64,000 nucleotides of DNA, taken from the NCBI GenBank assembly GCA_020137815.1, contig CM035350.1, positions 5,952,001 through 6,016,000 of the forward strand, given 5' to 3'. The notes beneath the pieces were generated by a model. The model searched no databases and had not been told where the DNA came from. It saw only the letters and a list, made by a program, of their open reading frames with translations. Within the stretch, counting starts at the first letter, position 1. Each line of letters opens with the position of its first letter. Source of the stretch: Hormiphora californensis. Its lineage: Eukaryota; Animalia; Ctenophora. A program made the translations under genes and the position numbers. Positions 1 to 64,000 of the stretch are shown here, one piece after another.

Positions 1-69
1 ATTTCTATTGCTTCAACCCCGCCTCCCCCATCCCCCAGCAGTATTGGTATGTACAAAGATGTAAGAACA

Positions 70-725
70 GTATATAGTACATAACGTTCTGCACGCAGTG
101 CAAGCGCGCCATATACGCTCTGCACTGCAGAGCGTATATGGAGGTGAAATGCACGACAGCGCAGCTGCAGTGCATTTCACACCTATATTGCACGAGTGTA
201 ACGAGTGCGATATAGGAGCGCTTGCACATGCCGTGCAGGACGTTATTGAGTATATATTCCGCGAGAAAGCACATGACAAGCAAAACAATCATAATTTTGG
301 GTGATTACACACAGAGAGATGTGACAAAACAAGGTATAAACTAAGCAAAACTACACAAAAAATACACTTCTACACCTGTTACACACAAGGGAACTCGTTC
401 TGTTAGTTTTAATTAGTGAAAAGAAGAGAGGGATAAAGAGAGAGATACGAGAGAGGGAGATTGGAATTCTTGGAAATGGTGAACAACAAAACACGATAAG
501 TGGATAATTAGTGAGAGAAAGAGGGAGAGTGAGTGTAATTTGACAGACTTTGTGTCGCTTGGCACTGTGTCAGTCATATTCTGTGTAAAAACACTGAGGG
601 GACACTGTTCTTACTTATATCCCGCTACCCCTATATCTGCACGCTCCCGCGGAAGCAGAGTGCATATTTCACCGTGCAAATGGTCGCGCGGAGCGGGAGT
701 GATATGTGCACTCGCGGTATATATA
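70..725. mobile_element. Non-autonomous element with a terminal three-hairpin cloverleaf (70-256) and an asymmetric inverted repeat (251-265 / 711-725)
   Basis: Outer stem ataacgttctgcacg/cgtgcaggacgttat encloses hairpins at about 109-141, 144-180 and 182-216. tatatattccgcgag pairs imperfectly with ctcgcggtatatata. Same architecture as 8001-8688, in the opposite orientation. Confidence 0.5.
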
Positions 726-738
726 TTTCGGTATAAAC

Positions 739-804
739 AAAGAGAAACAAGTTAATTCAGATTGAACAAATCAATGTTCAATCTGAATTAACTTGTTTCT
801 CTTT
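739..804. repeat. Perfect hairpin with 30-bp arms, probably part of a non-autonomous element
   Basis: aaagagaaacaagttaattcagattgaaca-aatcaa-tgttcaatctgaattaacttgtttctcttt. Confidence 0.8.
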
Positions 805-1277
805 TATTTGGCTCTCGGGATCCCGATTGAGCACTGTTGAGTGTTGGTGGGAAGTGAACAAGTCGTGTGTATATCGGTATAAATGGTGAAATTGTCAAGA
901 AGTTTAAATTTGAAAAGCTGGGGTAAACAAAATATGGTTCCTTCAATTAGTCAAATTGGTTAGAAATCCTCTACGTTTTGCCTTGCTAAACCTTAGCTTG
1001 TACGTTTACCTATGGCATGATAGGTAGGCCGTCTATATCATATCTACGAATGTATACACGGGTTACTTTTGATGGGGTAAATCTAGTCTGCATGACACTG
1101 TATACCAAATTTCAGACCGATTAGTGCAGTGGGGGCCTCACTATGGGCGTTACGAAATGCCATTTTTGGCTAAAAACTGAAAAGTTATTAGTGCTTTCTG
1201 GCATACACGGCTGGCGGATGGTCACCTTTGCGCTTGTCAGCGCAGTGATTTAAAGAATTTATTATTTCCCCTGTTAA

Positions 1278-1727
1278 AGGTTGACAAGATACCTAAAACT
1301 TTTCGTATATCGTCTTATTTTGATTTATCATTAATTTTCAGCATTTTTTCAGAATTTTTTGTCGGCTAGAAAAAAATTCGAAATAGGGGGTCTACCGATA
1401 TTGTCAGCACTGGTTTTACTGGGCACACTCACTGCGTCTCGCAAATTGAAATTCACGTTTCCGGTTCCTCAAAAGATAAAGACTTGATCTTGGTTGCGTT
1501 GGATTGGTCTCAATAAGACCTTTCCAACGCTACCAAAACGGTTTCTGTATCTCATCAGGAACCGGAGATATTACGTTATCAATTTTAAAAAAGGCACACT
1601 CATTTGTCAGTAGACCCCCTATTTTGCACATATTTCTAGCCGACAAAAAATTCTGAAAAAATGCTGAAAATTAATGATAAATCAAAATAAGACGATATAC
1701 GAAAAGTTTTAGGTATCTTGTCAACCT
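1278..1727. mobile_element. Kolobok-type MITE
   Basis: About 95-bp TIRs with AGG...CCT termini and TTAA TSD (1274-1277, 1728-1731). The right TSD ends 3 nt before the ATG of Rho copy 1. Confidence 0.8.
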
Positions 1728-1734
1728 TTAAGCG

Positions 1735-2328
1735 ATGTCCGACGTTGTAGACACCCATGACCCAAAATGGCGTACTATGATACGTCTAAAGTTTGTTGCA
1801 GTTGGTTCCCGTGCCGTGGGAAAGACCTGTATGCTGATTCGCTACTTCAGAAAGGGTAAACTTCCCGATCCCGAGATACACCTCCCCAGATTATATGATG
1901 GCCAAGACAGGCAAGTGGAGTATGATGGTAAAATGTACGATGTGCTATGTTCGGATACGTCCGGTGAAACAGAGTATGAAAATAGACTACGATCTGAGCT
2001 GTCTGACCCTGATGCATTTCTGCTACTGAATGATGTGAATGATAAAAACTTCGAAGATGTTGCAACTTTCTGGTGGGAAGAGTTGAAGCGTTTCTGTCCT
2101 GGAGTTCCTGTGATTTTGGTGGGTTCAAAGGTGGACTTGAGGGATGAGAACAGCGTGAGTTTTGAGGAGGGTCGTCAGATGGCAAAAAAGATCGGAGCAG
2201 CGTGCTATATGGAGTGTTCGTCTAAAGATGACATCGGAGTTACAGAAGTCTTTGAAAAAGCAGTTAAATTAAGTGTTAAGAGAGGATATCGAAATTCTGT
2301 CAAGAACAAAAAGAAAGATACAGAATAG
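1735..2328 (+). CDS. Atypical Rho-family GTPase, copy 1 (intronless, no CAAX)
   Basis: GSRAVGKT P-loop, DTSGE switch II, SKVD G4, ECSSK G5; ends KKKDTE. Confidence 0.85.
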   Translation: MSDVVDTHDPKWRTMIRLKFVAVGSRAVGKTCMLIRYFRKGKLPDPEIHLPRLYDGQDRQVEYDGKMYDVLCSDTSGETEYENRLRSELSDPDAFLLLNDVNDKNFEDVATFWWEELKRFCPGVPVILVGSKVDLRDENSVSFEEGRQMAKKIGAACYMECSSKDDIGVTEVFEKAVKLSVKRGYRNSVKNKKKDTE

Positions 2329-2543
2329 TATTTTGTTTTAAACATTTGAAGTTAATAAACATGATTACCGAAAACGGGTTTCCTACTTTTTATTTTTTCG
2401 AAACGATGTTTGTATTGAATATTAAATATTGATTATTTATTACATATATGTTTGGACTTTGGCTGATTATATGTGCCTTTTGTTCTCCAATCCACACCAG
2501 TCCCCAGCTTCGTTCAGTGTTCTACCACATGAAACACTTATTC

Positions 2544-3166
2544 GGCACTGCCAGGAAAGCCCGACCACTAACAAAAGCACTGGCAAAACCATAAACAAAA
2601 ACACTAACAAAAACACTAACAATTCTTATGAGGTAGATGAAGTGATACAATTCTAGGGCTATAGGCATACTGATCACGATCAGTATGCTTATAGCCTAAG
2701 GCGCCTTATTAGCACTGTGAAACAATACGGAGTATAAAACATGCGATTTGGGGAACCTTATTAGCAGTCTGAGATGATACGAGATTTGGAACATGATTCC
2801 GCGAGGCCTATGAGGAATGTTAGACGATATGAGACACGATTCGGGGAAGGTTGCCCTCTCTTTCCCTCCATATTCATCCCCTTGGTGGCGCAGTCACCTT
2901 ACAACGAGTTGTTTTGTCTCAAAACCCGAATCGTGTCTCATATCGTCTAACATTCCTAATAGGCCTCCCCGAATCACGTTCCAAATCTCGTATCATCTCA
3001 GACTGCTAATAAGGTTACCGAATCTCATGTTTTATATCCTGTATTGTCTCACAGTGCTAAATTAAATTTTTAGTGGTTTTGTTAGTGGTTTTGTAAGTAG
3101 TTTTGTTAGTAGTTTTATTAGTGCTTTTTGTCTTTTAGTTAGTGGTCGGGCTTTCCTAATAGTGCC
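2544..3166. mobile_element. MITE-like element (possibly Merlin-type) with internal roughly 50-bp inverted sub-repeats
   Basis: ggcactgccaggaaagcccgaccactaac pairs with gttagtggtcgggctttcctaatagtgcc; flanks acttattc/acttaatc. The internal repeat unit recurs at 46200-47200. Confidence 0.5.
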
Positions 3167-3196
3167 ACTTAATCCAATTTATCACCAATACAAGCA

Positions 3197-3775
3197 ATGT
3201 CTGTAGATGAATTTAACCCAAAATGGCCTTCTCTAAAGTTTGTTGCAGTTGGTCACGGTGCCATGGGAAAGACCTCTATGCTGATTCGCTACTACAGAAA
3301 GGAATTTCCCGAATATACTCCAACTGTCTTTGATGCCGAAACTAAACCCGTGGAGTATGGTGGTCAAATGTACAATGTGGGTTGTTTCGATACGGGTGGC
3401 GGAGAAGACTATGCTAGGCTACGACCTCTGTGTTATCCTGAAACCGATGCATTTCTGCTACTGAATTCTGTGAATTATAAAGACGATTTTGAAGATATTG
3501 CAACTTATTGGTGGCCAGAGTTGAAGCATCACTGTCCTGGAGTTCCTGTGATTTTGGTGGGTTCAAAGGTGGACTTGAGGGATGAGAATAGTGTGAGTTT
3601 TGAGGAAGGTCGTCAGATGGCAAAAAAGATTAAAGCAGCGTGCTACATGGAGTGTTCTTCAAAAGAGGATATTGGGGTTACGGAAGTTTTTCAAGAAGCG
3701 ATTAGACTGGGTGGTGAATACCTAGCTACCAAAAAGAACAAAAAGAACAAAAAGAAAAGATGTAATTTACTTTAA
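3197..3775 (+). CDS. Atypical Rho/Rac-family GTPase, copy 2
   Basis: GHGAMGKT, YTPTVFD, DTGGGEDYARLRPLCYP, polybasic tail plus CNLL CAAX. Confidence 0.92.
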   Translation: MSVDEFNPKWPSLKFVAVGHGAMGKTSMLIRYYRKEFPEYTPTVFDAETKPVEYGGQMYNVGCFDTGGGEDYARLRPLCYPETDAFLLLNSVNYKDDFEDIATYWWPELKHHCPGVPVILVGSKVDLRDENSVSFEEGRQMAKKIKAACYMECSSKEDIGVTEVFQEAIRLGGEYLATKKNKKNKKKRCNLL

Positions 3776-4367
3776 AACCTCTGAAGTTTTTTCCCTGTAA
3801 CTCTTTTTTTGGAAGTTGAAAATACGTAAAAATGGGTATTTCTATGTTTTAAGATTTATATTGGATGCATGTATGTACTTATATGTATATCCCAGTGCGG
3901 TAAGGCGTAGCGTTACTTGCCTTGTTCGACCCTCCTTCCCCTCGCCCCGTGTTACATGCGGCTTGGGAAGATGTTATCAAGTAAATCTGTTGGTATGTAT
4001 CTTCAATGAGCGAATTATTGTTTATTTGAGTGAGAGATTTTAAATTTATTTATTACCAACCCCAACACCGGGGGCAAATGATCGAACCCAATGTGTATGA
4101 GACTCACTGCGATTAACTCTACACATAGTTACCCCCTTTCTCTCTTCGGCAGCTTCTCCTCGGCTGTTGAAAAGTGATGCCAATCGATGTTGGGGTTCGT
4201 GAAAAAAATGAAAAGATTCAATGAGCGTTCCCTATCTAGCAGTTTTTAAGCATAATATAACAATTTTGTACAATTTGCAGCCTGTTTGACTCTTTGAAAC
4301 TGTTTGTGTCTAATCTGTTTGGTTTTTCTTTCTATGAATGAAAGTCTTTTCGTAGGATCGATAAAAT

Positions 4368-4938
4368 ATGACTGGTAATGATGATTCAACCGTGGTTAAG
4401 ATTGTCCTTCTTGGTCACTACACTATGGGAAAGCACTCCCTTCTTTATAGATTCTGTCACGATACCTTCAACTCAGAGACATGTGGTGTCGAGGAAATAA
4501 AAATAAAAAACATTGTGTGTAACGGTGAAAAGTTTCGTATTCAATTTTTAAAGCCGATTGGTGGTGAGCGATTTCATACCATCAGGCATTGCTATTATCC
4601 GGGGAGCTGGTGCCATACTTGTTTTAGCTGACATAACTGACTTCGGGAACTTCAGGGACGCTGAGAAATATTGGTGGCCTGAACTCCAGCAGTATGCTCC
4701 TGAAGTTCCTGTGATTTTGGTGGGTTCAAAGGTGGACTTGAGGGATGAGAACAGTGTGAGTTTTGAGGAGGGTCGTCAGATGGCAGAAAGGATCGGAGCA
4801 GCTTGCTATATGGAGTGTTCGGCTCTTACTGGAGAGGGGGTGAATGAAATTTTGGATCACGCCATGGAAATTCGAAATATTCCACCAACTACCAACAGAG
4901 AAGCAGTAAAGTCAAGGAAAAGATGCTTAATTTTGTAA
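4368..4938 (+). pseudogene. Divergent Rho-family GTPase, copy 3, with a +1 frameshift in a G run near 4601-4604 (pseudogene or assembly error)
   Basis: ORFs 4368-4631 and 4558-4938 join as ..YYPGAGAILVL.. if one G is removed from ccggggag; CLIL CAAX intact. Confidence 0.75.
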
Positions 4939-5140
4939 AGATTTTTTTATAGTTTTTGGGATTGCATCTACAAAATATTCTATTCAACCTTTTTTTCGTG
5001 CTAAAATTTCTCTAGGACGAATAGTTTCTGGCATCAGAGCAGTTGCATAAAATTAATACCCTTTTTTTAAAAACATTTTAAGCTTTTAAAACAAATTTTT
5101 TTTCATCATTTCATTTTTTGTACAGAATAGGCACTGACAT

Positions 5141-5698
5141 ATGGCTGTGCCAAAACCCAGGATAAAAATTGTACTGGTTGGCCAAACGGGATGTGGTCAA
5201 ACAAGTCTTCTTCATCGACTGTATGGCGCCCCTTTTCCACCTACCGGCACTCCAACCATTTTTGATATCCGTTCTAGAATTTGGACCGGGAAAGATGGTC
5301 AGAAAGTTTGGTGGGCTGCTTGGGACACATCTAGTAGTGGTAATGATAAACTCCGGCCACTCTGCTATCCAGAAACAACAGTTTTTCTTATTGTTGTGAA
5401 CATTTCTGAACCAAAAGAGCTATATATATCTATTGCTAAATCAAGGTGGAGAAATGAACTGAAGCATCATTGTCCTGATGTTCCTGTGATTTTGGTGGGT
5501 TCAAAGGTGGACTTGAGGGATGAAAACAGTTTTAGTTTTGAGGAAGGTCGTCAGATGGCAGAAAGGATCGGAGCAGCGTGCTATATAGAGTGTTCAGCTC
5601 TTACTGGAAAGGGCGTGAATGAGGTTTTTGTTCAAGGTGTCGAACTATCGATTTTTCATCTTAACAATTTACATCGGAAGAAATGCATTGTTTTATAA
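5141..5698 (+). CDS. Highly divergent Rho-family GTPase, copy 4 (P-loop K to Q)
   Basis: GQTGCGQTS, PTIFD, WDTSSSG, KLRPLCYP, CIVL CAAX. Confidence 0.85.
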   Translation: MAVPKPRIKIVLVGQTGCGQTSLLHRLYGAPFPPTGTPTIFDIRSRIWTGKDGQKVWWAAWDTSSSGNDKLRPLCYPETTVFLIVVNISEPKELYISIAKSRWRNELKHHCPDVPVILVGSKVDLRDENSFSFEEGRQMAERIGAACYIECSALTGKGVNEVFVQGVELSIFHLNNLHRKKCIVL

Positions 5699-5995
5699 AT
5701 ATGCTTTTGTAAATACTGAGTTAATTTTAATTATGATTTTGTTTATTATCAATTTTTGTTCAAATACATAAAAAATGCAGATTTTCCCCCTAAGATGTGT
5801 CAGACCCCAAATTTGTAATGCCGCAGCCCACACCAACAGAATTTAGATACTAACTGGCCATATCCCTTGGCTTGCTTGACCCTCTATCCCCCCTCTATAT
5901 AACCTCTTCAAAATCGTATGCTGGCCTAAAAATTACCTTTCAACTTTTTCTTTGTTAGGTAATGTAAACCCTGTATATCCAATATTCCACTAGCG

Positions 5996-6583
5996 ATGGT
6001 AAATCATCATGTTAATGATGTTTGGAATCCAGATTGGCCAGCTCTTAAATTTGTTGCAGTTGGTTCCGGTGCTATGGGTAAAACGTGTATGCTGATTCGC
6101 TACTTCAGAAAGGAATTTCCCGAGAAATACATCCCCACGGTCTATGATAACCACAATACCCACGTGGCGGGGTGTGATGGTAAAATGTACAACATGTCAT
6201 GTTGGGATACGGGCGGTGGAGAAGACTATCACGTGTTACGTCCTCTTTCATATCCCGACACCCATGCGTTTCTGTTACTTAATTCTGTTGAGTACAAAGA
6301 CCAATTAGAATCTATTGAAACTTATTGGTGGCCAGAGTTGAAGCATCATTGTCCTGGAGTTCCTGTGATTTTGGTGGGTTCAAAGGTGGACTTGAGGGAT
6401 GAAAAAAGTTCGAGTTTTGAGGAAGGTCGTCAGATGGCAAAAAAGATTAAAGCAGCGTGCTATATGGAGTGTTCTTCAAAAGAGAATATTGGAGTTACCG
6501 AAGTTTTTCAAGAAGCAATTAGACTGGGTGCCGAATACCAAGCTACCAAAAAGAACAAAAAGAAAAGGTGTAATTTACTTTAA
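5996..6583 (+). CDS. Atypical Rho/Rac-family GTPase, copy 5
   Basis: GSGAMGKT, YIPTVYDN, WDTGGGEDY, CNLL. Confidence 0.92.
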   Translation: MVNHHVNDVWNPDWPALKFVAVGSGAMGKTCMLIRYFRKEFPEKYIPTVYDNHNTHVAGCDGKMYNMSCWDTGGGEDYHVLRPLSYPDTHAFLLLNSVEYKDQLESIETYWWPELKHHCPGVPVILVGSKVDLRDEKSSSFEEGRQMAKKIKAACYMECSSKENIGVTEVFQEAIRLGAEYQATKKNKKKRCNLL

Positions 6584-6634
6584 ACCATTTATTTTATTAT
6601 TATTTGAAGTTAAAGAATAATGGGTTTTGTTACA

Positions 6635-6991
6635 GCTTTTTGGCCTAAAAACGGTAATTGGCGCTGAAAAAAATCGAGAAAAACCATTCCGCCATAGGGG
6701 TGGCGGAATGGTTTTTCTCCAAAATTTGCTCGATTTTTTTTCAGCACCAATTACCGTTTTTAGGCCAAAAAGTCAATGTTTTTATTGTTTGAGGTATGGG
6801 TTTTCGAATTTTGGCGGAGCGAGAGCGAAGTCCAGATAATTTTGAATTTTGAAGTTTTGACAAATGAAAAACAAGTGGTTTTTTTTTTCAAACAATTGTT
6901 TCACTACCAGCGGTAGATCATCAGACTGATGATCTACCGCTGGTAGTGAAACAATTGTTTAGGAAAAAAAAACCACTTGTTTTTCATTTGT
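6635..6991. repeat. Two long hairpins (about 6635-6772 and 6860-6991), probably non-autonomous DNA element(s)
   Basis: ttttggcctaaaaacggtaattgg pairs with ccaattaccgtttttaggccaaaa; aaacaattgtttcactaccagcggtagatcatcag pairs with its reverse complement around a very short loop. Confidence 0.7.
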
Positions 6992-7308
6992 TTTCTGCTC
7001 TCGGTCCTGGATTGATTGAGCTCTCTCGTGTGATTCGAATACTCACTTTGAAGTTTTGAAGTTTTGATTGAAATTTTGGCCAAAATTTCAGCCCCCACCC
7101 CCTGTTCCTCCACCCCTGCGTTGATAACTTTTTCGAAACGATTTGCGATAAAAATGATAGCTTATTATGTGTCCAAGTGTGAAATTGTTTGTATGACCGG
7201 CCCTGATGACAAACTTGTTTAACTTTACCGTACACAAGTATCCTTGGTAAATTTCCTAATAACTATTTATGCATTTATTTAAAGACATCTTTCTTCCACT
7301 AGAAAGCG

Positions 7309-7887
7309 ATGGATGAAGATGAGTTTAATCCAGATTGGCCTACTCTGAAATTTATTGCAGTTGGACGTGGTGCGATGGGTAAAACCTGTATGCTGATTCG
7401 CTACTTTAAAAATGAATTCCCTGAGATATACGTCCCCACTGTTTATGATAACACTATAAAACATGTGGAGTGTGATGGTAAAATGTACAATGTGACATGT
7501 TGGGATACGGGTGGTGGAGAAGACTATGATAGGCTACGACCTCTGTCTTATCCTGACACAGATGTATTTCTGCTACTGAGTGCTGTGAATTATAAAGACG
7601 AGTTTGAAGATATTGAAACTTATTGGTGGCCAGAGTTGAGGCATCATTGTCCTGAAGTTCCTGTGATTTTGGTGGGTTCAAAGGTGGACTTGAGGGATGA
7701 GAACAGTTTGAGTTTTGAGGAGGGTCGTAAGATGGCAGAAAGGATTAAAGCAGCCTGCTATATGGAGTGTTCGTCAAAAGATGACATTGGAGTTACCGAG
7801 GTTTTTCAAGAAGCAATTAGATTCGGCGCTGAATACCAAGCTACCAAAAAGAACAAAAAGAAAAAGAAAGGATGTTGTTTACTATAA
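7309..7887 (+). CDS. Atypical Rho/Rac-family GTPase, copy 6
   Basis: GRGAMGKT, YVPTVYDN, WDTGGGEDYDRLRPLSYP, GCCLL. Confidence 0.93.
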   Translation: MDEDEFNPDWPTLKFIAVGRGAMGKTCMLIRYFKNEFPEIYVPTVYDNTIKHVECDGKMYNVTCWDTGGGEDYDRLRPLSYPDTDVFLLLSAVNYKDEFEDIETYWWPELRHHCPEVPVILVGSKVDLRDENSLSFEEGRKMAERIKAACYMECSSKDDIGVTEVFQEAIRFGAEYQATKKNKKKKKGCCLL

Positions 7888-8000
7888 ATCTTTTTTATTG
7901 GTCTTTGTTAACTTTTTCGGAACGATTTGCGATAAAAATGATAGCTTTGTGTCCAAGTGTTTTGAAATTTTTGTATGGCCGGCTCTAGTGACAAACTTGT

Positions 8001-8688
8001 GTGAAACCCGATAGTTGATTTATCAGTCGTTTGAACATTTTACGCGCACACGTTAACTGCGAGATGGGGGATTTAACACCCTGCTCGCTCTTTATCAGAC
8101 CAGTGCCCATTTTCACGCGTTTCTCTTCATTTCCATAACATGCGTGTAAATTTCCAAGTAATGAAAATGTGTGTAAACACACAGTTCTGTCAATAACAGA
8201 GAGGGGAACACATCTGCAACACTTTTCAATGTTATCTCTCTCATCAAGAGGCAAAATAGTCGCATTCCATTCGTTTCTCTCTCTCATTCTCTCTTTTACT
8301 GTTCAATATCTCTCACTGTGTGTTTTGCCCCTAATCTTTCTCTCTCTTTCTCAAACATGTTAGGAACAGTAGACACTAAGTCTACACACATTTTGAGAGT
8401 GTCTGTTGACTATTTGCCAGTAGTCCTTGTGTGTTACCCCTTGTGTTGTGTCTCTTATTTGTGTGTAATTACTATCGGGTTTCATAAACTATGAACGTTT
8501 GTTAGCCTATCGCGTTATAGGTTTAAATCACCTCCCCCTCACCCTCGGCTGGCGCCTCGGGATCGGCGTCGGGATTTAAACCAGTTTAATCGCCCTGCCG
8601 GGCGATTAAACTCCAGTTGGCTGTCCCCAGCTCGCGCTGGGAACAGCCAACTTGATAACGTGCCAGTCTACAAACGTTCATAGTTCAT
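8001..8688. mobile_element. TSD-less non-autonomous element with asymmetric inverted repeat and terminal cloverleaf
   Basis: The empty site caaacttgtttaacttctgtctggc is seen in the paralogous spacer at 11191-11215. IR tgaaacccgatagt (8002-8015) / actatcgggtttca (8471-8484). Three-hairpin cloverleaf at 8487-8686. Confidence 0.75.
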
Positions 8689-8804
8689 TTAACTTCTGTC
8701 TGGCAGCGCCAGATACCGTCTTGATTCTCAATCAGTGCGCTCAAATTGGGTCTGCGGCGCCAGACAGTACCGTTCATAAGTATTTCTGGTAAATTTGCTA
8801 ACTA

Positions 8805-9970
8805 CAGAGAGGCGTGTATGGTGAAGTGCAGGGCGAGTTATTTGACCTGGTACGGGACCTGTTTACACATGCTGGTATCAAGGATTCCTTCCCGAAGAGT
8901 TTGACTGCCGGACGTAGTGTGTGGGATAGCCTGAAGTGTCCGAGCAAGAGTAAGATCAAGGGGATAAAGAAGCCAGAACTAGAGGATTTCACAGAGAAAG
9001 TGTGCCGTTTCCTGATGGAGAGGTGTTACCCGTTGCTCGACCGTCTGAGTACTGAAGTTGAAGACAATGAGAGGAAACTACTGGATAGTCAAGAGGAACT
9101 GATTGTTTCTCAGCGAGCATTGGTTGAGGCACAGGGGCAGCTGGTTAAATTGCAGTGTGAGTTGTTAGGGAAGCGAGATAAGGAGATTACTGCTGTGCAG
9201 TCTATTGCTGAAGAGGAGATAAAGACGTTTTCCTCAGTTCTGAAAAAGAGTTGTGACAGTGCTCTAGCTCCGAAACGTATTCGTACTGCAATAACGAGTG
9301 CTACAGAGGACAGGACAAGTAACGTGATTGTCCATGGACTATTTGATGATCCCAGTGAAAGTAGTAAAGATCTGGAACATTCAGTTTGTGGAGTTTTCGA
9401 CTACATGGGTGAATGTGTGACTAGTGTTTACAGCATGACGCGTCTCGGAAGGTACAAGGAGGGTACTGACCGACCTGTTAAACTGCGCCTGTCTGGCCGT
9501 GAATTTCGAGATCTGATCCTGTCCCACAAAAGTGGTCTGAAGAAGTCGGATAGGTACAAAGATCTGTACATCTCCCCGGACCGTTCCCCGGAAGAGAGAG
9601 AGGAGAGGAGGAAGTTGGTGGCTGAGCTGAAGGAGAGGAAGGCGGCGGCACCAGGCAAGACCTTTGGGATAAGAGGAGGCAAGGTTATGGAGGTGGTGGT
9701 GTGAGGGCGTGAACGTGAGCGTATTGAACTGTGTTGTTTATGTTTGTGTTTATGATTTTGACTAGGTTTTGTTACTGGACTTTGAGCATCTGAGCACCGG
9801 ACTTTTTACTAGATGGACATTTTTTGTTTCTATAGTTTATCTAGAGTTTTAGGTTTTATATACAGAGGTGAACCGCTCTGAAGCTCCGTAGTACTAGTGT
9901 TTTTTGGATTCTGGTACCCTACGGGGTCTGAGCGTGTATATAAATTCTGTTATTATTATTATTATTATTA
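8805..9970 (+). mobile_element. Non-LTR-like retroposon carrying only a LINE ORF1-like coding region (ORF 8814-9704), with a (TAT)n tail
   Basis: Coiled coil followed by RTSNVIVHGL..RLG...RPVKL..LYISPDRSPEEREERRKL, typical of CR1/Jockey-group ORF1. TAACTA TSD at 8799-8804 and 9971-9976. No RT present. Confidence 0.75.
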
Positions 9971-9998
9971 TAACTATTTGTGCCTCTTTCTTCCACTA

Positions 9999-10251
9999 GG
10001 GGAAACTCTAACTGAATGCCCGCACAGTAATGGCGTCCCATCACTGGTAAAACTCTAATTTAATGGACGGAATGATGGAAGAATGCGCGACCATGCTCGT
10101 GTGTTTGTCATCGCGCCCTACGTAACAGCCTTTTTTTGGCAAAATTTGTGGCAAATCCTGACGCGCACAGAGTGATGACTCCCATTATCAGTTAGATTTT
10201 TACCAGTGATGTGACGCCATTACTGCGCAGGCATTCAGTTAGAGTTTCCCC
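9999..10251. mobile_element. PIF/Harbinger-like MITE
   Basis: About 70-bp imperfect TIRs GGGGAAACTC...GAGTTTCCCC with a 3-bp CTA TSD. The empty site ccactagaaagcgATG precedes copies 6 and 8. Confidence 0.8.
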
Positions 10252-10261
10252 CTAGAAAGCG

Positions 10262-10906
10262 ATGGATGAGGATGAGTTATATCCAGCGTATAATCCAGAT
10301 TGGCCTACTCTGAAATTTGTTGCAGTTGGATATGGTGCGATGGGTAAAACCTGTATGCTGATTCGCTACTGTAAAAATGAATTCCCTGTTTATGAATTTC
10401 CTGTTTATGATAACAGTATAAAACATGTGGAGTGTGATGGTAAAATGTACAATGTGACATGTTGGGATACGGGTGGTGGAGAAGACTATGATAGGCTACG
10501 ACCTCTGTCTTATCCTGACACCGATGTATTTCTGCTACTGAGTGCTGTGAATTATAAAGACAAGTTTGAAGATATTGCAACTTATTGGTGGCCAGAGTTG
10601 AAGCATCACTGTCCTGATGTTCCTGTGATTTTGGTGGGTTCAATGGTGGACTTGAGGAATGAGAACAGTTTTAGTTTTGATGAGGGTCGTCAGATGGCAG
10701 AAAGGATCGGAGCAGCGTGCTATATGGAGTGTTCGTCTAAAGATGACATTGGAGTCACCGAGGTTTTTCAAGAAGCAATTAGACTGGGTGGCGAATATCA
10801 AGCGATAAAAAAGAACAAAAAGAAAAAGAAAGGATGTTATTTACTAAAGGTCCCCCCAAACTACTATGTCCCTTGCTGCGCGCGACCGGATTTTAGACGG
10901 CCATAG
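10262..10906 (+). CDS. Rho-family GTPase, copy 7; stop codon displaced by a MITE, probably decaying
   Basis: Near-identical to copy 6, but switch I is YEFPVYD, G4 is SMVD, and CYLL is read through into 19 MITE-encoded residues. Confidence 0.75.
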   Translation: MDEDELYPAYNPDWPTLKFVAVGYGAMGKTCMLIRYCKNEFPVYEFPVYDNSIKHVECDGKMYNVTCWDTGGGEDYDRLRPLSYPDTDVFLLLSAVNYKDKFEDIATYWWPELKHHCPDVPVILVGSMVDLRNENSFSFDEGRQMAERIGAACYMECSSKDDIGVTEVFQEAIRLGGEYQAIKKNKKKKKGCYLLKVPPNYYVPCCARPDFRRP

Positions 10907-11074
10907 CTCCACCCCCTGATAAGATAGAGACTTGAAATTTGTTTTGTAGGGAGATCATATCGAGTTCTTCGTACAGAACAAATTTCAAGCTTCTATCTCA
11001 TCAGGGAGTGGAGTTATGACCGTGGGAAATTTCACAAAACCCGAGTGAGGGACATAGTAGTTTGGGGTGTACTT
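10847..11074. mobile_element. MITE inserted immediately before the stop codon of Rho copy 7
   Basis: TIR ccccaaactactatgtccct / agggacatagtagtttgggg with a TA duplication. The original TAA and 3' flank resume at 11077, matching 7885 onward. Confidence 0.8.
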
Positions 11075-11350
11075 TATAAATCTTTTTTATTGGTCTTTGT
11101 TAACTTTTTCGGAACGATTTGTGATCAAAATTATAGCTTTGTGTCCAAGTGTTGTGAAATTTTTGTATGGCCGGCTCTAGCCTCTAGTGACAAACTTGTT
11201 TAACTTCTGTCTGGCAGCGCCAGATACCGTCTTGATTCTCAATCAGTGCGCTCAAATGGGGTCTGCGGCGCCAGACAGTACCGTATTACATATGTATTTC
11301 TGGTAAATTTTTCTAGCTATTTAAAGACATCTTTCTTCCACTAGAAAGCG

Positions 11351-11944
11351 ATGGATGAGGATGCGTTATATCCAGCGTGTAATCCAGATTGGCCTATTCT
11401 GAAATTTATTGCAGTTGGACGTGGTGCGATGGGTAAAACCTGTATGCTGATTCGCTACTTTAAAAATGAATTCCCCGAGATATATTGCCCTACCGTTTTC
11501 GAAAATAATCTTAAACATGTAGAGTGTGATGGTGGAATGTATAACATATCATGTTGGGATACGGGCGGTGGTGGAGAAGACTATGATAGGCTACGACCTC
11601 TGTCTTATCCTGAAACCGATGCATTTCTGCTACTGAGTGCTGTGAATTGTAAAGACGAGTTTGAAAATATTGAATCTTATTGGTGGCCAGAGTTGAAGCA
11701 TCATTGTCCTGATGTTCCTGTGATTTTGGTGGGTTCAAAGGTGGACTTGAGGGATGAGAACAGTGTGAGTTTTGAGGAAGGTCGTCAGATGGCAGAAAGG
11801 ATCGGAGCAGCGTGCTACATGGAGTGTTCTTCAAAAGAGAATATTGGAGTCACCGAAGTTTTTCAAGAAGCGATTAGACTGGTTGGCGATTACCAAGCTA
11901 CCAAAAAGAACAAAAAGAAAAAGTTGAAATGTAACCTTTTATAA
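11351..11944 (+). CDS. Atypical Rho/Rac-family GTPase, copy 8
   Basis: GRGAMGKT, YCPTVFEN, WDTGGGGEDY, CNLL. Confidence 0.92.
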   Translation: MDEDALYPACNPDWPILKFIAVGRGAMGKTCMLIRYFKNEFPEIYCPTVFENNLKHVECDGGMYNISCWDTGGGGEDYDRLRPLSYPETDAFLLLSAVNCKDEFENIESYWWPELKHHCPDVPVILVGSKVDLRDENSVSFEEGRQMAERIGAACYMECSSKENIGVTEVFQEAIRLVGDYQATKKNKKKKLKCNLL

Positions 11945-12171
11945 AACCTTTTAAATAAAGAAATAAGTTTTTTTTAAGTAAAGAAATAAGTTTGTTAAAA
12001 ATATATTTGTTCGTGTGTCTTTTGTAAAGAATATTTTCTACCTGAAATGTTATTTTTAATCGTCTAGTTAGCGAATTTATCCCGAACAGCAGTGGAGCTC
12101 CACTTTCGCCTGATTCCATGTTTCATTTAAACTTCGCTTCTGCATTCTTTCAGCACATACAGGAGAACGAA

Positions 12172-12729
12172 ATGATATCGGATATCAAGACGATTTTTGT
12201 TGGTCATTGCAACATGGGGAAAACATCTCTTTTACTTCGATACCATTTGGGCACATTCCCCGACGAAAGAAACTCTATTTCGTTTGATAATTGTAAGCCA
12301 TCTCAGTTGAATGTCAAGGGGGAGACTGTTAATCTGGGGTGTTTTGATACTAGTGGTGGGGAGGATTATGAATCTCTTCGTCCATTGTCTTACCCGCAAA
12401 CTGATGTTTTTGTTCTTTTAGCAGCTATCGACAACTTAGAAAATTTAAAAGATACAGAAGAGTATTGGTGGCCAGAGTTGAAGCATCATTGTCCTGATGT
12501 TCCTGTGATTTTGGTGGGTTCAAAGGTGGACTTGAGGGATGAGAACAGTGTGAGTTTTGAAGAGGGTCGTCATATGGCAGAAAAGATCGGAGCAGCCTGC
12601 TATATGGAGTGTTCAGCTCTTAACGGAGAGGGGGTGAATGAGGTTTTCCAGAAAACTGCAGAAGTGGGCCTTGAGTACTTTTCAAATCTGCCAAAACCAA
12701 CGAAGAGAAAGCACTGCACAATTCTTTGA
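12172..12729 (+). CDS. Divergent Rho-family GTPase, copy 9
   Basis: GHCNMGKTS, DTSGGEDYESLRPLSYP, CTIL. The ATG at 12172 aligns with the paralogue starts better than 12118. Confidence 0.88.
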   Translation: MISDIKTIFVGHCNMGKTSLLLRYHLGTFPDERNSISFDNCKPSQLNVKGETVNLGCFDTSGGEDYESLRPLSYPQTDVFVLLAAIDNLENLKDTEEYWWPELKHHCPDVPVILVGSKVDLRDENSVSFEEGRHMAEKIGAACYMECSALNGEGVNEVFQKTAEVGLEYFSNLPKPTKRKHCTIL

Positions 12730-13608
12730 TTCTTTCTTGTAAAAACAAAGCAATCGTTTGTTAATCAAGTAACAATTGTTTGTGCCTAATATGCCTCATC
12801 TTGCCTAGCTAGACTCTGTTTCGCGGAGGGTTAGAACATAACAAGCCTTACCGTAAACTTTCTTAGTTAGCGGTATGTCTTCTGAACCAGGGGACTCGAC
12901 ACGGTTTTGCATCCTTGGCACACAGGCAAAACAACTCTCTGCTTAAGGGTACACCTGGCGTTTTTCATCATCGAGTGCCCAACCAAATGACTTCACCAGG
13001 GTTTAGGCCATACAAAATGGACCTCAAATATGCAATTTTAGCCCTAAATTCGAATTCATATTTTTGCTACAGCCTATTTTCAAAGTGGCGTTTTTTCAAA
13101 TTTTGTTGGATTTTTTAACCTCAGGACCACTTTTTTTGAGATAGAAACATTAAATTCTTGGAATTTGAAGAGAATGTAAAGGTGAATAAGCCCAAAGAAG
13201 GATTTTTGAAATGGAGCTTATTTCTGGCCATGAGAACGGTTTACTTTTTTGCTTCTTTGACACGCTGGCTGAGAATGTTCCCATGCTTCATTAGAGATGA
13301 AAATCTGGAAATAGTTGCTCAAAACGATTATCTATGTGGCCCAAAAATTTTGGAACTTTCCCGCCAAAGATGTGGTGTACAGAGCTTGTTTTGTGAAACC
13401 CGTCTTTTTGAAAAAGAGGGGAATTCTCTGTATCTCAAAAACGGATGATCGTAGAGACCTGCGACCAAGCTTAATCGATTCAGAAGGTCCGATTTTGGGG
13501 GAGTCTTCTGAGAGACATTTTGCTCCTACTCCAACCGTTTTTGCTGTAATTGCGAAAAAGGTATCAGCAAGTAAGGGGGAAATCAGCCCGAAGCAGGCTA
13601 CTGGAATA

Positions 13609-14179
13609 TTTTGTAGCTCACGTCCCCACGATCGCCCTGTCTGTACTCTCACAAAATGTATTGTCTGTCCTTTGATCACCAGTGACAAGTATGATTGCAG
13701 AATAAAGGGTGTTGTATATAGAGTTAAGTGCGAGCTATGCCAAGAGTTCTATGTGGGTGAGACCGCACGCCCAATACATGACCGGATGCTAGAACATCGG
13801 CGGGCGGCGATCAACCCCACATCAACATCATACCAGAACAATGCATTTGCGACACACTATAAAGAGACACACGAGGGTAGTACCCCTATTTTAAGTTTGG
13901 AAATACTGAAATCGAATCTTTCGAGAACTATACAGAGAAAGATTAGTGAAGCTGATTTCATACAACAACTGAAACCTACTCTGAACAACAAGAAAGAGTG
14001 TGAGAGTGCTCTAGGCTTCCTAGTCAGTAATAGTTGATAAGTCCTAGAGTACTCGTCATAGCTCTGTGTATAGTACAATCTGAATTTATGTATATCTGAT
14101 CCGATGTGAGAATGAGTGAGAGAGAGGGGGAGAGAGTGAGAGATAGAGTTTGTGAGTTGAGTAGAGAGAGTAAGTGAGA

Positions 14180-14261
<82 letters not shown>

Positions 14262-14491
14262 TATAGAGAGTGAGAGTGAGAGAGATAGAGAGTACGTGAT
14301 TGTTTTGATATGAATTTCGATTTTGATTCCTATTCCTAATATGTTCTATTTTTAGCTACTACTGATGATGGTGTTAAACACCGAAATATCTGGTTTCATC
14401 CAATAATATCCAGCGAGTCTAACTTGTCCAATAAACACAAGAACTATTATCAATCATGAGACTCAAGAATAGTCAAGCGCTACATTATTTG
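13609..14491 (+). mobile_element. 5'-truncated Penelope-like retroelement (GIY-YIG endonuclease end plus 3' region)
   Basis: GVVYRVKCELCQEFYVGETARPIHDRMLEH...RKISEA.FIQQLKPTLN; 10-bp TSD TACTGGAATA at 13599-13608 and 14492-14501. Confidence 0.85.
14358..14394 (+). ncRNA. Minimal type I hammerhead ribozyme motif of the Penelope-like element
   Basis: acta-CTGATGA-t-ggtgt/taa/acacc-GAA-ATAT-C-tggt: core boxes, stem II, short palindromic stem III and 4-bp stem I. Confidence 0.6.
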
Positions 14492-15987
14492 TACTGGAAT
14501 AGAGTTGTTCCCCCTTTTCATAGAATTGGTTTTTTGCAATTACAGCAAAAACGGTTGGAGTAGGAGCAAAATGTCTCTCAGAAGACCCCCCCAAAATCGG
14601 ACCTTCTGAATCGATTAAGCCTGGTCACAGGCCTCTACGATCATCCGTTTTTGAGATACAGGGAATTTCCCTCTTTTTCAAAAAGACGGGTTTCACAAAA
14701 CAAGCTCTGTACACCACATCTTTGGCGGGAAAGTTCCAAAATTTTTGGGCCACATAGATAATCGTTTTGAGCAACTATTTCCAGATTTTCATCTCTAATG
14801 AAGCATGGGAACATTCTCAGCCAGCGTGTCAAAGAAGCAAAAAAGTAAACCGTTCTCATGGCCAGAAATAAGCTCCATTTCAAAAATCCTTCTTTGGGCT
14901 TATATTCACCTTTACATTCTCTTCAAATTCCAAGAATTTAATGTTTCTATCTCAAAAAAAGTGGTCCTGAGGTTAAAAAATCCAACAAAATTTGAAAAAA
15001 CGCCACTTTGAAAATAGGCTGTAGCAAAAATATGAATTCGACTTTAGGGCTAAAATTGCATATTTGTGGTCCATTTTGTATGGCCTAAACCCTGGTGAAG
15101 TCATTTGGTTGGGCACTCGATGATGAAAAACGCCAGGTGTACCCTTAACCCTCGCTAACGAAGCACCACCAAATCCGGAGTACCTGCCCGCTGTTTTCTC
15201 TACAAACAATCATGTAATTGTCAAAGACATGCCTTTAGAATTTCTTGATGTTAGCGCTCTACGCTGGGATCGAATCGCCGAGGAACGTCCTATCTATTTA
15301 CCGTTCGTGTTGGACAAGGCGAGACTTGCAGTCATAACATTCTGCGTTACAGATACTTTATCATATAGGAGTGATGTCAAGAAGATGGTGGATGCTGTTA
15401 GGACTCACAAGCCCCGGGAATGGATTCCTATTGTCCTGGTTGCTACCAAAACAGATCTTCGCGGCAAAGGTTGTGATACAGTCTCTGAGATTCAGGGTCG
15501 GTCATTGAGTCGGAAAGTGGGAGCACGGGCGTATTTTGAAGTTTCGGTTGTTGATGGTGGTGTACCTGCCGTTCAACACTTGTTTGAACAAGTCGTTGAG
15601 ATATTAGAAGAATCTAACAGTGTGAGATATCATGGTGGTCGTCGGTGCTGTGTGTTATAACATGTGTGTGTACCTCGCAGTGGGTGTCTGGGATTGTTTT
15701 TGTTTCGGGATGAAAATAGCTTTTAAGTGCGAATGCATCACACACACACATTATCCCACACGGCGATCTCCCACCGGTTGTTTCTAATGTAAACACACAC
15801 ACCAAATCAACCAGACACATGTGTGAATGATCTGTAGTGAAATGCGAATTCATACCAAGCCAATAATGTTTTTTAATCCCCAAAAGTTTATAGTTATACC
15901 ACGAAGAATTATCCCCTTTTAACTCAAACACATAAACTCTTGTCGAACAAGGCAAATAAACTCTATCTTTTTACATATAGCTGCAGA

Positions 15988-16959
15988 ATGGCAAACTTGA
16001 AGTGTGTTTGTGTGGGTGATGGAGCAGTGGGTAAAACTTGTCTTCTCATCTCGTACGCTCAGGATCGCTTCCCTACCGAATACATTCCCACTATATTTGA
16101 CACTTACACCAAGATTCTATCTATGGATGAGGAGGGGATTGGAATTGTAAATCTCAATCTGTGGGATACTGCTGGTGAGCTTATCATCTTTAAAGAGTTT
16201 TGTAGTTTACTGAAAATAGGGTGACATAAAGTCCTCCGTGAGTAAAAAGCGTGTTTGTCCGTGGAGTAGTTTCGACTTTCGAGATTCGTAATTCACTTTC
16301 GGGTTTTGTGTCCGTCTGATGTGATGTAATGCAGTTACCCTTTAACAATGATTTCATACAGGACAGGAGGAATTCAGTACCCAGAGATCGTACGCCTACC
16401 CTGGTACAGATGTGATTCTTATCTGCTTTGCAGTGAACTCTCGGGCCAGTTACAATAACGTCAAAAGCCAGTGGGAAAAAGAGGTACATTATACATGAGA
16501 TGGTTAATTGTATCGATAACATTGAATTTCTTCCAGAGTACATTTTGATTAATGAAACTTCAAAGAAACTAAATTCAGAACAACCCAACATTGTTTTGCA
16601 GGTGAAGAGTTTTGCACCGAGCACACCATTTATTCTGGTGGGGTTGCAGTGTGATAGGAGGGAGAGCGAGGCTGAGAATACTCTTATTTCAATTGCGGAA
16701 GGGTACTCCCTTCAGCAACAGGTGGGTTAATCAGCAGGGTGATTTAGAAGTTTTTGTTGAACCTAGTATCTTTTTTATTCTAACGACTCTGTTTCCATAT
16801 ATCTAAGATATTGTGTTATTCTTCTAGATCGGGGCTCTCAAGTATGCAGAGGTTTCATCACTCAAGATGATTGGAGTGGAGGCACTGTTCAGAGATGCAA
16901 TAATTGCAGCTGTTAAGGGACCGGAAGAGAAAAAGAAGTCATGTTGTACACTCTTGTAA
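15988..16959 (+). CDS. Rac/Cdc42-like GTPase, copy 11 (exons 15988-16174, 16362-16483, 16602-16721, 16828-16959)
   Basis: [20 protein letters not shown]^QEEF, CTLL; GT-AG introns keep the frame. Confidence 0.88.
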
Positions 16960-17174
16960 AGAAACTAAATTGGGAATGTTTTTAACCTCTTTTTAGTTCT
17001 TTTTAGTAGCATTTTATGTTTATTTTAGTATTTGTTAGCATATTGTCATCTTGTATCTTATTTGTGTCTGATTTTTGCATGAAGTTTATAAATTTATAAA
17101 TTTTGTTATTGTACTTGTGTAAATAGAGTTATGAATATGGTATTTTATTAACAAATCAATTATAATTTACTGTA

Positions 17175-17208
<34 letters not shown>

Positions 17209-17350
17209 TCTTTCCCTCTTATTTTTCTCACCTTTCTTATTCATGCAGCACCTGGATAAATGCACAGTGTACTGTTTTCTACTTTTCCTACTAGCCAATT
17301 AGTTAGTGTAAAATGTAAATCCCCCTTCTCTCCCTGTGTAGGGATGTACA

Positions 17351-19140
17351 ATGGCGGAGAGACAAGTGAAATGCGTTGTCGTGGGGGATGGCAATGTTGG
17401 TAAGCACTTTGTTTTGATTTTTTGATTGTTTGTTTGATTGTTTGTTTGATTGTTTGTTTGATTGTTTGTTTGATTGTTTGTTTGTTTGCATGTTTGTTTG
17501 TTTGTTTGTTTGTTTGTTTGTTTGTTTGTTTGTTTGTTTGTTTGTTTGTTTGTTTGTTTGTTTGTTTGTTTGTTTGTTTGTTTGTTTGTTTGTTTGTTTG
17601 TGTGTTTGTTTTTCATGTAGTATGTCCTACTAACCATGCAATTATTCCTTTGTCACTGTGAGTGTCATTGGAAGAAAGTACACACAGTGCTGCTTGTAGT
17701 CGTATTACCGTAATGAAAATACAGTAAGAAGACGCGCACGTTGCATAACACGCGGCAAAAAGTGCATGTGTTCAGCACGTACTAGCGCCCTGATTGGTCA
17801 CGGTTGCGTGTCGTCTTACTGTATCTCGGTTTTCCATTACCGTTTTCCCACTACAAGCGACCGTGACAGACTCATGTTACAACTGTGTGAGGATTATGTG
17901 TTACTTGCAGCAGGTACATAGTACCAGTAGCTACATAGTACCACATAATACCACGTAGCTAATACTAATAGCTATTACAGTACCAGTATTACCATTAACT
18001 ATAGTAGTACCGTTACTACCAATAGTACCATGATACCAGTACGAGTCCGACCTGCCACTCTCATTCCATGTTCTAACAACCCCCCCCCCCCATTATAAGG
18101 TAAAACATGCATGCTGATATCATACTGCACGGACGCCTTCCCGGGAGAATACCGACCCACTATATTTGATAACTACACCACCACTGTCAAGTTCCAGGGA
18201 GCCAACGTCAAATTGGACCTATGGGATACCGCTGGTGAGCGATAACTTGTTACGTTTATTGTGTATGTAATCCGACCTGATAACGCCTGTTTGTGAACTG
18301 TGTGCGTCATTAAACAGGACTAGTAACATATCAACTTGTTATTGCATCAAGTACCCCATATAGCAGGCAAACTAGACTTGTTATGTTCTAACATAGTCTA
18401 GCTAGGCAGGTAGTTGAGTAGCAATAACCATCCATGTTTCTAACTACCTTGTAACTTGTTGAGTAACCACTCATCAACTTGTAACAGGACAAGCGGAGTA
18501 CGATCGGTTACGGCCCCGAAGCTACCCTGAATCGGATGTGTTTCTTATTATCTACTCGATCAGTTCACAAGCTAGCTATAACAATGTTCGCCTAAAGTGG
18601 AACATAGAGGTATAACTATGATAATACGGATACCCAATACCCAGCAATGTGCAGCTGAAATCTCGATACAGCTCTAGAAGCTTCTACTACGTATGATTTC
18701 AAACCCAAAAACCTGCGTTTTAGCTGAAACAATATTTCACCGCACAGGTTGCCCACCACTGTCCCGGAGTGCCCGTTATTCTGGTTGCCGCTAAGAAAGA
18801 TTTGAGGAACTCAGACCCAGAATGTATCTCAACACGGGACGGCCAAGACCTTGCTAAAGAGGTACGTGTTGCCATGGGAACCCCTCACTCTTTCATTCTT
18901 CCTCCGAATCATAATATATCATCACCTCCATTACACAAGTTAACAGGTATACCTGCTTGTTTGGGTACAGCTATAATAATTATGAACCCATGTCCCATTT
19001 CTTTTCAGATAAGAGCTACCACGTTTATGGAGTGTTCCGCCCTCACATCTGATGGACTAGCTGAGGTGTTTCTCAAGGCCATCGATGTCGTCATTAATCC
19101 GGTGAAAAAGGAGAAGAAGAGCACGTGCAGATTGCTGTGA
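17351..19140 (+). CDS. Rac-like GTPase, copy 12 (exons 17351-17399, 18100-18234, 18488-18609, 18748-18861, 19009-19140)
   Basis: [22 protein letters not shown]^[19 protein letters not shown]; three intron positions shared with copy 11. Confidence 0.9.
17420..17600. repeat. (TTTG)n microsatellite in an intron
   Basis: Direct tetranucleotide run. Confidence 0.95.
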
Positions 19141-19973
19141 TGACAGATACCTTAAGTCACGTGACATAGTGTGACATGAGATCACCTAACGATGGACTAA
19201 GACGTAACGCGCGGGGACAATACTGTGCTATCCCATGTGCTGATAGACTTCAGAAAGCGCGCGCGGAGGTCGTTTTGTTTGTTTGTCATGACTGGGCTGT
19301 CTGGTGCCGCCAACCCAATCTGAGAGTGAGCGCACTGTCATTGTCAAATTGGGTTCTGGCGCCGCCAGACAGTTTGTGTGTGTGTCTGTGCGGAGTCGGA
19401 AACTGACTTGTTTGAGCAGCGTGTAAATGTAAAGTTTGCAAATGTATAACGTGTATAAATTCAATGGCCATGGGGAGATTTATTATTTTGTAGTTTTTTA
19501 CCTTTTTACCGGACAATTATAACTGTATTTGTGTCATGAATTGTATTTCATTTTTTAGTTTCATGAATATATGAATTAGTTTTGTCTTGTAGTGATACCG
19601 CTAGAGCGTTATAAACAGAGAAGTTTGTCCAATAAAATTGGCTAGTGCCTGCGCTTGATCATCGATTTGGCTTGTTATGTTCTAACCCTTCCTTTGCATT
19701 TGTGTTTCGGGGCGGGGCGCCCGAAACACAGTCTAGCTTGGCAACGATTTGGCATGGTTCTTCAAGAAGAAATTGTCAAACTCTTTGTCATAGATTGGGC
19801 AAACTTCTCGCTTTATTAAAAGGCACCAAATTAAAATATTTCTGAAAAAAATAGATTCACAAAACCAAATTTAGCTAATAAACTAAACAAGGCAACAAAA
19901 TAAACAACAACTAATCAATAAATATCAATACACACGACATCAGTAAAAACTGTCTGTGAACCACTGTAATTCA

Positions 19974-23218
<3,245 letters not shown>

Positions 23219-23527
23219 TTTGCGTATAATATGAACCACAATTCCATCAGATGTCACGGCGGCTAGTCAACTTGTTATCTTGGGGGAGGTGTGCCTCTAT
23301 ATGCAGCTCCACATATGAAAAGCAACGAACACTTCCGTAGAACATGCTATACTTGCATTGATAGCACAAATGTGAGTTATATTGTTCCGATAAGCAGGGC
23401 GGTTTTACAAAATCTTCTCACAATGCAATTACAAGGGGGAATATAATAATAACATTTTACAGGAATAGCACGAGTTGGTTGGTAGTATAAGTTTCAGGTG
23501 CTACAGAGATAATCTTACATTTACAAA

Positions 23528-26500
23528 TTAACATTTTAGTTGGGAGTGACAGAGAGTTTCTTGCGTACGTTGAACAAACAACACAAGAAGCGTGTAGCGT
23601 CGTAGACACGTCCCTGGTCAGTGCTTTCTAGAGAACCTAGAGACGGGAGAATGGAGACGTTATATTCGGACTGAAATATACCCGAACGAAAAACTTATCT
23701 CAAAAAGATAGGTGCGAGGACAACATACCAAAATATTCAGTAAGATGTTTCTGAGAGAACTTCCACACGTTCCCTCGTCCCAAGATAGCCTGTAGCCTTG
23801 TTTCAGAGATGTAAGGTGCTCCGTCGGTAATAATGGCTAAGTTGTGTTCTAGTTCATCCCTCAGCTCACAGTCGGGACCCTCCGTTAGGAGAGACATGAG
23901 TCCTTTACCAAGCCGACCATAGGGGTCAATCTGTAGGGAATAAGTATCGTGGGTATAAATAAGTATAATAGGGGGATAGGGGGTAACGAATGATATTGGA
24001 AAATGATGCTGAATATCACAGAGATCCGTCTGATTGTGTCACACTAACGTGTCGTGAGGCGTCCTGTTTGGCGATAAGAACTCTTGATGCTAACACTGGT
24101 CCCTTATTGTCAGAGTGGTTTGAACAGCTTGACGGCCTGCAAATTGGAAACGAGTATTACAGATATATGGTTCAGTTATATTAATACCTGCTTATACAAT
24201 GTATACAGCAAGGAATATTTGAAAAGAACCTAAAATCCATCATTACCGTTTTATTTGCAGAGCAACATCGACCTTTAGCAGTTCCAGGAAGAGAAGGCAG
24301 TGGTTCCAACACTCCATTAGAGATCTTACTCTTGGTGTAGTGACACCCCTAGGGGAGAGGGGAGCTGTTTGAAAAGGCGGAGATTCGGAGAACTCATTCA
24401 GTGATCGAGGGGACTGTCATGTTGGTTACCTAGAGTGTATTGGCTGTGCTAACTCAAAGAGAATTCCTCCCTTTTCTTCCTTCAAGGCGGCCAGCCACTG
24501 AGTGAGGTAGGTACACTGACTGAGCCATCTTGTAGTGTCACCAGGTGATTGGGCTATCTGAAGCACATCGGGAGATGGAATATATGAAGTGTCTAAAACC
24601 CCACGGATACTTTGTTTTGTATGTAGTACCTACGTCAAACAATAGCTTTTAAACCCTGAATTTACAGTTTTATCACAAGACCTCACGAGTTATACCTTTT
24701 TGATGTGATGCAGAAGGACACTGGATATGTTATCGAGTTCAGCTGTTAGGGCGGTACGGTCCTCCGACTGTAGAGCTGCTACGGCACCTCTCTGTTGGGC
24801 AAGCCAGGCTTCTGTGTTACGAAGCTTCTGTAGTGTATTCTCCCAGTGCAGTGTGACACTCTTTACTGATTTACCTAGGGGATGTTGAATTGTTGAGAGA
24901 TTGGAGAGGTTCATTGATTCATTGAAGGGGTTGTCAAATCATACTTAGTACTTACTGGTGTACATGTTTTCTAATTTGTGAGCAGTTGATCGTTTAGAAG
25001 CAAAGAACTCCTCCAGGGAATAAATGAGATCAAGATCTTTTGCGGCCATGAAAAGCTTCTCTGTGGCATCTCCTAGATGTCGTACAGCAGCATCGTGATC
25101 ATTGAGAGTCGTTATGGCGGGTCGGAGGGAGAAGTAGTTGTAGAATCGGTGCAGTTCACCCTCTACATCGTTCAATAGGGTAGCTTGACTTCGCAGGCAC
25201 ATTTCAACTTCATCTGCTTCTTTCTGTTGTAGTGAGTGCAGGATTGTGTACTTTTATTAAAAGAACAGCTTCGCGCGCGACGGTGGGCGCTTTGGATTTC
25301 CAAGAAATTGGGCTTGTGCGCCATTTTCCGCCGCGGGGAGAACGACCGGTTCTTTTTACAACGTACCTCGAACCGTTGGAGATTGGTTTGAACGGATTCG
25401 ACCTCTCTTTCCAAAACATTCAACTCTTCCTTTCGTTCGGTGTGGTTTCTAACCAAATTCCGTAGCTCTTCCTCTCCCACAGTTTCAGTCAAGGTTGAGA
25501 GCATCAGAAGCATTGTCTTGCAGACCTAGGTATATTGAAAAAAAAACGGGTAAAATCGCTGAAATTCAACACAGCTATTCTGTTTCTCACCTCTTTCATT
25601 CGTGGTAATCCTTTGTTAAATTGCTTGACAAGTTTTTTGTTTGCTTCAATTTCTGATTTGTTGAATCGGCAGGATGCTGGGTCGGGTATTTCATTTGCCC
25701 AGTGGTCCGTCCAGTGTTTAACCAGGTTACTTTGCTTGTAGAATTGAACTGTAAAATCGTACCTCATTTGTTCTCGCTTTCCCAACTCGGTCACCTTGGT
25801 CTCTATACGGTACTGAAATGTGTAAATGGTACAGTCATCCCAAAATACCCCACTGCATCACTGGCCCATCACACTTCTTAGTTCTAAGGTGGAGCAACAC
25901 TTACCGTCCACTGAAGGAGTGTCCTGAAACAGTGATCCAGATTTGCCATGCTGTGTTTCCCCGACACTACCGTCGTCTTGCCAGCCCTCCAAAACAGGGA
26001 ATTCAAGTTGACTGAGGCCGTCAGTTGTGAGATGGTAGTAAAGTGTGTCAGATGATCAGCTAGTGCATCTCTTCTCAGGTCACCGAAACAACTATCTGAA
26101 CCATGTTTATAGGACGGGTCACATATCTCCCTGTAAAGGTCTTGGGCCTCCTTGATTCGGCTCTGTAGTAGATTATAGTACACCTCACTAAGCCGTCCCA
26201 AACGACGCTGATTCTCTTCCTCGCTCTTCATGCGTGTTAGGATATCCTCGAGTTTTCCCAGATTTCCCCTAACCGGCTGAAAGGATAATATCGCTTGGTT
26301 ATTGGTTGGGGGAAGACGATCTTACCGGCTACTTCACTATTGATTTGGGGAAGACGATCCTAGTATCCTACCAGCTAGTTTGTTATAACAATTGATTTGG
26401 GGAAGACCCATATCGCCGGAAGGAGGTACCTACCTTTGTTTTGTGTGATTGAGCAGCTCGGAAGATTTCCGCACAATACAGCAAGTGAACAAAGTGGTAT

Positions 26501-27667
26501 AGTGATTGCTCCTTCCTCTGTTCAATCGAGAAGTTAACTCGTGATGGGTGGAGAATGGCAGGGACCCCCAAGTATAACTCGAAGAACTTGAGACTGTTCT
26601 CAAACTTGAGCTGTGGACTCGTTGTCTTTCCTGTAAACAGCATTGTTTTTCAGTTGTGAGCCTAGAGTGGCGTGGGGGCATCAAGAGTGCAGTAGAAAAA
26701 GGGAGGCTGTTGGCATTTGTTGTCATGTAAGGGGGGGGGGGTCATCCCTTACCCTACCCACAACCCCTTACTCAACATAAACTAACCCCGGGTTTGGTTC
26801 ACCCATTACAAAAACAATAATTGGCGTCTACCTGTTTGCTTGTCAAAACGGTCCGCATAGCATGGAAAATCTCGGTGTATAATTTTCCTGAAGGCATCCG
26901 GATCGGAATCCAGTAGGGATAAACCATCCTTAGGTTGAGTACTGACTCCCAGTTTATTAAAGAAAATGTTTAATGATTTCTCTCCCGTACTCCGGAGATA
27001 GGAGCACCTTTCAACCAGACCTTTCCTTAGAACAGCAACCAGAAGAGCAACTCGACTTGCACCTGGCCGAATTATTGTGCTAAAATCAAGCAATCAGATC
27101 GGTACCACTTCATGCTGTAGAACCTTCATAAGATATATTGGAATGTAACAAGATCTGGTAATATCACCTACCATTAGGAAGGCTGAAGTGCTTGTTCAGG
27201 TCTGACGAGCAACAAGCAGCAGGCACTGGTACATCCAACAGCCGACAGAGAGATGTTATCCGCGACGAATCTGCCAGATCTCTCTCCATGTACTCAATTC
27301 GTTCATCTGAACATAACAGACAACATGTGTGGTTATATCTAGACTCACGCAGATACAAGTGTCCTGCAAAATGTGAAATTACCGGCGGAGAGATACTTGT
27401 TTGCAACTTTGCACAACACATTTCCAAAGTAGGACTTGAAATCAAAATACAGACTCCGGTAGAAATCTAGGTCCTCGTCCTCGGTGGTGCACATATCGTA
27501 TTGGAAGTGATTATCCACCATGGCCTCGTATACCACCTATATAGTGAGGAGAACATGGTAATACAGTGTGGGTTGTTGTTACTATACTAGAATATTTACT
27601 ACACGTCATGATAGTAAATGGTGCATACACTTACGTTTCCATCATCTAGTCCTAGTTCATCAGCCAT
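23528..27667 (-). CDS. Highly divergent alpha-actinin-like protein B (multi-exon)
   Basis: CH-like IEYMERDLADSSRITSL, a helical spectrin-like middle, and a C-terminus IITDGAPYISETRLQ...VYDATRF resembling the Ca-insensitive EF-hand. Exon boundaries only partly resolved. Confidence 0.5.
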
Positions 27668-27801
27668 CTTTCTAACTAGGGCAGGGGAGGATTAGTTTTA
27701 GAGGGAGTCGGGGCATGGGAAGTGCAATACAAAGCGATTACAAGATACACAAGAAAATAATTTACACGAATGGTTACAAAATACAACTCCTCTACGAGTC
27801 T

Positions 27802-32662
<4,861 letters not shown>

Positions 32663-32821
32663 CCTGAAATGTGTTAATAATTACACAACAGTTACCCTCA
32701 AATCAAATCGTGATAATTAGAGCTTTAGACACAATACTGATATAATACAATATTACAGAATCAAATATACATAGTTAATAATTAATTAATCTTTCCTTAA
32801 TAATAATAATCCTAACTGTCT

Positions 32822-35293
32822 CTAACTACACTCCATGGCTTCACACAGTGGAAATTCTGTAAACTTGTCGCTATACTGGTCTGAATCCTTGACAATCAGC
32901 GGAGCCTCATCATATTCATCAAAATTAGCGGTGTCTCCAGGGCTCTCTAACTCCGGGATAAAGGGTGCCTTGATCTTCTGCTCGAAAATATCTGACATAT
33001 TTAACCGCCTGAAATACGTACTATTAGCCAATGTTCCGTACTATAATAAGTCAATACTCCGTACTATGTATTAGTCAAGGTTCTGGTCTATCTATAAGTA
33101 TCTCCTTGAAATGCGCTAAATGGCTAAGAAAAAACAGAATTGGCTTACTTGAAGAAGTTGTGTTCAGCAATTTCCTTGGGCCCAAGCCGGAGATTTCCGA
33201 CTCGCTTGGTGGGGTCGGTAACTAACAGAGATCTAATAAGCTCCTTGCAATCCTTTGTTAGCTTGCACGAGAACCGTACCTTCGCTTCTAACGCCTGGGA
33301 TACATAGTTGTAGAGATATCTATCAAGATTGAAATACAAAAAGCAAAACAAACACAGATTTTGATGTTAATACGCATTTAAACAAAATGAATCACTTCCA
33401 GAATTAATTTATCCTACAATGTTGGGCAATTTTTTTCTTTTTTCCTACAAGACCACATTAGTTTGCTACCACACCAAAGCCTAGGACAGTGGAAAATATG
33501 AAGAGAATGATTTATTAGTATTCATAGCGGTGGGGACTAGGAAAGATCTTTTCGTCAGTCCTTTCCAATCAGCGTGGCCAACTTTTGGAACGTAGGGTGC
33601 CTTCACTCGCATAGATAGTAGTGATTTCCAAGGAACTTTAGAGAAAAAACGGTGCTTTTTGATATCAAAAGGACCACCACATAGATTTCCGAGCCGTTTT
33701 GTAGGGTTTGGTTGAAGAAGCTGCTGCATGAGATCGCGTGCGTCTTCAGAAACGTAGTCAGGAAACTCAATATCCACCTCCAATCCCTGCAAGAATCGGT
33801 TTTAGCAATTTGGGTCAGTTCAGGAAATCCGAAATGCATTAATTCAAAGTTCAAACCTCAAGATTAGCTTCCAGCGCCTTGGACAGTTTCCTTGGAAGCG
33901 ATGTTGGATTTGATTCCTCGTCCACAACTCCAATGTTCTCGCTGGACCGCTTTGAGATGCCGATGTCCTTGACATTTTCATCGGTGTAGAATCGTGATCG
34001 GTTGAAACGTACTCCTCGTTGTATCATCCTCATCTCGTGTCGTCGCTGTAACCATTCCTGGGCTGGCTGTAAGCACTACTGACAAAACACGACCACTAAC
34101 TTACCTGTTTATAGATTTCCATTGGATTCTCTGAGTAAAAGGGAGGGTGTCCACAGACCATCTCGAAGATCAGCACACCAAACGCCCACCAGTCAACTGC
34201 TCGATGGTACCTGTTCGGATATAATATGAATGTGAAAATAAGAACTGAATTTCGGGAAAATATAGTACTAAAACTGCATGTATCATTACTCACCCTTGAC
34301 AAAGAATAATTTCAGGGGCCAAGTACTCTGGTGTTCCACACAGAGTGAATGTCCTTCCTAAGCAGCGCTTTGCAAACCCAAAATCAGTGATCTTCAGATA
34401 GCCGTTTGCAGCAAATAGGATGTTTTCAGGCTTGAGGTCACGGTAGAGAATGTCCAGATTGTGAAGGTACGCCAGGGCAGACATGACCTGAAATATATGT
34501 GGTGTGGAGAGGATGAAGTGATAGATCTTATTGATTTGATTTGAAAAATATTAACTAATAAAAGCATGTTCACACAATAATGATTTAATTTAATGAAAAT
34601 AATATGACCACCCCCGAACCCTTCCCCTTGTCAGTAGTCTGTGTCAGTATGGGACTGGGCAACAACTTTTAAGTTTCAAACATTCCTAACACAACTCCAA
34701 ACCCATCAACGACTATTATCATGCTCAACCTCAAGAACATATGGATTACTATAAGTTGTATGTATTATACCTGTGCCCCGTAAAAAGATGCCGTTATCTC
34801 GGGAATCCGGCCGACGCTTCTTAACAAGGAGAAGAGTTCCCCGCCCGCAACAAACTCAAACACCATGTACAGGTATGCGTTATCTTGCCCAAACTGTAAG
34901 AGGTTAACAAGGAACTCCATCGGTGGGATAGTAGCCATAACTTTGTACTCTGAGTATGTGTGGTCCAGCTGGGGGAGGGGTTAGTGTTAGTGATCGAAAA
35001 AACCATCAGCGCTTAGAATAGCATACCTGGTCTTTCTCTATAATGCAGTCTTTGCTCAAACACTTGACTGCCATAAAGTCCTCGCATCCCTTTTTGTTAC
35101 AGACCATCACCCTTCCAAATGATCCCGTTCCGACAGTTTTAAGCAACTCATGGTCAACCACATCAAAGTAAGGGACGAGCTGTTCATTTTTAGCCTTTAA
35201 CTCCCATTTGCTTTCAAAAGATTCCTTTGTACTTTTGAAGAAAGCCTTTATCTGATCGTCTTCAGAACCAGTGCTTGTGACAACATTACCCAT
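32822..35293 (-). CDS. PKA-C: cAMP-dependent protein kinase catalytic subunit-like, with two alternative C-terminal exon sets
   Basis: MGN start, [68 protein letters not shown]. Confidence 0.9.
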
Positions 35294-35385
35294 TCTTAAA
35301 AAAAGAACTTTATTAATTTAATCAATCGCTTTTCAACGAAAATTAAATTACAATAAATTACCCACTGAAACTTGCCTAAAGTCGG

Positions 35386-35790
35386 ATTTTTTGAAACTGT
35401 CACCCCCCTTTTCGTGTGCGGAATGTTTTTGCGCGTCACATCACATGTTAACGTGTGGTGTGCGCGTCAAAATTGATAAATTTCACATGCGCGGTCATTT
35501 TGGGGTGACAGTTTCAAAAAATCCGACATTAGCTAGACTCTGTTTCGTGCGCCCTGCAACAAACTGAAACCGCGAGACGTGAACGAGGGAACGTCCGGTA
35601 AAAAAGCAGCACTTTTCAAATAAATAAATAATAAGTAAATAATATACTCCATTTTTTCAACTGTTCATCCCCAAAGTCGTGTGCAGAATTGTTTTGTGCG
35701 TTTATCACAGTACATGTTAACGTGTAGCGTGCGCCACAAAAATTCTAAATTTCAGTTTTTGGGGGAACAGTTGAAAAAAAAGGACTTCAA
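35386..35790. mobile_element. Two short related MITE-like inverted-repeat elements (about 35386-35530 and 35650-35780)
   Basis: gtcggattttttgaaactgtcacccc / ggggtgacagtttcaaaaaatccgac and ttttttcaactgttc / gaacagttgaaaaaa; both share an internal catgttaacgtgt. Confidence 0.5.
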
Positions 35791-36559
35791 ATAAATACGA
35801 CAATACACTCCCTCCCTCACTATCTCATACTATAAAATCCTCTTCTACAAAGTTAACAACCACTGGTACAGGGTAAATGTTTCTTCGATCGCCCCTAATC
35901 GCAAGAAGGCATGCTCTCAGTAATACACATCTTAGGCGAGTTCTCAAATGGCTTACTATCTCAATGTACTGTTCTTCTGTCCTATTCACCACTCTCCCTG
36001 CCACCTTCTCGAACTCTCTTCCAACTCCTCCCGAAGTACTCATTACCAGTGGTGTAAAGGTACCTCTAGTGGAAGCTCTTACGGTATTCCCACGACTGTG
36101 GGAAAAGAGAGATAGATAGAAATACTAAGATAACAATAACAATAACATTTAAAATATTTAAATCGCTTTTGAGCGAAAAGTGTTTATCTCGATCGACTTA
36201 TATTAAAGCGTCCTTTCGATCAAAACTCGCTTTCTAAAGCGCATCTTCTTGTGATGTACTTTGAAAAGTCATTTGGAAGTTAAAAGGTTAAATAAAAATG
36301 ATGTGTTGTGTCATCTTACACACACTCTATTAATCCCTTTCTTAGTCTATATTGTTTATCTGAATTTTCACTCCTTAATCTTTTCAGGGACTCAAGAGTT
36401 TTACGTCTCAACTCCCTCTCCTCAAATGTCCTGTCCGGACCAATGTACACATTATGAAAATTATCCGACTGTCTCAGCTCCTTTGCCTTCTTCAACAAGG
36501 TTAACAGATTCTCCCTCGACGACAGGGTGGCAATCATTGGCCGAGTCTTGTTCTCAGCT

Positions 36560-39500
36560 GACTTTGTGAGTATTGATGCTGACCTTGCAGCTACTGATTG
36601 GGACAAACTGCTTGTTGAGTGTGAGGATCTGGGTGATGAGGATGGCTCATTGTTTGTGGAAGCTGTTCGAGACAGAGTGTTCAAGGTGGTTAAGTCACAT
36701 TGCCGAGTGAAGAAAATGCGAAAGGACTTTGTAGACAAAGAACTCAGGCATTTGACTAGTAGGAGGCGTAAACTTGATAAACGTAAGAACGATTCAGTAA
36801 AGTGGAAATCGGTGATGGATTGTTTAATTGGGAAAATTAAGTCCCACCTGATATCAAGGGACAAGAAAGTGGAAAGGAAGGCTGTGGGTGCTATCAAGGA
36901 GAACCCCAAGTACTTTTATACTCACGTTAAAAAGAACTCTAAGGTTAAATCATCAGTTGCCCCCCTTGAGCGTGCGGATGGTTCCTTAACTGTGGACCCC
37001 CTGGAGAAGGCTAACCTACTTCAACATCAGTTTGCTAGTGTCTTCAGCAATCCGGCGGCTATCGATCCCTCTGTGGCAGCGGGTAACATTGAGGACCTTG
37101 GTGAGATCCTGACGACCATGAACTTTTCCCAGAATTGTATCCGGAGTGCACTAGAGGAGCTTAATCCCTTTTCGGCATCACCTCCAGGCTGCATTCCTTC
37201 ATGCATTCTGAAACGATGTAACAGCAGCTTGTCTTATCCTATATGGATGTTATGGAACAAGTCATTTGCAGATGGGGCTGTTCCAAATTGTTTAAAGCAG
37301 CAGTTCATAACACCAATCTTTAAGAAAGGGTCGAAGTCTACGACGGTAAATTATCGCCCTGTGTCGATCACCAGTCACTTATCGAAGGTGTTTGAGCGGT
37401 TAGTCAGAAAGAGAATAGCTGATTATTTGGACGAGATGCAGTTGCAGAGTGAAACGCAACACGGTTTTCGAAAGGGACGTAGTACTATGTCCCAACTGTT
37501 ATCTCATGTCGACTACATCCTAACCGAACTCTGTGGGGATAGAGAAGTTGATGTACTCTATTTAGATTTTTCTAAAGCCTTTGATTCGGTGGATATCAAT
37601 GTGTTGCTAGCAAAGTTGAAAAGGTACGGGATTGGAGGAAAACTTCATCAGTGGATCAGTGCGTGGATCCTGGGCAGGCAGCAGTGTGTGATGGTGGATG
37701 GGGTTAGGTCACCATGGGTGGAGGTGCTCAGCGGGGTGGCACAGGGTAGTGTCCTGGGCCCTCTCCTCTTCCTTATTTATATACTGGACCTGGAGTCTGT
37801 ACTGGATGGCAGTAAGTGTCTCACCTTTGCGGATGATACCAAGTTAATGAAAGCCATAACAGATATCGTTGATCAGGAGGGTTTACAAACTGATCTTTTG
37901 AGGGTTACAGAATGGGCCAAGATAAACAATATGGTGCTACATGATCAGAAATTTCAACTCCTGAGTTACAGATTGAACAAGTCGGCAATCTACAAGGAAT
38001 TCCCTTTTTCAGTTGACATATGTTCGTATACCACAAAATCTGGAGTACAACTGTTTCCTGAAGCTGATGTCCGTGACTTGGGTGTCCAGATGTCCTCGGA
38101 TGGTTCTTGGTCTAAGCACATTGCCATCATTGTGAGGAGAGCCTCTCTTCTATCTGGGTGGATTTTCAGTGTTTTTCGAGATCGTTCACCAGAGGTAATG
38201 TTGCAACTCTTCAAATCACTGGTCAGACCAATTTTGGAGTATTGTTGTCTGGTCTGGGATCCGTCAAAGTCTGGGGACATCAAGTCAATTGAGAACGTCC
38301 AAAGGTGTTTTACCAGAAGACTTGATGGAATGCAGAATCTCGACTATTGGGAGAGATTAAAAGTTCTCAACCTGATGTCTCTTCAACGTAGGAGACAACG
38401 TTACATGTTGATACATGTGTGGAAGACGATCCATGGGTTTGTTCCGAATTCTGCAAACCTTGTGCAGGGCCCACGACACGGAATTTTTCCAGGGGGGGCC
38501 GGTGCGGAGCACCGGAATTTTTGAGATGCACACGCGACGACGGTGCCGCGAAGCGGCGCCGGAGGAGCAGCGGCAGTGGGTTTGGGGGCCGCAGGCCCCC
38601 AATGGGGTCCAGGGGTGAAGCCCCTGGTGGGGGTCTAGGGGGCGAAGCCCCCGGAAAAATTTTAGACTTTTTATCCGATTTTCACACATTTTAGGCATTT
38701 AGAAGTCCATCTCCACCTTCTTTCTGTTTACGTAGAACCTGTATGTCTCGAAGGGGGCGCCGGAGGAGCAGTGGCAGGGGGTTTGGAGGCCTCAGGCTCC
38801 CTATGGGGTCTAGGGGGCGAAGCCCCCGGAAAAATTTTAGACTTTTTATCCGATTTTCACACATTTTAGGCATTTAGAAGTCCATCTCCACCTTCTTTCT
38901 GTTTACGTAGAACCTGTATGTCTCGAAGGGGGCGCCGGAGGAGCAGTGGCAGGGGGTTTGTAGGCCGCAGGCTCCTAATGGGGTCAAGGGGTGAAAATTT
39001 AGACTTTTTAACCGATTTTCACTCATTTGAGGCACGTAGAACCTGTACATATATGCCTTGGAGGGGGCGAAGCCCCCGAAAATTTAGAATTTCAATTGAT
39101 TTTCATGCATTTTTTACATTCTCTACGAAATATTTCAATAAAATTCCCATGTTTGGTAAATCCCAGGGGGGGGCCCGGCCCCCCCTGGCCCCCCCGGTGT
39201 CGTGGGCCCTGTTGTGTTCCAACACAGTGCAAGGCTGGGTATGAGGTTAGTTCCGCCAATGTTTCCACATCGGGCTGAGACCTGGAGAGCGAATCAGTAC
39301 CATTCTTCCTTCGGACCGAGAGCTGCTCACCTGTGGAACAGGTTGCCAGCGGCCGTTAACTCTTGTGGAAGCTTAGGTCAATTCAAATCATCCCTGGGCA
39401 ATTACTTGACAGGCTTTTATGACCGTCCCCCTGTCAGAGGCTATCCATCACTTCCAAATGATATTTCCCCTCAATGTGCTGTTCATGTCTGAGAGTGGCT

Positions 39501-39597
39501 GAGAGGTGATACGTGTTTAATTTATTTAGGTGGACCCACTAAGGGAAGGCCTGTTGTGTACACTAAAACTTTTATTGTAAACTTGTAAACTTGTAAA
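36560..39597 (+). mobile_element. 5'-truncated CR1-group LINE (reverse transcriptase)
   Basis: PIFKKG..NYRPVSITS..QHGFRKGRST..LDFSKAFDSV..GVAQGSVLGPLLF..FADD; (TTGTAAAC)n tail; CAGCT TSD at 36555-36559 and 39598-39602. Confidence 0.93.
38465..39211. mobile_element. Non-autonomous DNA transposon inserted in the LINE ORF, with internal tandem repeats of about 180 bp
   Basis: TIR cagggcccacgacac / gtgtcgtgggccctg with TTGTG TSD; removal restores ..ANLVFQHSARLG.. Confidence 0.85.
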
Positions 39598-40764
39598 CAG
39601 CTTTTGCTCCAACACGCTTCACGTCGGTGAGTTTCATCCTTTCATTCAACTCCTCTAAAATTTTTTCTACTGCTTTACAGTCCTCTTTAGCAGTGGCGGC
39701 TGTATCAGCTGAACCCTTCTCCTCCTCAAGATTGAAGATCATAAGGTTACAGCTCCTGTCAACTTCATCTGTGATCGGTGCAACCGATTTCTTGAGCACA
39801 TTCTGTAACTTAGATGGAGCAATAGCAGCAGCACAATTAGTCGAAATGACTGTGGAGAACGATTTCATTTCTCTCTTGACAGTGTCTGTTACAGCTTTAG
39901 CAGCAGAGAGGCCCTCATCCTGAAGATCAATCACTTTTTTCTGCAACTCAATAACCTGCTTCTGACACTTTAGCAACTCCTGCTCCAAACTTCGAACAAC
40001 TTTCGAGTGTTCAATCTACATTTCTTCTGCCGATTTCGATCTGAATTGGTTAGTTCTGACTTGCGAGAAACAGTAGCCACACAACCATGTCAATTCTCGG
40101 GCGATATCTACATCAGCAGGAAATTCTGTTTTCGCTGTCTTGCATAATAAGCAGTTCACCGTCTTCTTTGGCGACATCGCTGAAAGGTGAGGTGGGGGGT
40201 TGCCGCCACCTCAATAAATAGTTTTACGTTGTAGTTGATGAAAGTTTGAGAGGAATTTCTCTCTCTTAATATTTCTATCTATCTCTCTTTTCCCACGGTC
40301 GTGGGAATACCGTAAGAGCTTCCACTACTCCCTTAACCTCTCTAACTCTTTGTTCGTAGGCCTGCACTTTTCTTGGCAAACGCTGCTGAGTGCTGGCGCA
40401 GGATAAGGCAGCGGGATAAGGCAGCGCTTTTCAAGCACTTTTCAAATTTTTTTTTTTTTAACTTTTCAAACGTTTCGGCTTTTTTTAAAACTCAGCAAAT
40501 GCAAAGATTCTGAGGCGCGCGATTCAATTTGCACCGGTTTGATGTCAAACTTTCGCGCGTTCCACAACTTGCGTCCCACAATTTCCGTTAAAAACTTTCA
40601 ATATTGTATGCGCGGCGTAAATTCCGTCACGTCCGTATTCAAACTTTTCGTAAAAAATCAAATGTTCAAAATTGTTTTCTAATTTTCTTCGTACCTTGAC
40701 TGTCCCACAGGTCGGAGCCCGGAATGCTAATTTCCTAAACTAGAGTGCTGGTTAATGGGACAAT

Positions 40765-43064
40765 ATGTTTTCCGAATCAGTTTGCGGTCCAATCTGCCAA
40801 CACCCAGCGTGTTGGAAAGCGAAACACACTCCCCCGAGATCCGCCTCTCCAGATTTTATCGCCACTTTAAAGAAACCAGAGCCTGAACTTCCTACTCTTT
40901 CAATCAATCCTCTAGAGCCAGATTCTTTCCAGAGACATAAAGCTCTACCTCCAATCCGAGATCACGGGACAGGTCATGGCTACGTCAAACCGCTGTACTC
41001 CGAGATGAAATTGAGTGAAGCCCCCGTGCCTCGTGTTAGTCACATCATAGTTCAGGCTGGGTTCCAATGTTACACTCAGAAACGTTGGATCTGGCTACCT
41101 TCAATTCACAGTGATAGACCCAACATTGCAAAGGGGCTTCCCAAAGCACACATCAAGGATTTGACAAATGACATGCTACCATCTCGACCTGGTACGACGA
41201 GACATGCCCGTACCTCCCACACACGGACAATGAATGCTCGGCCAAGGGGACACAGTTATTTGGACCTGGTTAAGAAGTTGGGCCATCTCAACCTACTCGA
41301 TCTGCCCCACTACCTACAGGTCAAGATGTTGGAGAATGTGCAATTGAGACGTCTCCTGACAACTCACCCGATCGATCACATTCCAGCTGGAATTGTGCCA
41401 GAGAGTGCTCTTTTGGACCTTATGAGATACCAGATGTCCCCCCAGCTACCTACCAACCCTGCCCTGGAGGGTGTGGGGATATTCTTCGATCCGCCTGATG
41501 ACATGGCATCAAAACAAGAGGTAAGCCGATACAGGAATCTATCCTGAGGAGAGTGGTTAAATTTTCGTGAATGTCACTACTCAGTACATGTATTATCAGT
41601 ATCATGTTACCAGTTGTCACACACGTCACTCCCTCCTCAGCCGAAGCAGTTGATAATGCCCCAGCGACGGTGTGCGGGTGCTCCTGAGCCAAGTACATAC
41701 GTTCCCACAATGAGACGAGAGATAGAGCCCTCTGACTTGCCGCTACCTGAAGTGCGACCCGCGGGTAGACCCGATTTTAGGGAGTATGTTATGAGCAAGA
41801 GATCCTCTACTGGCTCACCAGTTATAGATTTACCCCAGGTAACTCAGCTTCCTTTCTCTGATGTAATCTTCCTGTATTACATTAAACACAATCTAACCAT
41901 TTGAATATCTGATACTACATCTAATTAGGGATAAACTGCCCCCTTGCTCCCGTTTTTAGCTACCCCACTACTTGCAGGTTGATGATATAAAATCCACGAC
42001 TACGGCTGGTATTGACAGTATAAAGTGTTCCTCTTCCCGGGCAACTACAGAGAAGCCAGAGGAGGGCAGTACTCGGGCAGGGGAAGAAGAAGAGATAGAG
42101 GAGGAAGATGAAGAAGAGAGGAAGATTGAAGTGACACAGAGTCTTGATATTGTATTACCAGCAGATGAGCATGGAATCAGGATCCCCTCAGCTATTGAGG
42201 AGGGTGATGATTTAGAATTGATGGCCATTACAGGATCCCTACCACCCACCCGAGACAGCTGGAGACATACCTCTTTCTCAACTGTGACACCTCTATCTGC
42301 CACCTTGCCTCACGAGAAGACTCTGGTACGTGTTTAATAGTCAGCATGGGTACGTGGGGGTGCTTTGTTTGTTTTTGAAGCTGAGTCACATATTTGTATC
42401 GCTAATAATATCAGCTTCAGGCGCTGAGATTCTTTGTTCCTTTGTTCCTCACCTCTTTCTAACTAACATGATGATTATTATCTCTCAGGCAATGACGCCA
42501 CCACTCGAGACGAAGACTGCTAGCTGTGATCCGAGTGTAGAGGGAGGTCGGAGTGATGCTGCCTCCCCCTCCCTGATCCCGGCCCCCACCTGCACCCCCA
42601 CCAATGAGCTATTAGAACAGGATATGGAGGGAGGAACACCCGGCCAGGAGGGAGTGTCACCCGGCCAGGAGGGAGTGTCACCTTCTGGAGAGGGAGTGTC
42701 ACCTTCTGGAGTAGAGGATGAGGAGGAGGTGTCAAGTGACCAGCCTGCATACAGTGAACTATCACCCACGGGTGATACATCACCTTCTAAAAGTGGTGAT
42801 GTGTCACCTACCAAAAGTGGCGATGTGTCACCTACCAAAAGTGGCGATGTGTCACCTACCAAAAGTGGCGATGTGTCACCTACCAAAAGTGGTGATGTGT
42901 CACCTACCAAAAGTGGTGGCGAATTAGGTGATTCTGTTGAGGTTACACTACAGGGAGATGAAGGTGATACACCCGCCACTGAAGATGAAACACCTACCTC
43001 TGAACCAACAATTAAATCTCCTGTAGCTGAGACTCCTGCAGAAATCGAGGAAGCAGACTCCTGA
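40765..43064 (+). CDS. Multi-exon protein with a C9orf43/DUF4647-like N-terminus and an acidic, SP-repeat C-terminus
   Basis: ICQHPACWKA..LPTLSI motif; plausible GT-AG exons near 40765-41520, 41641-41838, 41978-42326 and 42489-43064; 21- and 24-bp coding repeats. Confidence 0.55.
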
Positions 43065-43414
43065 AAACAGCTCACCATATGAAACAGTCATATGTATGAT
43101 ATATAATATGGTACACACAGTAATATTTTGATAAAACATTTTTACCCCTCGCTCTATTTATCCTTTTTTTACTCAAGAGTCATTTTGTCAGATAACAGAG
43201 AGAAAGAAAGAGTTGTATATATATATTTTGTACATGTACAGATTGTATTTAAATCAGATGTAAATATTGTAACGCGATTAGTTTGCATGATTGTACTCCT
43301 GTAAATTTTAAAAGTGAGACCTTCCTTTTAATTTACCCTCTTCAGTCCTCAATATATATTTCCCTGGCCCCTCTCTCAATCCTTCCCTCCTCAATCCCTC
43401 CTTCCTGTTTTAGT

Positions 43415-44215
43415 ATGGATATTGTACGTGCGTACTTTCTCGGGCTGAAGGACAATGTCAAGTGCTGCGGGAGAACGGTAACTCTCATCAGATCTGAACC
43501 CGCAATTAGATCTAAACTATTGGAGTGTTTCCTGCTCAATGGTCTAGTATTCCTCCTCTCCCTCATGCTGTTCGACTGGTTGGTGGTTCCTGTTGTCCTC
43601 TTCATAGCACCCTCTCACACCTCCCACTGGCTCTCCCTCGTTCTACAGACACTCTTCAGACTGCTATGGGTCCTTCCTCTCTACCTCATATCCAGGTTAC
43701 TCAACGTGTTCTGGTTCCAAGAGATAGCAGATATGGTTTACAGGGCGGTGAAAAGAAACAAGACGAGGAATGTAGCACCCTCAATAAGTGCTATAATAGC
43801 AGACATAGTGTACAGTGTGGTGGTTCAGAGTGTATTCCTAGTTCAGGCAGGTATTGCCAGCTCCCTCCCAGTCCTGGGTTACCCCCTCAACCTGTTACAC
43901 ATGTCCCTCGTGTACTCCATGTATGGTTTTGAGTATCTCTGGTTTAATCAGGGTATCGGTGTCAAGACGAGGGTGTCCCTGATACACCGTCACTGGCCCT
44001 ACTACGCCGGATATGGGACCCTCATGGCGGTGGGTGTGTCTGCACTGGACAGTTACTTCATGGGTGTCTGTGTGTTTAGTATCATGTTTCCCGTTCTCAT
44101 TGTAAGTGCCCATTTTGCGGGACCCACCACTGACCTCAACAAGTGCACCCCCTTACCCCTCATTAAACCAAGTATAATGATCACTGAGCAGCTTGTAAAG
44201 TTCATGCGCTGCTAG
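43415..44215 (+). CDS. EI24: EI24 autophagy-associated transmembrane protein (intronless CDS)
   Basis: CFLLNG, LWVLPLYLISRLLNVFWFQEIAD, HMSLVYSMYGFEYLWFN, WPYYAGYG. Confidence 0.88.
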   Translation: MDIVRAYFLGLKDNVKCCGRTVTLIRSEPAIRSKLLECFLLNGLVFLLSLMLFDWLVVPVVLFIAPSHTSHWLSLVLQTLFRLLWVLPLYLISRLLNVFWFQEIADMVYRAVKRNKTRNVAPSISAIIADIVYSVVVQSVFLVQAGIASSLPVLGYPLNLLHMSLVYSMYGFEYLWFNQGIGVKTRVSLIHRHWPYYAGYGTLMAVGVSALDSYFMGVCVFSIMFPVLIVSAHFAGPTTDLNKCTPLPLIKPSIMITEQLVKFMRC

Positions 44216-44247
44216 CAATGAGAGGGAGTTGAGGTCGTCATATTCCG

Positions 44248-44285
<38 letters not shown>

Positions 44286-44622
44286 TATATATATATAGTG
44301 AGAGTATTTCGGGGGAAGAGTGGATTACCTACAACTATGGCTCATGCAACTATGGCTCATAAAATCTATGAGCCATAGATGCATGCAACTATGGCTCATA
44401 GATTTTATGAGCCATAGATGCATACAACTATGGCTCATAGAAATGTGATCTGATTAGGTTCTATGAGCCAAAGCTAGTGAGAGTGAGAGGGACGTGAGTG
44501 ACACGTGAGTGACACGTGAGTGACACGTGAGAGATCGAATCATATAATATTGAATGAGCACAATATGAATAATGAGCACAAATGTAAACGATTTACATAA
44601 TAATAAATCTAATATTAAATGA

Positions 44623-45210
44623 CTAGTAGGCCCGTTCGCCCTACGGGCGAATTTCGGGGAAATAGTAGCTTGATTAGGGAACGCTGACATCACATGCACC
44701 ATCCGTTCCTAGCCTATGTCTCACTTTCTCCCTATACCCATGTTGTTTTACGCTCTGGGCTTCCTGACAATGTCAAGGTGCTAATTTAAGAGATCAATAT
44801 CAGGGATCCCCTAGGGAGGTGCAGTGCTGTTTCAGAAACTCATCACGTGAAAACTTGGCCGCTATGTAGCCGATTCGGAGATTTCTATATCACCCTTGGG
44901 CGACGTTGGGTAAAGCTATCCGTAGTCGTTGATTCACTCGCTCGAACACGTTGGCGTAATCTGTCATATTCTCTAGCCTGCTCCCTGACAGCAGCAGATC
45001 TTCTGGACCTATACAACCGTTGCCGAATAGCGCTTGGGGTGGAAGAGCTAGACATCAGGACAGTAAAAGAATGCACGTGCAGAATTGAATTTCCCTTAGT
45101 ACCCAAAACTGCAACTGGGAGTGAGGTCTCCAAGTCTCTCTAATAATTGCACGTGCAAGTGTAGTTGCTAGGTGATCACCGTTACACAATTTGCTTAGTA
45201 AGTAGTATGA
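44623..45210 (-). mobile_element. Non-autonomous Helitron
   Basis: Minus strand starts TC and ends with a hairpin (cccgt-agggcga-acggg) plus CTAG; inserted at A|T with no TSD; empty site visible in the opposite arm at about 47631-47650. Confidence 0.85.
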
Positions 45211-45368
45211 TTGAAATTACACTATCAGTTCATCTTGGATATAATGGTAAAAGGGGTCCTTCTTTAGACAGTTCATAGAGCTTTTCACGTAAATCAGCAG
45301 CTCCTTAACACGATGTTTATTCAAATCTATGATCGGGTAGGTGCTAAACAGCCGCCTTGCATTATCAC

Positions 45369-45945
45369 TTGGTAATGAAATTCCCCCTCTGCGCTAGCTC
45401 ACGGAGGGGTAATAATATCGTTTGTACGGCGGGAAAAAAATTCCTGTGTCCAAACTACAAAACAGAAAGTTCTAATTTTTTGAACATACCGAAGAAATTG
45501 TCTGAGCTACCATTACATACCGGAATTTTTTGATATTTTGGCCATTAACACTGTTTTTGTTTTTGGAAAACTATGAAGATGCTGGAATTTGGCTACAAAA
45601 AGCTTCAGAAATGTGCAAAATGCCATTCCAAAGGTATTAGAGGTGGATTCATTGATAACTAAGCTATAGTCGAGTCAGAATAAATTCCACAAGATTGGAA
45701 TTTTATGCCCATATAAGGAGTTATGCGACACACCTCTGTTGTTAAACATGTGGTGTAATCGCTACCGGTCGTTACTTTCTGTAGAATTCAGGTCCTGGTT
45801 ACTATACAAACTAGTACCATACGTTTTAGATAGGTTTTAGACAAGTTTTCGATAACTTTTTATGAGAAGGTCCCGTAAATTTTCATTTTTAGGTAGGCGG
45901 TATTGTCACCCCTATATGCAATAATAGGGGTGACTTCGTAACCAA
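45369..45945. mobile_element. MULE-like non-autonomous insertion
   Basis: TTGG...CCAA termini, 9-bp TSD cattatcac; absent from the right arm of the foldback. Confidence 0.75.
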
Positions 45946-48340
45946 CATTATCACTATCAGGATCCACAGTAAAAAACTCTCCAACAGGTCTGATTTTCGA
46001 GAAAGTAGTATATAGGTAGGATGTTCCCAGAAATTGCCTGGCTAAAGTTTCTGATCTTTCACACTCTTCCAAAACCTCCCGGTACTCGTTGAACGTTGTA
46101 GTGTTGTTCGTGACGTCGATAACAATTATAGCTAGTGAATCCACTAACAAATTCTAATGAGCGGGATGGATATGTGACAGTGTAACATATCCACCCCCCT
46201 CACTGACACGATTCTGGGATGAGTCATTAGCAGAGTGAAACGATACGAGATACGAACCTTATGATTCGGGGGAGCTCATTAGCAGTGTGAGACGATACGA
46301 TATATGGAACATGATTCGGGGAAGCTTATTAGGAGTGTTAGACGATATGAGACACGATTTGGAGAATGTTTTATTGCTCTTTCTATCTATCTCTATCTCT
46401 TTTTGTCATTATTAGCAGAGTGAAACGATACGAGATACGAAACTTATGATTCGGGGGGAGCTCATTAGCAGTGTGAGACGATACAGGATGTGGGACATGA
46501 TTCGGGGAAGCTTATTGGGAGTGTTAGACGAAAAAATGAAACACGATTCGGAGAATGTTTTATCGCTCTTTATATCTATCTCTATCTCTATCGATCTCTA
46601 TCTCTTTTTGTCAATTATCTTGGACTTGAGAACCAGATGAGGTGCCTACCATTGTACTATAATGCGAGCTGACGCTACACACTTGGTGAGTTTAGTGCCC
46701 TTATTTTTGGTAATAAGAGCCTATCGACTCGCCTCATTGTTTTTAGGAGGATATGTTGTTTTAGATGGAATGTGTTGGGTTTTATTTATTTTCGAGTCTT
46801 GCCAAACAGACCAAATTTTCAAACCATTCCATCTAAAACAACAACATATTCCCCTAAAAACAACGGGGCTGAGCCGACATCCAGATAAAAAAGGAAAAGG
46901 AGTATGGACAAAAATAAGGGCACCAAAGTTTGTAGCTTCCTCGCATTAGTATGGGTAGGTATCTCATCTGGTTCTCAAGATAATTGACAAAAAGAGATAG
47001 AGATAAATATAAAGAGCGATAAAACATTCTCCGAACCGTGTCTCATATCGTCTAATACTCCTAATAAGCTTCCCGAATCAAGTTCCATATACCGTATCGT
47101 CTCACACTGCTAATGAGCTCCCCCGAATCATAAGTTTCGTATCTCGTATCGTTTCACTCTGCTAATGACTCATCCCAGAATCGTGTCAGTGAGGGTGGTG
47201 GATATTAACATGTACTACAACTGTTTACTGTGAACATGGGACTTGTCACCCAAAATATGTCACATATTCATCCCGCTCATTAGAATTTGTTAGTGGATTC
47301 ACTGGCTATAATTGTTATCGACGTCACGAACAACACTACAACGTTCAACGAGTATCGGGAGGTTTTGGAAGAGTGTGAAAGATCAGAAACTTTAGCCAGG
47401 CAATTTCTGGGAACATCCTACCTATACTACTTTCTCGAAAATCAGACCTGTTGGAGAGTTTTTTACTGTGGATCCTGATAGTGATAATGCAAGGCGGCTG
47501 TTTAGTACCTACCCGATCATAGATTTGAATAAACATCGTGTTAAGGAGCTGCTGATTCACGTGAAAAGCTCTATGATCTGTCTAAAGAAGGACCCCTTTT
47601 ACCATTATATCCAAGATGAACTGATAGTGTAATTTCAATCATTTAATATTAGATTTATTATTATGTAAATCGTTTACATTTGTGCTCATTATTCATATTG
47701 TGCTCATTTAATATTATATGATTCGATCTCTCACGTGTCACTCACGTGTCACTCACGTGTCACTCACGTCCCTCTCACTCTCACTAGCTTTGGCTCATAG
47801 AACCTAATCAGATCACATTTCTATGAGCCATAGTTGTATGCATCTATGGCTCATAAAATCTATGAGCCATAGTTGCATGCATCTATGGCTCATAGATTCT
47901 ATGAGCCATAGTTGCATGAGCCATAGTTGTAGGTCACCGGAAGAGTGTTCTGATTATTACAGGAAAGTAGAAACAGAGAGAGAGAGAGAGGGAGAGATGA
48001 GATAGAGAGAAAGTGTGTTATATGCATTAGAAACTTGAGAAGCAACATCATACACGCCAATCATAATTCGTTATTTTTCTGACTTTTCACAGAGACAACA
48101 TGTGGTTTTTATATTTTGTTTGGGTTGTGTTTGATAATATAACATGTTGTATTGTGATGAGATCTAATAACAATACGTAATTGCTCTAAATATTTGTGTG
48201 TAATATACTATTTTGGTGTTTCTCTTTGTCCTCTACCTTGCTTGAGGGGGCTTCCTTGTTTTAAAACATGTATGGTCCAGTCATATTTGACAAGATTTGT
48301 TTCTCTGGCCGGTCATTGAGCAAGGCAAATCTACATAGCT

Positions 48341-48887
48341 TTTTTTTTTTTTGGGGGGGAGAGCGCTCCCGTATTAAAACCTTGGTTCCGAGAGTACTCG
48401 GATGTACATGATGCATGCGCTCTCTGGCGCCAAAGGAACTCTGTGCTATAAGGCACTACAACAATCAATTACATCAGATATAAATCTTCAGTAGTGTCCT
48501 CTCTCAGTCTTCCTCTGAACCCTCGAAGTGAAAGAGTGACACTCCTCACCATCGAGAAGGACAATCTTAGGCGAATATATCTCACACACTCTTCGTATCT
48601 GTTGCCACTCTTGTCTGATTTCTTTTCTGCAAGATGCTTTACGAAGCGGGAGAACTCACGCCCGAGACCGCCAGTTATTGCCATAACCAGGGGAGTAAAC
48701 GCTCCACCGTCCACTTCTAACACCCTATGGTTGTATCCCGTCTTCTTTTCTTTCTCGTGTTTGATGAATGTCTGGGGGATCGACTGGACAGCATTGGATG
48801 TGGCTTGGGAGTTTAATACTCTTACGTCGAAGAATGCCTTGTCCATTGGTATCCAGAAGTCCCGTGTAGAAATGTCGAGTCGAGCGT
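48341..48887 (-). mobile_element. 5'-truncated CRE-like non-LTR retrotransposon (RLE domain) with poly(A) tail
   Basis: RLDISTRDFW..AFFDVRV..HEKEKK..FTPLVM..GGLG; 13-bp TSD aatctacatagct at 48328-48340 and 48888-48900. Confidence 0.8.
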
Positions 48888-49040
48888 AATCTACATAGCT
48901 CAAGAAATATATTTTATGTTTATTATTTCTTGGTGGTACAAAGAAATATCCAAAACCTAATCACCCTATCGTCATTTCTATAGCTAGATCGAGAGAGATG
49001 TGAGAGCCACATGATGGAATTAGAATGATGTGCCCGGGAC

Positions 49041-54205
<5,165 letters not shown>

Positions 54206-55199
54206 ACTCTTTCAATACTCGTGTGTATGTGTGATATATTGGGGTAATAAAGAAATGTTTAATGTTTATCAATAGATTTTTCATATGTTTCTGTGTCTAT
54301 GTCTTTACGTGAGCGATTGGGGTTACAACACAACAGTAGTTCTATTATAGGAAGTAATGATGTGATAATGATTGACAATGATTTTAGATGCTTTTTGTCC
54401 TGCTAATTGACCGCTTTTAATGTGTTAACCATCTCGCACATGATTCACGGTTCATTTTCATGTGTTGGTATCCAGGGAACCTAGGCGCGCGCGGGGAGGT
54501 CTACTGTGAGTGCTGACACCTAATGTGGCGCGCGAGTGAAAAGCACACAGCCGTGATTGGTTCTCATTTGCACTCCCTGTATATTGTGGAAATGTGTGGC
54601 TGGCCAGTTGCTGCCAGCATTTATTCCTTGACATGTTCCAAGTTAAGTCGGCTTACGCGAGCCCGAAGGGCCAGTGTAAGGAAGGCGCTTAACGGTTCGA
54701 ATGGATAGGCTGCGTAGCATGGCAAAGAAAAGCAGGACGCCATCCACACAGGTGGAGCGCGCGAAGATTTATAGTATACATTATAGTGGTACGCGCAAAA
54801 ATATGCGCGCCGCGCCACACAAATTAATTTTTTATTTGGTTATCAATAAAACACGCAACTTTTGCAAAACAAGCTTTTCAAGATCGAATTTTAGTTTTAG
54901 CTTGAAAAGCGCTGTCTTATCGGCGGCCAGCAGCGTTTGCCTAAGTTTTAGCCTTTTAGAACAGCGTTAAAATCTTGGTGTTTGGAGTGTCAGCACTAAC
55001 GGTTGTTAGGGTTAGGTCTAAAGTGGGGACTGGCCCAGTCCGACTGGGGTTAGAGCTAGCGCTGAGGTTTGGGTTGGGATTAGGGCTTGCAATTTCCTAT
55101 CAGATAAACTTAGGATTATGCCTTATTGGGATAATCCAAAACGGTTGAGTGGTTTGGTGGTTAGAGCCATTTATAAACAGGCGAAAGATTTATTCGTGA

Positions 55200-55562
55200 T
55201 GCAGTGAGACCATGTCACTTAGAAGTAATACTTTCCTTTGTTATTTGTACACATGGTGGAAGCGTTATTGATGTATGCCTCCGCTTTGGTAACGATGGAT
55301 TTGCTCTTGATGGACCCTGGACGGATGAGGATGGTAGTTACTGTCTCTTCAGACCGTGGTCACATTCCAGTTATCACATACCTAGGAACAACCTCTAATA
55401 GCACGTCAAGAAAGTGTGTTCCTGACTATAACAGACATGCAGATTGGGAGCATTGGACTCAGTTCATTGACGCTCGGCTCATGGAATCGGATCTAAACGA
55501 GGAGCAGAACGCAAATGAGATGTTTAGCAACCTACTGGATATAATCAAAGATGCAACTGAGC
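55200..55562 (+). mobile_element. Degenerate LINE fragment (end of APE endonuclease and linker)
   Basis: SSDRGHIPVITYL..YNRHADWEHW..NEMFSNLLDIIKDA. Confidence 0.45.
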
Positions 55563-56920
55563 AACCTAATTTCTTTGAAAATTTCTTATTTGACCCACCT
55601 AATCTCTACGAAACCTTCTCCCTTTGACCCATCTGATCTCTAAGAAACTTATTCACTTTGACTCACCTAATTTCTAAAAAAATTCTTATTTGACCCACCT
55701 AATCTCTAAGAAACCTTCTCACTTTGACCCATCTGATCTCTAAGAAACCTTCCCACTTTGACCCACCTAATCTCTAAGAAACTTTCCCACTTTGACCCAT
55801 CTGATCTCTAAGAAACTTATTCACTTTGACCCACCTTATCTCTAAGAAACATTCCCACTTTAACCCTCCTAATTTCTAAGAAACTTTGACCCACCTAATC
55901 TCTAATAAACTTTCCCACTTTGATCCACCTTATCTCTAAGAAACATTCCCACTTTAACCCACCTAATCTCTAAGAAACTCCCACTTTGACTCACCTAATC
56001 TCTAAGAAACTTTCCCACTTTGACCCACTTAATCTCTAAGAAATTTTCCCACTTTGACCCACCTAATTTCTAAGAATCTTTCCCGCATTTACCCACCTAA
56101 TCTCTAAGAAACTCCTATAGATGCAAATATTGATGATAGGAGATGCCGGATAGTTCAAACACTCCCTATCGGAGTGGAACCCCAGTTTCGACATACCGTC
56201 CCTGTAGTATACCAAAAGGCACCTATTAAAATCAGTTCCGAACATGTCGTTGACACTAGCCATTAGCACACTTATTGGCTTATACTTAGGGGTTCTATGT
56301 GCCCGTAGCTCGAACTCTCCCCGCCCGTAGCTTACCGATGTGCTGGAGAGCCATTTGTAGGAGGTGGGGTTTCTGGGACTTTCCGCAAACTGGTGGGGTA
56401 CTGTTGTTTTTAGCTCGTCCAGAGTCGAGGAGGAAATGAAATTTCGGTAGTGTATAGCCGCTGTTACACCATCGTCACTACTGAACACTTTCACGGGGCG
56501 CGGGAGTGGCCTACTCTGAGCAGTGAGTGGTAATGTTCAGTAACCTTAATAAATCCTCTTTGTTGACCAGAACATTATCAGATTGTATACTTCTAAGTCC
56601 ACTGCCACAGAAATATTGATGGGGGATGATACCGTAGAGGAAGCGGAAGAATAGAGCGAAATTGAACTCGTACTCGAGGAGTTAAAATCGGGGGTAGGTA
56701 GAGTCACATTTTTAAACATAGTGGTGACCGGCTGGTTGGTGGTTACTTGGACATGGCTTTCTAAAACAAAAATTAATTTGTTTAAAGTAGTGTTGGAAAG
56801 TTTGAAACCCACCTAATCTCTAAGAAACCTTCCCACTTTGACCCTCTTAATCTCTAAGAAACCTTCTCACTTTGACCCATCTGATCTCTAAGAAATTTTC
56901 CCAATCTCTAAGAAACTTTC
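55563..56920. repeat. About 37-bp minisatellite interrupted by a roughly 690-bp insert
   Basis: tttgacccacctaatctctaagaaactttcccac-like units at 55563-56115 and 56807-56920. Confidence 0.85.
56117..56500 (-). pseudogene. Truncated AlkB-like 2OG-Fe(II) dioxygenase domain, probably TE-derived
   Basis: FNRCLLVYYRDGMSKLGFHSDRE...SPIINI (HxD motif); cut off by the minisatellite before the distal His. Confidence 0.65.
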
Positions 56921-57267
56921 TCAAACACTCTCTATTTACTGTGGGGGAGGGGTGGCACTCACTAGAGAGCTGATTATAACTACAGCAGGGGGTGTGGCAC
57001 TTCGGAGTTTATATACGAGAGCTTGTGACACCCTTCTTACAACCAACACCAACTCGAGCTATTTATCATGCATGATGTGTGCTAGATGCAGTAAAAAGAA
57101 AGAAGATAGTGTTAGACGAGAAGAGATTACTTTTGTCGGAAGAGATAATGTGAGTAATATAAGCTTCCTCATTTCACATAACAATCAGAGATAAGATCAA
57201 TACAAACCGTTGGATTATATTTATTATTTACTAACCGTTTTTCTATTACCCGTATTATAGTTTTGTT

Positions 57268-57303
<36 letters not shown>

Positions 57304-57309
57304 TCTCTG

Positions 57310-57430
<121 letters not shown>

Positions 57431-57764
57431 ATCTCTCCCTCTCTCTCCCTCAGTTGCTCTCTCTATCTTTTCCCTCCATTCAGTGTATTACATCGGTCCG
57501 CACATCAACGTTTTTAAAACTGCTACAGCCGTCTCTCTCTCTGGCAGAGTGGTAAATGTTGCCAAAGTCTTGTGATGAAAACTGGAAGAGCTGTAACGCG
57601 CGCAGTTACTTGTGTACTAAAGTGTCAGTTGTTAGTATGGTAGCGCGCACGCCGGTACACTCGCAATCCGTATTGATGGTCGCAGCCATGTTGTACTCTC
57701 TCGGAGTGCTGTGGTATTTATAGCATTTTCTAACAACCCTGTCTATTGTTATAGTGTCTAGAAA

Positions 57765-59128
57765 ATGGCAAATGTGGATAGGACTTGTGTGATATTCCTA
57801 GTGGGGCCACAATCTTCCCAGGAGTTTATTTCACAGGTAACTTGCCTAGCTAGACATAACAACAGGTAACAACTAACCTATACCCATTACACTAAGAGAG
57901 GACGTTCACCTGATACCCATGTGAATTTTGATTGTGACAATAATAATAACTCATAAAACCATCCTCTGATCGGATGTCACATGCATTATCACCCCTAAGT
58001 TAATCAATCTCCCACCATCAGGTCCTTAGCCAGTTCGACGCCAACCTCAGTACAGATATAAGCTGCTGTGTCGTTACCCCAATATCGGGTGATCCACCCC
58101 TATGGTGCGGCTCTGCACCCTCCTCCCAGACCACTGGGGACACTTGGGCGGAATCCCTGGCGGGCCTGAGGTTTCCCAATACTGGATCTGGGTCTTTAGA
58201 TGCAGTGGGAGTGACGTTACACAACCTACTAGATGATATCGAGCGATACAGTATTGTTCACGCTGTGTGGATAACTGATCAGGTCAGTTGATTACAGAGT
58301 TAGAAGATTCTTTCTATTTTCTTATTCAATTAAATTTGATGGGGTCTCTATAATTGTTACTCCCCCCTCCCAAATATCTGCAGATGCCGAGTGCTGGAGC
58401 CTCTCTCATCCTGGCGAGTGGGTTAATGAGATTGATCAAGTGTCACCATGGATACCTCTCTATAATCTCCAAGACAACTGTTGACTCCACTAGTAGCCCC
58501 TGGGTGAAGGCCATGAAGGCTGCTGTCATCCCACTCCGCGATGTTGGTGACCTCGCTAAGACCATCAACAAAGCCTGTTGGGTGGCTGACCTAACCTTTA
58601 GAGGTATACCAGCTACTGCACTTATAATGAGTGGCGGGGAAGTGCCATTTCTTTCTAACAATGTACAATGTATTATATTATGTAATGTATCTAACTATGT
58701 ATTATACCCAGGTACTAACCAGCAGCCAGAAGAGACACTGACGGGTCTCATTGTTAATGGGAAACACACTGATATTGTTACCAATGGAAACCTAACATCT
58801 CTTAGCGTTATCAAGGTAGTAGCACTCTCCCACACACGATATTATATATACATACATAGGATATGGAATCTTCTCATCACATACTGGGCCTTATAATCTA
58901 ACTCATCTAGACTCCAACATGTATAACCAATATGACTTATGAGGCGCGGTACTACTACATATTATATAACACCCCCACGCCCCACACTAGGTTGTTAGTT
59001 CAGTTCCATTGTACGTGTTGAAGGAGTGTGTAGAGTTTACCACGTTCCGCAGAGAAACTGCCATTAGACTGTCCCGGGTTTCGCACTGGGGTGTCCTCTG
59101 TAAAGTTAACTACCAGGTTCGTGTGGGG

Positions 59129-59170
<42 letters not shown>

Positions 59171-61101
59171 CTCTCTCTCTCCTCTTCTCTCTCTCTTCTC
59201 ATCTCTCCTCTCTCTCTCTCGTCTCCTCTCTCTGATTCTCATCATCTCATGCTCTCAGCTGATCCTCTCTCTCTCTCTCTCTCTCTTGATTCTCAAATAA
59301 TGACTAGAAACTTCCATTGGCCTTAGTTAAATGAATCTTTATATCAGACTAATCTAATGATTCTGATTTATTCATTATTATCAGTCCCTTTTTATTTATT
59401 ATTTGAATCGTGTTATATTCAAAGGCCAAGATTATGTGAATACAAATTAATTCTGTTCTACAGAGAGAGCAGGGTATTAAATCGAAGGCGGAGTGGATTA
59501 GGGCAGTACAGAGTCGATCAGTAGGTAGCCAGCCCAGTACTACTCTCAACGGTCCCTACGTTCTACTGTGGAGGAATAAACTCTACACATTCAGGGATAT
59601 CATACAGTAAGTTGCCTTGCTCGACCCTGTTTCCAGGGGATGAGAACATAACAAACAGTAAGGGGGCGTTTATTAAAACTAAATATAACTCGTTTGTTTG
59701 TTTTTCTCAAGACCGCATCATTGATCATTATTATAATCCACCCCACCTCTGCAGGCCTCCCTCGACCCAGAAAGGTGGTGTCCCTCTGATCCACCATTCC
59801 ACCACCCCTACGGACTACCACAATGTCATGGAACAGAAGCTGATAGAATTCTTTGAAAGGGGTAGCAGTAGTGCGGGAGATAACAATACAAAGAGCTTCC
59901 CAGTTCGAATACCATCACCACGTCACACACCCGCTGCCGCCTCCATTCCTTCCCCACATGTACGTACTGGTGTGACAGTAGTTTCCATCACTGGGATTTA
60001 ACTTCACACTATGAAAATAGCTTCCAATGGTCGTGTAAACCATGCAACCTGTTTATACCTCTAGTAATATCCCTAATTTACCCATTATCTATTCTTGATT
60101 CTCCTCCTAGGTAACTTTTTGTTATGATCTGATTATCCCCCAATTAAATTCTCTAATTAAATTCTAATTATACTCTAATTCCCCTCTAATCCCCCTCTGA
60201 TTATCAGGATATTTTAAGTGTGTATGAGCCAGGCAGTTATAAGACATCGTGTGCAGCAGCAGGAGGAGCCCCTAGCAATGAAAAGAGATTTGATGAGTCA
60301 TACATTGCATCTCTCTCCTATCGGGTTAGTTTTCAAAATGTTTCTCTCCTCATTCCTGTTTACAATTAATTAATTACTTAATTTTCACATTCTGTTTTTC
60401 AGGAAGCGCTCCAGCTACCTCAGACTCATGGCGTCTACTATGACTCAAATTATGACGACAAAATGGTTCAGGAACTGCAACGAAAATACGTTCACAGGTA
60501 CACCACCATGACATCAAGCTAAAATACCTTCCAAATCCAGTATCATTTAACTACTTGCTAACTCCCCTAATCCCCCACTTTCAGAGAAACGTATAGCAGT
60601 GTGTCACCCTACAATTTAGATCTAGGGAAATCATCCACAACACCCCTCTCCAAGGATTCCTCACGACAAAACCCTCGGAAGGCCTCTGCAGCTACCAGTA
60701 GCGGGAAGTGCCGGGCTAACCCCCTCGAGAGGAGCAGAAGTGCAGGGAACATCACCGCAACAAGCTCCACCGGACTCCAGGAGGGCAGACTTGCTAAATC
60801 AGCTGATAACATCCCGACCATCTCAACAACCACCACACCAGGGCAGGAGCCAAAACCATCCCGATCACAGAAGAATAAGACTCTGCTAAAGGGAATAATC
60901 AGCGACTGTTTGAAAGAAGAGGGAATATCACCAGAGCATGGCCGATACAAATCTTTGTGCGGAAAGACTTATGACTTGTGTAAATTATTGCTCCGGGATG
61001 CCGTGAGTGGAAGTGATGGGATTAGGGCGAAGATGGTTCAAGTTGTTAGACCGCAAGTTAAAATTGTTATTAACATTGATAGAGAGAAGAACCTCTTGTG
61101 A
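57765..61101 (+). CDS. MTBP: MDM2-binding protein (MTBP/Sld7 homologue), multi-exon
   Basis: C-terminus SRSQKNKTLLKGIISDCLKEEGISPEH..LCKLLLRD..KMVQVV and an internal THGVYY..ELQRKY motif resemble MTBP; consistent GT-AG exons. Confidence 0.72.
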
Positions 61102-61628
61102 AGAAGTTGTATTTAAAAAAACGGCGTGTGTGTGTTATTTTGGGTGTGTAATTGAAATGTACAGTTCCCCCGCAAATTTGTTTGTTTCCAGCCCCAGTAA
61201 ATAGCGATTTTAACTTTGATATTGTATCAGTCAAACTGAAATTTAACATGTTTAATCGAATTGGGTATGCCGACATTTTTCTATTCTTTATTTCGCAGGA
61301 TGAATTTATTGGATCGGGAAATGAAGATAAGATTTAGCCACTCTGGAGAAAATAAGATTCGCCATCTTGTCCCCCGGCCCCAGAAAGAACTACTGCTGGA
61401 TCAATATCATGAAGACACCTAACATGATCTTCTTGAGTATTACTCAATGAGTGAGTACAAGATATGAGTTCTGGTACTTTCAGAACCCAAAACACAGAGA
61501 ACATGTCATGGGTGATGGGCGGTTTTTGCGACTCCTTTAGGCCCCCTGGAGGCTTCTTAACCATGTTATAACCCGTTATTTAAATAACATATTGCATGTT
61601 GCAATGCAACACCGGCATTTATCGTGAT

Positions 61629-61783
<155 letters not shown>

Positions 61784-62645
61784 GAATGAATCGAAAGAAT
61801 ATAAGTGCTAGTGAGGCATGAGCGAGAGAGAGAACAGAATTCCAACACGATAAGCCTTTGTTTTATTTTTCGACGCTCTTTAGGGTTTTGGTAATTCTTC
61901 TTTTTAGAGTGATGTGATACTCATGATAAGGTCTTGACGTCACAATAGCAAGAATATTAGGACCTGTTTAGTGTTTTCTAGAGAGCGTGCCGTGCATCGA
62001 CTGTAGAAGTGTAGCACCCATTTTAGGGGGCTGCCGCGGCCGGGAATGAATTATGAGGGGGCTGGGTAACACCTATCAAACTCTGCATTTTGAATTTTAT
62101 TATGTGTCATACCCTGACCCTGGCCGCGAACAGAGAGGGGTGCGATGTGCCCAACCCCTGGCCCTGAGTGAAATCTTGTTATCCAATATCCACCCTCTAT
62201 CTCATATATGACTCACTCTAAACTTCAGTTCTTAGAGATCATTGAATGCAAGTTTTGACTTTTGATCCATCCGGCCTCCAGTAGGGGAGGTAGATGGGGG
62301 AGGTCATCTCCAGTGTTATCTGTGGTATTTTTTATGACGTTATTGGCTCAAAGTCAATGTCTCTCACCGTGTAATTTAATGGACGACCAAATCGAGTTTG
62401 TCAGATAGGCCAGGGTTCAGATGACCTAAATATTAAATTGTAGTGTGAGCCATTTGCATTTAGCCATTCTTTTGCTTTAGTACTGAGTAGCATCTAGCAT
62501 CTAGCCCCGGCCTGACCAGTGATTAGCTTAATTAATTAAACTGAACTTGTCAGAGCATTGGCCTGACAGAACTGAACTAAGAACTTGTTAAACTTAATAC
62601 TTGAGGGTTCTATTGTCATCATTGTTGAACAATGATTGTTCCTTT

Positions 62646-62739
62646 TGGATATTTCTGGTGCCACAGAGTTTGATTTGTCCCGATCATGTTTTAAACATGA
62701 TCGGGACAAATCAAAACTCTGAGGCACCAGAAATATCCA
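62646..62739. repeat. Near-perfect hairpin with roughly 45-bp arms
   Basis: ggatatttctggtgcc..tttgtcccgatcatgtt / aacatgatcgggacaaa..ggcaccagaaatatcc. Confidence 0.8.
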
Positions 62740-62763
62740 GAAGGGTCAAAAGGAACAATCATT

Positions 62764-63102
62764 GGAGCAGCTGAAGTGTGTTACTGTTAATAATTTTCTC
62801 AAGAAACCATGTTAATGTGAACAATTGTCTGACAGCGTCTTCACTTGTTGAGTTCATACTCCGATACCGCACGAGATGTATCAACAAGACATTAACACGA
62901 CCTCGTTTTGAATTCCCCCGACACTATAAACATTGTTTATAGTGTCGGGGGAATTCAAAACGAGGTCGTGTTAATGTCTTGTTGATACATCTCGTGCGGT
63001 ATCGGAGTATGAACTCAACAAGTGAAGACGCTGTCAGACAATTGTTCACATTAACATGGTTTCTTGAGAAAATTATTAACAGTAACACACTTCAGCTGCT
63101 CC
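62764..63102. repeat. Perfect 339-bp palindrome (169-bp arms, 1-nt spacer at 62933)
   Basis: Arms read as exact reverse complements. Confidence 0.9.
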
Positions 63103-63149
63103 TCCCACTTGTGCTACAAAGTACAATTCGGAGGGAGTGGGTAAGAGTT

Positions 63150-63703
63150 CTAGATGAATCTAGGACCACTAACACCCTTCCCCACCTCTAGATGAATCTA
63201 GGACCACTAACACCCTTCCCCACCTCTAGATGAATCTAGGATCACTAACACCCTTCCCCACATCTAGATGGATCTAGGACCACTAACACCCTTCCCCACA
63301 TCTAGATGAATCTAGGACCACTAACACCCTTCCCCACATCTAGATGAATCTAGGACCACTAACACCCTTCCCCACCTCTAGATGGATCTAGGACCACTAA
63401 CACCCTTCCCCACATCTAGATGGATCTAGGACCACTAACACCCTTCCCCACATCTAGATGAATCTAGGACCACTAACACCCTTCCCCACCTCTAGATGAA
63501 TCTAGGACCACTAACACCCTTCCCCACCTCTAGATGGATCTAGGACCACTAACAACCTTCCCCACCTCTAGATGAATCTAGGACCACTAACACCCTTCCC
63601 CACATCTAGATGAATCTAGGACCACTAACACCCTTCCCCACCTCTAGATGAATCTAGGACCACTAACACCCTTCCCCACATCTAGATGGATCTAGGACCA
63701 CTA
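63150..63703. repeat. 38-bp minisatellite, about 14.5 copies
   Basis: tctagatgaatctaggaccactaacacccttccccacc. Confidence 0.95.
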
Positions 63704-64000
63704 AGCCTGCAAGAGCACCATGGCGATGTTGAAGATGATCCCCCTGCCTGGCCCCCTGAACTCAGCATGGTAACACGACCAAGATCAACGAGTCGGACTA
63801 GCTCTCGGTACAGCTCTCGGCCAAACTCTCGGCCAAACTCTCGGCCCAACTCTCGGCCCAACTCTCGACCCAACTCCCCTAAATCTGAGCGACGTCCTCG
63901 AAGCCGTCCACATTCTAGCCATTCTAAAAGATCGCAGCCCAGGAGTCGGCCCAGCTCGCAGGTGAGCGAGAGGAGGTCCCGACATGGCTCCCACTGCAGT

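Follow-up and report, generated by a model that had tools for sequence, protein, structure and literature searches.

The window, that is, the whole 64,000-nucleotide stretch of Hormiphora californensis (Ctenophora) DNA that we analyzed, carries an array of nine side-by-side intronless small-GTPase genes at positions 1735..12729, all on the forward strand. PF00071 is matched above the cut-off by each of the eight unbroken copies and by either half of copy 3, which is frameshifted in the window. We refer to copies 1, 2 and 5-8 as core copies and to copies 3, 4 and 9 as divergent copies. Copy 1 (1735..2328) is Rho-like, with a core-related N-terminal half, a degenerate switch II and no CAAX motif; copy 2 (3197..3775) is a core-type Rho-like gene with Gly at position 61, no Rho insert and a CAAX motif; and copies 5 (5996..6583), 6 (7309..7887) and 8 (11351..11944) are likewise core-type and Rho-like. 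Copy 7 (10262..10906), also of the core type, is likely decaying, judging from replacement of the G4 Lys by Met and of the switch I Thr by Pro and from its displaced stop: a short, TA-flanked inverted-repeat element (10847..11072, unstranded) sits just 5' of the original stop codon, so that the CAAX motif is no longer terminal. The divergent copies are copy 3 (4368..4938; 189 amino acids, with a CAAX motif), likely a chimera of a Rab switch region and a Rho chassis; copy 4 (5141..5698), which combines a divergent Rho-type N-terminal half, a P-loop in which this allele has Gln instead of Lys, and a CAAX motif; and copy 9 (12118..12729), with a divergent Rac/Cdc42-like N-terminal half and a CAAX motif. 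Immediately downstream on the same strand lie a highly divergent tenth small-GTPase gene (12876..15660), interrupted by a 2.2-kb element (12943-15148) that has TTAA flanks and inverted ends of 619 bp, and two Rac-like genes with introns (15988..16959 and 17351..19140) that retain Gln61; none of these three carries the conserved block described below. The sequence-only reading that preceded this work spoke of nine intronless Rho genes, which is right for the array but inexact for copy 3, given that the middle of this copy is Rab-like; it also described the N-terminal halves of copies 1, 3, 4 and 9 as barely alignable, which is incorrect for copy 1 (pS 0.29-0.43 against the core copies, with 75-80% nucleotide identity across about 480 bp).

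Positions 12, 59 and 61 define GTPase-deficient Rho proteins (PMC9029563). Gln61 is absent from all nine copies and Gly12 is retained in five of the nine (five core copies), so the array lacks the classical cycling Rho signature (Gly12, Ala59, Gln61). The Rho insert, a stretch of 10-15 residues between G4 and G5 (PMC7600811, PMC8305917), is missing from all nine as well; aligned with RhoA, copy 6 shows a 12-residue gap along with the Gln to Gly replacement, and its predicted structure (pLDDT 86) is a small-GTPase fold without the insert helix. Given that the insert is a criterion of the Rho family, we call these proteins Rho-like. A polybasic tail with a terminal CAAX motif is present in seven of the nine copies, the exceptions being copies 1 and 7. 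The PDB matches of the whole copy 6 and of the N-terminal halves of copies 4 and 9 all belong to the Rho family among the matches listed (60 for each of the two halves), and phylogenetic analysis places copies 1 and 4 in Rho. By sequence, all nine are members of an expanded ctenophore Rho-like group that lacks Gln61 and the insert, a feature that the earlier reading had overlooked. The core copies are predicted to be GTPase-deficient, membrane-anchored Rho-like proteins that would be run by expression rather than by GAPs, and would present paralog-specific effector surfaces, mostly under purifying selection. Rnd, RhoH and RhoBTB resemble the array in the replacement of Gln61 and, as in most copies, of Ala59; the array differs in that Gly12 is kept in five core copies, the insert is missing and the genes are multicopy (PMC9029563). 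EhRho1 of Entamoeba also lacks the insert and still works as a Rho, but belongs to an unrelated lineage, and the account of it describes no conversion island or Rab segment (PMC8305917). Among the proteins compared, the DTGGGE-type Rac-like proteins of Bolinopsis microptera (P0015, P0022, P0023 and P0124) have Gly at position 61 and a shortened insert, and several of them are carried on a contig of identical length, but their G4-G5 region, unlike that of the array, varies among paralogs (a protein-level comparison), whereas Phallusia RCL1 (P0091) shares Gly at position 61 but keeps the full insert.

The nine copies have in common a block of 38 codons (VPVIL to MECS, about 114 nt) that spans beta5-G4-alpha4-beta6 and is located on the forward strand at 2104..2217, 3542..3655, 4705..4818, 5480..5593, 6359..6472, 7657..7770, 10619..10732, 11714..11827 and 12499..12612 in copies 1 to 9, respectively. 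As originally reported, this block is near-identical across the array, synonymous sites included, with differences at 5-16 of 120 nt between copies. The first 44 nt of each block form an invariant core, hereinafter the 44-mer, which is indeed identical in eight of the nine copies (no mismatches at 2104, 3542, 4705, 5480, 6359, 7657, 11714 and 12499), with two mismatches, both amino-acid changing, in copy 7 (10619); no further copies were found in the window within 14 mismatches on the forward strand or within 12 on the reverse strand. The patchwork of KKIK/ERIG/KKIG/ERIK and SSK/SAL variants was likewise seen as described, and a second 3' variant is common to copies 3, 4 and 9. What does not hold is the notion of a constant guanine-binding half: given that alpha5 and the tail beyond G5 also diverge, the constant part is an island.

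Synonymous divergence along the gene and separate trees for its regions had been proposed as checks on gene conversion, and both point the same way. Between the divergent and the core copies, pS is 0.64-0.75 (saturated) in the N-terminal half, 0.06-0.25 in the block and 0.00-0.03 in the interval over the 44-mer; among the core copies, it is 0.02 at the 44-mer versus 0.2-0.68. The trees of the N-terminal half, the block and the C-terminal part (total lengths 3.44, 0.39 and 3.14) are discordant, each region rejecting the trees of the other two (AU p 0.0003-0.019). Silent identity at codons for the same amino acid is greater in the block for every one of the 21 pairs containing copy 3, 4 or 9 and for none of the 15 others (Fisher test with Bonferroni correction, block limits set post hoc), and 16 of 36 pairs reach significance in a run test that needs no block boundaries. 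The block contains no gap intervals, compared to 9 in the N-terminal half, and has a raised GC3 (0.51 versus 0.28-0.40). Neither codon bias nor RNA structure accounts for its identity: codons that are rare in the N-terminal halves (TTG, 4%; TCA, 13%) occur in the block, and no RNA folding signal was detected over it (z from -0.3 to +1.9 in all five folds). Local silent-site identity combined with discordant trees is the pattern of concerted evolution. The silent-site contrast, the mutually rejected trees and the presence of the block in reads of two samples and in a related species support the original proposal of segment-restricted conversion, and regional gene conversion, which likely maintains the block, explains it best. 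Being the sole gap-free and still-similar stretch of the gene, beta5-G4-alpha4-beta6 would keep pairing and converting among all copies and would thereby perpetuate its own similarity, the flanks having escaped through indels and substitutions, whereas the core copies would still exchange over wider tracts.

Two other explanations of the block have to be considered. That it is an assembly or polishing artefact appears extremely improbable, even though the array is too long for short contigs to bridge, the sequence of copy 3 in the window has one or more base errors, and P0004 and P0122 demonstrate that short assemblies can exchange tails at the block. Read-derived contigs from two samples end at 2123, 4727, 5489 and 12492, each 30 bases inside the shared tract that they enter from unique flanks, so the polishing or consensus error that could have undone the original proposal is not upheld; a contig of a third study runs through the entire block, flanked on each side by copy 3 sequence; and two independent Pleurobrachia bachei gene models contain the same block (89% and 79% identity) joined to different N-terminal parts. 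The break recurs at 5474/5475 in a related organism, B, where depth also jumps across the block. Selection on DNA or RNA, with the 44-mer as a shared regulatory or small-RNA target site, is very unlikely as a substitute for conversion: near-identity extends over about 115-150 nt with tract-like patchwork variants, there is the lack of a folding signal noted above, and other ctenophore lineages carry different residues in this region. Moreover, a species-diagnostic silent site adjoins the block, namely, a Tyr codon that is TAT in all seven window copies having Tyr and TAC in all organism B contigs counted (13 of 13 and 12 of 12, not to be read as numbers of genes). This one silent site fits the sharing of species-specific variants among paralogs that concerted evolution would produce. 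In favor of such selection, no organism B difference falls in the 44-mer among the 40 listed of 193, an agreement that proves little given that B is a close relative, and even the core copies vary least in the 44-mer. Sequence similarity by itself does not account for this latter uniformity, which may require a conversion hotspot or selection.

Copy 3 calls for a separate interpretation. Contigs of X2, X3 and X5 are one letter shorter than the window at 4598/4599, so the copy is intact in those reads (X6 has no depth there), and a 539-base contig covers its P-loop, the Rab-like segment and the entry into the block. The Rab-like segment (4443..4653, forward strand; residues about 26-95, with approximate limits) spans the end of alpha1, switch I, beta2-beta3, switch II and beta4. 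For residues 1-77, the best 60 of 137 PDB matches are all Rabs (top E 4e-10); for residues 33-77, the best 60 of 63 are all Rabs, with Rab10 on top and ERFHTI identical; and residues 26-95 best match Rab10, Rab35 and Sec4. The best 60 of 139 matches of the C-terminal part, by contrast, belong to the Rho family, as do, weakly, all 16 matches of the tail. In a comparison with 305 proteins, every one of the 10 Rab loci gives 25-38 bits with residues 26-95, and no Rho-type protein exceeds 21.7 bits; in 23 diagnostic columns copy 3 has 9 Rab and 4 Rho states, compared to 2 and 9 in copy 4. The Rab family motifs RabF1-F5 (IGVDF, KLQIW, RFRSIT, YYRGA and LVYDIT; PMC8776137) are all recognizable in copy 3 as CGVEE, RIQFL, RFHTIR, YYRGA and VLADIT, F1 and F2 being degenerate and the exact YYRGA depending on the frame taken from the reads. 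With eight giant-virus Rab1/Rab8-like genes, not ctenophore Rabs, as the Rab references, the placement weight is 0.92 on the Rab side for residues 26-95 (FastTree support 0.98) and 0.999 on the Rho side for residues 96-165, where a Rab placement of the C-terminal half is rejected (pAU below 0.001). Copy 3 shares the RabF motifs and its best matches with Rab10, Rab8, Rab35 and Sec4 but differs from them in the P-loop, alpha3, G4-G5, alpha5 and the tail, which are of the Rho or array type. Because the array-type Gly61 and one Rho-type Arg remain inside the Rab segment, a single clean swap is a simplification.

These observations suggest that copy 3, whose Rab-like nature the sequence-only reading had missed, is likely a natural hybrid of two ancient families. 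The Rho and Rab families diverged very early in the history of eukaryotes, and they are regarded as not recombining with each other. A fast-evolving Rho that resembles Rabs by chance or through long-branch attraction is a quite unlikely alternative: the RabF motifs occur in order, the likelihood difference favors Rab by 15.2 lnL units whereas none of 56 long-branch null simulations under a site-homogeneous model exceeded zero, and three controls that are equally or less diverged place in Rho, although the AU test on residues 26-95 does not reject a Rho placement (best pAU 0.17-0.29; 0.11-0.14 in constrained searches) and P0063 also leans toward Rab across one short stretch. Somewhat less improbable, albeit still doubtful, is that copy 3 began as a complete Rab retrogene inserted into the array, where conversion from the adjacent Rho-like genes then replaced it inward from either end. 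The longest segment of copy 3 that is its own is Rab-like, the likeness of alpha3 to the array fades toward this segment, as in an old tract, and residues 9-25 have no firm placement (Rab weight 0.21); yet the P-loop has the GH..MGK pattern of the array and places best with copy 9, and alpha5 and the tail, outside the block, match the Rho family only, if weakly. No orthologue of copy 3 was found in another species. The scenario that we favor is that a single ancient ectopic exchange, possibly cDNA-mediated and bounded by conserved motifs, gave an array gene residues about 26-95 of a Rab8/Rab10-type gene. Having lost the P-loop Thr and the DxxG Asp, in addition to Gln61, the product would bind Mg-GTP poorly and would sequester Rab regulators or effectors at the membrane.

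The switch regions had been portrayed as hypervariable and diversifying, a view that looks weak in the light of the substitution rates: for the core copies, switch I-beta3 has an omega of 0.28 and the N-terminal half one of 0.35, no higher than in the block (0.43), and the signal of positive selection fades once recombination is modeled. Site models (M1a/M2a) yield nominal significance on a single tree (p=0.035 and 0.004) that weakens to 0.08 when each segment has its own tree, and the nominal 5% line is crossed by 8 of 25 simulations under a mosaic null. It is unlikely that the array is a pathogen-driven arsenal of decoys or sensors that would lure bacterial effectors with variable switch surfaces, of Rho and Rab type, on a constant scaffold. 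Some observations do fit this idea, namely, the nominal signal of positive selection at 3-4 sites in the P-loop and switch I-beta3, which persists at p=0.014 when indel-flanked columns are dropped and copy 1 is included, with 0 of 25 null runs reaching the observed 11.3; the lost catalytic residues; the Rab-type surface in the same array; and the expansion of the family in other ctenophores. The switch regions of Rho and Rab proteins are, furthermore, common effector targets. However, no sensor domain or immune neighbor was detected among the proteins scanned, and copy 4 is conserved between species, its comparison with a related species (9 silent and 6 replacement sites among the differences listed) looking like purifying selection.

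The variable/constant design is already known from other tandem families. In the clustered protocadherins of fugu, as here, a 3' region is homogenized down to silent sites, with raised GC3, next to divergent 5' specificity regions, but whole domains of hundreds of codons are converted within subclusters, whereas the array island comprises 38 codons of one G-domain and is common to copies that are saturated elsewhere (PMC1852091). In TLR1/TLR6 (PMC2077338) and the zebrafish NLR-B30.2 genes (10.1101/027151), conversion is also confined to one part of tandem paralogs, one region crossing subgroup limits while another stays group-specific; these are immune receptors with ligand roles or positive selection, whereas the array is known from sequence. 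The photoprotein arrays of Mnemiopsis are head-to-tail ctenophore tandem genes with GENECONV evidence of concerted evolution, but whole genes stay similar, and the report describes no island between saturated paralogs (PMC3570280).

Taken together, the data make it probable that the locus is a tandem array of Rho-like genes without Gln61 and the insert, in which the island arose by short-tract conversion and the switch region of copy 3 is Rab-derived. A bolder version, in which a converting array of catalytically dead Rho-like scaffolds would capture switch regions of a different Ras-superfamily branch, copy 3 would be a functional Rab/Rho hybrid, and crossovers at the island would reassort effector lobes and tails to yield combinatorial baits or adaptors, is speculative and rather unlikely. 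In the array, conversion keeps a 38-codon piece within one domain between otherwise saturated paralogs, which makes it a clean case for testing the limits of conversion tracts; islands of this kind mislead gene trees and short-read assemblies. If copy 3 is a true hybrid, a naturally occurring gene whose open frame places Rab switches in a Rho framework, then effector specificity could move between the two families, and this gene would offer a ready test of G-domain modularity. Given that a review of non-bilaterian Rho GTPases credits Mnemiopsis with a single Rho, a single Cdc42 and no Rac (PMC7600811), the expanded group without the insert and Gln61 alters the picture of cytoskeletal signaling in ctenophores.

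Nine intronless Rho-like GTPase genes (copies 1-9) are arranged head-to-tail on the + strand at 1735-12729 and share a near-identical island of 38 codons (about 114 nt), spanning beta5-G4-alpha4-beta6, that we denote the block. As the sequence-only reading had claimed, its first 44 nt (the 44-mer) are identical in 8 of the 9 copies, copy 7 having 2 mismatches. In a codon alignment with an N-half of 101 codons and a block of 38, in which copy 3 was read through with X, pS between the divergent copies 3, 4 and 9 and all others is 0.64-0.75 in the N-half as against 0.06-0.25 in the block and 0.00-0.03 in the 44-mer; past G5, it rises again to 0.5-1.0 in pairs of divergent and core copies (the core being copies 2 and 5-8). 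In every one of the 21 pairs that include copy 3, 4 or 9, and in none of the 15 remaining pairs, silent identity is higher within the block, and a boundary-free run test is significant in 16 of the 36 pairs. The regions differ in tree length (N-half 3.44, block 0.39, C-part 3.14), and every region rejects the trees of both other regions (AU 0.0003-0.019); congruent trees, the outcome that had been set down as counting against conversion, were not obtained. The block contains no gap intervals (9 in the N-half), its GC3 is 0.51 (0.28-0.40 elsewhere), and its variants are reassorted in short tracts, with a second 3' variant, extending through G5, common to copies 3, 4 and 9. The description of the copy 1 N-half as barely alignable with the core does not hold: copy 1 groups with the core, at pS 0.29-0.43. 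The Tyr codon adjoining the block is TAT in all 7 window copies that have Tyr; in organism B, a related species represented by read-derived contigs, it is TAC in 13 of 13 and 12 of 12 contigs (which do not equal genes), a hint of species-wide turnover.

An origin of the block in assembly or polishing was rejected. Contigs from four runs on two samples, one of them possibly the sample from which the window came, stop at 2123, 4727, 5489 and 12492. Each stop falls 30 bases inside a shared tract, namely the longest one that links the respective copy to another; this is how 31-letter unitigs halt at a true repeat, which argues that the block is real. A further contig, ending at 5495, deviates from the exact 30-base pattern. 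In organism B, which is about 90-94% alike outside the block, a contig likewise stops at 5474/5475, and the summed depth is 29-161 outside the block and 437-2131 across it. Furthermore, a contig of 249 bases from a third study reads through the block, is flanked by copy 3 sequence at either end and has 15 differences from copy 4 (16 for the window copy 3). In copy 4, Gln is found at the P-loop Lys (window 5198), where organism B has Lys, and the reads include an allele shorter by 6 bases near 5421-5425.

The proposed segment-restricted gene conversion is supported by the silent-site contrast, the discordant region trees and the patchwork of variants in short tracts, and we consider it highly probable that the block is a conversion island. 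Codon bias was rejected as the cause of the identity because codons that the N-halves seldom use occur in the block, and so was RNA structure, the folding being no better than that of shuffles. Nor is the block merely under more constraint, since among the core copies its omega (0.43) is no lower than that of the N-half (0.35). The conversion account does not explain the peak of uniformity in the 44-mer, which is seen even when the core copies alone are compared; G-quadruplex and Chi-like motifs, the hotspot candidates, are common across the window (151 and 171 occurrences, respectively). According to the theory outlined in PMC3924837, conversion requires similar sequence and stops where substitutions or indels disrupt pairing, which frees parts of a gene. 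Regional patterns like that of the array are described for fugu protocadherins (PMC1852091), TLR1/TLR6 (PMC2077338) and zebrafish NLR-B30.2 genes (10.1101/027151), and arrays of photoprotein genes in ctenophores are known to evolve in concert (PMC3570280). Thus, the mechanism is already known; in the openly accessible literature, we found no report of this array or of a 38-codon conversion island in a small-GTPase domain. No ctenophore expansion of insert-less, Gln61-less Rho-like proteins was found in the literature either, and the supplements of PMC7600811 could list such genes; the main text of PMC11797021 does not mention Rho, Rac or GTPase, and its supplements could still list genes of the array. 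Two collected proteins, P0004 and P0122, have the N-half and block in common and carry tails of the copy 4 type and the core type, respectively, which points to a genuine crossover within the block or, alternatively, to a chimera of short-read assembly. The alpha4-beta6 residues of the block are closer to RhoA (P0030 and other molluscan RhoA-like proteins) than to the Bolinopsis DTGGGE proteins, and the block may itself have been imported as a segment.

The nearest named relatives of the array proteins come from ctenophores, namely the Pleurobrachia bachei gene models P0063 (89% identity in the block) and P0130 (79%), which among the best 150 block matches (50% library) are alone at 79% or above, and several related 'Rac1-like' proteins are present in Bolinopsis microptera. 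The DNA of the window is eukaryotic in origin, and these relatives suggest that it comes from a pleurobrachiid-like ctenophore. The block pattern has 0 matches in JGI metagenome contigs, and a search of metagenome contigs for the DTGGGE pattern yielded five loci, of which only L003 resembles the ctenophore group, its sequence stopping short of the block. With strict thresholds, searches with the N-halves of copies 9 and 4 gave no match (64 and 1 candidates, respectively), a result that does not amount to absence; in the FastTree tree of N-halves, copies 3, 4 and 9 group together with poor support. Three further small-GTPase genes downstream of the array all lack the block. The tenth gene (12876-15660), which is very divergent, is interrupted by an element that has TTAA flanks and 619-bp inverted ends, and its 5' piece is apparently out of frame at the P-loop. 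The other two, Rac-like genes with introns (15988-16959 and 17351-19140), keep Gln61, have a shortened insert and are possibly related to the gene from which the intronless array arose. Another inverted-repeat element with TTAA ends (about 1275-1731) lies 3 bases upstream of the copy 1 start; in contigs of three runs, its end is joined to a copy-2-like start (1725 to 3186), a hint of other haplotypes or copies. Copies 5-8 carry a pyrimidine-rich motif (...CCACTAG / CCCCTAG) 2-6 bases before the ATG, resembling an acceptor site for splicing or trans-splicing. A 229-aa ORF without a Pfam match (9015-9704), located between copies 6 and 7, lies in a high-depth repeat and likely belongs to a mobile element; farther along the window are a reverse-transcriptase-like ORF (36716-38524, judged by eye) and an intronless EI24-like gene (43415-44215).

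The claim that the switches are hypervariable and diversifying survives weakly at most. An in-house M1a/M2a fit with one tree gives a nominal signal (p=0.035 for the core, 0.004 for the core with copy 1) at P-loop position 11 and one switch I site, but the signal fades with four segment trees (p 0.080 and 0.077); without six indel-flanked columns, p is 0.127 and 0.014. Among simulations under a mosaic null, 8 of 25 lie beyond the 5% line and none of the 25 comes up to the observed value of 11.3. Omega among the five core copies stays below 1 (P-loop region 0.11, switch I-beta3 0.28, switch II-beta4 0.32), and copy 4 differs from organism B by 9 silent and 6 replacement changes (among 40 of 193 rows). 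Together, these observations suggest that most of the switch divergence arose long ago and that purifying selection prevails. That the array is a decoy system appears unlikely.

Copy 3 is likely a Rab/Rho chimera, and we consider Rab ancestry of its middle segment (residues 26 to about 95) highly probable. Against PDB sequences, residues 1-77 have only Rab among the best 60 of 137 matches, and residues 33-77 only Rab among the best 60 of 63, with Rab10 on top and ERFHTI identical; for the 34 residues that follow, the matches are weak and mixed, mostly to Rab. The C-part matches the Rho family, as do the control N-halves of copies 4 and 9. All five RabF motifs (as defined in PMC8776137) can be recognised in their order. 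Sliding scores that take ten giant-virus Rab genes as references prefer Rab between residue 26 and about residue 95 and the array on either side of this segment, and at 23 diagnostic columns the Rab:Rho states are 9:4 for copy 3, 2:9 for copy 4 and 1:15 for copy 9. Among 305 collected sequences, all ten Rab loci score above every Rho-type protein, the sole higher match being a multi-Rab protein. On a fixed backbone of 25 taxa (two duplicate Rabs omitted), residues 26-95 are placed within Rabs with a weight of 0.84 and on their stem with 0.09, and residues 96-165 in Rho with 0.999, Rab being rejected; the controls copy 4, copy 1 and P0063 fall in Rho (0.90-0.996). The best Rho placement of residues 26-95 is not rejected by AU (0.17-0.29; constrained trees 0.11-0.14). 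A parametric test speaks against long-branch attraction (+15.2 observed, 0 of 56 simulations above 0). The mosaic is present in reads, with one contig covering 4188-4727 and another, from the second sample, 4354-4677; the frameshift of the window copy (4598/4599) is absent from runs X2, X3 and X5. The reverse route, in which a Rab gene acquired Rho or array parts, is possible; the P-loop pattern, Gly61, alpha3, block, alpha5 and CAAX, all of the array or Rho type, favour a Rho-like gene that would have acquired a Rab segment. A Rab switch II together with the block was found in none of the collected proteins, and no natural Rab/Rho chimera was found in the openly accessible literature. In P0063, residues 76-100 lean toward Rab over beta4 only, which may be due to the alignment or may mark the protein as partly mosaic with a copy-3-like gene. 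With His at the P-loop Thr and Lys at the DxxG Asp, copy 3 is predicted to bind Mg-GTP weakly and, by analogy with dominant-negative mutants, to play a sink-like role toward Rab partners.

Gln61 and the Rho insert are absent in all 9 copies; compared with RhoA, copy 6 has Gly at the catalytic Gln and lacks 12 insert residues, and its structure model lacks the insert helix. The insert is described as a defining feature of the Rho family (PMC7600811), and EhRho1 is reported to function as a Rho without it (PMC8305917). Changes at positions 12, 59 and 61 are cited as the mark of GTPase-deficient Rhos, which are controlled via expression (PMC9029563); by these criteria, the core copies are predicted to be constitutively GTP-bound and CAAX-anchored. 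Copies 1 and 7 have no terminal CAAX and may be decaying. Taken together, the biochemical roles predicted for the copies have, in our judgement, about an even chance of being correct. Many ctenophore-like proteins, as well as Phallusia RCL1, are also of the DTGGGE type, and the G4-G5 region of these proteins differs between paralogs, so that, judged at the protein level only, the block island appears specific to the lineage of the array. Outside the array, a DTGGGE G3 occurs with a full insert in the loci L001 and L004 and in RCL1 (P0091). The Rho-like proteins with Gly in place of Gln61 may represent a wider, older group or may have originated repeatedly.

Follow-up and report, generated by a model that had tools for sequence, protein, structure and literature searches.

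A tandem array of Rho-like GTPase genes without glutamine 61 in the ctenophore Hormiphora californensis

A tandem array of Rho-like genes, ten copies without coding introns (1735..15660, + strand), was identified in the window, i.e., the whole stretch of 64,000 nucleotides analyzed here. Judged by the papers searched, the array belongs to a family of atypical Rho GTPases of a previously undescribed form, which has glycine in place of Q61; no description of the family was found in these papers, most subscription papers being outside the search. The intact members are predicted, with a probability of about 0.6, to be mostly "on" at membranes, binding GTP, hydrolyzing it poorly and releasing GDP easily. 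Given the comb-jelly relatives, and with four copies intact and under selection and four broken, the family likely works as a set of such switches rather than as toxin-dodging variants.

Layout of the array and state of its copies

The following features were annotated:

1270..1733, no strand: element with inverted repeats, bounded by TTAA on either side, inserted in the acceptor-like site before the ATG of copy 1
1735..2328, +: copy 1, damaged (G12R, T35R, E61, without CAAX)
3197..3775, +: copy 2, intact core member (DTGGGEDY, CAAX CNLL)
4368..4938, +: copy 3, Rab-like in its front half and family-type in its back half, with a frameshift near 4599
5141..5698, +: copy 4, open frame, divergent (G12T, K16Q, DTSSS, CAAX CIVL)
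5996..6583, +: copy 5, intact core member (CAAX CNLL)
7309..7887, +: copy 6, intact core member (CAAX CCLL), G domain model without insert helix
10262..10906, +: copy 7, damaged (K116M, a deletion of one residue from switch I, loss of the stop)
11351..11944, +: copy 8, intact core member (DTGGGGEDY, CAAX CNLL)
12118..12729, +: copy 9, open frame with divergent switch I (G12C, DTSGG, CAAX CTIL)
12875..15660, +: copy 10, pseudogene with a 5′ piece (12875-12946) and a 3′ piece from 15145
12943..15148, no strand: TTAA-flanked inverted-repeat element of 2.2 kb with arms of ~620 bp, splitting copy 10
15988..16959, +: gene A, coding region in four exons, with DTAGQ and without Rho insert, not a family member
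17351..19140, +: gene B, coding region in five exons, with DTAGQ and without Rho insert, not a family member

The domain PF00071 was found in all ten copies, of which 2, 5, 6, and 8 are intact, 1, 3, 7, and 10 broken and 4 and 9 divergent. A polybasic tail with a terminal CAAX box is present in copies 2, 4, 5, 6, 8, and 9, lies beyond the breaks in copies 3 and 10 and is lost in copies 1 and 7. In copy 7 an insertion from ~10847 abolishes the stop, by which the CAAX box is no longer terminal, and the 5′ acceptor carries a further inserted element. Copy 10 shows a frameshift in the P-loop of its 5′ piece in addition to the split; it is distant from the family and lacks the central tract shared by the other copies. 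The frameshift of copy 3 is either real or an assembly error, and the likely start of copy 9 is position 12172.

The term "intronless" is true of the coding region only, as a splice-acceptor-like AG is found 2-18 nt 5′ of the ATG in every copy. The common flanks of the copies point to duplication at the DNA level. In genes A and B the DTAGQ motif spans an intron, and a spliced relative of gene A is present in run X1. The same run gave eight short pieces on the array, 7/8 of them less than 90% alike, and zero pieces on copy 10, which says nothing either way on expression. An exact look-up of seven window proteins in the protein collection gave no match.

Ctenophore tandem arrays of single-exon genes are known from the Mnemiopsis photoprotein clusters, for which concerted and birth-and-death evolution are discussed (PMC3570280, available part). 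These genes encode an unrelated protein; the precedent they set concerns the architecture alone, which is not in itself new.

Residue pattern and relationships of the family

The loss of Q61 reported in the earlier note was borne out, with glutamine in 0/10 copies. The motifs DTSGE (copy 1), DTGGG (copies 2, 5, 6, and 7), KPIGG (copy 3), DTSSS (copy 4), DTSGG (copy 9), and DVSAL (copy 10) are present as listed there, and copy 8 reads DTGGGG. The sequence also agrees with G12R/T35R/Q61E in copy 1, G12C in copy 9, G12Y/T17H in copy 3 and K16Q in copy 4, to which G12T in copy 4 has to be added. Both adjacent intron-containing copies, genes A and B, retain DTAGQ, as had been stated. The odd changes at G12, K16, T17, and T35 are confined to broken copies or to the divergent copies 4 and 9; the intact copies 2, 5, 6, and 8 retain G12, K16, Y32, T35, and CAAX, and G12 is kept in 5/5 DTGGG copies. 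The core copies carry G59/G61, and S59 occurs in copies 1, 4, and 9.

Among 90 family proteins, which were chosen with a profile from non-Q61 proteins and include near-duplicates, so that the counts are partly circular, position 61 is G in 78, A in six, H and L in two each, E and R in one each and Q in none. K116 and D118 are found in 90/90, W97 in 87/90, K16 in 86/90, CAAX in 84/90 and G12 in 68/90, A59 in 10/90 and D11 in 4/90. Since G61 is encoded by three different glycine codons within the window and kept in 78/90 proteins, it is not due to chance. The E61 codon of copy 1 lies one base from the family glycine codon and is thus not derived from Q; its likeness to a deamidation product, raised before, is a coincidence.

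The residue N92, invariant in 55/56 canonical relatives, is lost in the Q61-less family. Conservation is seen at G12, T35, Y32, G60, E62, and Y64, with a small residue fixed at position 61. The spacing between D118 and G142 is 12 residues in 9/9 aligned copies and 12-17 in 43 relatives, compared to 24 in insert-bearing Rho proteins, and the model of copy 6 (pLDDT 88.5) has no helix at the Rho insert site. An insert between G4 and G5 is a criterion of the Rho family (PMC7600811). By sequence and by fold, copy 6 is matched best by RhoA/B/C, Rac1, and Cdc42, with RhoA/Rac1 as best folds, and none of its best 60 solved-structure matches is Rnd or RhoH. For the front of copy 4, RhoD and Rnd are ahead by a narrow margin. 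With classical RhoA/Rac1/Cdc42 the array family shares ~45-50% identity, the fold (TM about 0.8), the switch II RLRPLSYP, the polybasic tail and CAAX, but it is missing Q61, A59, D11, N92, and the Rho insert.

In a tree of 47 rows, built without columns 11, 59-61, and 92 and without the insert, the 25 family rows form one clade (support 95/92) which includes Bolinopsis and Mnemiopsis proteins. Ten independent losses of Q61 are ruled out by this single clade. Glycine 61 is therefore a conserved trait of a family common to the Hormiphora array, Bolinopsis, and Mnemiopsis, and the motif is found in open frames with CAAX in two named species and in many further records. The rows of the trees include no named Rnd, RhoH, RhoBTB, or RhoU sequence; one of them is a quick tree, whose row P0166 has DTAGQ despite its pattern-based label. 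The motif DT[GA]GGEDY also occurs in P0190, P0201, P0268, P0278, P0284, and P0304, which fall outside the clade when the trait columns are removed; five of the six keep a long insert region, and P0278 bears BTB domains. Glycine 61 thus either recurs or predates the Q61-less family.

A metagenome scan yielded one family member among 80 loci (L001), without coding introns and with an in-frame stop. A viral origin was rejected, as the three of five viral loci with a readable Rho G3 motif all keep DTAGQ.

Changes at positions 12, 59, and 61 mark the GTPase-deficient Rnd, RhoH, and RhoBTB proteins (PMC9029563, available part). Rnd1-3, RhoH, and RhoBTB resemble the array family in having a Rho-type G domain changed at 59 and 61 and predicted to be GTP-loaded (same part), whereas the comb-jelly core keeps G12, carries G59/G61, is without D11 and the insert and occurs in multi-copy tandem arrays. 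Rnd is thought to predate the cnidarian divergence; for Mnemiopsis a review lists only Rho and Cdc42, with Rac seemingly missing and no entry for Rnd, RhoU, or RhoBTB in its table (PMC7600811). An expanded Q61-less family would mean that ctenophores, very early-branching animals, reached "always-on" Rho signaling separately and by other substitutions, namely G59/G61 and the loss of D11 and the insert. The earlier proposal of an independently evolved, Rho-derived family is supported, and its GTP-loaded state is likely.

Selection and proposed exchange of segments

The dN/dS values are 0.24-0.36 in 6/6 pairs of the intact copies 2, 5, 6, and 8, with upper limits of at most 0.61; purifying selection acts on these copies. 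The N-terminal half of copy 1 gave values of 0.82-1.04 against copies 2, 5, and 6.

A homogenised tract of ~150 bp between G4 and G5 is shared by copies 1-9 and was located at:

4669..4821, +: tract in copy 3
~11678-11830: tract in copy 8
~12463-12615: tract in copy 9

In a silent-site test for this tract, 9/9 array pairs lay above all 300 shuffles, compared to p = 0.56 for the control gene B. The shared windows are 82-100% identical to copy 8; the copies thus differ inside the tract, which makes an assembly collapse unlikely. The array probably evolves by birth and death, its central tract undergoing gene conversion, which would let front halves and tails be swapped. P0024 and P0316 are identical in 149/149 front residues and differ in their tails, a pattern which could also be a short-read chimera.

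The first 77 residues of copy 3 match Rabs, and 60/60 PDB matches among those listed belong to the Rab family. A Rab-type front half was defined from the P-loop to beta4 with a switch II of the form ERF..I...YYR. Of the front segments, 6/6 score best with Rabs, and 5/5 back segments of copy 3 score best with Rho groups. The front-half tree places copy 3 and its relatives with Rabs at 99, although its grouping with the Q61-less family is not rejected (AU p = 0.18). For the back half, a placement with Rabs is rejected for four rows (p = 0.0027) but not for copy 3 alone (p = 0.27). Copy 3 and its relatives end in a single CAAX box and not in the CC/CXC of Rabs, and intact relatives with this architecture exist elsewhere. 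One lineage of the family would carry a Rab-like front, and its members would unite two Ras superfamily branches in a natural hybrid of a rare kind.

Proposed working and alternative explanations

The absence of a glutamine in cis together with A59G is expected to slow hydrolysis. In RAC3, A59G suppresses hydrolysis weakly to moderately and Q61L strongly (PMC9473360, available part). The GDP affinity of Rac1 is set by the D11-W97 bond (PMC6685717, available part), so that loss of D11 would remove a bond which stabilizes the GDP-bound form. The mutants behind this argument are N92I and W97A, neither of them changed at D11, and compensation may have taken place in the family. With D11 and the Rho insert missing, weak hydrolysis and easy GDP release would leave the proteins likely GTP-loaded. 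They would be prenylated via the polybasic tail and CAAX, and their conserved switch I/II core may still bind Rho/Rac-type effectors; positions 37-40 are variable among the window copies. Control is likely exerted through expression, location, and turnover, as in Rnd proteins.

The core G12 is intact, unlike in Rnd, which speaks against a GTPase-deficient reading. Ras Q61G and A59G are described as transient-intermediate conformers (PMC8848853, available part), which need not signal. For Q61G in a Rho protein, no rate of hydrolysis was found in the literature searched, and the array offers a natural test of this substitution. The label "pseudo-GTPase", in the sense of no nucleotide binding, fits at most copies 3, 4, and 10 and not the family, with its K116, D118, and K16.

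Alternatively, the proteins could be ordinary two-state switches with private regulators, G61 leaving space for a catalytic Asn or Gln that a dedicated GAP would contribute in trans. Rap1, which also naturally lacks Q61 in an otherwise intact G domain, is still switched off by its GAP, which acts through an Asn thumb together with a tyrosine that is conserved (PMC2265111, available part). However, Rap1 belongs to the Ras branch, has T61 and a known GAP, whereas none is known for the array family. The conserved G12, T35, Y32, G60, E62, and Y64, and a position 61 that is fixed at a small residue and not free, would suit such regulation; the loss of N92, D11, and the insert argues against it, and this explanation seems unlikely.

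Mostly-on switches could also form a GTP-locked modular repertoire, in which the G4-G5 tract would serve as recombination anchor for swapping effector-binding fronts and membrane tails among paralogues, a Rab front would have been captured as a Rab/Rho hybrid conserved in different samples and the products, maybe from a trans-spliced operon, would decoy or sense those enzymes of pathogens which attack the switches of Rho and Rab proteins. This wider scenario is speculative and quite improbable.

It is also improbable that bacterial Rho-modifying enzymes shaped the array as a defense repertoire of decoys or toxin-resistant variants. The tandem array, its fast turnover, the segment exchange and the very divergent front halves recall immune gene families, and a GTP-loaded protein with T35/Y32 intact would make a fitting bait. 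Variation at toxin-target residues, as claimed in the earlier note, is not supported: position 61 is fixed at glycine, and the intact core copies retain Y32 and T35 in 4/4 cases, as do 86% and 79%, respectively, of 43 relatives from databases. In variability, Y32, T35, and N39 reach the 70th-80th percentile of the normally invariant sites, but positions 32, 35, 39, and 61 were not significantly more variable than 54 other such positions (p = 0.099, a comparison of low power), and the neighboring F37 is more variable. Moreover, no intact pair has a dN/dS near or above 1, and the altered residues are concentrated in broken or divergent copies. Loss of Q61 imitates activation by deamidation instead of preventing it.

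Finally, simple decay of retrocopied pseudogenes, to which the four broken copies out of ten, the elements that landed within or next to copies 1, 7, and 10 and the dN/dS near 1 in the front half of copy 1 could be attributed, is highly improbable and for the family as a whole refuted by the dN/dS of the intact pairs and the open G61 frames elsewhere, while the common flanks indicate copying of DNA.

Layout of the array and state of its copies

Ten small-GTPase copies without coding introns were found at window positions 1735-15660 on the + strand, each with a Pfam Ras match (10/10). As the earlier note had read from the sequence, none of the ten copies in the window has Q61 (0/10), and both intron-containing neighbours keep DTAGQ; the substitutions which it listed are correct in Rac numbering. 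Copies 2, 5, 6 and 8 (the core) are intact, four copies (1, 3, 7 and 10) are broken, and copies 4 and 9 have open frames with very divergent sequences.

Copy 1, + strand, broken: without CAAX
Copy 3, + strand, broken: frameshift near 4599
Copy 7, + strand, broken: K116M, a switch I deletion and an insertion abolishing its stop
Copy 10, + strand, broken: split by a TTAA-flanked 2.2-kb element, with a P-loop frameshift as well
15988-16959, + strand, gene A, intron-containing, 3′ of the array, DTAGQ
17351-19140, + strand, gene B, intron-containing, 3′ of the array, DTAGQ

The TTAA-flanked inverted-repeat element which splits copy 10 (12943-15148), and whose GG...CC ends presumably resemble those of Kolobok transposons, contains a nested ORF (13621-14035, + strand), which we take to be similar to the GIY-YIG-type endonuclease end known from Penelope-like elements. 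A 229-aa ORF (9015-9704, + strand), which lies between copies 6 and 7, has no Pfam match and is presumably a retroelement ORF1.

Loss of Q61 in the comb-jelly family

Relatives were gathered using copy 6 and an alignment of 35 sequences as queries; these searches returned many proteins with DT[GA]GGEDY, the named ones being five from Bolinopsis microptera and one from Mnemiopsis leidyi. Family members were defined as stored proteins of 150-260 aa scoring >25 bits higher with the family profile than with the canonical profile. In the resulting 90 of 359 proteins, a set which includes near-duplicates and whose selection is partly circular, position 61 is G in 78, A in 6, H in 2, L in 2, E in 1, R in 1 and Q in 0. 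K116 and D118 are kept in 90/90, K16 in 86/90, Y32 in 79/90, T35 in 73/90, G12 in 68/90, D11 in 4/90 and N92 in 1/90.

A quick tree was built from 110 rows (copy 10 omitted), and one of its branches (SH-aLRT 98) sets apart 52 non-Q61 rows. A careful tree, with 47 rows, was built after removal of columns 11, 59-61 and 92 and the insert region and with copies 1, 3, 4, 7 and 10 omitted; its 25 family rows make up one clade at 95/92, outside which lie genes A and B together with six further G61 proteins. Judged from sequence, the loss of Q61 is a family trait and not the product of ten separate accidents. A viral source for the family was looked for and not found.

DT[GA]GGEDY is also carried by six Rho proteins outside the family (P0190, P0201, P0268, P0278, P0284, P0304), one of them fused to BTB domains. 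Since several relatives have a same-sized longest contig (its length is 41,701 bp for six of them and, in Bolinopsis, 26,206,493 bp for five), family arrays are suggested to exist elsewhere too. Two models, P0333 (Mnemiopsis leidyi) and P0173, comprise two family domains each; annotation has probably joined two neighbouring array genes here.

Mnemiopsis is known to have single-exon genes in tandem arrays (PMC3570280), and PMC7600811 lists only MlRho and MlCdc42 as its Rho proteins. NCBI names family members merely 'Rac1-like' or 'Cdc42 homolog', and no description of this family was found in the literature searched, subscription papers and supplements of possible relevance lying outside the search. 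The family is real and conserved, and apparently undescribed.

Selection, gene conversion and a Rab-like front

Values of dN/dS (Nei-Gojobori, limits by bootstrap), which may be biased by gene conversion, are 0.24-0.36 across the six pairs of copies 2, 5, 6 and 8, with upper limits of 0.39-0.61. This speaks against simple pseudogenisation, for which the earlier note had named a ratio near 1 together with absent expression. Compared with copy 6, the value is 0.40 for copy 9 and 0.54 for copy 4. The front halves of copies 1 (against copies 2, 5 and 6) and 7 reach 0.82-1.04 and 0.80-0.86 (limits wide for copy 7). The private changes of copy 7 are three non-synonymous versus four synonymous, and its damage therefore looks recent. 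The mode of the array is birth-and-death evolution, not general decay.

A tract of ~150 bp, from YWWPEL to MECS, is almost identical in copies 1-9, whereas in copies 3, 4 and 9 its flanks approach saturation. Copies 8 and 9 agree at 45/51 third positions inside the tract versus 32/92 before and 4/19 after it. Nine of the 36 possible array pairs were put through a silent-site clustering test, and all nine beat 300/300 shuffles; the control, a pair with gene B, gave p = 0.56. Silent-site identity has no explanation in protein constraint; the similarity of the tract is attributed to gene conversion.

The proposal that the family varies at bacterial-toxin target residues was not borne out. Variability in 43 family proteins was scored at 58 positions, each of them at least 95% invariant across 56 canonical relatives. 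Positions 32, 35, 39 and 61, which we take to be the toxin targets, were not significantly more variable than the remaining 54 (Mann-Whitney p = 0.099; low power, with four sites). Y32, T35 and N39 rank in the 70th-80th percentile, F37 is more variable than these, and position 61 is fixed. Y32 and T35 are kept in 4/4 intact core copies, and the E61 codon of copy 1 is one base away from the family glycine codon.

Residues 1-77 of copy 3 match exclusively Rab-family proteins among the best 60 of 137 PDB hits, and in segment scoring the Rabs give the best score for 6/6 front segments and the Rho groups for 5/5 back segments. The copy 3-type motif is carried by 14 stored proteins. Three relatives of copy 3 (P0240, P0300, P0339) have an ERFHT-type switch II with G61, the family back half and a CAAX; their fronts are mixed, not purely Rab-like, and full-length P0300 matches Rac1 best. 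In half-trees of 39 rows, copy 3 and these three join the Rabs in front (99) and the family behind (93). The AU test rejects grouping with Rabs for the back half (p = 0.0027); for the front half, grouping with the family is not rejected (p = 0.18), and convergence is a possible alternative. A hybrid Rab/Rho origin of the copy 3-type proteins is likely on these comparisons.

Proposed mechanism, 5′ ends and neighbours

The predicted model of copy 6 (pLDDT 88.5) has a complete G domain, is closest to RhoA and Rac1 and lacks the insert helix. The Rho insert, a defining feature of the Rho family (PMC7600811), is missing in 9/9 aligned copies and in genes A and B. In gene A, G4 is degenerate as well (LQCD). 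Both genes may represent the Rac side in divergent form, in a lineage from which Rac is reported to be absent.

Substitutions at 12, 59 and 61 underlie the GTPase deficiency of Rnd, RhoH and RhoBTB (PMC9029563), and the core copies have two of these three changes. Hydrolysis by RAC3 falls weakly to moderately with A59G and strongly with Q61L (PMC9473360). The D11-W97 hydrogen bond of Rac1 determines stability and GDP affinity (PMC6685717), and the family has retained W97 and lost D11. With a probability of roughly 0.6, hydrolysis would be slow and GDP release easy, so that the proteins would be GTP-loaded, prenylated and regulated via expression and location. The strongest alternative is a dedicated GAP which would provide the catalytic residue, as in Rap1 (PMC2265111). 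For Ras, the Q61G and A59G forms have been characterised as intermediates (PMC8848853; PMC11364392), and no hydrolysis data for any Rho Q61G protein were found in the literature searched. The family can be counted among the atypical Rho GTPases and likely works like Rnd/RhoH, although it is without two defining features, the G12 change and the insert.

An acceptor-like AG lies 2-18 nt before the ATG in 12/12 genes (ten copies, A and B), and in copies 1 and 7 elements have inserted there. The mean acceptor score is 14.1 versus 8.8 for 647 other ATGs (reached by 0 of 100,000 resamples), the copies being non-independent and the start of copy 9 picked after inspection. In run X1, the sequencing run consulted for expression, record 1 (counterpart of window 15988-16175) is a spliced contig of 745 nt from a gene-A relative; its ATG is preceded by 20 letters without a match, and it reads on into exon-2-like sequence. 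Both a spliced leader and a 5′ UTR intron are compatible with this. The 20 letters, together with the acceptor-like sites before all 12 ATGs, hint at trans-splicing of a spliced leader, perhaps onto an array transcribed as a polycistron. Ctenophores do trans-splice, and up to PMC7986045 no operon had been described in them.

Downstream of gene B, the window contains:

20662-21742, 30-bp tandem repeats in an array with an open frame on each strand (338 and 346 aa)
35006-35293, - strand, kinase exon, weak match
36716-38524, reverse-transcriptase ORF
43415-44215, single-exon EI24-family gene
50014-53958, WW and HECT exons of a ubiquitin ligase
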